Source: Orbicella franksi
Taxonomy: Eukaryota
Assembly (NCBI GenBank): GCA_964199315.1
Contig: OZ116698.1
Location: forward strand, 24,552,001-24,616,000
Direction: 5' to 3'
DNA: 64,000 nt
Position numbers and translations under genes: made by a program. The notes under the pieces were generated by a model that saw only the letters and a list, made by a program, of their open reading frames with translations, had not been told where the DNA came from and ran no database searches. Below, piece after piece: positions 1-64,000 of this stretch (the stretch's first letter is position 1; every line of letters begins with the position of its first letter).

Positions 1-658
1 TCCACCTCACCGAATGGTCCGTGCTATTTTCAACGCCGTGGAATTAACTAGTATATGTGAAAAGATTAGTCTTGTATAGTCACCACTTCAAAGGACAATT
101 TAGAGCAACACTTTACATTCATGGGCAAATACAAACCTGCGCAGCGCTAGCTGTGATAAAATTTGCAGATTTTAATCTCTAAAATTAAGCGGAATTCTCG
201 ATAAGTTCGCTTCAATGTTTTGACTTCTTCAGCCGAAGATCACATCTTTCGGTAACCCATCATCTAGCAACGTTAATAACGGTGGTTGTAACTCATTTTC
301 ACGCCTCCCTTTATTAGCATAAAGCGAACCGTCGAAAATTCAGTTCCCTCCTTGTCAATTACCACACGCTTTTTAACGCAATCTACACTGGGAGGAGATT
401 GCAAGTTACCAAATAAAAAAAACGTTTGGAAAAAAATAAGTAACTGAAGGCAAGGTATCTTCATGGCATGATATGATATGGTTTGTGAGCAAATTCTTTA
501 CCGAGAAATTCTTGTGACATTGATTCAACTAATTATCTCGTTGCCTAAAGCGCTTGGCCAACCACGCATGACAGTTTCTAACGTGCCCTTGTAATTAAAC
601 TTTAACGCGTTCGCTTATTTGCAGCTGGCTCTGAAAAGAATTTGACAGTGGCTGAGGA

Positions 659-3600
659 ATGGAACTCAACTTCAGAAGACTTTATCTTGGAGTTCTTATC
701 ATCGTGCAGGTCTTTGACAGTGGCTTCGCTCAAGGTAAACAAACTCTTTTTGTTATGCCACTTCGTTTTCTACACTACAGAGAATAGGCAGCTCGGTATT
801 GTCCCTCTGTTTATGCACTACGGATGTTTACGTTTATTTTCAATTTAATCCGTTATAAACGTTCAACATCTCAACGCCTGAAACGAACCCTGATGCAGAC
901 GAAGACAGTGCCAAATAATGTATCATGGCAAGATTAGTGTATTTGATTTTGATTGAAAGACTGCTCATCTCGTTATATCAATCACTTCTTCTAAAGAAAG
1001 ACGAAAGTTAAGCAATCGCAATTACCAAGCCTACCAAACAGTGTGGTAAGACTCGAGGAAACTGCTATATCTGTGAAATTTCTTCTGATGCAAGCAATTC
1101 ACATGGCCAGGGGAAAGAACAGCAGCAGAGCTTTAAAGTTGTTCCTTAAAAACCTGAATAGCTTGACTTCTACTTCGGTTCATTATGACTTAAAAGGTCC
1201 CCGTTGGAGATTGTTTACACTCATGCTGGTTTGTGGTGTTTACACTTTATCTTGTATCATGTGCCGGCCCAAGTCACGATGAGTTTAGAAATTTTTGAAT
1301 TCAATTTTTTAGGTAGTCAGTTAGAGAAATTATTATTTCGTAAACCTACTGTTTAGATTCTGTACAACGACGAAGTTCGAAATATGACTTTTACGAACAC
1401 ACATTCTAGCATTAATGCGACCCCAACCAACTAGAAATTGTTTTGAACATTTCCAGAAAATTGAGACTCCCACTTTGAAATTTCAGAAGCATTCCAAGAC
1501 TATCATTATTTTTGCTACACCTAAAATTAACAACCACGCATGATTATTCACCGCAAGGAATAATCTAAAACTAATTTTCTTTTAGTGCAGGTGGTTTGTT
1601 AAGCATCCAGTCTGCTTTTTTTTAAGAAAACCTCCATCTTTTTGGAATTGTTCTAAATGGGAAGCTGGACATAGCAGCAAACACGAGATTTTTATCACCT
1701 CTTAGGTGGCGGTTTGAAAGTTCTTTACAAAACCAAGTTATGATGGTGGTCAGTTCATGGCTACCTTTTTCTGAATTCTTGACCCTGGGTTATTTCACGT
1801 CTAATTACACACTTGCTTTTGTTAGGTTCTCTTTAAGCTATCTCTCCTTTGAAAACAGCGCTGAATGTCACGTTGCTCTACTCTTGAAACTTTCTAAACC
1901 TGAGAACAAAGGGTACCTAAAGCTACCTCCCAGACGTGTGCTCCTATCAGGAAACATTTGTTTACGAACGTTTGTCAACATCGCTCGAGTTAATTTCCAC
2001 GAGTATTCACTCATCATTCGTCAGAAATAATCAGCTCGATACATTATCGTCTTAAAATTTAACGAGTATGCAGAGAGCCATCGAGCTAAATAAACGACAG
2101 ATTCCTTGTTTCATGGGATTCGCAAGAACGCATTCGAAAGTCGATAGTAGGATATATTTCATGAGCACTTAGCTTCAGGTGGAACGATCAACCTTGTAAT
2201 TGTAACTGGACTATTATACAATCAAATATGTTGTTATCCAGTGGCAGGTTATGAATGTTGACATGTTTATGTGCACCTGTCTCACTTGCTAGTGTGGTCT
2301 GTGTGTATCATCGCTGCTTGAGTAACGCATTCACAATTACGTAAATCTTGAAGAACGAGGCAACAAAACAGCACGAGGTCTTAAAATACTGACATTAGCT
2401 ATTGACTTGATTATTGGCATTCATAATACATCTATAAACGTTTGTCTGTAAAGCTGCCAGTCTACTTCAGATTGTATTTCTTTGATTTACTTTAACTCTT
2501 GTAAGCACGTGAAATTTTTAGTGGATCAATCTTTCGTGATCTCAACACTGTGCATTCATATTTCGTGAGATCATTGTGCACCCACCCATTTGATTACGTA
2601 AAAGCACAACAGGACAGACGCCGCTTCTTTATAACTGGGATTATGATTTCATAAAACTTACGGCTTATTAATGACTCAAGCTGCATTGTACAAACCTCAT
2701 ATTGACTTATTATAAAATTTGATATCTAGGAAGCCATGTCGACGATTTTGAGCACCGACTGATGCGAGACCTATTCAAAGACTACAACAAGGACTCCCGC
2801 CCAGTTTTCAACAAAAGCAAAGCAGTGGATGTTGAGTTAGACATAGCCTTTAGCCAGCTGGTTGAATTGGTAGGAGATTTTAAACAAAAATCTTTGTACA
2901 TTAGGTTTTACAGCGCTATTTTAAAAAGTAACCACTCGACCAAAGTAGGCTTTTAACCAAATGAACAAGCTTTCTTTGATACATGCACATGAACAGGAAT
3001 TTGTTATTGTTATCAAAGAATGGCCCTGAAGTCAGTGACTGTCGAATACTTTGCCCCCAACTGGGTGTTTTAAAAGCTTGAAAAAGAGATTGTCAATATA
3101 TATTTATGCAATGATCATAATGGCATTCATATAATGTGCTAAAACAAAGCTATAGAACAGGTAAAAAAAAGGAAGGAATAATGGAAGCGTGATGATTAAT
3201 TTATCAGCAAGTGTATTAATAAGAACACGGAACATATTCTACTTCACATATAGTCGAACAAACATAGGCATAATCTTGAATGCAAACCTGAGTACGCCAT
3301 TTGCCTTCATTTTTCACAAATGATAGTGTACACTGTTGATGAAGTAAGAGAAAGGTTGGCCATCTCATGGCACAATGTAATTTTAATGTAAAGTTACAAA
3401 TTTAACATGTTTTGTTCCCATTGCTACCGTTTTGTTCTTGTAATTATTTAAAAGTTTGCTTTGTAGTTGACAAATGATTGATAACGTTCGAACCTCAGGC
3501 CGAGCTTTTCCAAAATATCCCACTAACGCGGTCACCGCAATGGCAATAAATGACTCTCTTATCTCAAAATCACATAATAAGATGGCGCTGAAACAGGACT

Positions 3601-6243
3601 TGACTGTGCATGTATCAAATTCAACAGCTATAGGAAATCACACGGATACAGTGATGAGGGAAGTAAAATTGGTTCCTTTCTTATTTCTCATCTTGCACGA
3701 TATCAAACATGGATATCTATAGCATTACACGATTTATTGCGTTGGGTATATAAAACTAAGAGGTGTTGTCAGGACAGTATAGCTGTAAATCAGTATATCG
3801 GCAGCAAAAAAACGCAACGCCCACGTAATACTCGTCTGACGGAATTTATGATCAGAACCATACAAAGCACTAGATGTTCTGAAGGAAAGATGTCCTGTGC
3901 AAGGAACTGTAACGAACTATTGCATAGAGTATGGAAAAATGATCACTAACATTGTCGCGATAAGCGATTAATTCTCCTACCTAGAAGAATAAGTACTATC
4001 CGGAGAACACTTAGGAGAATTAACATTTACATTGGTAAAACAAAAGCAGTGAAAAGTGGACATTTTGAGAATGTGTTACAAATGAAATTGCATAATTCAC
4101 AGGATGGCAAGGATCAAATTTTGTCAAGCAAGATATGGATTCGACAGGTAAGACACCTTCAATAAATTGAATAAAATATATAAAGGTTATCAAGAAAAAA
4201 GCTTATTTTAAGTGAAGACTGCCTTTGCCAGTCTGATGAGGTGTTCGTCACAGGAAGTCCCAGGACTATACTACAGGAAAGTCGTACTTTTCTGCTTTGT
4301 GAAAAGGGAAGACCGGAAGACCCTGGCAAGGCTCATTTCCGCCGCTCTGTCCAGTCGTCTCCATTCCTCCCAGAGAATATAGGGGGAGGAGCTCCGACTC
4401 CAGTTGTTGCAGTCAAATGACGTCACAGTAAAAATACACCAATTCATCATTCATATCATTTTGAACAAATTATCACTCATATTGCTGCCAAAAATGGTTA
4501 TTTCACAGACAAATCTTGATGAAATTTGTACATACTACGCACTATTCTTTATAAAAGCGCACTAACTAATGGTAACCTTTTGTTTTCTTAATATTTCAGA
4601 AATGGGATAATCCTTTTCTTTCGTGGAAACCTGAAAATTACAACGGCATAAAGGTCATCAACGTGGATCCCAAGTCGGTCTGGAAGCCAGATCTTGTCTT
4701 GTACAACAAGTGAGTTCATAACCTTATTTCACTTTCAGCCAATAAGATTCTTACTGAAACCATTTGCATGCCATTTACATTCCTTTTGGCCAGACAGAAG
4801 TCAAAGTTTGGTCAATGTGACACCCTTGTGAAGTTTTACAATGCACAATCCTTCTGCTTCCGCTTTCCCTATCGGTTCTCTTTTCTCTCTTCGGGCAACA
4901 GTTTTGTCAAGCCTTCTTAAAAATATGAAAGATCCCAACTTTCTCTAGCAATACTCCCACTGGTCAAACTTCTTGTAAACGACTTGGCTTGACATAGTGT
5001 GTCGTTGTCAAGTTCGACTGTATTTAGATGCAATTCCAGCTGTTCTAGTTTTAAACCTGTTTGTGTGCGACAGAATCCGAAAACTTTACATATTTCCATT
5101 TCAAATAATCTGCTTGTTTCTTTCCTTAGTATTGGCATTGGACAAACGGGAGCAATATACAACTTTGACACAAAGGTTGTCATAGAATCCAACGGAAGAC
5201 ACTCCTGGTACGCGCCAACTGAGATAAAAAGCATTTGCAAAATTGACATCACCCACTTTCCATTTGATGAACAAAAATGCCCGCTTATCTTTGGTTCCTG
5301 GACATACACCGGAACTCATTTGAATCTCTCGAATAAAGCGCCGACCGCGGATCTGAGCAAGTACACGGTTAGCGGTGAATGGGAATTAATCGCTGTACCT
5401 TCCGCGCGGAATGTCGTTAAGTACAGCTGCTGCCCAGACCCCTATATTGACGTCACGTACACCATTCATGTTCGTCGCAAAGTCCTGTTCTACTTGACTA
5501 ATTTAATTTTGCCGTGCGTTGTACTAGCGGTGCTAACTGTCTTCTCGTTTAACCTACCACCAGAGTCAGGCGAGAGGATTTCCCTGGTCATAACAATTCT
5601 CTTGGGTTTGACGGTGTTCATGCTAGTATTCACTGAAAATGTCCCTCGTACCTCGGAAGTCATTCCGCTGATTGTCAAGTACGCGTTCACAGTTATGTGC
5701 GAAGTTTCGTTTTCGCTGTTGATCACGTGTTTTGTTGTGAGGATTTACCATAAAGATCCCGCCAGACCCATGCCAGCGTTCTATCGTTACGTCACATACC
5801 GGATACTCGCTCCAGTCCTCATGATGCAACCTGTGCCGGCAGGTAAACGGGATCGGCACCTTTGTAAGCAGCACCTCGAGCGAACAAAGGAAAACCATTT
5901 CCGACGTAGCAGACCTTACCAATACGTAAGCAAGCTGTTCGGCAGCTACCCCAAGGAGAACAACTGTAAAATGGAAATGGAGAGGCAGGGGGACGAAATC
6001 ACCGACATAAGTTCAGGAATTTCTAGGCAGTCAGACACTTTAAAGTGCCCTTCATTAGACAAACTAGAAGACATATCATTTAATTTGCGGGCCATCATTG
6101 ACCACTTGACAGACGTCAAAGCAAACGAATTCAACAGGAACGACTGGCATTTCGCTGCGCGAGTGCTCGACACGTTTTTCTTTTGGGCCCTGGCCCTGGC
6201 ATTTGTCATATCAACCACAATATTTTACTTCACGATTCCATAA
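659..6243 (+). CDS. nAChR alpha-type subunit, gene 1 (Cys-loop cation channel), ~494 aa; exons 659-734, 2730-2869, 4103-4147, 4600-4709, 5130-6243
   Basis: All introns are GT-AG with matching phases (1,0,0,2); the CDS sums to 1485 nt. Signal-peptide-like exon 1 MELNFRRLYLGVLIIVQVFDSGFAQ; helix/RPV motif; WKPDLVLYNN (loop A); Cys-loop CKIDITHFPFDEQKC; GSWTY (loop B); YSCCPDPY (loop C vicinal Cys, alpha type); M1-M3 with GERISL at the start of M2; M4. Exon 1 assignment is the least certain part. No 1:1 vertebrate ortholog is claimed. Confidence 0.92.
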
Positions 6244-7057
6244 TCCAAGCGCTTAAAGCCAGAGACATGCTACAGCTAGGCAAACAAGACAAAGTGCTAG
6301 AACCGCACGGCTTCCATTTTATAAGTAAGAAAATCAAGTAATGAGATTTATTAAGGAAAGGCGACAGAGAAAGAGCGTAACTTCTAGACGCTGAATAAGG
6401 GCAGTTTGGTCTCCGAAGTGGAAGGGCGTCAACCCTATCACAGAAAAAGAAATAGAAAGTGAGCGAGTAATAATAAGTAGCCTCTTAAGGCTCGGTGACT
6501 CAACCTTCGGGAGTATCGTAGCCAGCATCAAGGCAGGAGTCCAAATGGGAAAATTAAGACCAAAAGAAATGCAATGTGTGGGTTAAAGGTAAAAAATGAA
6601 AAAAGCTAATATATGCATGCAAATTATTGCATGTTTGAACCACTTTATATCGATAGGTAACGTGTGGAACTTTTGTGATTTTAGCCAAAATGTTACAACG
6701 AGGATTACGTTTTTCTCGATAAATATAATCTTTATTAAACCTGCCAGAAATTTTTATAAGACAAGGATGTCCTCGATAGGATATTTAGTATGTGTTAGAT
6801 GATCTTAGTTACCAAAGAGGTCAGTCCACGTTAGTCTCGAAGGAAAGGCGTTGCTTTACCGTGTGTCGGAGACCATCAACTGCATGCGAACATCCAGAGA
6901 ATGCAGCGCGATGAGATTGGCCAGTAGATTACAACAGCTAAATGGGAAAACGTGAAACCGTTTTGCAATGCTTACATTACAGTTAGACTTTTAGACTTTT
7001 CTGTTAAGTCTGCTATATACCGCTTATACACTAAATCTGAGATCAGTCTTTACAAAC

Positions 7058-7061
<4 letters not shown>

Positions 7062-7094
<33 letters not shown>
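7062..7094. repeat. (TAA)n microsatellite, ~11 units
   Basis: Directly visible perfect trinucleotide run. Confidence 0.95.
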
Positions 7095-7095
<1 letters not shown>

Positions 7096-8334
7096 GACGA
7101 GATTCAAAATTAATGGCTCACATGCCATATTTTTAATAGAATTGAATATCGAATAGTAAATAAAATTACTTTAAATGTCCTAAATAGTCCAATTTTCACC
7201 CTCAAGCAGCCTTATAACATCTCTTAATCCGTCTAGCCAATCATTTATAAAGATGTTTCTTTTTCGATGTATTAACTGTAAATGATTGGCGTGATGTTGT
7301 GCTATTTCGCTTCATTTCGCAAAGGGCATTCTAATGTACCGCCTCAGCAGCTACACATCGTAATATTAGCTATTGGTTGCTCGCTGACTGCTTGACAATG
7401 GAGATATACACGGGTCATTGACGAAGTCAAGTAATGAGAAGGACATTGGCCAAGTACTTGTTTACGTCTTTAGGGAAAAAAATACGAAGCCAATGTCTAG
7501 CCATCTTAACTGAACAAGCTTAGTCAATAAAGGATTTATTACATGAAACAAAGAACGCCATTTTTCTGGCGGGACACAGCGCGCAAGATGGCCCCTTATG
7601 CCAAGGGTCGGATCTAGTTCATCCTGCCTCCTCAAGGAGGTATCAAGGAGGTAACCAAATAATAAAAGCATGTAATGCGACATTTCCTCTGAACTCCTGA
7701 TATTTGACTTAAATATTGATACTATAAATCAAAGGATTATACAAAAGCGCCAAAAGGCGAAACTTACCTTATGTTGGGCGGCCATTGCAGGGACCACTTT
7801 ACTTTTCTCCCAAAAACGTCGAAAGGGGACCAGAAAGGTCTTAATCTACAGTGAAAAGAAATAAAAATAATTATGGCCGAACAGACCAGAAATCCAATGA
7901 AGCAGGGTGTCTCTACAGTCTATCCCTTCTTTACCCTTAGAGAAAAATCAGGGAAAAAAATATTTGAAGATTTAATGTCAGTGTACCACATGTAAAATCA
8001 GCACAAACCTGATGATATTTTTAAGTAACAAATTAAAAGGGAGACATGAATTTAGACGTAATAACACTCGAGATAGGGGTGCGTGACGGTGTTTCGTCTG
8101 TATGGTATAAAAAGACCTCTAGCGCCCTTTTGCGACAACAGTAAATGGGATTTAATTAATTGAAACGTAATTGTTTAAAACCGTAGAAAAACACAAAACA
8201 AATGCTAAGCAGTCATCGGTGGGGCGTAGGGATGGTCAAAATTCGTCAAGATTGACGGATGAAGACTGTATTAAGCAAAGCTTGACTAAAACCAATCCTG
8301 AATTAAATACCAAACTTGGGTAGAGGCGTACACT

Positions 8335-8500
8335 GTACCGGAGCTTATTTCGGTTTCCGTAGCATAAAAGACTATAGCTATAGACTATAGTGCTACTCCC
8401 CCCGGGATGAGAAGCTAGTCCATCGCAGACTAGCATGCGATAACATTGCGGCAGTACCCAATTTTACTCCTGAGAGAAGAAGATTAGCACAAACACAACA
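8335..8500. mobile_element. Degenerate SINE-like interspersed repeat remnant
   Basis: ggagcttatttcggtttccgtagcat...ctactcccccgggatgagaagctagtccatcgcag...cggcagtacccaatt resembles an abundant cnidarian SINE family as I recall it; not database-verified. Confidence 0.4.
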
Positions 8501-9333
8501 ACAACCTGGTCTTGTTTCTCTAAACTACTGTGAAAGAACTTGTTACTTCACTTTCTGTTACTTCACTTTCTGAGACGATTGTTACGTGCGTGCGTTTGTT
8601 AATTTGCGATTGGAAAGGGAATAATCGTGATGTTTCCGGGTGGTCGCCACTTTAAGGGGCGTGTTCCTATCGAAATTGACACGCTACCGATATGCACAAC
8701 AATCAGTCAGAGACGTTGGGCATTTCGCCATGATCTCTTATCTATAAATGACCAGTGAAATTTCATATACGTTGACACAGTTATCAGTAAGCCATGATTC
8801 TGTAAGCCAATTGGCACGAAACAAACTAAAGTTTGCAACTGTTTACACAGATGTGTTCCAGCTTGCACGAAACGAGGTTAGCAATTACAAAAAATCCAAA
8901 CTATTCAGTGACGATGGAATAACAATTGTTTTGCAGGATGTGAATATTAAAGTCGATATGCTCCTTATCGTTCAAATAAACGAGCCTATCATCGATCTGT
9001 CAGCCACTACACCGCAAAATATAGAACTGCCAAGCTCCGTTATCTCGACTGTTTATAATACAGAGAAGAATCTCCTTCCCTACATTGGATTCACCCCGGG
9101 ATTCACCTAGATGTTCTCGTTGTTTACGCTATCTGAAAGTGCAAAACGTTTATCTTGAAGTAGAACAGAACCGAATTATCTTTTCCCTCTGATGCAATGT
9201 TATTAATAGAAGACATCTGCTTGGCACTGCTTAAGATCAAGATAACATTTTGATACAAAAGAACGTGAACTTTCACTCTCTTGTTCAGCCGCATTATATG
9301 TATGTTGGAAAACAAGTGATCTACAGTAATACC

Positions 9334-12300
9334 ATGGACTGTTGGTTCGTTATGGCCCCTCGCGATTTATGGCGATGTTATGTGGTCTTCGGGGCACTCC
9401 CAGCACTCTTGGGAGTCGTAACGTCACAAGGTAGACCAATCATTATGATAGTTATTGATCCTTTGTAGCTCATTTCCATTGTTCGTTTTAATACATGGGT
9501 TCGTCATTGCATTACATATTCACGATCGTTCAATTATCGAGGACTGTTTTGGAGTTACATTGTCTACTGATCATTCTAACAATGTTTTAACTTGATCGAA
9601 GTTTCGTTAGTGCTGACGGTTTGTTTTGGCAATAACACATCTTTGTCGCCCACAAAACAAACAGATATAATTCACACTTGCCCCATTTCTCGTGGCGCTA
9701 AAGAGAACCTTCGCTACTTTTGCGACTGCTTACATCTGTAACTCTTTCAAGAGTCTTAAAACACCTCAGTTTGCTCCTATTCACGCATATATAATTCTTC
9801 GTGTTGCATGATTTTCATCTTTAATACTATTAAAATAAAGCATTACCGTTAAACGTCATCTTTATCTGATCACGCAACATGTTGTAAGTGGCCATTGCAT
9901 GTTTGTTGGTAAGGGTGTAGTGTTTTCTCGAGCCCGCTGGGAGTCAAAATATACAAATAACCACTACCAAATATGCAGTTCTAACAATAACAGTAACAGT
10001 AACAGTAATATTTATTGACTCGCGCTTACATAAATTACAGGAGAAGCATTATACACAATACAAATTGATTAAACCAAATAATAAGGAAATGAACGATTGT
10101 TAATTGGAGCTTAGAGGCTAAGGGAACCGCAAGGTTTTCGAGTTAGCCACTAATAGCTATTTAGAATTAATTTTAATGAAAAAGAGAACAGCAAAAAAAG
10201 AAAACCAGACTCGGTAATATTTATAAACAACGCTTACTGATGTTGTAGCGAGTGATTTGTTACCCATTGTTTTACTATGTTGAAAACCAGGCTTTGGACT
10301 TTCTTAGCGCGTCAGAAGGAATAATAGTAGTTTGGATAATCTGTTAAGTAATTCTTCTTTATACAAATATTGGAGGATATTTATACTTCTTCAGCAGGTT
10401 ATTTTTACGTTACTAAGTGCAGCTTCATAATAAAAAGCTACTCAAGTTCAACCAGGTCGGTGAAAAAGACCCAGTTAGACATAGATACAAATCATAGACA
10501 CCAAGATTGAAGTACGCTACATTGCTCATTCAACGTCGATAAAATTAACAGTCAAGTGGACTCTATATATAGACCCTATTATCCATATCCTACGATACAA
10601 TGGCCATGCAATGATATTCTCATAATGGTTCTCCCAATAACCCAAATGATTCGCACTTTGTCTTTTATAGCACTTTGTTTCCCTTTGGGTATGCACCTGA
10701 CTAATTATTTTCATATTTTTTTCATACTTAATTGTTTATAATAGGGTTCAAGAGGCATAGCTACAGGCTTTTGTAAAAGTGGTAGACTTACACGATACGA
10801 GACTTTTTAGTTATTTAGTTCCTCGACATGCATGTTCCCCTGAACATTCTGTTCAGTTTGCAAATGCCCCCTGGTCCACTTTGAAGTCATTTTTGATGCG
10901 CTTCGACAACTCCTTAGCCAGAAAGTTCTTTCAAGAGAACTAACTTATTTTTAATAATTCAGTATCATCTCGCATTCATGAAGTACTGAACATTAGCCTT
11001 AGCAGTTGGTCATGGCCGTTGACCAAAACATGTTTCACTTACCTATTGGTAGGTCAACACAGAGAAGATTTCGAGCACAAGCTGATTTATGACTTATTCA
11101 AGACTGGTTACAGCAAGGAAGCCCTACCTGTAATAAACAAATCAGAGGCCATTGAAATCATGTTTGATATGGCGTATAGTCAACTAATATATCTGGTAAG
11201 GAAACTTCGTTTACAGGGTTGTATTGTCACAAGGTAGAAATGGAAGACCCAAACCCAGTGTACAGTTAAACCTCCACTTAATTGACGTGGTTCAAACTTT
11301 CGAGTCTGTGGATGAAAAACAAGCAGTGCCGTTCAAAGATGCTTACAGCCTTTGGCCAAAGTGTCTGACCATTCAAATAAAAGCCAAGAAGAATTAGTCT
11401 TTGGTGCTGCTTGCTTCTCAAGGCTTTGGAAAATTCATGTCTGTTAAAATGCTTGAAACTTTGAGGGAGGGGTGGCGGGGAAACATAGTGGATACACAAA
11501 GGTGAAGCAGATTTTCTGTGATTGTTACCGTTTCCCTTCGTAGCTACAAAATCTAATAACACTTGTAACTTGTTTTTAAGTCGCCGTTTTAGAAAAATGG
11601 AACGTAGCACAAAATGTGTCAAACTGAGATTGAACATATATACCAGATATGAATGTAGAATTTATAGCTTAACGTAGAGGACGTATCTTGCTGCTGATTT
11701 TGCTATTTCAACACGACAGCAAAAATCAAATACTTTCCAGTAAAGTGTGGCTACGACAGGTACAGTGTACTAACATATATTGTAACAGAAAAACGTTTAC
11801 TCTACTTTAGCATGTAACGCAAACAAACTACTACTTAGTTTTACAGAACTTCACAAGTCGGTGCTGTGAGTTGCAAATCTTCATTAATTGTAATTCATTT
11901 TCGACCATTTTCATAATCATTGTTGGTGTTAAAGCTATTGTAGATTCAAGGGGCAAAGCCAAGAAGCCGTTTTCACGACATCTCAAAGCAACATTTTAAA
12001 GCGGAATATATCGAGAAAACATATTCTCCCTGATTGACAAAACAGAGTTCATTTTGCCCTGAGGTGCAAACAAGATCACTTCAATCACACGAATTATAAT
12101 ATCAGACATGTTCGTCCCATACAATGTCATTTTCATACCTCACAACATACATACACTTATAGAAACAAAATTAATTAAATGAGAATAGATAACTCAAATA
12201 CTGTGTTATATAAAATGTAAGTGCCAAACTAAGTTAGTGCAGTTCATTATCTAACTTAAACCTTACCCAAAAGGTCATGTCCGGGGTATCACCCCCAGAG

Positions 12301-15245
12301 GAGTACTTGAGTGAAAAACATGTTTGGTCCCCAAACATTCCCATCAATTTTTCCTCAACACCCACCCCTTTGAACTCTACGAAAGTGTCCGAATATTCTT
12401 CAAGTGATAAAAATTTGTGGTTACTGTACATGACACCTTATTGATAAAATGTTCAATAAATAATGCTGACAAAACTGTACTTGACTAACATATAGCCATT
12501 GCTCTGTTTGTCCATTTTTTCCCTAGATGTGGACTAACCCATACCTTACATGGGATCCTAAGAAATATGGTGGGATTAAACAGATCAATATTGATCCAAA
12601 GTTAATTTGGAAACCAGACATCATCCTTTACAACAAGTAAGCTACGATAATTCCATCACTTGATCAAACCTCCCCACTAATTAGGCGTAATTGATATGCG
12701 CTTCAAGTTGTTTTCAAATGGGTATTCTTTTCATCTTTTTTCATCTTTGCAGCTTTGTAAAGATTAAAAAAACACGTTTGCAATTCGACAGCAGTTTTGC
12801 TGGTGAATTTAGCTGGGTCTGATGTATATTCTGACGTAAATGTCGATTCAAATAATGGTTGTTACCGTCAAAATGTTCAACTTGAACTCGATCGCCAGCG
12901 CTGATTTCCGTTTCGCAAACGGTCGATGCCATTCTTAACGGTCGATGCCATCATTGGTAACCAAGCCTTTCAGAATGAACGACGCCCTATCTGCATTAAT
13001 ATAGGCCTGGACAAGGTAGAAACTGGTTTTAATTTGTTGATTGAGTAAAACGCACTCGTCAAATGCTTGATTGTCCATATTCACACTGGTTTGCTTGCGG
13101 TTAGCTTTTATTTGATGGTTGGGGCAACTCTGTCACTAATATTTAATAAAGTCACGTTTTATCATTAAATTTTACGGAGATTTGGCGGAACCTGTCGCGA
13201 AATTGGCATCGACCGTTTACGAAACGGACAAGTGCATCGCCAGCTTCAGTATCTCTGTCAAACTTGAAACGCCAAAAGATCCTTTGAAAAGAAATATTAC
13301 GGTTTCATCCCAAGTGGTTACCAGGCATATAAAGTCTGGTTCCTAGATTGACGACACCAAGACTTCATTAATTACTAGGAAAATTACAACAAGTACCATT
13401 GAGGGATATCGAGTTGTTCAGTGCTAATAACAATCATCTTTTCTTTGTTTTCAAGCATTGGCTATGGTGAAACCGGTGCAATATATACTTTTGACACAAA
13501 GGCAGTGTTGAAGTACGATGGATATACTGAGTGGTTTGCTCCAACAGAGATTCACAGCATCTGCAAGATTGACATTAATTATTTCCCCTTTGATGAGCAG
13601 AGTTGCCCCCTTCGATTTGGTTCCTGGACTTATACAGGTAAAAATGTAATGCTTTGGGATGGAAGTTATTTCCCATCTAGTAAGAAAACAATTTCAAGGC
13701 ATTTGCGTTTACGAGCAGTTTCCAGAACTCCGTCTCAAATGTTACGTTTTACAGTATACCATGAAATAAAAGCTTTCGCCGCAAATAGCATGTTTCGATA
13801 AGCGACGTCAAGGAACAGCGGCTGAATATATGTGTGCGTCTGAACATGTGTGTCGGAAGCACCCGGTCGGAATGACAGTGACTGACAGTAAGTTCTTTTT
13901 CCAAAATCAGCAAACCAACCGAAAGTGATGCCGCTTACATTTATAATTTGGTTTTCGATCATTGATTTCCGACAATGGAAGACTGAAAACTAAATGAAGA
14001 AATGCGCAAATGCAAAGGAAATTTCTCATATGCCGTTCAAAACAGAAAAGAGAAGTACCTCTGGAGGTAGTCCACAATTTCCGAACGAATTTTCTGGAAA
14101 TTTCCCGATCCAGTTGACTTTCGACCGAAACTAAATGATACATGAATCTGAACTCAACATCACATTTTCCGGTTTTCCCATTTCGTTTCATTTCATTTCG
14201 AGCTTCAGTGCACCGAAAATAACCCCCTTTCGCACACGCGCTGCCACTTAGGCTCCGAGCTATCCGCATTCTTTAATCAAAGTGAGTTAAGCTACGTTTG
14301 TCGTTTTTTAACCTTTTAGGTAACAAGCTGAACCTTACCAAAAAACGTGATTCTGCAGATCTCCTCGACTACACAGTCAGCGGCGAGTGGGAATTGCTGG
14401 AGGCACCTGCGAAGCGCAATGTGCAGCTGTACAGCTGTTGCCCCCATCCCTTTATCGACATTACATACACAATCCATGTCAAACGCAGAGTGCTCTTCTA
14501 CATGATGAACCTCATCATTCCGTGCATTGTCCTGGCTGTCTTGACGGTTTTCTCGTTCTATCTGCCGCCAGAGTCAGGTGAGCGCATGGGCCTGGTCATA
14601 ACCATTCTCCTGGGTTTGACTGTGTTCATGATGGTTTTCACAGAGAACGTACCGCGCACCTCGGAGGTGACTCCACTCATTGGCAAATACACGGTGACAG
14701 TCCTGGTGCAGGTTACTGTAGCCCTACTCATCACGTGCTCTATTCTGAGAGTTTATCACCGTGATCCAGAAAGGAAGATGCCTGCCTGGTTCCGCAAGCT
14801 CATTCTGGATATCTTAGGCCCAATGCTGCTAGCCATACCGTCAGAGGAACGAGCCAAGATGAGAGAAGACGACAAGGACAAGAATATCTACATGAGGAAA
14901 GCGCAAGGACTTCCCTACGAAATCCACCCTAGTCAGAATCATATGGTAGTTTCCATGCCAAAGATCGCAAGCGCAAAGAAAAGTGACACGGAAACCGACA
15001 GCAAATGTTTCCACACGTCACCCTTGGGATCTAACATGTCACTCACACCATCGGACGAGCGAATGGAAGAAATCGTTTTTGGCATGCGCGCTATCGTTTC
15101 TCACTTGAAAGACACGCAAGAGTCAGATGCAAAGATCAATGACTGGCATCACGCAGCCGCAGTTCTGGACATCGCATTCTTCTGGATCACGGCCATCACT
15201 ATCTTGGGATCCACACTAGCGTTCTACTTTATGATTCCAAAGTAA
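9334..15245 (+). CDS. nAChR alpha-type subunit, gene 2, ~500 aa; exons 9334-9430, 11053-11195, 11715-11759, 12527-12636, 13456-13637, 14320-15245 (exon 3 acceptor reads AC, not AG)
   Basis: Exons sum to 1503 nt in frame. WKPDIILYNN, CKIDINYFPFDEQSC, GSWTY, YSCCPHPF and M1-M4 are present. Exon 1 is homologous to gene 3 exon 1 (...VVTSQG|gtag). The exon 3 acceptor is non-canonical (caacac|GAC). Confidence 0.88.
9991..10016 (-). mobile_element. Probable 3' tail of a LINE-type retroelement: AATAAA followed by (TTACTG)3 on the minus strand
   Basis: The plus strand shows (CAGTAA)3 at 9991-10008 and TTTATT at 10011-10016. The element body could not be identified. Confidence 0.35.
12906..13229. repeat. 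26-bp inverted repeat pair (2 mismatches) in intron 4 of gene 2; MITE-like
   Basis: ttccgtttcgcaaacggtcgatgcca (12906-12931) versus tggcatcgaccgtttacgaaacggac (13204-13229). Confidence 0.7.
14033..14130. mobile_element. Remnant of a palindromic MITE-like interspersed repeat
   Basis: Central palindrome TACCTC-TG-GAGGTA at 14056-14069 with ttccgaacg/ttttctggaaa flanks. The family resemblance is recalled, not searched. Confidence 0.4.
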
Positions 15246-15301
15246 CTACAAGGGGAAGCTCCTTGGCAAACCACTTTTTTTCCAAAGAGTTCTTGCCTTA
15301 A

Positions 15302-16534
15302 GGTGGCTCCCTACAGTATTAACAGTATCTACACCTGAAGAAAGATGAAGAGCTAAAAATGAATTATTTGACTGAACTTTGGGTTTAAGCTCCTGGCATT
15401 CGAAGTGAAGATTAGCAACAGACCAGGGATTTATTTTTCGTTCACATAAGCGTATCCCAGACTGTTGTCATGGCAACAACTAATCGTAAAGATAACCATT
15501 TTTTTGCTGTTTTCCACCTATTCGCTTCCCTTTCTAGATTTACCCTCGGTAAAATATTTTCATACTCGGCAGTCTAGTGAAAGCGATTTCGGACAATAGT
15601 TTAATTTGAAGAAATGTAAAGTTTATCTGGTAGATTCGTAAAAATCTTAAATTTTCTTATTTTTGATCAAACAAGAGAAAGCCCTAGATAAAATTTTGTC
15701 AAAAAATGATATTGTAAAGTAGGCATCTATATTATGAAGTATACAAACTTTCAAAAGATTTCACCAAATTAGCTACTTTGTGACGTCATAAAATCTCGAG
15801 ACGACCACGCGCGCATGCGTATCAATGGCCCTCTGGCGTCATAGGCGCGTTTGAGAGGGAGAAGAATCATGTTAATCTCGTATGCCCTTTCCTACCTACC
15901 TTAAAGCTACTTTTGGCAATATCGCGACCCATTTTTGGATATGAAAATTTAGAATAAGGAATTCTCACCCTATAGATCGTATGGCCAGCATCTTGTAAAT
16001 GAGCACATTCGATTGTTGTATTGTTGTTTTGTTATTTCCTATTTCCGAAGCGTCAATTCGTGCTCCGCGAGCTCGTTACACGACTAAACTTGTTAGGGGA
16101 AAAACATCCTGACTCATTCCAGGTTTAGTGGAATCCTCATCCCTCGTATCTTGGTTATTTGTGTCTGCTCCACAAACAACGTCAAGGACTGCAAATACAT
16201 GTGGTAATATTCTACCTTGTTTTGCTCCTTGCGCTGATCGTGACAATCGAACAAATCAGTTTCTTTGGTTGAAACTCCTACATACCCCCTACATTTCTCT
16301 TTCAAATCAAGCAGAGAAAGGTAGGGTCTTCTATTCATACGATAAATGTTTTGAAACCAGAGCCGACCCACGCAACTTTTGCGATAAGCAAATTTTGAAA
16401 ATTTGGACGCCATGTTTGTCGGCATGTTACTGCGCAATCTCGCGCGCAACTTTCGCGTGGAGTTTGAAAGTTCGCGTCATCGCACGTCTTTCGAAATCAG
16501 CTCGCGCTCGGTCAAAAAACTATAGGGAGCCACC
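15302..16534. mobile_element. Non-autonomous DNA transposon, 1233 bp, Kolobok-like (TTAA target, GG..CC ends), inserted in the 3' UTR of gene 2
   Basis: 15-bp TIRs GGTGGCTCCCTACAG (15302-15316) and CTATAGGGAGCCACC (16520-16534), 1 mismatch. Flanked by TTAA (15298-15301) and TTAG (16535-16538). No transposase ORF. The paralog gene 3 lacks it. Confidence 0.8.
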
Positions 16535-18194
16535 TTAGGGTAAAAATTTTGGTTAACTGGCGTTCTACTCTATGATTCCCAACTAACTACGGTGGGGCCG
16601 GTGGTATGGACACTTTTTCATGATATTTCACTGAAAAGAAACGTTTTTCGAAAAAAGGGCTAGTCCTTGAAATAAAAAGCAACAAGCCTGGGAGTACTAG
16701 ACATAATGTATACTAAAACGTTTACAATTTTGCACTGTTCAGTGCTGCATTTTACATGCTTAAAGTGCAGGTAAATAGATTGGGTACTGGCTTGTTATCG
16801 GCATGATGGAATGAAACATGTTTAGCCATGTTGTGACAAAGTCAGAAGTATCACTACGTGGTTACATGGCTTAACATGCTTGGTCTTCAAGAACTTAGAA
16901 TCTTTGCATCATGCCGATATCCATGGTTGCTACCCAATCAGTACAATACTCCAAATTAAATATAATACCTCTTTCTTTTTTTGGTAAAGAGAGAGGTGGC
17001 ATATAATTACTTTTTTTTTCCTTAAGAACAGAGATATTCTAACAGGGAACCCACGTCACATTTAAAAACCGCCAGTTTCCGCTTTATATTTTCAGTTGCC
17101 TATGGCTTTTTTCGGTGTATGGACGCGCCAAAAATTGCCACGCACTTTAAATTCCTACCCGGTGTGTTCAATCAACGAAATCCTCGCAATTTCCAATTAT
17201 AATTTTCAGTTAACAGGAGGCAGGAGCGATCTGCTCGCGGTATATCACATGATATGCACCAACGCATCAAAATGCTTCTATAAATAGGACCTAAAGTCAC
17301 CAGCACTTTGTTTATGATTTCCTGATTACGGTCATTATGATCAAACTCACTGGTATTAATAACTTTCAATAACAAATGCACGAGGACTAAAACAACAGCA
17401 GCTGAACCCAGGTGACGTATGCAAAAACGTCTATTGTGAGTCTATTCAATTAAATTTGTTTGGCTGAGTGATGCTGGCAAACTTGGACAATAGAGACATT
17501 CCACTGATGAAAAGGCTCCACTTAACAATTTTCTTCGCACAAAAGAACCTGTTCATTAAAGCTGTTTTGAACTTTTCATGAAGAATCTTAGAGCCGTGTT
17601 AATGTAATGGTTTGTAAATTTGCGAATAAACAAGACCTCTAGTGACCATGCCATGTTCCCTGGGGATATTCTTTTTGAAAACACGATGCGAAGCAGTGGC
17701 ACAGAAAGCAAATGATTCAGTTAATTAATACATGTACGTTAACAGGGGTTCCAGCATTGTAAGGAAAAGTGTAGCATGTGGTAACACAATACTATGGAGT
17801 GAGCATTTTGACCACAACCATGTCTGTAGGGTTCAAAAAAGCAATTCGTTCAAAAGCAGTGTAACTTTGTAAACCTAAGGAAAAGGTGTAAAAAGCCAAC
17901 AGTTCTGAATAAATAGTCAAGATAATACACAATAATACAAGTACGCTCACATCACATGAACAGTGCGACCTTTGATTACAAGCTCTGTTGGTAACAAAAC
18001 CTGTCAAGAGTTGCTAATTTGTTTTATTTCATTAAATTCTTCTTTTTGGGCGTAAATCAAACGAAACCAAGTATTCCCGCTGACAGGGTATTCCACAATG
18101 CATCTCCTGTCGTCAGAAGAGCAAATTTACATACAAAAGAATGTGAATTGTCCCTGAGTCAAACTTCGACGCATTGGATATACGTTGAAGCACG

Positions 18195-21100
18195 ATGCGC
18201 TCCGGAATGGTTATGGACGCTCCTGATTCACGGCGTTGTTTCATGATCCTCGTAACACTCATTGTTCTCTTATTAGAGGTTGTAAAATCACAAGGTAGGC
18301 ACATCATTATCATCTATTCACAATCCCTAATTTTAGCTTGCTTTCTTCTTTGTGGTTTGCGGTTCGACTTGATGTTCGTGATTATCCACTGTTTAACTGA
18401 GACTGTTTTGGAGTGAAAGATCTGTTGTTCATTTGACCGTTGTTGTACATTCATCGTTAATTTGATCACTCTTTCATTAATGCTAATGTTTTGTTTAGTT
18501 CAACAACAGACGTTTCTCGACCATTAAATAACAAACTAATACACACAGATAACACCAAGTTTCACAAGGCACTGAAGAAAAAAGCCATCCCTGACTTTTC
18601 GCTGCCATTTTGCACGTATAAACCATTCGTTTCCATGCAAACATTAGCTCGCTTATATGCAAACTCGCTAACACAGACATAACAAATACCACATTTGTAT
18701 CTTTTCACAGGTAGCCTCATATTTTATTACATACTAAGTTATTAACACGCTAACAAGATGACAAAACAAGGCCATTCAACTTTCACTGACACAGCCAGAA
18801 GAATGCAAAACAATATTCGATCTCGCTCGAGGAGCTGTTGAGCATTTTCATTCCTAACAGCCATCTTGCATGAACAAGTTTAAAGATAGATTTAATCAGT
18901 TTAAATGCATCCTCAATACTAATGACTGTATTATACTTCAGAAATTCTTAACTGAATGTCATGTTCCAGATTCAAGCCGGTCAACCCGTCATGAGAGACT
19001 CAAATATGGATGTCACCACAGCATCCATACACCAATTGGAGAATTTAAAGAAAACTCGAATAACAAATTGCTAATTACTAATTTGTTTGGCGTGATTTAT
19101 TGTTCGTTTTTTACAAATTCCCGACCATGGTTTGACAGTCCTTTGTAACTCATAGTCTTTTTCTAGGTTCACCAATAAGACGATATTTGTGAATTTTGTG
19201 AACAATAATCCACTTAAGTCACCAACTGTGATGCAGCAAGAAACCAAGAATAGAAGTACCAGCCGTAAGCCCTCGTGTTCTAATTTTAAAATCATTAAGT
19301 GGCACTGACCCATATTGAACCATGTTGAATGAGCTCAAATCATTTATCACTCTTATTGACATTGTGCCAAGGTTCAGTTCCCGGCAATGAAAACTGTTTT
19401 TTTTGCATCTCAGTAGACTGAACGTTTAGCCCGGCAGGGTTCTAAATCGTCTCAATCTTGCCCAAACTTAGCCATCCTTATTCTAGTTTGGTTTGATTAT
19501 CTCTTTGGTGTCGGTCTATTGTAATTATATAACTATCATTTCCAAGTTTCCGTCTATTTCAAGGTAATTAAATGCGTTGCAAACAATGACTTTGTTGTAA
19601 GAAACATCCTTCAAATGGGACACTGAGTGTCACCAAAACAGGTTTTAGCCGATTCTGTTCCATACGGAATAGGTTTTAAGTCAAATAAACCTCAAAAAAA
19701 TGGGTCAACACGATAGAATAATAAAACAGAAATGGCAATGACGCATTTATAGAGATGTAGTCACAGTCGGGAAAGAAAAAACGATTTACAACAATCATAA
19801 GTAATTAGTTTCGACAGTCGGGCCGAGATAAATCGAGGTTCATTTTGTCTGTTTCTTATTCTCTGGAGCGATAATCGCCAATAAAAGTGAAAGACAAAGA
19901 AGCTTAGGTAAACTAACAAGATTTTAATCTTGTCCCAATAATAGCAATAAATAGACAGTTATTAGAAGCCGTGCGTTCTAAGAAACAATGGATCCCTTGA
20001 TACTTCAAGCCATTTTGTTTCGCTACATGCACTCCAAAAAATTTTGCTTAAGACTAGAACCTCTCTTTTATCCCGCTTGAACAATGTACTATGCACACCT
20101 TAGTCTGTGAGATGCGCGTTAACTGTTTTCGCAAATATCTTAACCTCAACGTGCTAGCGCTCTTAACATACAAAGAGTATGTAAAGAAGAATGCACCGAA
20201 CACTTACAATCAGAGTATCAACTGTGTTGAAGCCGAAACAAAAATGTACTACGAACAAAAGTCTGGATATATAAGTTTCATAAAAATGGGGCTTTGTTCA
20301 TTTGTTGTATCTACGGTACTATGCAAAAGTACTGCAAACGAATTCCAACGAATTTCTGTCTTTGTTCTCCGCGAATTATCGCCGACATTTGCCGAATTCT
20401 CAGAACGAAAGGAAACGTCACAAACTTTTGCCAATGCGAACGAAAATTCAGACCAAAGGAAAATACGACTTTCGGCGAATGTGAACAAATCCTGAAGTCC
20501 ATGATGTTTTACTTTGTTCATTTTACCCACAGGTTATCACAGCGAAGATTTCGAACATAGGCTACTTCATGACTTATTCAGTGGCTACAGCAAAGAAGCC
20601 TTGCCCGTAAGGAACAAGTCAGAGGCGATTGAAGTCATGTTCGATATGGCGTATAGTCAACTTATATACCTGGTAAGGAAACTATGGACTCACATATTAA
20701 CGAGATATCTTTTCAAAATGTGATCGTTAATTATGTAAGAACGTGTGAAAATCGAACGAAAAACCCCTGATATAGAGGCAAATCTTGACTTAAGAAATAT
20801 GGTTCCAACTTTTGCGCCTACTGATCAAATCATACTATAATGTATACGGCAGGCCATGCACTGAGAATAATTATTTTTTACGAGGTACTTTTTACCGTGC
20901 TTAGTTAAGATAGCTGTAGTTAAGATGCATTTTTTATGATAAAAGAAATTACAATATAGGAAGTTAATTATGAAATGTTCAGCATGTTGTGAGCATGTGA
21001 CAAAGAAATACATGAAATATGAAAGAGTTTGCAGTTATATGAACTGAGATGGACCCTACACTTTTAAGTACAACACTTTTCAGTACAAATGCATCATGCA

Positions 21101-24100
21101 TCAAGAATTATTGTACTTCCTTTTTTTCAACAGGATAGCAAAAATCAAATACTCTCCAGTAAAGTATGGTTAAGACAGGTACAGTGTACAGTGTACTTAC
21201 ACGTATTTTAAAAGCAGAAACAAATAAAACTCTTAAAAAGCTTTAAAGTTTGTACTGAAGAAATAATGTGATGCAAGGGTGCAAAAGAAACCACCATTAT
21301 TACCCTGAAGAAAAGAACCAGAAAAACATAAACAAAAGGAACACCACTGTAATTTCATACCCCTTCAAAACTAAAACTAGCCTGTTTCTCATACATATAC
21401 AATGTACATGTATAATTAAACAATATACAATGGTAAAGAAAATTTAAAATGTAAAAGCATTACATAAGGTTCACATTGATATATATCATAATATTATAAT
21501 TGAAGGATTTCATGCAAAAAGGGCGTATATCACCCAAAAAGCGATATATGCCCTTTTTCATGAGAAGACATTTGCGAAATCCTTCAATTATATAATACAA
21601 GCTGTACATGTACATGTAATTGTAGTTGTTCTATCAGTTCAAAAACTGATAGCCAGAACATCATTCCCCTTAAAGACAATTAAGTGAGAAAATGATTGAC
21701 ACAAAAAAAAACCTTTTAACACACCCATCCCTTTTCCTTGAGTGGCCAACCATCTTGTGCAGGTTAAACTAAAGTGATTAGGAAGTACTGTATTAACCTA
21801 TCCTGCATGAAAAGACACTTTCAATTCAGTTACATGAAACACTTCTTTTTTCAATAAAACTTTGAAGAAACTGTAGAACTTCTAATAACACAGAGGTACA
21901 TCGTATTGTTTACAGTTGTTTTTTCTCATTTCTTCCTAGATGTGGACTAACCCATACCTAAAATGGGATCCTAAGAAATATGGTGGGATTGAACAGATCA
22001 ATATTGACCCAAAACTGATTTGGAAACCAGATATCATCCTTTACAACAAGTAAGCTTAGAAGAGCTCCAGAAGTAGGCTTTATAAATGATTATCTCAATT
22101 GCTCAAAATTTACCATCAAGCCCTGAAATACTATGTAACTAGTATATGTTTTGACAAAGGTGGGCTTTTCATCTTTGCTGCTTTTGGAGTTCAAATAATA
22201 ATTATTATCATGACAAATTGAAAATGTGCATGTTCATTCTTCAAAAGCAAGGATTGGAGATAAATTTAACTAGTCTGATGTAAATATGAATAAAGGCTGC
22301 TGTAGTTGAACATGAAACTTAAACTTGCCAGCTGTAAAATTCATATCAAATTCTTACTGTCATCACCAAACAGTATTCCTCGTGATCAACACAGATACAG
22401 GCATGATGAAAGTGAAAACAATTTTTCTTGCCAAAAAAATGGCAGTCAATCAAAAAATGGTATTAGAATGTTTATGTAACTCTTTATTAATAATTAATAT
22501 AACTGGTACTTGGAACTGAATCTCTCACAGAGTATAGATCTATACGAGTATACACCAAAGCTAAAAATAAATCTATGATCAAAAGACACATCTCATTCAA
22601 ATAATTGAAGCACAGTCATGATACCAATAACAAATTACTTACAAAACATCTGACTTGAAGTAAAACTATAATTTTTGTTTCGTATTTTGTTTCTATTTAA
22701 TTTAGCTTTAATTTAGAGCATTAGTATCAATTAGTCATTGTCTGTTTTGCCTATAATATTTTGTTGGTTTTAATGTCCCATACTAATAAAATACATGTAA
22801 CTCCCCTCGTCAAATTTTCAATTTTTACTAATAATATTCTCCATCTTTACTTTGCTTTCAAGTATTGGTTTTGGTGAAACAGGTGCAATATATAATTTTG
22901 ACACAAAGGCAGTGCTGAAATACAATGGTTATACCGAATGGTTTGCTCCGACAGAGATTCACAGTATCTGCAAGATTAATATTAATTATTTCCCATTTGA
23001 TGAGCAGACCTGTCCACTTGTGTTTGGTTCCTGGACTTATACAGGTGAGGATAATGCAATACAACTTGTCTTAAGAAGACGACACTGAGGTTTTGAGAAA
23101 CTCAAACCATGCACCATGCCATCCTCTGCCACACTTTTTCGAGTGTTAGGATTAAATATCTATGTTTTCGCTTTGTTTTGTTTTGTACCTTGTTATGACC
23201 CTTACACATACTATCCTGTTTGTGATACAACCTAACAACACCATAATCAGCAATGTGATTATTCAAAACAAATCATTTGCATCTGTTTTTTTTTTTTTTT
23301 ATCTTAATGTAAAATACGTTATACCAAAGAACTCTTTGTTTCACAAACCAATAGCTCTCTCGTTGGCACATGAACAACTACAGTTGATATCACTAATATC
23401 TTCACTATAGGAAATATTTCCGTGCCCTAAAACAGCACGTAACATGTAAGCTTACATGTTATGCCAAAAATTTACTTCCCTAGAAATCCCGAATGTTTGA
23501 GTGAGCGTTATCCTTAGATACGTTGGTCCGAAATAAAAAAAGTAACCATTATTGTCAAATCTCACTTCTGCAACTCAGTTCAGCTCACCTTTTATAGCGG
23601 CCATCTTGGTTTCATGCTATGTCCTTGGCTAACTGTTTCCCCTCCGGGCGATAACATGGCAGGCATTAAGTTTCTCTCCGTTCTATATGCAAAATTGATG
23701 AACAAAAGTTGTCCGTGGAGTTAGCTTCTTTGTTTCTCTTTCGAAATAACCAGGTCTCAGCAGCAATTTTAAATTTAGCGCGACCTTCGCGCTCGATGGG
23801 TCTTTTCGAAAGTGTTGGCCTGGAGCCGAAAACGTATACTCGCGAGCACTTATGGGATTGTGTGGGATTTTGTAGGGGAGGGGAGAGTGGGTGGCAGGTG
23901 GTTCTTGCAATTGCGAAAACAATTTTCCCAATTTGGCCAAGGTTTTACACAATAGCGTGAGAAAGAACTCTCGCACACGTTATTAAAATACGTAAAGATA
24001 TTTTAAAAGAAATGCTAACGAATCAACATGACGCTCAGCGCTCCATTCCATCATATTTGTTGTGTCCCTCCCCTCCCTAAATAATCCATGAAACTTCGTC

Positions 24101-25122
24101 TGGCTTCAAAGTGAGCTAAATACCTGCCTCTGCATCACAGTGTGATAAAAGCTTACACAAAAAATGCAACTTATTTTTTCTTTCTTTGCAAAATAGGTAA
24201 CAAGCTAAACCTTACCAAAAAGCGTGACTCCGCAGATCTCTCAAAATACACTGTCAGCGGCGAGTGGGAATTACTAGATGCACCTCTGAAGCGCAATGAG
24301 GAACTCTACAGCTGTTGCCCCCATCCCTTTATCGACATCACATACACAATCCATGTCAAACGTAGAGTGCTCTTCTACATGATGAACCTCATCATTCCGT
24401 GCATTGTCTTGGCGGTCTTGACGGTTTTCTCGTTCTATCTGCCGCCTGAGTCAGGTGAGCGCATGGGCCTGGTCATAACCATTCTCCTGGGATTGACCGT
24501 GTTCATGATGGTTTTCACAGAGAACGTGCCGCGCACCTCGGAGGTGACTCCACTGATTGGCAAATACTCGGTTACAGTCCTGGTACAGGTCACGGTTGCC
24601 CTAGTTATCACGTGCTCTATTCTGAGAGTTTATCACCGTGATCCAGAGAGGAAGATGCCTGCCTGGTTCCGCAAGCTCATCTTTGATATCTTAGGTCCAA
24701 TGCTGCTAGCCATGCCGTCAGAGGAACGAGCCAAGATGGCACGAGACGACAAGAACAAGAATTTCTACGTGACAAAAGTGCAGGGAAATCCTTACGAAAT
24801 CCACCGCAGTCAGAATCATCTTGTAGTTTCCATGCCAAAGATAGCGAGCCCAAAGAAAGGCGAGACAGAAACTGACAGCAAATGTTTCCACACGTCACCT
24901 TTGGGATCTAACCTGTCACTCACACCATCGGACGAGCGAATGGAAGAAATCGTTTATGGCATGCGTGCTATCGTTTCTCATTTGAAAGACACGCAAGAGT
25001 CAGATGCAAAGATCAATGACTGGCATCACGCAGCCGCAGTTCTAGACATCGCGTTCTTTTGGATCACGGCCATTACCATCTTGGGATCCACACTGGCGTT
25101 TTACTTTATGATCCCAAAGTAG
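18195..25122 (+). CDS. nAChR alpha-type subunit, gene 3, ~500 aa; exons 18195-18294, 20533-20672, 21134-21178, 21940-22049, 22863-23044, 24197-25122
   Basis: All introns are GT-AG and the CDS sums to 1503 nt. Signal peptide MRSGMVMDAPDSRRCFMILVTLIVLLLEVVKSQG; all nAChR hallmark motifs are present; close paralog of gene 2. Confidence 0.93.
21495..21592. repeat. ~100-bp fold-back (hairpin) element in intron 3 of gene 3
   Basis: Outer arms tataattgaaggatttc / gaaatccttcaattata are perfect. Inner arms aaaaagggcgtatatc / gatatatgcccttttt have 1 mismatch. Confidence 0.85.
23440..23461. repeat. 22-bp perfect palindrome TAACATGTAAGCTTACATGTTA
   Basis: Read directly; lies in intron 5 of gene 3. Confidence 0.9.
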
Positions 25123-25365
25123 CTAGAAGGGGAACCTCCTTGACAGACAATTTTTTTTTCGAAAGAGTTCTAGCCATTGGTAAAACGCTATGAATGTTCA
25201 GTAAACAAAGGTGTAGCTGACATATGGAGCTGGAACGTCACTTAAACTTGCACGGCGTTTACAATGGCACCAGTTTACTATGACTGTATTACCCTGTATT
25301 TGACAGTATTGAATCTTGCGTGCTCCATTGAAAGCAAGGATGAATAATTATTTAAAATGTAACAT

Positions 25366-25498
25366 TTCAAACGCGAGAGACAGAGTTTCATCGGGATATC
25401 CAAACACCAAGAATAGAGTTGAAAATATACGACTCGCAGCGAAGTATTTTTGAAGAGGTGTTGGGATAACCAAAGAAACACTGTCTCGAGTGTTTGAT
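25366..25498. mobile_element. Imperfect palindromic interspersed repeat (MITE/fold-back type) downstream of gene 3
   Basis: tcaaacgcgagagacagagtttcatcgggatatccaaacacc pairs imperfectly with ggtgttgggataaccaaagaaacactgtctcgagtgtttga. Confidence 0.65.
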
Positions 25499-26290
25499 AT
25501 ATCTACTCAATCGAAAAAAAAAAACACTAAGGAGTAAACGGAGAAAAAAAATCGTCAAAATGTATACTAATTAAGACCGGGTATCCAAACCTCCTTCACG
25601 GTTGGGATTTTCTTTGCTTTAACTTGATGAACTATTAATGAGTTTGACAACTATTTAACCACAACTTTTAAAAGCGTATAAAATATTGCAACGTTTTTGA
25701 CAGATATCCCGCAAACAAAAGCAGCATAACTAGCACAAACTAACACTAAGTGTTGTCGCTGTCTCAGTATTGATTTAATTCTAGTTTTCTCTTCATGTTT
25801 ACAGTCGTTTCGAAGTCGTTACTCGTAGTCTTCTTTTCAAATGTATTTTAATCATTTAGACAAACCCGTCTCTTGGAAAAACTGAGATACTTAGCTCCTA
25901 TAGCCGTTGTTTGGCAATTATAATTGTAATAACAAAGTTTTTAACAAAGGTATTATTTTGACGGGAATGCAAATAAAATAAATTTCTTTGCAGACGTGAA
26001 TCGAAAAAAGAGGGATGTGAGCGGGATATGGTTAAAGAGAGACTTAAGGCGGAAAGTCAGACAAACCACGATAAGAGAGAAAGAGGCGTGTTAAAAAATT
26101 CCTCAACTGAAAACAAAAAGGAATAGCGCGTAATAGCGTAAAAGAAATGAGTGGCGAGGAAGAGGATCTAAGTCCTATTAAAAATAACATTGTCACGACA
26201 CGTCTGTCTCAGGTCAAGAACTTAGTCAGTCCGATCCTTCTCTGGAGCGAAACAGCTTCTGATTCCAACCTTACCGGTACCACGTTGAAG

Positions 26291-26366
26291 TAGCCTCCTA
26301 CGTAGACGTTCTCTGGGCTTGGGCGGGGTGCATGACGAGCCCTATGAACATCTGCATAGGATGCTA
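26291..26366. mobile_element. Short degenerate MITE with TAG..CTA ends
   Basis: tagcctcctacgtagacgttc ... gaacatctgcataggatgcta imperfect TIRs; no clear TSD. Confidence 0.55.
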
Positions 26367-26461
26367 CTGTCGAGGAAGATGTCTAGAAAGTGGGACTATT
26401 CTAAATAGTTCAGCTAAGTTGGTCTCTGCCCTCCTATAAATTACAAATTACTATGATATTT

Positions 26462-26577
26462 AACAATTATTCCACGAACGCGCGCTGGACATGAGATGGT
26501 AGATAGCCAACGAGGTGCGTAGCGCCGAGTTGGCTATAATCATCTCATATCCAACAAGGGCGAGTTGAATAACTGTT
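26462..26577. mobile_element. ~115-bp fold-back interspersed element (aacaattattc...gaataactgtt)
   Basis: Paired arms aacaattattc/gaataactgtt, tggacatgagatg/catctcatatcca and atagccaac/gttggctat around a GC-rich loop. Confidence 0.8.
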
Positions 26578-28081
26578 TTATTAAAAACGCCTCCAAAATG
26601 TAGAAAACTGGAATAAAATAAAAAATAAAAATGCCCCCAAAAATCACGCGTACGCTTACCATATTGTAGAGCATGATATAATGGCTCATAACCCATGATG
26701 GTTAAGCCAATGAAAACTCTCGAAATGCATCATCCAATGACCTTGCTTTTGATAATATTATTTACTACATTTGAATGAGATGTTAGTTCTACTGAACGGA
26801 GAGACTGAGTGCTGTGGCAGCCTTCAGGGATCGAACTGATACTCGACCTTTCCCGGATCTGTCAATGCGAAAACTATAGCAGGCAATGTAACATCACAGG
26901 ACAGATCCATTTATTCAAAACAGATGCGATCAAACGTCAATTTCTTCTCAGGATAATAACCCGTCCAGTTGTCAAGCACATATACATGTACTTACTGAGA
27001 ATAAGGAAAATGGTTAATTGAAATACAATTTTAAAACTACTCGTTGAAAGTTTTTCTTTCTGATATATTCTTGTTAAGTTAACAAAATACATATTTCTTT
27101 CAGTTTTTGGAGACAAATATCGAAGGAACTCAGAGGTATCTTAAATTCACCAAAAAATAAAGTGGCCGCGAACTGGAAACAAAATTTGTCAAATCCTAAA
27201 ATTGTCGGCTTTGCCATTTTTTTGAGGAGTAGTTTGAAGTTATCGAACTCGAACAAGGGTACATTTTACCACAATTGGCGTTACCATGGAAATAGTTTCT
27301 GCCGTCATACGCATCTCATCCTATTTCCTTGGTACTGTTCACTGATGAATGTTTCACAGGTTTTCACCGAACAATTTTATTCAGCATCATTTCACAACTT
27401 GTGATTTTCATTGTGCGTCACTTAAATAAGATGTGGAGGATTGTAGAGTGTTGTTCCAGCCAACAGAAATGTTGTACCCAGCTAGTTTACTTAGCTCATA
27501 TATTGCATAAATGTGATAAATAGGTTCAGAAAAAAAAAACCCTCAGTGTACCACCGAATACTTAACACTCTTGTAAACAATCACATAATAAGTAAAGAGG
27601 ATTGATTGTTTTGTCTATCTGATATTACTCTTTCTAGAAGGAAAATGAAATTTGTACTGCCTCGTCACAACAATTATGTGTTTATGCCTTTTGACTGATC
27701 ACTTCTCGTGACTTGATCGACACTTCATTCATCTCGGCAGGGCACAAATGAATGCGGGATAATTTAATTAATCTTTATTTCTTGTTTGAGCATTTTTTCA
27801 GTTCTATCAATCAAGATATGTAGCTGGGGGAAACAAAAACACAAAAGGCTTTCCAAAGGGTTTTTGTTCGTGAAGGAACGCGCCAAACAAAGGAATGGCA
27901 CAATCAATGACACAAAAGAAACTGATGCTTAACTGTTAATTGGTCGAGGACGGTATTCGACCCGCTGTTAAGGCGCTTAAAAATAACAATCAGTCGAAAT
28001 TAAGGCCATTTTTATGCCAAACTGAGGTTATTTTGTATATGTAAGCTAACCGTTTGAAGGTTCTCTTCCTGTGAAACTATC

Positions 28082-31000
28082 ATGACGCATAGCGGATTGT
28101 TATTCGTTTTGGTCATTGCGGCCTGTCACAAAGTCTTTCGAGGTACGTATACATTGCCATGTTATAAAAGGCGTATTTTGATACTCCTGTTTTGCTAAGT
28201 TGAGATTGTTTACAGTCTAGAGCCGTTAATTAGAAGAATTGTTTTGAACTTCGACTGCTGCTACAGGCCACTTGATTTTGAGTAGCCTGCAGCACATATG
28301 TGAGAGCAAAATGTAAGTGAAAACAGGTTCCAAACAGCATGCACTTCGTTCTCAACAACCAGAGTCTACTCAGCTACTTACCTTCAATTGCAATCGTCTT
28401 GCTACGTACCTTCAATTGCAATGGTCTTACTTGTATTACCCGTTATTGTGACTACTGCAACACAAATACTCATTATCTGACGGGTTGGTAACAAGTTATA
28501 GCAAATTTAAACTTATATCAGGCTTTATTTCAGCCCTGCGGAGTTAATAAGCCAGAACATGTAATGCTGTGGATGCCATATTGTTAATCATAATTTGAGA
28601 AAATTGTCGCATTTTACCTACCGAGTTTCACCACTATGCTGGACGGCACGTAGCGTAAGCACGAAGCGTAGAACATTCCATGATTTTAGACTTTCTGCTA
28701 CCTTTCCAAACAAGCTCAACACAGAAGAACACAAGCTGACCGAGCCATTACACTGTTATCATGTATGTGTCGATGGGTTATTCACTACTGGAAGGAGCCT
28801 ACTTTACCAAAGAATTGTCACAAATTCAGTCACCAACCCGGTAGGCATTCGAGGAATACTGCAAAACCACGACACCACCTCTCAGTTAACTCACAACAAG
28901 CTTACTCGATCAACGGCAATGTGTATTTAGCCACAGTAAGTGAAAGTCATAGCCTTGTTGCAGTAAAAGACCGTCATTGCCATCAAGTTTAATTGAAGTT
29001 TAATGCTTGAAAACAAAACAGACATCAACCAACGCAAGCATTTTGAAGTATGAGCTCTGTTCAGTTTGGAAGTTGTTACGTAGTCGCTTATTATGTACAG
29101 TGTTAACCTTTGCACGAAAAAATAACAGCTCGTCTTTTTTAGAATAATTCCCAAATACACGTATTGATTTCGTTGCCTCCCTGCACAGCTGGAATGGAAA
29201 AGACAGTAGTTTCTTGGTTTTAACAACAATTCAAGTAAAGCCTTTGGCCAAATTTTCAGTATTTACCCTCGGTGACGCAAGTAAACTAATTTAGAAAGTT
29301 AAACATCCTCAAGATCTGTTGTGCCTAATTCTTATTTTGACAAGGTTTAAGATCAATCCTCTTTAAACTTTATAAACAACTGACAATAAACATAGCATTT
29401 AGAATGATAAACAGCGATTTGGTACAATACATATTGATAAGAGGTGTGAATGTATTTACGTTCCCATGCACTCACTTGAAACACGGTTTCTTCTGTTGTC
29501 TCATTTTGAGTATAGTAAATAAAAACGCAACTACAATTTGGCTGTTGAATACTTCAATGTTCTGTGGAGATTAACGAGAGAAAAAGAACACCTTTGTTGA
29601 CTTTGTTATATTGTTTCAAAAGTTTATTAAAAGTTTGCTTTTCAACAAAAGTAAATCACTTATTGTGACTACTCGGATTCTCTCCGTGCACGAACAGGCA
29701 CCAAAACGATTCTAGATTGTTAGCATTAAATCTCTGTTCATTTTATTCGCACGCGTGTCGTTGATATAAGAACTTGACGTTAAGCAACCGCCGTGAGTGA
29801 TGTTTATCAAAATAGTTTTCCTGCTGTTTGCTAGAAAGCTCTGCAGGTAGCCTGCTAACCGCGAACGCCCAAACTTCCAAAAAATGCTACATTTTTCAGT
29901 TCATGCTGCTTTAGTAAGCAACAAACAACAAAAAATAACAACGTAAATAATTAAAATTTTGATTGATTAAGCGTCATTTATAGTATTTGCTGTTGACCTC
30001 TCTGACTTGATATATGTTTTTTTTTTTTCAGTATTGAGACTAAGCTGTGCCCATAACCCATGCAAAGACCATTCATTCTCACCCTGAAGTCCGGTTTCTC
30101 TTCTAGTTTCTGCCTAAAATGACCCATTGCAAAAAAAGCTTAGAGGTGGTGACAAGAGATACTAAGCAAAAAGTAATGCTAAAAAAAAAAAAAAAAAATT
30201 CACGGTGAAGTTTAAGTGTTACACCTAGCCAGAACGTGAATGCAACAGACCAGAGTGTGACGAAAGAAGAACGTGTTGCATTTTGATTGGTTAAACGGTA
30301 TACACGTTGCACGAACGTTTTGGTCCAATTGGAAAGCTTGGCTGAGCAAAGTCATTCAGTCCATAAACGCTGTCGTGCTGAGTTTTAATTCTGTCTTGTA
30401 TGTGTAGGTCAGCCGCATCTTGACTCAGAGCACCGCCTCATGAAGGATCTGTTTGCAAACTACAGCAGAGAAGTGAGACCGGTCATCGACAAAGAACAAC
30501 CAATACCAGTCGATTTTGACATGATGTTCAGCCAACTAGTTGAACTGGTATGTATGGCGGGCAAGCACCTTTTTTATGGACGCGTGGCGCCCCATTTATC
30601 AAAAACCTTTAGCCTATTAGTATATTTTGTGATACTGTATATTTTGTGATTTCATCTATATCCTATTTCAGACCTGTTGTTTTAAAATTTGTTCCCCACC
30701 AAGAGATCATTCTCGTTATCCTATTCATATCTGAAGTGGAACTTGGTCACTTTTGATTAACGATTCAAATAACCTTTTCCTTGCTACTTGTTTTCTCTGG
30801 CGCGTTTGAATGCTTTATGATTTCCTTGAGCTTATCGCTAAAGATGTTTCAACTGAAACACTTAAACAGCAGATGGTGATTCAGGTCGGTGTTTGTTTTC
30901 TGTTGTCTGTATTGTGTAGAACGGACGAAGTCAGATTATGACGAGCAAAGTCTGGATCAGACAGGTAAGATTGAAGACCACGATTCGTTTTTTTTTCTAA

Positions 31001-34000
31001 GACATTGTCTTCTCTCTCTTTCCCGATTTATATTTCACAGGGAAAAACGAAACATTTAGCAAAGTATATCAGTTGTAATGCCTTAGTATAGTAAAGATAA
31101 CGTTAGTGTTCACCTTCTGGACCTAGAGCAATGGACCTTTTCAGCGGTACGGCGGCCATTTTGAATTATTTTGTTTTAAATAGCTATTATGGGATGCTCA
31201 GGAGGCAAACCTTTTTTTCTTTTTAATTTTTTTTTCTTTATTCTTTTTAAATGCTACTTACACTACTTACAATACAATATTAATGTAGTTACTTACACTA
31301 CTTACAAAAAACTTATTACTTACGCCACTTACGATACTAACACTTACTCTATATAATACGCATACTCACGCTACTAACAATACTAATACTTACACTGCTT
31401 ACAATACAACATAATTAGATTACTTGCCCTTCTTACAATTCTAGCACAGCAAGATCATACCAGTTTACTCCTGTCACTAATGTACATTCCGAGTTGCAAA
31501 TTACAGAAAATATGCATGGTATATATATATGCGCCTTGTTTCTTTTCCTTTCATTTTTATTTTCGTTTTCAGGGGACTAGGGTCGAGTTGTCAAGAGATT
31601 ACAAAAGAGGCAACAGAGGCTCCCACTTTTTTAAAACGATTGTAGTTGTATTTTTTTCCATTTCATAGATATGTTTTAAATACAGTAAGAAATCATTTAG
31701 TTTTGGAGAACATTTTTTCTGTCTACATAGCCAAATGTAATATTTAGCATTTAAGCAGCAGAAGTTAATTTGGAGTTTATGTTTAGAGCTATCCGGCCTT
31801 AGGCCCAGTGCTGTATCAGGCTCTAAGGGTGTCTCCTTGGTAATAACTTGGCAAGACTGTAGCCATACTTCAAAATTGTTCCAAAAATATTGAGTTTTTG
31901 GGAAAGCCCAAAATATATGTACAAGTTTCTCTGTTTCTCTTTCGCAGAAAGTGCGTTTCTCGCTATCGACGAGACCAATTTTTTTCAAGAAGTTGTTTGT
32001 TGATATTCTTCTATGAAGAAATTTAAAATTGAAAGTTATAAGTTTTGTGCTCTTTGTACATTGAAAAGCCATTTAGTAAACCTTTTTCCAGTTGAGCTCT
32101 TGTTTTGTTGTGAGAGTGACGTCTTCCTGCCACTTTTGTTGACTTTGATTGGGTGGTTCACTTTTTCCTGATACAAGTTTCTTATATACTAGTCTACTAG
32201 GTTTTCTGCTTTTTAAAAATTTTGACAAGAAACTTTCATGTTTAATAGAGGTTCTGATGTTATGGGGTATATATCTTTGAAGAAGTTTTATTGAAGAAAT
32301 GATTCCAAGAAAGGTTAAAGGTCGGGCTGTCAGGTCATGTATAGTCTGGAAAGCAGTGAGCGAGAGAAACTTTCCGGAGTCATCCATTAAATGTTCTACA
32401 TTTGTTATTCCTTTGAGGAACCATTCTTTAAAAAACGCTGGTCTATTCCCAACTCTTATTAGTGAATTATACCATAAGGGCGATGACCGAAAGTGATAGT
32501 CTGATACAATCTTTTCTTCATAATTGGCTTCTGACCAGATTTCAAGAATTTCTTTGAAAAAAGGATCTGATACTTTAATAATGTTACGACTGTGTTATTT
32601 CACCTCCATATTTTTCAAGTTCTGAGTCAAAAAATCTTTTCCAGCTTCCATTGTTTTCCTTATCTAGATACTTCTTTATCCATGTGGCTTTGAGAGATCT
32701 ATTAAAGGAGGTTACATCAATCATTTTAAGTCCCCCTTCTTAGTAATCATTAATCATTACCTTTCTTTTTATTTTGTCGCCTTTGTCATTCCATAAGAAG
32801 TTGTAAAACATTACATTTATCTCCTTTATTGCTGTATGATTTGTTTGCAGAGGAGAGAAAATATATACCAGTTGTGAAGCTATGAGGCTTTTTAAAACAG
32901 TAATTTTACCTAAAAGGCCAAGTCTGCGAAGTTTCCAGCATCCCAGAATCGATTTAATTTTTTCTATTTTATCTTTGTAATTCAAAGATATAGTTACATC
33001 AGGGTCTGTTGACAACCATACCCCTAACGCTCTGACTTTTTTTTTTGGCCATTTGAAGTCTTTTTCAGGGCAAAGTTTAAAATCCCAATCCGCACTTGCA
33101 CCGATCCACAAAGCTTCTGTCTTTTTGCTGTTAAGTCTGAGGCCGGATATATCACCGAAATAGTCTATTATCTTCAAAGATTCTAGAAAGGATTCTTCGG
33201 AGCCGTCTAAAATAAGGGTCGTGTCATCTGCATATTGGCTAAGTTTAATTTCTTTGTCCTTTACAATTATGCCACGGATTTCTTTTTTTTGGCGAATTGC
33301 ATTGGCGAGTACTTCCACAGAGAGAATGAATAGATACGGTGACAGAGGGCAACCTTGCCTGACTCCCCGGTTGAGCTCAAAGAAATTACTTGCCCATCCA
33401 TTGTTTAAAATACAGCTTTCGCTATTGCAGTAAAATACTTTTAACCAGTTCAGCAGTGATGGGCCGAAACCAAAGTATTGGAAGGTTTTACGAATAAAGG
33501 GCCACTCTAGGGTATCAAAGGCTTTTTCAAAATCAAGAAAAAGGAGCAGTCCCGGCATATTGTTTGCTTTTGAAAATTTGATGACGCTGTCTATTAAACG
33601 AATATTTTCTCCGATGAATCTGTCTCTAATGAAGCCGGTTTGATCGTCAGAAACAAGTTTTGGCAGGAAAGTTTTGATGCGGCTTGCAATAGCTTTTGTT
33701 GCAATTTTGTAATCGCAATTCAAAAGCGTTAAAGGTCGCCAGTTCTTTATTGAATTAAGGTTAGCATCCTTTTTTGGTATGAGCTTAATAATGCCCCTCC
33801 TTTGTGATATTGAGAGCTTTTCAATTTCGTAGGAATAATTAAAAGAGTGTATCAAAATTTCCGCCACGTCATTCCAAAACACTTTGTAGAATTCGCAGGG
33901 GAGACCATCGGTTCCTGAGGATTTATCTGTCACCATACTTTTCAGCGCTTCTAAACATTCATTCTTCCTTAATTCGCCCTCACAGAGAGATTGTTCATCG

Positions 34001-37000
34001 TTATTTAAAACCTTTTTGTTTCCTTGCTGTGGAAAGAAGAAAGCCCCTTCTTGGTTGTCAATAGCTACATTAGAACTGTAAAGATTTTGGTAAAACGATT
34101 CACATTCTTTTAAGATCTCTTTGTCTGTACAAATGAGGTCGTTGTCACTGACTTTGAGCTGGGTTATTGTTCCTTGTTTACAATGTCTCTTTTCCAGATT
34201 GAGAAAGTATTTGGTATTTTTCTCACCTTCATTGTACCATTGAGATTTAGATCTTAAAATTGCTCCTTTTGTCCTGTATTCTATTATTGCCGCCAGTTCG
34301 CGTTTCTTTGTTTCAAGGTCCGACCACACTTGTTCTCGTCGAGTTTCGTCGCCACTAAATTCAGGAAGACGTTTTTCAAGAGTTGCGATTGCTTGTTCTA
34401 TTTCCTCCTCTTTTCTAGCGAGTTTTTTTTTTCTTAGAAGTTCCAGATTTCAAGGACTCCTCTCTCACTTTCAATTTAACCATTTCCCATAGTAAATTAG
34501 GGTTAACAGTATCATCTTGCACGTATTCAACCTTGGTTTGTTTTATGATTGATTTTATCCGATTAACATACTCAATGTCATTTAAAAAAGAGGTGTTAAG
34601 TTTCCAAAAGCCTCGTCCTCTATTGTTAGAATGCAGCGAGATTTGTAATGTAATCATGGAATGATCCGTTTTGTATCCTGGTAATATGTCCGCACTGACG
34701 GTGTTACAAAATGTAGTCTGATTTACTAGGAAAAAGTCGAGCCTACAGTGAACTTCAGGTTTCTTTTGTCGCCACGTGAATCTGGAACTCTCAGGGTTTA
34801 AAACTCTCCATGCATCTATTAAATCCAGGTTTACAGAGAAATCGTTTATCACTTCCAGCGATTTTTTGTGGGATCTGGCAAGACCACCTTTTTTGTCCTT
34901 GTCAACATTCAGTACTAGGTTAAAGTCTCCACCAACAATTATCTCCTCGCATTTAAAGTCGAGTAGCTGATTAAAAACAGAGGTGAAGAAATTCGGATCA
35001 TCTTCGTTTGGAGCGTATATATTTGCTAAGGTTATGTGTTTTCCATTTGTAATCAGGTCACATATTATGAATCGTCCCTTGGGATCGGTGTAAGCTTTCA
35101 AGAGCTGAAAACTGAAATTATTGTTAAAAAGTATGGCTACACCTGCTTTGTTACTAGAACAACAGCTGAATAATGCCTGGTAACCCCATTCAGCTCTCCA
35201 ATCATGTATATTGTCTTCCGTACAATGGGCTTCTTGGATAAAATATACCGACATTTTTTTACATTTGAGCCAGTTGAAAATTTCACGTCTCTTAAACTTG
35301 TCTCCTAGTCCCCGAGTATTAATCGATCCTATTCTGAGATCCATTTTTCTCATATATTTTGTTAAAAATAATTTGATCGAAGGCGCTCAAGTGCATTGCT
35401 GAAATAAACCTTGAAAGTGTAAGCTGGCAAAATAAATCAAAAATACGAATATTTACATATCTACACATAAACACACTTAAAATCAATAATATTAGAAGAC
35501 TGCTGATGGAATACGGTTGCATTCGTTACTTTGTTCGTATTTTTCATTTTAGAGCCGCCTAATATTAGTTCTAGATGTAGCGGAGGCCGAATCTATCAGG
35601 CATAATAATAACAACAACAAAAAATAGAAAACTATGTATGGACACATTATACTTACAGTTCAAGTTCCTTACCCAAAGGCCAAAATTTACCTCGGACGAA
35701 CAGCTTGTCGGGCTGTGCCTTGCTAAATGAAGCCGGGATGTTGTTTCTCTTGGCCTTCTTAAAGGTATCCATTTGTGCCCTCCGCCGCTCCACGATCTCA
35801 AAAGGCAGATCTTGATACATCTTAAAATTGGTTTCTCGCAGTCGGGGACCTAAAGCGAGCAAGCTTTGACAATCCTTGAATCTCAGAAATCTTGCTAGAA
35901 TAGGCCGCGGTTTCCCTTCTTTCTTCTTACCAAGGCGGTGGACTCGTTGGATTTCTACCGAGGCAGCATCAACATAGCCAAGATCCCTTTCGAGGAAAGA
36001 ACGTAGCACCAATTCCGTATCTTCTCTGCTCGCGTCGTCCTCTGGAATGTTTTCGAATTTCAAATTTTCACGCCTAGAGTAGGCTTCAAGATACAGGTGT
36101 TGGTCTTCTACTTCTTTAACTCTGGCTCCAAGCTTAAGGTTCTCCTCCTCCAGGCTTTTTAACTTCGTGTTGGTATTATCTTGCATTTTTTTTAGACTCT
36201 GCGAAGCTTCTTGGCGATCTGCTTCGATTGAATTTAAGCTCTCTTTAATATCATCAACATCGCGTCTTGTGGTGGCGTGACAGCTCTCTAAATTTTGCAC
36301 ACGTCCTTCAAGTTTCAAAAGAGTCGCTTGAAAATCTTTCATTGATTTTTTAATACTGTCCAGTTTGTCTAGCTTCTTTAAAATGTTTTGAAGTGTGTCG
36401 CTAAACTCTTCGGTCATATTCAAGGCCGGTAAACTTACGTCTTCTTCTGTGTCTAGCTCGCTTACTTCATGGACACGAACAGCGTGCTCGCCGCTTTTCA
36501 ATTTTTTGCTTTCTGGAGAAGCGTTCGATATCGAAGATTCGTCTGACGAAGACACTCTAGTTTTCCGTTTGTTCAGTGTTTCCTCCAGAGTTTCGGCCAT
36601 TAAAATCCGCAGAGCAATTGAATTTAAGGCGAGCGGCTTAAGAAAACACGTCTCACTCCGCCATTGCTCCCCAGTCTTCTCCTTTTTTTCGGCGAGCCTA
36701 TCGTTTTGGCTATACAAATAAGATCATTTTGATATCTGATGTTATAAAGAATGGGGACAGTGATCTTTTCAAAAGAATCACAAGTGACACTGGCCATGTA
36801 TTATATGACTTGCTCCCACCCAAACGTAACAGAGCTCTTAGATAAAGGGGCCATGACTTCATACTCGCTAAAGTAAAAACGGAACGATTCAAACGGGCTT
36901 TTGTAAATAGATGTCTTTTTAAATTTATTTCTTAAAATTTTTCTTGTAATACATATGATAGGTTTTTTCTAGTTTAGCTTAGTTTGTTATTGATTGTAAA

Positions 37001-38885
37001 GCCACACGTATGTTGTGACTGATTTCTTAATAAAGACTTCTAACTAACTAACTAAATTAGCGAGTTGCCTCAGGCTTCTTCTCATTTCTAAAGTGGCAAA
37101 TTACCAGTTGACTCTTCTGTTTTTGTTTCAGTCCTGGGAAAACCCCTTCTTGAGATGGAACCCAACTAAGTATGGCGGTGTAAAATTTATCAACATCGAC
37201 CCGAAGCTTGTTTGGAAACCCGACATTGTTCTTTACAACAGGTAAAAATGTTTCATCCGACATCCAGTATAGGAGGATGACAGAGGGAGCCCATGCTAGT
37301 TATTTGTTATTCGGTTATATTTAGCTCCATAGCCAGTAATAAACTATTTTTATCCGCTTTGCAACTCTGGGACTCGTACCTTATTCAGTAAGAATTTGAA
37401 CTGAATCTTAAGGGGAAAACCTTTGGCAGATTGATAATTAGTTATGAAGATGATGCCCGGCAAGCGTCGAATGTCAAGTTGTAAAGATAACTGTCTGGCT
37501 TTGCTGGGGACTTCTTTCCCCACCTCATTTTCTAGCTCTTCATTGACTATTAGGTCTGCTTCTCTTTACAAAAACAGCTGTAAATTGTTGTTGTCGACGA
37601 GAACTCTTTATTTTAACGACACCCAAGATTTTATAACCATACATGAGACGATTATCGTCTTCTCTTGAAGAGAAGACGTTATAGGCTCGCACTGCGTGCA
37701 GACGACGGTGTTACAGACATGCAATGACATTTGATGTTTTGATAGACATGTAACCATTTGATATGTTGTTTTCTAATATTTTTATTAACTGTCTTTTCGT
37801 TACCGTGCAGCATTCAGAGCGACAGTGGTGAAATGTACAAGTTCAACACAAAAGTTGTTATAAACTACAATGGCTCGTGTCAATGGTATGCCCCGACCGA
37901 AGTAAAAACCGTCTGCAAAATCGACATCACGTACTTTCCTTTCGACGAGCAGCGCTGCACCATGGTGTTCGGCTCATGGACGTACACCAGCGGTTCTTTA
38001 AACCTAAAGCTCGCCCGAGAAGAAGTGGATTTATCGGGCTACATTGTCAGTGGTGAATGGGATCTGGTGAAAGCCGAGGCCGTGCGTAATGTGGTTAAGT
38101 ACAGTTGCTGTCCAGATCCGTTTATAGACATCACTTACTCAATACTTCTGCGCAGAAGGGTGCTCTTTTACCTTAACAATTTGATCTTCCCCTGCGTTGC
38201 GCTCGCGATTTTGACGGTGTTTGCGTTCTTCTTGCCTCCCGAGTCCGGTGAGAGAATCTCGCTGATCATAACGATTCTCCTGGGCTTGACTGTATACACA
38301 CTCATATTCACAGAAAACATACCACCCACTTCAGAAGTCACGCCGCTGTTGACTAAATATTCCACCGCCATAATGGCTTTGCTAGGTTGTTCACTGGTTG
38401 TCACATGCCTGGTTTTGTGGATTTATCATCGTGACACGTCAGTAAAGATGTCTACAACCTTCGAATTCTTCGTCTTCAAAGTTCTTGCTAAAATCCTTAG
38501 GGAAAATCCTGAATCGGAACAAACCCCAAAAGATCCACCAAAACGAAAATATACTCCGGTGACTTTGGTCGCAGACCGCTGGCCAACGTACTTTCCCGTA
38601 CAGCGACGTAAAACATCAGAAAGCGGAAATTCAAGTCCGCAAAGCCGCTCGCCGAATGGTGCTCCCCAAGAATTCGTGTTTCCCGCGCAAATGGAGCGTA
38701 AAATGGATCAAGTTATCGCCAAGCTCGATGCAGTTGCGAACTCTTTGACAGTTGATCAAAGTGAAGAAGAAAAGAAAAAGAAATGGCAGGCAGCTGCCCA
38801 AATCATCGACAAAATTTTCTTCTGGTTTTTCACAATAGTAGTTATCACAGTGACTGTTGTAATGTACTTTATGATCCCTTCCTAA
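28082..38885 (+). CDS. nAChR alpha-type subunit, gene 4, ~476 aa; exons 28082-28142, 30408-30547, 30920-30964, 37132-37241, 37811-38885
   Basis: GT-AG introns with consistent phases; the CDS sums to 1431 nt. Exon 1 MTHSGLLFVLVIAACHKVFR (putative signal peptide, least certain). EVRPV, WKPDIVLYNS, CKIDITYFPFDEQRC, GSWTY, YSCCPDPF and M1-M4 are present. The 6.2-kb intron 3 is occupied by a LINE. Confidence 0.9.
31599..35353 (-). pseudogene. LINE ORF2 (endonuclease-reverse transcriptase), disrupted
   Basis: APE motifs SINTRGL, QEAH, GGDFN, DFFL, TDH; RT motifs WRPLTLLNCDYK, DFEKAFD, QGCPLSP, YADD. Lesions: +1 frameshift in an A10 run (34423-34432), TAA at 32740-32742, frameshift or deletion near 32595, TAA at 32073-32075. 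Confidence 0.93.
35653..36600 (-). CDS. LINE ORF1p (L1-type: coiled coil, RRM, CTD), 315 aa, uninterrupted
   Basis: From MAETLEETL. Heptad-rich region followed by LEAYSRRENLKFENIPE and RVHRLG..KPRPILARF, typical of L1/Tx1 ORF1. The ORF-track start at 36717 lies outside the TSD-defined element. Confidence 0.88.
   Translation of the reverse strand: MAETLEETLNKRKTRVSSSDESSISNASPESKKLKSGEHAVRVHEVSELDTEEDVSLPALNMTEEFSDTLQNILKKLDKLDSIKKSMKDFQATLLKLEGRVQNLESCHATTRRDVDDIKESLNSIEADRQEASQSLKKMQDNTNTKLKSLEEENLKLGARVKEVEDQHLYLEAYSRRENLKFENIPEDDASREDTELVLRSFLERDLGYVDAASVEIQRVHRLGKKKEGKPRPILARFLRFKDCQSLLALGPRLRETNFKMYQDLPFEIVERRRAQMDTFKKAKRNNIPASFSKAQPDKLFVRGKFWPLGKELEL
36681..37055 (+). mobile_element. 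5'-truncated CR1/L2-type LINE 3' fragment with (CTAA)4 tail
   Basis: Translates as RAYRFGYTNK...DLFKRITSDTGHVLYDLLPPKRNRALR*RGHDFILAKVKTERFKRAFVNRCLF, resembling the CR1/L2 ORF2 C-terminus. Followed by AATAAA at 37029-37034 and CTAA repeats at 37040-37055. Confidence 0.75.
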
Positions 38886-38969
38886 GAATTGAACTGGATT
38901 AGAACAACATGATTTAGAGGACTGTAGATCTATGAATCAAACCTCTTTCTATGAGAGCGACATTCAAGT

Positions 38970-39220
38970 GGAAGCTATTAAGATGAACTTTGAAGTGAAA
39001 CTGTTTATTACGTTGTGCAAGGATGTTTTAACTTTTAGGTCTTTGAAACGAAACCTTCGCGTATAACCATTCAAATGAAAGTTATCCAGCAAAACTGTCA
39101 CGCCGCATTTCTACTTAGCTCTGTATATTACGTAGTTCATAATGGCCCCAACTTCTGTAACTCTGTAGATGGAAAACTCAAGTACCATCAGGAAATCTGA
39201 AGCTATTGACAAGTATTTTT
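38970..39220. repeat. Degenerate copies of a tandem/interspersed repeat in the gene 4 3' region; related copy near 11290-11385
   Basis: Shared motif accattcaaat(g/a)aaag at 39066 and 11368, with similar aacttt..gtct..g context. The family resemblance is recalled, not verified. Confidence 0.4.
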
Positions 39221-40271
39221 ATCAGGCACCGATTTTTTTCATTATCTATTTTTGTACAATTAAATTTGGGTTTTTTTTGTTTTTGTTTATTGCTCTAAGC
39301 AATACAGGAATTAAAGAACAAAAAGACAATTTAGTGATCGATCTCAGAGGAACTTTGTAGCTAATCGAAAACCTAGATCCTCGTAGTACCAAGTACCACA
39401 CCGATCATATTCAAATTGTATCGTTTCATATGTATACGACTGGATGTATGTAAACTGTAGCAATATTTTGCACCAAATGACCCGTATAGACTATGATTTC
39501 ACGACTCCCGTGGGCCTTGAAATCACTCCCAGCGATGGAAAAAAAAAGGAGAAGAGCAGGAAACGGAATACAAGAGAGTGGAGGGAAAAAGACTGAAATT
39601 CCTATAAAATTTACGTCGCCTACTTTCTCTTTAACACTGTTTTCATACATTCGGACATGTATGTGGTATAGGGTATATAGTAAACGAATTTAAAATAGAC
39701 TTTGAATCTACACTTTGATTCTCAAAATATCAGGATCAAATATCGAAGCCTGTTTTGTTACTTGATGAATCAAGAGGATATTATCCTGTCTGATAACGCA
39801 ACTAAGGTCATTTCAAAACGCAAAGAGAATTTGGTTAAAAAAGATCCTGGTTTTTGAGATTATTCTGAGCGGTATGGAATTGAAGCCATAGAAATGTAAT
39901 TTAGAACCGAATCGATAGATAATCAGGTAATGACTTTAATCCACTTCCTCATGTTTGGAATCAATACACATGCTAGACAACAGGCCAGATACCATTTGAT
40001 TGGACAGTTCTTGGGGTTCTCACGTGCGATAGATCGTGCGAGGTAGATCACTGGACAAAGTTCAAAGCTCAAACAAGAGTTGTTGATTAACTGAAATTTA
40101 TTTCCGATGGTCAATAAATTGTGATTCTTCAGAGAAACCTACTACTACTGGAAAACCAGTCACAATAAATTTCACTAAACATGGGTCTCTGCACTATGTG
40201 AGGGAGTTCTTTGACAGGAAAAACTCGATCGCTAAGGTTACCGTCTTAAATTTAGTTCACATTCCTGCTTT

Positions 40272-40685
40272 TCATGGTTTTTGGCCACGTACAAAATTAC
40301 CTTTATATTGGAGGAAACCCGAAAATAGTAGCTGACTAATACCCCATTCACAACAACTAAACTACAGTTTAACTAAATTAGGTTTAGGTTTTTCCAATTT
40401 GTCGATTACGCTTTGCAGTCATTTTGTGAAGACAAATTTCAAACCACCTTGCTACCATATTTTAATCAAACTTCAAAGGAGCTTAGTCATGTTTTTTGTT
40501 GCCACGGACAAAATTACCTTTATGTTGAAGAAAACCCGAAAATAGTAGCTGACTAATACTCCATTCACACCAACTAAACTAATTTAACTAAATGAGGTTT
40601 AGGTTCTCCAATTTGTCGATGACGCTTTACAGTCATTTTGAGAAGACAAATTTCAAACCACCTTGCTACCATATTTTAATCAAAC
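40272..40685. repeat. Tandem duplication, two ~200-bp copies, period ~215 bp
   Basis: Unit 1 spans 40272-40471 and unit 2 spans 40487-40685. They share long identical blocks (e.g. gaagacaaatttcaaaccaccttgctaccatattttaatcaaac); roughly 90% identical by eye. Confidence 0.93.
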
Positions 40686-40956
40686 AGGTTTTTACCTGGT
40701 TAAGTTATGGGGTGTGCACGGTATGAGCAACTAATTTTTGACCTTGTTTAGTTAAACCATTTTTAAACTTGCTTAACATGTTGGTGTGGACGGGGTATTA
40801 GAAAATCACCAATGAGATAATAATAAACCATAAAGGAACGAGGATGGTTAAGGAAAGAGAAGATTAACACGGATTATAAACGAAGAACTTGAAAAGTTTG
40901 GCCTAAACCTTTCAAGATGCGCAAATCGTGACGTAGCTCTTTTAAGGGTCTTCAAG

Positions 40957-41043
40957 TAGCCTGCGAATACAGCCGCCTCTCGTTCGTCCGCGTTTCGCAC
41001 GCAGTAGCGGGAGCGAATGAGAGGCGGCTGTATTCGCAGGTTA
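40957..41043. mobile_element. 87-bp MITE with TAG..(C/T)TA ends and 9-bp TSD (Academ/AcademH-like)
   Basis: 25-bp TIRs tagcctgcgaatacagccgcctctc / gagaggcggctgtattcgcaggtta (1 mismatch). TSD GTCTTCAAG at 40948-40956 and 41044-41052. Confidence 0.85.
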
Positions 41044-41984
41044 GTCTTCAAGTAGATACCAGGCAAGATATAATGAAACACTGAATGCAATCTTCGAGGC
41101 TATCGTTTATCTGGGCTAAAACTACTTTTTTTTTAACTTGAAACGTTTTTTATGCTATGAAAAAGGATCATATATTTCTCTATCATTTCCCGGAGGGGAA
41201 GATAAAAGTCCTATGCAGCTATCATGAAAGAACTCAAATTTAAAACAATTAGCAGGAAAGAGAAGGCTCCAAACAATTCGGATCTCGCGTGAAATTTCCC
41301 CTCGGGCGTGAACCCAAAACAAGTTATCGAGATTTACCACTATAAGTCGCCTGAAATTAATCCTTCTTTGAATAATTGGATGCGAACTGATGAAAGACGC
41401 TTCGTTACTTGAAGCATTTTTCCTTCAATCCAAAATGAAGATAAGAGCCAGGAAGTTGGGCGGAAAGACCTCCTTCATTTTCATGTATCTAAAAGTGCAT
41501 GTAAAAGCTGTAAGTGCTGTCTAAAAATGGGATCAGATTAAATGATAATAGCCCTTTTCATGTTTAGGTTTTCTCATTTGCATTACAATGTAATCCAACG
41601 TGGATGCGAGGCAATGTCGCGCTAAAACTACGATAGCCCGAAATTGCCTCACATACAGGCTAGATTTCATTGCAATGCAAATAGACAAAAAGTGCTCTTA
41701 TTCGACGGTCAGGCAAATTAACAAGATCGAATAGCCTGTGAAAGGAGACTACTTCCAATATTATAAGGAGAGTACGGTCTTCCCACACACTCAATAAGTA
41801 CTTGAAATTTGCAATGGTTATTAGACAAACCTCAACGCGTGTGTAACTATTGTTGTAGATATTTTACATACACCATGAAGTGTTTCACTCGTCCTCTGAC
41901 GTGTGACAACGGTATGTCTTTTTTCTTTTTCTTTTCTTTTCCTCATTTCGTTTCACACTGCATAATCTGAAATAGTACTACGAT

Positions 41985-44804
41985 TTAGACAACTAAAGTC
42001 AACTTCTTTCTCTCTTCATTTGTTGTGTTATTTAAATCCTCCCCTTGTTGTTTCATATTAACTCTCCTCCTGGTCTGGACGGCTTGAAGCTTTAGTCGAC
42101 GTACTAGGAAAGCCTTCTTCCACCCGATATCTTCAGCAACCAAATGAATTTCAGGTGAAATCACTACAAAGTGCTTGGTATAGAGCCTTCTCCATAACAT
42201 GTCGCTGGAAGAAGCATTATACAAAGCTCGACAAACCTGCAATATGGTGACGCGCAAAACTGAGAATCAGTCAAGACGTACAGTGGCTTGATATTGATAA
42301 GCAAGAGAATGGAAAATACTGATAACTACATGCAGGTATTAAATGATACAATGAAATTGTTATGACAATGTAGTAACCAGGAAAACTATAGGGTTGAAGA
42401 ACATGCATCAGATTTGTAATTGTGTGTTCAGTAGCAGTCATCAAGGCAACTAACACTTACTTTTTTGCCGTTTGTTTGCCACCGTGACTATACCAATTCT
42501 GTCGAAATCGATAATCACAATTTCTTCTTAAAATATAAATAATACGCCGGTCATTAAGACCGTATGTTAAAAACATAACAATCACTGCACTCGCAACACA
42601 AACATTGACAAAAGGTTGAATATACAATCGAGTAGGTTTGTCTCAATTTTTTCTGATATTTATTAAACTCAAGTTAAAAAAATTTTTGTTTTCTTTTTTT
42701 CCTCTTTCAGGATTACCAATATCATTGTTATATAATGCCCTATAATAGAGTGACAATATTAGTTTTTATAACCTTTTACGCAACATGACCACCAGTGTTG
42801 TTATATTGCACAAGCTCTTGAAAAGCACTATTTTGAGGCTTAAGTATTTTTAAATTTCATTTGTTCGCAAAACAATAGTTGCAAAATGTATAAATGAAGT
42901 TGAAAAATAGTTCGGGTAACTGCTTTATATTATGGAGCTGAGATTATTTGTGGACTATTTTGGTAAACTAACACGATCAAATGACAAAAATCTGTTTCCT
43001 TGTATGGCCTACACTGACAAAGGATAAAATCTGAAACTTTTCATCAAAAAGAGTAGGTATGACAAAAAAAGACAATTTACCCAGACCTCTGTAGTACATA
43101 TTGTAAGGAAGTTATTGAGAAAAGAAAATAATAATAAAATTTCAAGCAACCGGATGCTGCATCATATTGGTGTATTGTAGGTTTGGTACACCAACACGGA
43201 GGGCATAAAAATCCACAAAAATGAAGCTGATTGTTCTCTCAATATTCTAAACTTTCTCTCCGGAACTCTTCAAATATCCATTTTAATTGCTATCATACCT
43301 AAAAATTTGGAAACAGCTTTAAAATATTGGTTTTGAAACATTTAACAAAGACGTCACAGTTCTCACTCAAAATGCTTGAAAGAAAAGCACCAACAAGGGA
43401 TATTGATATGGAATTAGCTAAGAGATCTCGTTACAGTTAAGATTACATTCACTTTCATTTGTGTTTTATGATAACTTGGACTTAGAACTTAGTGCACCTA
43501 GTGGGCTTAGAACGCCAAATACGTTAATTTAGAGTATTGCTAGTGTTAAGTCCTAATGAAGCTTGGAATAGTTTGTTATAATGTGGCTGACATATTTTGA
43601 TTAATGAGATGCGTAAACTTGACGCAGATGTTGCAAATAAAGTACGCGTAACAATTTATTTCACAACTAAAAGATTTCGTTCATACTAACTCATACTGAA
43701 GGTTAAAGTGGTTCATGACCATCTGGGCGCGTGTCTTTGTTGTTTAGTTTTAAAAATAGAGCTGGAGAAACATTGAATTCAAAGCTGCCGTTCTATCGAC
43801 TCATAACTAACAAACGTTTCCTCTTATCGTACTTGTCCGTGAGACTGAAAGATGTTTGAGTCGTTTCGTACATACAGTACGTACTCGAAATGTTTTATAG
43901 TTAAACCATCATAGTTATAAATTTATTGCAAACGATAAATCAAGTGAACTCATCTATACACGTCGATCTCACCAGCGAAACACGAAACTGAAAAAATTCT
44001 TTTCACATCATAATATCATTAAAAAATAAAAATGTCAATCAGAGTTTGTGCTGGTGAATCTTGAAATTCTCAAAATGTGATATGACAATGTAGCGCTGTG
44101 CTTGTTTTGGCTTGATTAAACACGTCCTAGCTAGTTGAAAAGAAATTTAGGTAACTGATCTACTGGGGTCGAAAAATACTGCCATAAAACAATGACGAAG
44201 GTCTAAATAATGCCTTTGGTAAGAACATTTGTTTATACTCATTACATACTCAAAATAGGAATGGCCTGCGGAGTTCTTTAAATTGTATTTCGATCTCGCA
44301 GGTGCAAATGGAGAATGATGTAAATGTATTTGATAAAAACATGCAGTACTTGAAAACTTATCATTAAGTATTTACTGACTTACAAACTGTATATTTCAAG
44401 TTGACAAAGGCTTGATACGACTCTATGTAACGGTGAAACAATTATCTTACCTGTGCAAGCCGCGCGATGTCAAGAAGATCAAGTCGAACAAGAATTTCGA
44501 CCATGATGTCATTCTTCAAGTAGGGCAACCAGCTTTGTGTTACCACCGACAGGACATAATTCAAGGTGTCTGTTCCAAACACTCGTCGTATTTCACTCTG
44601 GAGTCTTTTGCCACTGGAGCTACCTTCGAAGTCTTGCCACGATTGAGTCGTTTCGCTTGGCAAGGACTTATTACTTCTCAATGTTATTTTCCATGTGCGC
44701 CATACAATAGAATCTTTCCTGACGATTAAAGAGAAGAAGTCTTTGCTCGGTGCTTGCCCCACACTGGAAGTTTCTAAAATTTTGTCGCTGTTGGCTGTTT
44801 TCAT
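41985..44804 (-). CDS. FBXO36: F-box only protein 36 homolog, ~201 aa; exons 44804-44451 and 42236-41985
   Basis: GT-AG phase-0 intron (CAG|gtaaga ... ttgcag|GTT). Motifs GQAPSKDFF, WRTWKITLR, F-box LDLLDIARLAQVC...LW and AEDIGWKKAFL..KLQ match human FBXO36 as recalled (GQGPPPSKDYY, WWKISLR, LDLEDIARLCQTS, AEDTGWRQLF..KLQ). Confidence 0.88.
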
Positions 44805-45752
44805 GACTTGACGCGGACTAAGAATTTTTTCAATAATCGAGCGTTTTGGAAGTGATGGGCATAAGCATCCAGAGAAAAACAGAAAGAAAGTTAAAATACT
44901 CAGCGAAAAAACGAAGGCGACATACTAACATTGATTTAGTAGGAATTAACTCAGACTGTAGGAACTCTCGTTCGGTGCGTTTAAAGTGGGATGTACGGAT
45001 GGCACTTAATAACACTCATTTTCTTTGATTCGTTTGTGGTGTGATTAAAAAACAATGACAGGAAGCAATTAACATGTAATAATGCGATAGAAGTGTACAG
45101 GTTTTTAATTTTTTTGTGTGTTTTGTCACAAAATAAATTTCTCCACAATGTGAAATGACGCCTCATAACATTGTTTTGTATTTCTCTCTAATATTTTTCA
45201 CCAGATCGATTTTATTTGGTTTCTATAACAAATAACTTATCAATAGTTAAAGATCCACTTTTTCAAATCATTTCACAACTACGATAATTTCATTTTAGTA
45301 AAATAAAATAAAATAGAGATAACTTTTCATTACATCTGATCTCTTCAAGTAAGAGTACAATTCCAATTAAATTATTGCAAAAAGATTCGTGCCTTCACGT
45401 CATGTTCAGATTTGTAATTTCAGTAGAGTAATTAGGTATCGATAAAGATCCATCTTCTTGAGAACATTTTCAATTTAGCTAATTAACATATCATGAATAG
45501 TTAGAAAAAAGCGAGCGTCCTCATTGGCTCAAAGGTTGCATGTTGTTATTTCCAACAAAGCTGGAGTCCGCACGAAGTAGTTGCAGGAACGTACTTTGTT
45601 TTTTTTTTCTTTTTGATAGAAATGTCTTGAATCAGCAGGCCCACGTATTTTGGAAATTAATTAGACACTTCTCTGTCGGTTGGGATTATGAGTACTTTTA
45701 CCGTTTTGAAAGAAAAACTATAAACTAATTAACAATTAGATTAAGAGTTCGA

Positions 45753-45815
45753 GATTTCTCTGAGGAGATAGTTGACGAGGTCGAAGGCCGAATCAGCTAT
45801 CACCTCATAGAAATC
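45753..45815. mobile_element. Fold-back element remnant related in architecture to 26462-26577
   Basis: gatttctctgaggagatagttga / tcagctatcacctcatagaaatc (3 mismatches in 23) around the loop cgaggtcgaaggccgaa; preceded by aacaattag. Confidence 0.65.
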
Positions 45816-48800
45816 GAAATTGCTTTCAAATTAGCGATTCCAATTATTTCTCTACATATAAAGTAATATTTATTTTCACACTTAAGCAAAATCGCATGCG
45901 AATTGAATTGTTCTTTGAAACTTGTAGCTGTTTGTACGTGCTCATCCGTTCATTGAAAATGTTGAGATTTTAAAGTCGCATGACGGTCAATTACCTTACT
46001 TTTATAGTGTTCTTGGGAATCGAATTGTCCACTAATGTTTCTAAATCTTTCTCGAAACAGTAGAGAATCGAGAAAACGAGCCATTATGTTGACGACCTAC
46101 AGCCACTGCAATCTAAGGCCTGGATGATATACAAATTGCTCAGCCAATCAGATTGCAGTATTTGCGTTATTCTACTAATGATCATTACACGCAACCCACA
46201 ACTGTCATTTACATAACCTACAACCTTGGTCGCAAGGGTTGAAAAATTCATTCTATACGCATTTTTCCCCTCCCTACCCCTATGCGATGTTGACAAAACG
46301 CTTTCATCCTACACAAGTTCGCATTTTACCATTTTCCAACATTGAAAGGGGGAATGGGGATGCTGACACTTATTTTGAAGGTATTACGGTAATGATTTCA
46401 TGTTTTTGCGTATTTTTCCAACACAATTTGTCCATGGTTGTAGAACTGTTAGTTAGGAAACTCGCAACACGTCTTTGTAGTCTCCTTCTATTGTATCGAC
46501 TGATAGAAACCGTTCACAGCGGGCTGTGTGCTTTACAGCGGTTTTTGTGCATAATTGTCAAAAGGTAATAAACAAAACCATCAATGATACCCCGTAGAAA
46601 AATTATACACCTTACGAGCGGATTCCGCGTCAGTTTTTAGGAGAAAAATGACGCAGGCTTTTTCTTCCTGTTTTACATACATGGATATCGTGTTGGGTGC
46701 TACGAATACTCGGGTGCAAACATGACTAGAGAGAGGTGGACGGTATTAACAGAAACCACACTCTTTCCTGCAAGCGTGTCGTGTCTAAATTTTGGACCTT
46801 TCCTAATTACAAGAGCCGTCCCTTGCTAATTGTCAGTACTGTTTTTTGACGTTTTCCCTAATACCAGAAAGCTGGTCCAACTTTCTAACGGCAGTGTTAT
46901 TTTAGCTTATTTTCAATTTCTTAATAAGCCCGGCTCGCGGCTCAAAGGAATCACATGTTCCACTTTCTACTGATTGCAAGTTATAATCCGGCGATGATAT
47001 GACCGCAAGGTAAACTTTTTCATTCAATAAAATGCGGAGGCATATCTTCCAAGTATAATTTCAGACAGCCCCTAATATAGACTAGGCTGGATATTCTTAT
47101 TTTTTCCGGCAGCGGCTGAATATCCTACTTTTTCTGCTGATTGTAGGCTGAAAATATCCTTGTGAATATTCTTACATTATAGTGTATGACATTTGTGTTT
47201 TCGAATGTATTTGGTGTTTGGATGGTGTTAAAGTAATTTGCCTGCAGGCATTAAAGCCTGATATGAAGCACATACCTTCTTGCAGAAATGTTATCAGCAT
47301 TGTCGCTTTTTGGCTAGTTTTGCCGTTTAGAGAAAGGAAGAAGTTTATATGGTTTGGTAAAAACAAATACTTGTATTTACAACATTAAATTCTTTTCCAC
47401 AATTTCAGCCAGGGGTCTATTCTTAAAATATTCTCACTATTAAAATTTCGCAAATTTCAGCCTCGATATTCTTATAAAACATATTTTTGTAAAATATATT
47501 CTTATTAAAAAGACTGTAATTACAAACTGTAATCAATGACCCTGCAGACAATTCAAATAATGGTTGGTGGTAAAAAGCCAACTCGACGAAATCTTATGTT
47601 GATATCCACCAACGCGACGGCGATGACGTCATTTATAAACAAAAAAGAAATATGCAACGATGACTCGACAGAGAAACAAACAGTTGATTTAAGAAAAAAA
47701 TGCTTCTTATCCAAAAATAATCCATAGGTGACTCATCTCCTAACAGAACCAATAATCACGCGTAATTTGAATATTTTCGTAATTACGAAGATGCACTCAA
47801 CTGACAAAAAACAAACGAATGATCTTAAGGAAATAAGTTTATTACCAAAGAACGCTTATGTCATTCATGTACTCACCAAGAATTATCAACCCATGGTGAG
47901 GTCCTTAAATGTTTTCACAAAACATCTTACGGTGCATGCACTCGATAAACAACAACTGGCGAAACCATCAGAGCCTGCAAGTACATCAAGATATTTGGAA
48001 AGATTAAATTCCAAAAGTGAGTTCATTGACCTGGGTTTCTTATCAAATACTTTTAATATTAACATCATGAGGTGAAATCATGAGCGGACAAAAAAATATT
48101 TTCACGATTACCAGGATGTAATCAACAAAGTACCGGCCTTCACCCATCCCAAGAAATACTTATTTATGAGTGACTCATTCAATCGGAATACCTCCCATTT
48201 CACCAGCCAGGTTATCTTACTTACGCTTTTTAACGGTTGATTTAGTAGTGCTACAGATCAGAACCTTATAAGGTAAAAACCCATCAGATTCCTTCCTCAA
48301 CAAAACACGGCAGTTGTTGATTTTCTAAATGTGGACGTCACTGGATTTAGGTGTTCATTGTCATTATCCCAGCCAGGATAAATGACTTGTGACGCAACAT
48401 GGGGAGAATGTTCCGGTTTCCCGCCAAAAATTATCCGTGCTGCAAGTCACATGATGAACTCGTTCGTGTCAGCAGCCTTCTTCATTAAAGCGTGACGTCG
48501 TAAACAGGAATGACGTAATCAACGAGCTGAATAGCGGAGCAATGAGATGAAGTGTCCCGGGAGGTTTGTGGTGAATAACCACTCAAACCACTTGGAACCA
48601 TTCTTGTGTAACAAAAAAAAAAATCGCAAAGCGGTGATTAAAACGCCTTTGGGTTCCTAAGTAATGCTAAGAATTTGGAAAAGAATCCGAAATTCTACAG
48701 AGCAAACATTTTCCAACAAACTCACTGCTCCGTGATGCAGTGCAAATCTGACCTCTTACAATTGTATATATTGAATAACAATTAAATCAGCCCTTTTAAC

Positions 48801-51349
48801 GTATTCAGTGATTAACGTATTTTTAAGTACCCTTGTACTACATAACAGTGGAGGTTATGAAAGCTATTTTCACTGACATTTTTCTTCCTTTTCCCTGCAG
48901 CCATGCAAAGAAACCTTTCTGAGTTTCATTACTTTATATAGTCTCAGCATAAACATTTCTGTACTGATCGAACACTTCATCCTCTTTTTCGTTTTGCTCG
49001 GTTGATTTTAGTAACCTTGTTTGTGTGTTTCTCAGCCGTTTCTCAGGCTGTATTCCTGACCAGCGACCACATAAATCGTTGGCGTTTTTCAAATATTTTG
49101 AAATGAAGCAAATACACTGGTAGATTTTTGTCGGAGATAGAACGTTCGGTCGAAAGCCCAAAGTGCTTTAAGATATATGGCTTTGAGCGGCACGTACACA
49201 GGATATATTTGAAGGCGATAACCTATCACTGTACCACTATCAGCAAGATATTTGCTTTAAGCTCCCGTACAAAACAATTTGTTGGTGCTTCATGATCGAG
49301 TGATTTCCTGCATCAAAACAGTTCCTTCATTTATTAGACCTGCTTCAACGAGTTCACGTGTGGTTGGCAATCCACACTTCACCGTTTCTTAAACGTCTCA
49401 CGTAGTTTCCTGACTTTCTAGCAAAGCTAAAAACGGAAACTAACAATTTCTTCGTGTTTTGTTCGACCGTTTCAACCGGTCAAAACAACAGCTTTCACAT
49501 TCAAAGTAAACTACGCTTGATTGCTTTTGGTGAGAGCGGAATGTAGACGAAGTAATCCTGTAGATCTTATCCACAGATTGTCATCGAAATAAAATGAGCC
49601 TTAAATATATTTGGTTGCCATTCTTCATTGTTATCAATAATTTAAATTTTTATAATGCCAAGCTTCTTTCACAATTGTGTCCTTGAGTATGATCATTTCT
49701 GCGCGGTTTCCGTTGTTTCATGATCTGTTTGACTCTCGCCAAAATAAAGGTGCCAGAGTGAAACGCATGGCGCATGACCAAGTGCAATCCAAAATTGCAA
49801 ATTACGTCACCGTTACCTGTTCGTGGAACGAAAACATGTAAAATACGACATGTATAAACTGTTATGGCGTTGCTTTTAATCCTCTCAACAAAATTGCTCC
49901 TGGTAGCGAGTTTCGTTCAAACGAACGTGGTAGAATCTGGGAGATGCGCGATTTATTAGGCTTATAGCGTAATCGTTTTCGTTTGAAACGTGGCTGAAGC
50001 GAGTTACGCGAAAGGATAATATTACTTGAAATAATACTGCGCTTTCCTAAGGTCAAGAAGATTACACAATCTTCTCACAATATACACACAGACTGTTATC
50101 AGCTTCCAATGTCTAACGAAAAAGTCTGTTGCTTTGACACGTAACTTTTTTTACGTTCAAATACGCTCAATAGAATGCTAATACTAGATTACATAATCTT
50201 TTATTCAATTGTGTGTGGTCATGCTTGCAAGACGTGACAGTAAAATCCGCAAAACAGGAGTATTATAAATAATAGCCAACTTGAGCTCCCCCTTTATTTT
50301 GCTTTCGCAATACTGCTCATAAATAAGCAAATTTGAGAAACTACGTAGATGTGTAGAATCGAGCTGATGACTGACGTTAGCGTCATAAAAACGGAAGATA
50401 ATTTCTCGGGGTTATTTATTGAGTCAACGAAACTATTTTTCTTTCTTATGATCCTGTATCCTATATCATCGACTACCATAAATATAACAAACAATTGAGA
50501 CAGTACAGTGAATTTATATTTAGAAAAATACTGGACACGCGCATGAGGAAACTGTTTGGAATTCGTTTCTGACGTGGCAGAATCCTGAGTAACTACTGTC
50601 ACTAGAAAAATACCTTTTGCATTATCTCACGCAGTCTTCTGATTACACAATGTGTAAGGAGTGATAAAGCCCAACTATTCTTCAGATTATATGCTAAATG
50701 TGTTGAAACACAAAGGAAGCACTTCCTTAATTGTGCAAAAAAACCCGACGAAAAGCTTACAATAAACATGCGAAAAGAATCCCAGACAAAGAACACTTCG
50801 TTCGTCACGTAAATTATCGGTCGAATTTTCGTGAAATTGCTAATGAATAAACGATTATCGAAAATTGCCTAGAGGGTCAACCTCCATTAAACATGCTCTG
50901 TCGTCCAACCGTCATATTCTTCGTTCCCAAACGAAAACACCCCACAAACTAAGCCGAGTTTGTCGGCAACATCAGAGATATCCGGGCGTTTTGCTAATAA
51001 ATACCAAGGCTATTGTGTAACAATCAGATTACAATCTCTACTACAACAATAACCGAATCTCTCAACACCGTGAATGGAATATCAATAAACAAGGACACGA
51101 CCACCGGCCAATAATGTTACGCACGAGCTTTTAGTGCTCATTCACTCGAGAACATCGTTGATCCAAAACCCCATCTGAGAGTCAGGAGTTGGGTTGCGAG
51201 TCACGTTTTTCACTAGCGATTACGTATGCCCCCGTTCTTCCTTCTCGCTACCACTCAACACGTAAATATTCGTCGTCTCAGTTTCCATCTGCGCGGCTGA
51301 AAGCGTTGCTGCCCTCAACTGACCTCCTAAAGCCCTTGCGGTAAGACGC

Positions 51350-51357
51350 TATAAATA
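51350..51357 (+). promoter_or_regulatory. TATA box (TATAAATA) of the CITED-like gene; second TATAAAG at 51381
   Basis: Lies ~120 bp upstream of an ATG in strong Kozak context (aaccATGG). Confidence 0.55.
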
Positions 51358-51470
51358 ACTCTCTTGTCAATTGTGACAAGTATAAAGGGAAGTTCATGAA
51401 CACAATACCGTTGTAGCCTCTGAGGAAAGCAACACACCAGCAAGAGACGCACAAGATAAACACAGAAACC

Positions 51471-51854
51471 ATGGCTTTGGTACTCAATAACATCGCTGTT
51501 ACTACCACGACGCCGTCTTTTACAAGACCTATTCCAAGTCCTGGTCCATTTTCGTTCACGAGTGGAAATCCAGCATACAGGTGCTCGGAAGATAGCATTT
51601 TTACCTACTCAAACGCGTACCCAATCCCGCACTGTGTTCACAGGAATGGAGAAAACGAGGTACAAAGTATGAACTTTTTCAACTCAAGCGACCCGAGATT
51701 TGACTCGGTTATTCTCGATGACGATGCCCTCACGTCTCTCATCCTTGAGATGGAACTGGACAAAATGAATGCGTTACCCGAACTACAAGTAGTCAATGCG
51801 GATTTGACAGACTGTAGCGTGTTACCGTCGAACAAGCCACAGCAAACTTCATGA
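51471..51854 (+). CDS. CITED: CITED-family (CBP/p300-interacting transactivator with ED-rich tail)-like protein, 127 aa, single coding exon
   Basis: The C-terminal DSVILDDDALTSLILEMELDKMNALPEL aligns ungapped to human CITED2 [28 protein letters not shown] (13/28 identical by hand, most others conservative). Low-complexity Pro/Ser/Thr N-terminus; TATA, Kozak and AATAAA (52113) context. No 1:1 paralog assignment is made. Confidence 0.8.
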   Translation: MALVLNNIAVTTTTPSFTRPIPSPGPFSFTSGNPAYRCSEDSIFTYSNAYPIPHCVHRNGENEVQSMNFFNSSDPRFDSVILDDDALTSLILEMELDKMNALPELQVVNADLTDCSVLPSNKPQQTS

Positions 51855-52112
51855 TTTTTAAAATGACACGAGGGTTAAAATTCGCTGAAAAGGACAGCGT
51901 TATTCAGTGTTGGAGGAAAATCACAAAGTTTTGTCTCTTCAGGGAACGAATTTATTCATATCCGTGAATTAACCACAAGAATTTGTCAAGTGAACTGCCT
52001 GGGTGAAGAACTCAGTAACGCTGTTAAATTTGAATGTTAAGTTGGATGGACAGATTGGAATATCCTTAGTGACTTGTCACAATTTTGACAATTTTGTAAA
52101 TATAACATGTAA

Positions 52113-52118
52113 AATAAA
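52113..52118 (+). terminator. Putative polyadenylation signal of the CITED-like gene
   Basis: AATAAA ~260 nt after the stop codon. Confidence 0.5.
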
Positions 52119-55100
52119 TGTAAAAAGCTTCATTGTTTTGACCTTGCATGTCTCCAAGATTTACTTGAGACTCAACTGTCACCACATGGCACATAAAACG
52201 CTAAAAGGAAGGCGAGAACAAGCAAATAAGCTGGAGGTCTGGCTGGTTTAGTCTGGCTGTGTGCGTATCTGCTATTCTAATTATATTTTAGTGCATGTTC
52301 TTTGCTTGGCACTGCGTTCCGAATGACTACGATAAGAAACGTCTAGCATCGTAGCTTGGTAGATCGATATCAACTCAAGCTGTTCTGTGTTCCGGTACGT
52401 CACTCTGTCCTTGAGTAGTAATTTATCCCGTGGACATCAAAGGTCAGTAAACAACTAGGACAAAAGATATCATTCAGTTTCACAATCAAGAGTTTAAATT
52501 TTGAAATTTCTCCCTTGTTTTGGACGAGATTAGTAAATTATGCTCGCACCTGTAGAGTATTCTCAGAATTCCCAAACTTTGTCTATAGCATTTCCGGTGT
52601 AGACTGGCTATTCCGCGTAAAAATAACGCGGGAAACACAAAGGCACTGCCTGTCAAAAAGCATGGTGTCGTGAACGATTTTTTGGCACGTTTTTCGTTCG
52701 TCGTGAGCTGAGGCCTGTTTCCGTAATACAAAGAAAACAGGAATAACTAGACCGCAAGTAAAAAATACAGAAATAAATATCTCACATCACGAAACAGAAA
52801 GGTTCCCTCCGTAGTTTCCCGATTTAGCATTCTAATCGAGAATCCCGCGAATCGAATTACCGCTATCTCGACGAAGCCACTCAACTTACAGTTGGGTTCA
52901 AGAGTTAAATTTTATCAAAAAAATACAAAAAATTCCCAACCGCACTATTTATATAGTTGCCTCCCACAAGTTAACGACAGGAATTTTCTTCGACCTTTCA
53001 ACGGAAGGGTCAAACATATTTTTCAAATTCAACTCATCATGGACGTTTCAACCTTGCTCTCTTTGACTCCACCGGTTCACTAAAAATTTCTCAAGGGTCC
53101 TAGAGGGAGGCTTAACTAATCCATGGAGTCTTTCTCCATCCCCCACTTTTCCTTAGACCAGAATATTCTCGACAGAAACAATGTTTAAGGTTTAGTGAGG
53201 TTTCTGTTTCGCAATCATCGCGGTAGCGGGGAATATTTGAGCGAGAGTTCGAAGCGCATCGTCGAATACTAAAGAGACCCCCCAATTGGAAATATACTGA
53301 GCGCGTGTAATTTGACTACGCAAATGTAAAATTCCTTTTGTTTTGTTTTGGTTTCTTTTGTTTCAGAACTAAAACGCAAAAGTCATAAAAGGGTTACAAT
53401 TAGCTGTCAAGTCGAGCATTTTTTTCGAAACTATTAACCTGTTCTAAGACCTCTGCAAAACTCACGACAGAACTTTTTTAGAATAAAATAAAATGCACAT
53501 TCCCCAGCGTGGGAACGTGAAGATACCGAAAGCTGCTTTATTTTCTCAAGATATCTGTCGAATGTCTAAAGCGTCTACAATAATTTCCTGTGAGGAAATG
53601 GTGAGTCTGAAGAAGCGTATCTAAGCAAATCGAGATCTTTTAATACCAATCCACGTTGATCCTTAGCATTAACAAATAAGGAGTTAACATGTACGCAAAT
53701 GAAAACGAAATTCAAGGAACCTCAAGCCAGATTACAATGTACGCAATGCCGTCACAAGACATCTGCTCTGCCTGAGAAACCACATCAACAATAGGCGGAA
53801 GTTAACACTTATCCCAATAATTAGAAAAGCCACGCCACCATTACAAGAATAAACCAACAGGCAAGTTGGAAAGAACTTCGTGTCCCTGAAACAATTCTAG
53901 AAGTTTTTGTTCGGAAAGGAGTTTATAAGCCCTCGTGGGCTCAGTGATTTACGTCGGGCCATGTTGTTAACAAGGGTATACAGGGGTCATACATGGATAT
54001 TTAGGGTTTACCGGGGTATTCATGATATGGGAATTATTCTAGGATATTTTCAAACTCTTAGGGGAGAACAAAGTTGTTCGAAGTAACAGGAGTTCGAAAT
54101 ATCCTATAGTGAATGACTGAAGGATAAATACAAGCAGGGAATGTTCTTTAGTTCAAAATAACGGGGAATTCGAATTAACCGGGTTCGAACCAGCGGTGTC
54201 CCCGGGGCGGAGTCCAACTGTCTTTGCCTCCTTCCACCTCCCCCCATACCCCGTCCCCCACCAACCCAAACAATCAGAAAGAAATGTTGCTCTTCGACCT
54301 CTTCATGCTGCTATGTTACATGGAAATATGCACAGGCGCCAGAGACAGGCGTTATAACTTCCTGTACTGTTAACGGTGTCGTTAAACGCCTGGATCAGTT
54401 CAAGTGTCCTTTCAGAATCCAGCTGTTTGACCAAATACAGTCATTTATGGGTCGGCGGCATTTCACCTTTTACCAAAATAATGCAATTAAGGAAGCTGTC
54501 ATCAAGTCCGAGGCGTCAGAATTACCACGGGATTACCATTGCAGTGTGCCACGACTGCCACGAAAGAGATATTAATAGTGGTGAACAATCCTGAATGTTT
54601 CCTTACAGTTCACCCTACAGTTACGGAGTATTTAATCATCTTCCCGGAAGATTTTGCGTACCATGCCTATAATAAACATGGTAGGGCGACGATCAAAGAG
54701 AGAAAAATATTTCCCTGCGAAAAGGTTCAATACTCATCGGGATTAAGATGGGGGTGGGGCGCCCAATTATTGAAAGCCAGACCATTTGATTTTTCATACT
54801 CTTTACAGACCTGACATTAAGTATAATATGTAGTTGCGTAAACCTGTTATCGACCCCGAACGCAAAAAGAAATATACAGCGTTCGCCCAGAAAAACTCGC
54901 ACGCGGCAGGCTTGAATCTTTTCTGCTTAAGACCTGAGGGACCTGTGACCAGGGTACATTCGTTTACATTTGATTGCGCCAACGTTAACGGGCTTTAGCA
55001 AATACTGCCTTAAGTTTTTTTAGCATGCATCTCTCTCTTCGTGTCTCTGTATTTCCTTTGAAGTCTAAACTGGAAAACTAGTTGATCAAATTAAAATTTT

Positions 55101-55189
55101 GATGGATTTTATGATCGGACGCGGTCGGTCGATCAGGGCGTGAACACCTGCTGCGATCTAACGGTCAACGGTCACTTTCGAATCACGTA

Positions 55190-55255
55190 TAGCCCGTGAA
55201 CATCGCCCCCCTCCTCGATTTTTTTTGAGGCGAGGGGGCGGATGTACACAGGCCA
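55190..55255. mobile_element. Short degenerate MITE (TAGCC..-type ends)
   Basis: tagcccgtgaacatcgccccc ... gggggcggatgtacacaggcca imperfect TIRs. Confidence 0.55.
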
Positions 55256-55670
55256 GTGACATTACAGCTAAAGCGGAAAGTATTTTTAGAATGTGTAATT
55301 TCAGAAAGACAAAAATGGTAACCAAAACCAAAACCTTCTGCCTGCGATCAGGTTTTTTTTTTGTGGGGGGGGGGGGGGGGGGAGGGCGATCGTTTCTTTC
55401 TTTTCCCTTCCCCCGCTCGCACCCGCCCCTAAAAAAGAACGTATGATCTACCAAAGCTACTTGCAATACTCGGATTAAAGGCAACGTCTTTTGTTGCTAC
55501 AAATGGGGACCGGACTACATGTACCTTGCTCCTCCGTCGAAATTCTCCTCTCTGCCTTGGAAAAGATTGCGGTGTCTGTGTCGTCATGACACCTCAATCT
55601 CTTTGATTTTTTGGATGGTGAGAGGACCGTTAGATAATTAATAACGCCATGACAGTCGTCTAGAGCCCTG

Positions 55671-56141
55671 GGGCCCGTTTCTCGAAAGCCCCGGAAACTG
55701 TTCGAGCCCGTAAAGCTATTTTTGGCTCATCTGTATCTTAAAAATGGAGAAGTGTATACACCTGAAACTTCTTGTATGAAGGGAACCTCCATCATATTAA
55801 GAATATGTAAATAAAACAGCTCTGTAATCATAAGGTTCGAGATTTTGCTACGGGCTTTCCGGGTGCGAAAACTTTTCGGGACCTTCGAGAAACGGGCCCC
55901 AGGGACCAGTTTCTCAAAAGCTCCGGAAACTTTTCGGGCCCGTAAAGCCCGGCCATTTTTAGTCCATCTGTATCCAAAAACGGAAAAGTGTATACGCCTG
56001 AAACTTCTTGTATGAAGGGAACTTCTCTTCATACTAAGAATTTGTAAATAAAACAGTTCTGTAATCGTAAGGTTTGAGATTTTGCTATGGCTTTACGGGC
56101 GGCGACCCGAAAAGCTTCCGGGGCTTTCGCGAAACGGGCCC
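55671..56141. mobile_element. Head-to-tail dimer of a ~230-bp PIF/Harbinger-type MITE
   Basis: Copy 1 (55671-55899) has TIRs GGGCCCGTTTCTCGAA / TTCGAGAAACGGGCCC; copy 2 spans ~55903-56141. Arrangement is CTG-[copy1]-CAG-[copy2]-CAG (3-bp CWG targets); internal blocks such as cctgaaacttcttgtatgaagggaac are shared. Confidence 0.88.
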
Positions 56142-57818
56142 CAGTTTATTGGAGCTACACAAGATATTTTAGGTCATCAATTGTTTCAAAGTGAAGGAAA
56201 TCTGAAAATAAAAGTTTTCCACGGTATTAAAAAGGTAAGAACAAAAATAAATGAAAAACCAGGGTAGAATTATTCTTTTTCACCCAGTGCAGCGACAGAT
56301 ATCTGAACAACCTTACGGCAAAATGATGTTGAAGCCACTGACAAGACAACTCTAAATTGGAGTTCTCGAAGAATGATTTTTGAGGGGAAAAAAAAGGTTT
56401 TGAACCGAGTGGCTCTCTTAATCCAGCGAACATATGGCAGGAGCGCTGACCGTGACAGATGGTAAATTTTGAACCCAGCTTCAAAATTATTGCTGAACTC
56501 AAAGACAACTGAAGCAGTTTTGTACTCATGCAATTTGGACACAAAGACAACAATAGTTCCATAATGTAAAAAAGGTCATTTTGAGTAGTCCAAGCGACAA
56601 AGGATGACTCATTTTGTTTATCTTTTCCAACGCGAGAAACGGCCATTTTTGTGATACCACCTCTCCGCTCAAGGGGACAACTTATCATAACTTAGAAACT
56701 TACGCTTTCTCTCTGATCGTTATGAGTTGTACTCGGCAGATTTCCGATTACGGTCAAAGTCTAAGGACTCTAAGCGTAATTTAATTCAACCTGAGACTCG
56801 CCCAAATAACGGGAAAAAAACATAACATCTTTCATATCATTGACTATGGGCAGTCCGTATCCGTCTTCTCCCGAAGTGCCTTCAGAAAGAAAGGAAAAGA
56901 AATACAAAATAGGTACAAAAACTGAAAATGAACCCACACCCACAAAGCGGTGAGTCGAGTACCCGTGAGCGTTTCCGTCCAGCTGGGGCTCTAAACGGCT
57001 GCTATCGATAGACACACCCGTCCTCCTTCCCACCAAAGAATCAAAGCCGGATAATAGAGATCCAAGTGTCAGACAAACACGATGTGATGCAGAAGCACTG
57101 CAACCCGGAGAGTTGGGAAGGGAAAGGTGCCTCATTGATAACGAGAGTTAGGCAAGCCAGTTAAGGAACCCCCAGTTCCAATTCGCAGAAGAAAAAACCA
57201 TAAACGCTCTTTTTCTGCGGAGTATTGTCTATTGTGTTTTCATATTTCCAACTTGCGTTGCTGCAACTCCACTCAAGCAAAAATTGACACTTTTAGATCA
57301 TGATATCAGTAATGCGGCTCTTTTAGTTCGAGAGTCTTTAATTGTTTCGTATTTTGAAACTCAGTGAATTCTGCAGGTTACTGTCTTTACATCACACGAC
57401 ATTTCCCACCGAATATTCTTCAGATTTTAAAGCCTGCGCTGGCCTCTACTCCACTTAATTGTAGTTTCTGTTTTAGTTACCCTTACTCTAGCTAGTCAGC
57501 AAACAATCACAACCTAAAAAATAAACTAGTATTGTGCCAAGGACTGCAAATAAATTTCCCATGGTCATTTCTTTACCGACAATATCAATATATTGCATGG
57601 GAATGCCGTTGTAAATTGTTGTCGTTGTTGTATCTGAATTATTCCACCTTTGGCAACGAATCAAACTTCTTATTTACCCGAAAAAAAAGACGAAAGGGAG
57701 TGGTGTCTAAAACGTAAAAGGTGGATGAACTGTAGCTAATTCCACTTGGTAGAAACATAAATCTATAAAGAAAGCAGAAACACAGCAGAACAGATGGTGG
57801 CAGAAGAAAAAAAAATAA

Positions 57819-57954
57819 CCTCGGGGCAAAGCGGTTCCCGCGAGGCAAAGCGCGAAACAACAAACTCAAATCACAAAAGGCACCGGGCCGGAATCGATCG
57901 CGGACCAAATTGGTGGGTGGCGAACGCTCTCTCCTCTGCGGCAGCCCCGCTCCC
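57819..57954 (-). mobile_element. tRNA-derived SINE 5' head, degenerate
   Basis: The minus strand reads gggagcggggcTGCCGCAGAGGagagagcgttcgccacccaccaatttggtccgcGATCGATTCcgg..., with degenerate Pol III A and B boxes and no intact cloverleaf. Confidence 0.7.
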
Positions 57955-59942
57955 AAAACACTAAGGTCTGGGTGTCTTCGTAACCGATACAAAGCGCGAG
58001 GAAACACACTTTTCATCGCGACTTTCATCACAACAGTTTGGTTTTCCGACAGTTAAACGAAGTAAATACGTTTAGCATCTCGGAGAAGATTGGTACAAAA
58101 TCAAGGAAACTACCGCGACAAGTGTCCTATCTTGCCGGAAGGCATTGTGAATAAAGGAACGACGAAAGATTATCAGAGCGACTTTGTGGACTATTGGTTT
58201 GCTATTGGTTTGCGACGCCGCACAAAAGAGAATTAAACAACTGCTTCATCCAGAAATATGTTAGTTAACTGAGTATAGAAACGATTGTATGTTTGGTCTA
58301 GGTCGCACACAATTCTACCGGTCATGAAAGTTTCACGCTTCCGGCTCCCAACCACTGAGCAAATGGAGAGTCAGTTCAGTTAACTAACTACAGTTCAAAT
58401 GCTTCTTGTTTTCGCTTACTGTATAAGGTTGATAAAGAACATTTACAATGAACGTGATGGGCGCTGCCGAAAAACGTGGTGCGCACATTTTGTAGCTTCC
58501 ATGCGTCTGGCGGTTTGTAGCTCAATACATGTAGATCAAAATCATCGTGAAATAATGCCAGCGAAAGGCCTCACCCCTCAAAGTGTGCTTTTGCGGCTAG
58601 ACAATATTTTCTTGGCGTTATCCAGCGAGAAAAACCGCAAACTATTACTACGCGTTCTTCTAAGGTCACAGTATGAAGACAGCGGCATTCAAGTTACACG
58701 AGAGAGTTCCAGGTGCCATGAAAACTAAGCACTTCATACTGTTTTGGTTTTACGGCTGTAATTACGTCTGTACTGATAACGGATTACCCAGACATAAATG
58801 ATATCAATGGAGAACATTCGTAAAACTAGTTAGGTATTAACAACACAGGAAGCAATGTGTTGCCGTCAGCCAGAAGAAAATTAACAGTGAGGCGTTTCTG
58901 TTCTCTCCTCTGTGGTTTCCGACACAGACAGAAAAAAACAGGGCCATTGAACATGGGATCAACATCCTTGTCTTGCCAATTAAACGGTTGTTAAGTCCTT
59001 AATATTTATAGATCAAATCGGATGCTGTGAATGTCCCAGAACAAAGCAAAAACGACCGCAGTCACGTACTTCCGAAAGCAAAGAATGGCTGTTATTTTTA
59101 AAAGTTATAAAGCATGAATTTGAAAGAAATTCGTATCATTTCTATTACACATTACAAAAGAAAGAACAATTGGAAAGAAATCGAGGTTTTGTCGGGACCA
59201 AATCCGCGTTACGATAACTGTGAATTTCAAAAATACCTTTGATATCTGCGTTCCTATATTTTGTCGCCGGCTTTTGACAAACCAACGGAAATGCCACACA
59301 ACTTATTCAAGTTGTTTTCAAGTTGTTCAATTGCCACCTCTTCCTTGTACCACATATAATTATTGCCCACTTTCTGACAAGTAACAGTATCCGAACAAAA
59401 AAATTGTGTTCAACTCAAAAGTCATGAGACACCGTTGACCAAAGTATTCCAAAAATGTAAAACATGTTAAATAGCATTAAACAATTTATGGAGCGATGAA
59501 CGGATAACTCAAGAGCATTTGCACGAACGAGAACACTATAAAGCAAACTCCATCCCTTTGGTGATACTGTTTCGTAGCGATCGTAGGTAGGGTCCCTAGG
59601 GATCCGAATTCTACTTTCGAATGACGAGCATCCCTTGAAGTACTCCTTACACGAGGAGGCTCCGCCCGAAAGGGAAATCTTTTTCAGGTTGGGGGTATAC
59701 CAAATTGCAGGAATTTCATAAAGGATAAGGAAATCTGTCATTTGGTCCTTTCACACTATTTCCAACAAACACACCAAAAGACTGAGTCATTCAACCATGC
59801 TAATCAATCCAAGATTGTAGAAAAGGGATAAAGTGGGTCTCCTTTAGGCAGGTAAAAGGGATACCATTTCCAGTGGAACGTATATGGAGGCTTTCATACA
59901 CGAAGGGCTACCTTTTCTGTCAGTAATTACCTATTTATAATA

Positions 59943-60463
59943 TAACAAAAAATCGCTGTTTATAAAAATCCAAAGAATCAAACGTTCCTTGGGTTTGAAC
60001 TCTATTGCATTTCGAAATAATGTTTGTTTGGGACCAAGTGCACGTTAAAAGATCCCTGAGCTTCCCAAAACATGTCATGACAGCATGGTGTAGCTAACAA
60101 CTTGGGCTGGGAAAAAATATATAAATTAAAATTCAGAAATGACAGAACAGTTACGAGACTATCTTTTCAATAAGACAAGTGGTAAAGTAAACATGAACTG
60201 TGAATTCCACCTTTTGCTACTAACACGATCTACACTACTGCGGAACAGAGGCCACAGTTATACTCTTCCCGCAATACGAACGGTACGTTTCAAACGATGT
60301 CTCATGAATAGATGGCTTTTTAACGGTATGCCCTTCGCCAATTTTACATAATTTGAATATTTGTAGGTTAATGCCGTATCTCCACTGTTTGTGGACTTAT
60401 TTATATTTTTGTAACAAGGAACGTTTGATTCTTTGGATTTTTATAAACAGCGATTTTTTGTTA
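59943..60463. repeat. Perfect 49-bp inverted repeat pair bracketing a CR1/L2-like fragment
   Basis: 59943-59991 is the exact reverse complement of 60415-60463. Confidence 0.93.
60139..60414 (+). mobile_element. Degenerate CR1/L2-type LINE 3' fragment
   Basis: LRNRGHSYTLPAIRTVRFKRCLMNRWLFN parallels LR*RGHDFILAKVKTERFKRAFVNRCLF at 36.8 kb. Confidence 0.65.
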
Positions 60464-61079
60464 CCATGCAAGGATGTACATGTACAGCTCATGATTTCGA
60501 TATAGAGAGTCGTCATCTCATTTATACATGCTTATTCACGTATAACAACAAACGTCGGAGAGCAGAGCCCCCTTAACTCAATGACAAAATATCGAGTTCT
60601 ATTTCACACGTGATCAATCAAATATGTTTTTATTGCTGCTGCCGTTGTTGTTGCTTCGTTGATGTTGCTTTAGTGTCAACGAATTGCGTATCGAAAATGT
60701 CTGAAACGACTCAGTTTCATTGAAGTAATACTTAAACGTGGTAAATATGAATATCTAAATGCTGGGATGTACAATCATGCCAATGACATAACAAATCGTG
60801 CCATCATTTTTATAGTTCTGCAACAAGTCAAGCACACGACCGGTGTGTCCCACGTATAACAACAAAAAGCTTCAAAGATGCAGGGCCTCTTAACTCCATT
60901 CACAAAATGTCCCGCTTATTTGCATACTAATCCAAGTTATTCCAAATAGTCAACACAATAACAGCTTCATATAAGCCAATGCGGAGCTTCCATGAAGTTC
61001 GGCACTTGACCGAGCAGGCCAAGACGCCCGAAATTAAGAAGAGCTTCTTCTCAAATCTGAACCTGGTAACGTGCACCGA

Positions 61080-63379
61080 TCACGCAACATAACCAGGCGC
61101 CTGCAAGAAACATCCGAATACAGTGACAAGCACAGCAATGCCAAACACCCAGAGTGACAGTTTATCCATGACCATGGCTGCTATCCGCCACTCCTCTTTG
61201 TGATTGTTGATCCTGTCGTCGACGACCGAGTTCTCCACAAGTGTGTCAACTCGCTCCAGGATCCTCTCGCCAAGCTGTAGAACAGGATCTTGGAAACCGT
61301 CCTGTTGGTTCAAAGAGATTTCCGACGCGTTCAGCGCTGGTGATACGGACAGAAAACCGTTTGCCGTTGAACTAAGGTGTCTATAATGACTGTCATAGGG
61401 GTTGTTGTTGTGGCTGTTCGACACGTGAAGTTTAGTCCTTGTTTGGTGTGTTCTACCAACCGGTTCCAAAGCCGTTTGAATGGTGGCCTTTCGACCCGTA
61501 TCCTTACGCAGATTAGAATGTTCTTGAATGCGTTTGAGGTTTTCCATGCTAATTCCAAAGAAGTGGCCGAGGTAGCCGAGCACGTATTTTCGGACCCACT
61601 TTGGCATCTCGATGACATCAGAGTGGTAATACTTCAGGATGTAGCACGTCCAGACCAGGCCTACGGCCATTTCAACCATTCCAGCCATGTAGAACTTGGC
61701 GATGAGTGGGACCACATCTGAAGATGGAGGAATTGTTTCCGCTACCACCAACATAAAAACCGTCATGGCCAGAAGGATGGTTATTGTGAGGGAAATACGT
61801 TCACCTGTGAAGGGTAAGGTAACAATCTGTATTTAAATATTGACCTATTTTCTTTTCTTTACTTTACTTTTTGTTCATTTTTAGTTAGCAGGGGCAGCTG
61901 CTTCGTATACTGCTAAAATTTCTTCTCCTGTTACGGTAGGAAACCAAGACACCATCTTGCTTACAACTCTCGCAAGCTGGGAGGTGGACAGCACAAAACT
62001 ATCCCGAGCTTGAGTAGCCAATAAGAATGCGTGAAAAGCACTCTCCACTGATTTGGTATATGCTATATAGATCACGGAGTCCCCTACGGAAACCGTGTAA
62101 AACAGTCTTAAAGCAATTTTCAAACCTTTCTTTTAGTTAAACTAATGCTTTCACCGTGTTGAAGCAAAGACTGTGTGAAGGCTAGGTAGACTGCCCTACC
62201 CTCCCCTCCCGTCCACTCCCAACCACCCGGTTTAACGGTCGCAAAGGAGACCACCATATAGTGGCAGAACCTTTAAGAAAACGAGATTAACTCACCTGAT
62301 TCTGCTGGAAGTACAAAGGATACATTTATCAACACAGTGATGATGACCAGCGGTAATATCAGGTTCATCATATAGAACAGCGAACGCCTTCGGATGATGA
62401 TCGTATACGTCACATCCGGGAACGGCTCCTCGCAACAGAAATACTTCAAAACATTCCGCCGGGCCGGAGCGCCAACAAGTTTCCATTCTGCGCTCTCGAT
62501 GTAATTTCCCAGGTCAGCGGACATGCTCTCATTTGTGACGTCCAGCCGGAAGCCATCGTAAGTCCACGATCCGAATTTCATTTTACAATTCTGTGTGTCA
62601 AATGGGAAGTACTTAATGTCGATGCGGCATTTGCTCTTGAAGGTGACCGGCGAGAGCCATACATTTTTTCCCGAATGATGAAGAACAACCCTGAAGTTCA
62701 GGCGGTCCAAGTTGCCGCCAAAGCTTATGTCGTCGTCAGCGCTGCAAACGAACATGGTTAATGTTAACACCGAGTGTTTTAATTGGCTTCTTCAAACATG
62801 AGAAGAGACAAGAATAGATCTTAATAAATTGACTTACGGTCGGCACACAAGGGGACAATCCCCTTCGTGTGTACGCATAGGACACATATTGCGGGGATAG
62901 AAAGCAAGCTGGTGCACACGAAGACAATATATATTGGCTCATTTCTGTTATAGGAGGGAAGGAAGGGGGGGGGGGGGCAGTTTGCAAGAGAAGGGTACGC
63001 GACGCGACATTGAAAACTGAAATCATCTTGTCCCTACTTCATGACGCACGAATTCAATTTACTTGAATTTTCCGCAATACGTTGCGAGGACAAAAACAGA
63101 GCTCTTTTTCTGGGCGAGCCTTCAGGGACCTAGCATCTTGAAGTTCTCTATCGCCGCATCTAAAATTGAATCTTAGGTGTCAGAAATGACTTTCCTTTAC
63201 AAATGCATTATCGACAAAACAAAATGGATGGGTAAATAAGTACTGGATACACAAAACTCCATTACTCACTTCTCATACAGAACAATATCCGGAAGCCAAA
63301 CATTCTTTGGAGCAACATTAATTGTTGTTAATCCACCATATTCGCTGCTATTCCATGCTAATAGTGGATTATTCCAAAT
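61080..63379 (-). CDS. nAChR alpha-type subunit, gene 5 (5'-partial); exons 63379-63270, 62741-62296, 61804-61080; upstream exons not found in the window
   Basis: GT-AG introns with consistent phases (2,1). VWLPDIVLYEN, CRIDIKYFPFDTQNC, GSWTY, YFCCEEPF and SGERISLTITILLAMTVFMLVVAETIP are present, ending in M4 ...FLQAPGYVA*. Confidence 0.92.
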
Positions 63380-64000
63380 CTGAGGACAGATATCCAGCAC
63401 GATTAAACCTCAAATTAAAACAGCCTTGTTACGTGAATCTAACTCGACGCAACTGACTAAACAACAAAATATCGATACTTACCCAAGATGGTACTGTGCT
63501 ATGATTGCTAACTTCGTTGAATGTATATTCTCTTCACCAACTCCTTATTTCTTATGTGCACTTTTGTGTGTCTCTGTGTTCTTTCTTGCTTCCTTAATCG
63601 CTTTCATTCCCTAATCTGTGCGTATTACTTCAGTGTCGCCTTCATCTATCTTCCTGGTTGCTAACTAAATTCTATACTTCTCACCGTCTCCTTTCTTTCT
63701 ACGATATGTGTTTACTGCACGTCCGAGGATCACAAGACTATGACACAGTCGTAAGAACATGTCTCAAATCCTTCACTGAAGATTATGTGTCTTATTCTCC
63801 AACTGAACAGGTAACGTAGACTAGAGTTCGGAAGTACTCCAAAAGATGATACGGTCTGTGACAACACTCAGACTGAGTTTGTGTTTGCACCGAAGGAAAA
63901 TTCGTGTTCAACTGTGATCAAAGTTAAGAAATACAATGAAAGATAGAAAGGAGGTGATGAGGTTTGGCGTGCAAAGATGACCTTTTATTAACCAGCCCTG

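Follow-up and report, generated by a model that had tools for sequence, protein, structure and literature searches.

A divergent CITED-family gene in the coral Orbicella franksi, with a CR2 module resembling the TAZ1-binding region of vertebrate CITED2

The locus, its transcript and its promoter

The window analysed here is a stretch of 64,000 nucleotides from Orbicella franksi (contig OZ116698.1, positions 24,552,001 to 24,616,000), and positions refer to this window unless another locus is named. On the plus strand, an intact open reading frame of 127 codons extends from an ATG at 51471 to a TGA at 51852-51854 (CDS 51471..51854), with the start codon embedded in the Kozak context ACCATGG (51468-51474). 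A TATA box, TATAAATA, is situated upstream at 51350..51357 (plus strand), where CTATAAATA is invariant in the seven scleractinian loci compared (the window, L011, L013, L015, L018, L019 and L020), and a poly(A) signal AATAAA occurs downstream at 52113..52118 (plus strand), with the same hexamer similarly placed past the stop (+250 to +312) in 7/7 species. The TATA box, Kozak context and poly(A) signal had all been listed in a sequence-only reading of this stretch, and each was found in place.

Raw stranded poly(A) reads (run X23) cover the plus-strand gene from approximately 51395 to 52140 and are confined to this interval (bins 51370-51436 through 52107-52173), with the 5'-most read starting at approximately 51395, a short distance 3' of the invariant TATA box, and the coverage ending in the bin which holds the poly(A) signal. 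All first mates map to the minus strand, which by the usual stranded-library convention indicates RNA of the plus strand. No splice joints were seen in the X23 reads over the gene and, together with the stranded coverage, this points to a single-exon mRNA of approximately 750 nt (51385..52140). The stretch is contained in runs from 11 studies in all, including fourteen RNA runs. Metatranscriptome contigs span 50737-52666, well past the stranded poly(A) coverage, and this overhang could be derived from DNA carry-over or read-through.

A protein search retrieved twenty-three close relatives (56-96 % identity), of which only those of Desmophyllum pertusum and Oculina patagonica come from named species, both being recorded as "hypothetical protein". 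In other corals some ORF callers prepend a false N-terminal extension (MTGIKGS...), which results from the conserved promoter sequence GGTATAAAAGGAAG being translated as protein. Pairwise comparison of the window CDS with those of the six other corals gave dN/dS values of 0.05-0.19, with dS values among the seven loci of 0.7-2.6 (saturated), and the low ratios at saturated synonymous sites indicate strong purifying selection on the protein. The shortness of the frame, and its status in public records as unannotated or hypothetical, could be taken to suggest that the frame is open by chance or that the transcript is non-coding. Against this stand the dN/dS values at such synonymous divergence, the size of the protein family (about fifty-five members, see below) and the poly(A) transcript, so that this alternative has a negligible probability and can be considered already refuted. 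The gene is thus real with near certainty.

Approximately 450 bp upstream of the ATG are conserved in blocks across the seven corals, despite the saturation of synonymous sites. The most distal blocks (51000..51095, plus strand) are near-invariant across the seven loci and include TGTGTAACAATCAGATTACAAT (~51016-51040) and GAATGGAATATCAATAAA. These are followed by a core resembling a hypoxia response element (HRE), ACGTG on the minus strand at 51202..51206, within the conserved block GAGTCACGT(T/C)T, the aligned position being kept in 6/7 species, and by ATTACGTA(A/T)G, also given as ATTACGTAAG, at 51219..51228 (plus strand). The alignment column of the latter is kept in 5/7 species, with exact TTACGTAA in two. 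A second CACGT core overlaps the invariant GTAAATATT at 51259..51270 (plus strand; RCGTG core kept in 4/7 species), and GTAAATA occurs at -203 to -229 in 7/7 species. Between the TATA box and the ATG, an inverted repeat, CTTGTCA-ATTG-TGACAAG, is followed by a second TATA-like element, GTATAAAGG (51380-51388), the two together occupying 51363..51389 (plus strand), being conserved in seven species and likely surrounding the transcription start. We take GTAAATATT to fit, on the minus strand, the forkhead consensus TRTTTAY and the element at 51219 to be of the PAR-bZIP/D-box type; CACGTT at 51202 is also E'-box-like.

The upstream HRE-like motifs noted in the sequence-only reading exist as the cores at 51202 and 51259, but they are not enriched. 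The whole window contains 160 such cores against an expected 142±13, which is at background, and the upstream regions contain 1-3 per 600 bp compared to 1.4-2.9 per 600 bp locus-wide. Enrichment was therefore dropped as an argument, and what remains of the motifs is one positionally conserved candidate. The 51202 core could be a HIF/ARNT site without being diagnostic of one, and other bHLH or bZIP factors could use it equally well. The block-wise conservation of the promoter suggests tight, multi-input regulation, perhaps linked to stress or to the clock. A review (PMC7360518, citing Bakker et al. 2007) reports that vertebrate CITED2 is induced by FOXO3a.

The CITED-like gene stands isolated, flanked by an array of Cys-loop ligand-gated ion-channel sequences (4999-6243, 14298-15245, 24142-25122 and 37758-38885 on the plus strand; 61080-62770 on the minus strand), the large exons of which match Neur_chan_LBD and Neur_chan_memb with E values down to 1e-44. 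A LINE-type retroelement is located within this array (32740-36717, minus strand; RVT_1, E 1.5e-40, with an endonuclease/exonuclease/phosphatase ORF).

The CR2 module and its relationship to CITED proteins

The CITED family is characterised by the CR2 domain (PMC7360518), here taken as a region of approximately 32-50 residues near the C-terminus which combines an acidic alphaA helix, an LPEL motif and a hydrophobic/acidic tail. Residues 76-118 of the coral protein (51696..51824, plus strand) have this composition and position, and are supported by Pfam, PDB and CITED1 profile matches. The parts comprise an alphaA helix at approximately residues 83-98 (the segment DDDALTSLILEMELDKM, residues 83-99), LPEL at residues 102-105 (51774-51785) and a phiC-like tail, VVNADLTDCSVL, at residues 107-118, with the residue count from helix to LPEL being the same as in CITED2.

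When the window protein alone was searched against Pfam, CITED (PF04487) was the sole family matched (E 5e-5; residues 58-107 on model positions 136-188), although its 23.9 bits fall just short of the gathering cut-off of 27 bits. The Pfam check proposed in the sequence-only reading thus gave a match below the cut-off for this protein, and clear matches for four relatives of a single subgroup, P0177, P0178, P0179 and P0184, which score above it (36.1, 32.5, 31.1 and 29.5 bits, respectively). As these four also match the family profile (E 1e-22 to 1e-32), the window protein is tied to CITED by transitivity. Among thirteen orthologues, eleven matched Pfam CITED and nothing else. In a single-protein search of PDB sequences the best three matches were CITED2 peptides from TAZ1 complexes (1p4q_A, 7lvs_F and 1r8u_A), and the alignment to 1r8u_A spans residues 81-108 without gaps, LPEL included. 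The 28-residue ungapped match that had been claimed is therefore correct, whereas its description as the C-terminal 28 residues is not, with nineteen further residues, partly the phiC-like tail, following it.

Profile comparisons gave the same picture. A profile of thirteen relatives matched CITED2 alone in the PDB (E 7e-7). Exhaustive scanning of 1.8 billion cluster representatives with an HMM, together with a profile-based search of 5.8 billion proteins, then brought the family up to about fifty-five members. On reading of the sequences these fall into four subgroups which have three blocks in common, the divergent subgroups B-D being represented by contigs from metagenome or Logan records. 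All non-family matches up to E 10 in the search of 5.8 billion proteins were Pfam-CITED proteins, nearly all of them named vertebrate CITED1. A 24-member profile matched CITED2 chains only in the PDB (1p4q_A, E 1.5e-8), and hhalign of this profile against twelve vertebrate CITED1 proteins gave a probability of 97.3 % (E 2.1e-11; 40 columns). The top matches in a language-model feature search were exclusively CITED clusters (score 0.92; 205-210 of 256 features shared). Residues L102, P103 and L105 are invariant in 24/24 aligned members and E104 nearly so, with LPQL in one. The CITED identity put forward in the sequence-only reading is borne out by these comparisons. Of the three outcomes which that reading named as refuting it, two, the lack of a CITED HMM match and the lack of a transcript, did not occur. 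It is very probable on sequence grounds that the gene carries a homologous CITED CR2, and we consider the protein a genuine CITED-family member from cnidarians, unannotated and divergent.

Only CR2 is common to the coral and vertebrate proteins. CR1 and CR3 were undetectable in this family, the hhalign comparison with the twelve CITED1 proteins aligning the 40 columns of CR2 only. The N-terminal two thirds carry instead two lineage-specific motifs recognised in the 24-member alignment. The N-terminal motif TTTTPSFTRPIPSP (residues 11-24; 51501..51542, plus strand) reads TTTTPS.TRPIPSP across the family, with T14, I21 and S23 invariant and P24 nearly so. The central motif IFTYSNAYPIPHC (residues 43-55; 51597..51635, plus strand) follows the pattern F.Y...YP.PHC from residue 44 to 55, with Y50, P51, H54 and C55 invariant. 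Neither has a counterpart in the vertebrate CITED1 profile when compared by hhalign. Their probable role is the recruitment of lineage-specific partners or the control of turnover, and they may represent partner-docking or phospho-regulated turnover sites. A repeat unit with SPLYPIPHCARTAGGW in P0024, a 555 aa entry of the protein library, gives six or more matches to YPIPHC, the central motif of the family (E 1e-22), which likely reflect a tandem repeat or low-complexity artefact.

No DNA-binding domain was found by Pfam, CITED being the single match. AlphaFold2 with the family alignment produced a model of low confidence (mean pLDDT 56.9, pTM 0.22), in which the sole helix of at least four residues is predicted at residues 84-93, with pLDDT values of 78-79 across residues 81-100. 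Such a low-confidence chain with one helix is the picture that would be expected for a ligand which is disordered but has a helix for binding, and fits the behaviour of CITED2 (PMC8784115).

A search of the whole genome with the family profile recovered the window locus (E 1.4e-50) and, weakly, a second site, located on contig 3 (E 0.022; locus L024). The latter holds a CR2-like sequence, VDEGALARLIVEMQLNTLQDLPDL, with LPDL in place of LPEL (L024:1438-1713; G000 contig 3, ~6223449-6223529, plus strand). Its match to Pfam CITED has an E value of 0.008, hhalign against CITED1 gives 75 % (E 2.6e-5), and its top language-model matches are to CITED, at only 0.83. The sequence is present in thirteen RNA runs, and a polypyrimidine-AG stretch resembling a splice acceptor just before its ATG makes it possible that it is an exon of a larger gene. 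This locus is a lead towards a second CR2-like gene in the genome. A third stretch, VDEEMITRLCYALELDKLYVLPDL, also with LPDL and at the end of a 174-aa ORF (L025:1111-1635, plus strand; G000 contig 3, ~7779977-7780078), was set aside as a probable chance resemblance, as it has no Pfam match, an hhalign probability of 46 % and language-model features resembling those of transposon-type proteins.

According to a 2020 review, CITED proteins "are only conserved in vertebrates" (PMC7360518). Our literature search turned up no description of a cnidarian or other non-vertebrate CITED, an apparent match for CITED2 and cnidaria in an Orbicella genome paper being the string "cited2023" in its reference list. 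The coral orthologues appear in public records as "hypothetical protein", although automatic Pfam matches on several relatives imply that the databases can already see the family.

TAZ1, the HIF-alpha C-TAD and the proposed mechanism

The window's own genome also encodes candidate partners of the CR2 module. One of its exons is matched by the Pfam HIF-1a_CTAD model at 40 bits, above the cut-off of that model. This is the last exon of the coral HIF-alpha (L002:1024-1608; G000 contig 15, ~1.9218 Mb, plus strand), which contains a CODD-like APFIP motif and the C-TAD. The C-TAD aligns to that of human HIF-1alpha (E 1e-6) and keeps the Asn targeted by FIH and the LLQGEELLRAL helix, but reads FPSL where the human sequence reads LPQL. 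It has been reported that coral HIF-alpha possesses a C-TAD, that of Stylophora being without three of five residues important for CBP/p300 binding (PMC5695583). Hampton-Smith et al. placed the first appearance of C-TAD-like sequences in Cnidaria and observed no hydroxylation of a coral C-TAD by Acropora millepora FIH in vitro (PMC6488082).

The TAZ1 domain of the coral CBP is encoded by two exons on the minus strand of contig 9 (L010:6510-6725 and L010:5886-5996), the intron interrupting a Val codon. Its identity to the TAZ1 domains of mouse CBP and human p300 amounts to 84-85 %, and all differences from the mammalian domains are located in loops or at helix ends. The CITED-like protein, the HIF-alpha C-TAD and CBP TAZ1 are thus all encoded in one coral genome. 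Apart from the CBP locus at 28.5 Mb, three tandem ORFs on contig 9 (L005, L006 and L007; G000, 2.484-2.512 Mb, plus strand), which are 555, 375 and 403 aa in length, each have a TAZ zinc-finger match above the Pfam cut-off and may represent a lineage-specific expansion of TAZ-domain proteins.

The fold of the peptide with TAZ1, suggested in the sequence-only reading, was predicted for residues 72-127 with three zinc ions and the TAZ1 of mouse CBP (P0126), as the protein search yielded only unspliced single-exon calls for the coral domain. For this cross-species pair the predicted complex had an ipSAE of 0.48 (runs 0.47, 0.48 and 0.48), compared to 0.01 for the best of three controls, with the runs agreeing in at least 75 % of contacts and a partner pLDDT of at least 60. 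In the calibration, which excluded riding ligands, peptides and disordered chains, the mark was reached by 51/78 solved complexes and 2/108 mismatched pairs, and the range up to an ipSAE of 0.60 held just five of the 78 solved complexes but all four passing mismatches (of 180). Given that a like complex, CITED2-TAZ1, has already been solved, the pass speaks for likeness rather than binding and may reflect memorisation by the predictor and, with the expectation from sequence already high, it shifts the odds only slightly. The prediction thus lends the suggested pairing weak support. The coral CITED-like protein probably binds TAZ1.

We propose that the protein is a divergent CITED member which docks on CBP TAZ1 and competes there with other clients, including the HIF-alpha C-TAD, an explanation to which we assign, as a whole, a probability of about 0.72. 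An intronless, TATA-driven and polyadenylated gene would give rise to a 127-residue, largely disordered nuclear co-regulator, in which CR2 (approximately residues 76-118) would supply the three elements by which vertebrate CITED2 grips TAZ1 (CH1) of CBP/p300. The protein would dock on the coral CBP TAZ1, the helices of which are almost identical to the mammalian ones, and docking would compete with other TAZ1 clients, the coral HIF-alpha C-TAD among them. We infer further that displacement of HIF-alpha from TAZ1 by the bound protein, combined with induction of the gene under hypoxia, might close a feedback loop. The presence of the CR2 module in corals, set against a family described as restricted to vertebrates, implies that a HIF off-switch may be older than has been thought, and such an ancient off-switch, as the sequence-only reading had it, is plausible. 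A hypoxia-induced role of this kind must nevertheless be regarded as tentative, and falls somewhat short of an even chance. Counting against it are the unenriched RCGTG cores, the FPSL of the coral C-TAD in place of LPQL, and the restriction of the likeness with vertebrates to CR2.

Alternatively, a TAZ1-binding short linear motif could have arisen independently in a cnidarian-specific disordered protein, which would then be no homologue of CITED. This would account for a likeness limited to approximately 40 residues within an otherwise unrelated protein, and for the lack of bridging bilaterian invertebrate sequences among the 1.8 and 5.8 billion sequences searched. Convergence would, however, also have to produce three collinear sub-motifs with identical spacing, placed near the C-terminus as they are in vertebrate CITED1 proteins, along with relatives reaching up to 36 bits against Pfam CITED and an hhalign E value of 2e-11 against vertebrate CITED1, and is for these reasons very improbable. 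That no bilaterian invertebrate CITED surfaced in the searches of 1.8 billion clusters and 5.8 billion proteins is no evidence of absence, as the sensitivity of such searches for a 40-residue motif is low.

If CR2 is homologous, the protein may still be mainly a bridging co-activator with no special link to HIF or oxygen, recruited by DNA-bound partners through its N-terminal motifs and bringing CBP/p300 along as vertebrate CITEDs do. The two invariant lineage-specific motifs outside CR2, the RCGTG cores at background and the promoter of approximately 450 bp with its many conserved blocks (forkhead-like, D-box-like, inverted repeat and distal), suggestive of multi-input regulation, agree with such a role, as do the many partners of vertebrate CITED2 (PMC7439111). 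On the other hand, a C-TAD would face competition from any high-affinity TAZ1 ligand that uses the LPEL site, and one HRE-like core is positionally conserved in 6/7 species; we consider the bridging role unlikely as the main one. In a broader scenario, which is rather unlikely, the HIF C-TAD and the CITED protein competing with it would have originated jointly, ahead of the divergence of cnidarians and bilaterians. In stony corals, where the coral C-TAD escaped hydroxylation by FIH in vitro, the CITED-like protein rather than FIH would then serve as the main brake on C-TAD/CBP signalling, and the gene might be driven by forkhead, bZIP or E-box-like inputs that follow the daily cycle of oxygen.

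Should CR2 be genuine, the CITED-TAZ1 module would date to at least the cnidarian-bilaterian ancestor, in agreement with the time at which the HIF C-TAD is reported to have first appeared, or else constitute a striking convergence. The coral CITED CR2, HIF C-TAD and TAZ1 form a short, synthesisable peptide set, with which the evolution of a textbook switch between disordered proteins can be tested directly. The unannotated and seemingly tightly regulated gene is furthermore a candidate modulator of how corals respond to deoxygenation and to the daily swings in oxygen.

Comparison with vertebrate CITED proteins and the CITED2/HIF-1alpha switch

The coral CR2 shares with those of vertebrate CITED1, CITED2 and CITED4 its location near the C-terminus, the acidic alphaA helix, an exact LPEL, a phiC-like tail and the spacing between helix and LPEL. 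As in these vertebrate members, the gene is compact and the protein small, without a DNA-binding domain and predicted to be disordered with one helix. At 127 aa it is nevertheless roughly half to two thirds of their size, lacks detectable CR1 and CR3 and contains the cnidarian-type motifs TTTTPS.TRPIPSP and YP.PHC instead. Within CR2 itself, the residue following LPEL is Q, K, R, H or E in this family, rather than W or F as in vertebrate CITEDs, and the phiC tail is weaker, with fewer aromatics (L112, V117 and L118). An anchor of the LP(Q/E)L type is common to the HIF-1alpha C-TAD (PF08778) and the coral protein, known and predicted disordered ligands of TAZ1, respectively, but their sequences are unrelated beyond these four residues. 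The inactivity of Acropora FIH on the coral C-TAD in vitro (PMC6488082) suggests that the regulatory logic around this domain may differ in corals.

Vertebrate CITED2 binds TAZ1 by means of three coupled motifs, the N-terminal alphaA helix, LPEL and the adjacent hydrophobic/acidic phiC, and removal of LPEL or phiC weakens the binding 250- to 500-fold (PMC8784115, PMC13286877). The three motifs which CITED2 requires for the unidirectional switch with HIF-1alpha (PMC8784115) are all present in the coral protein.
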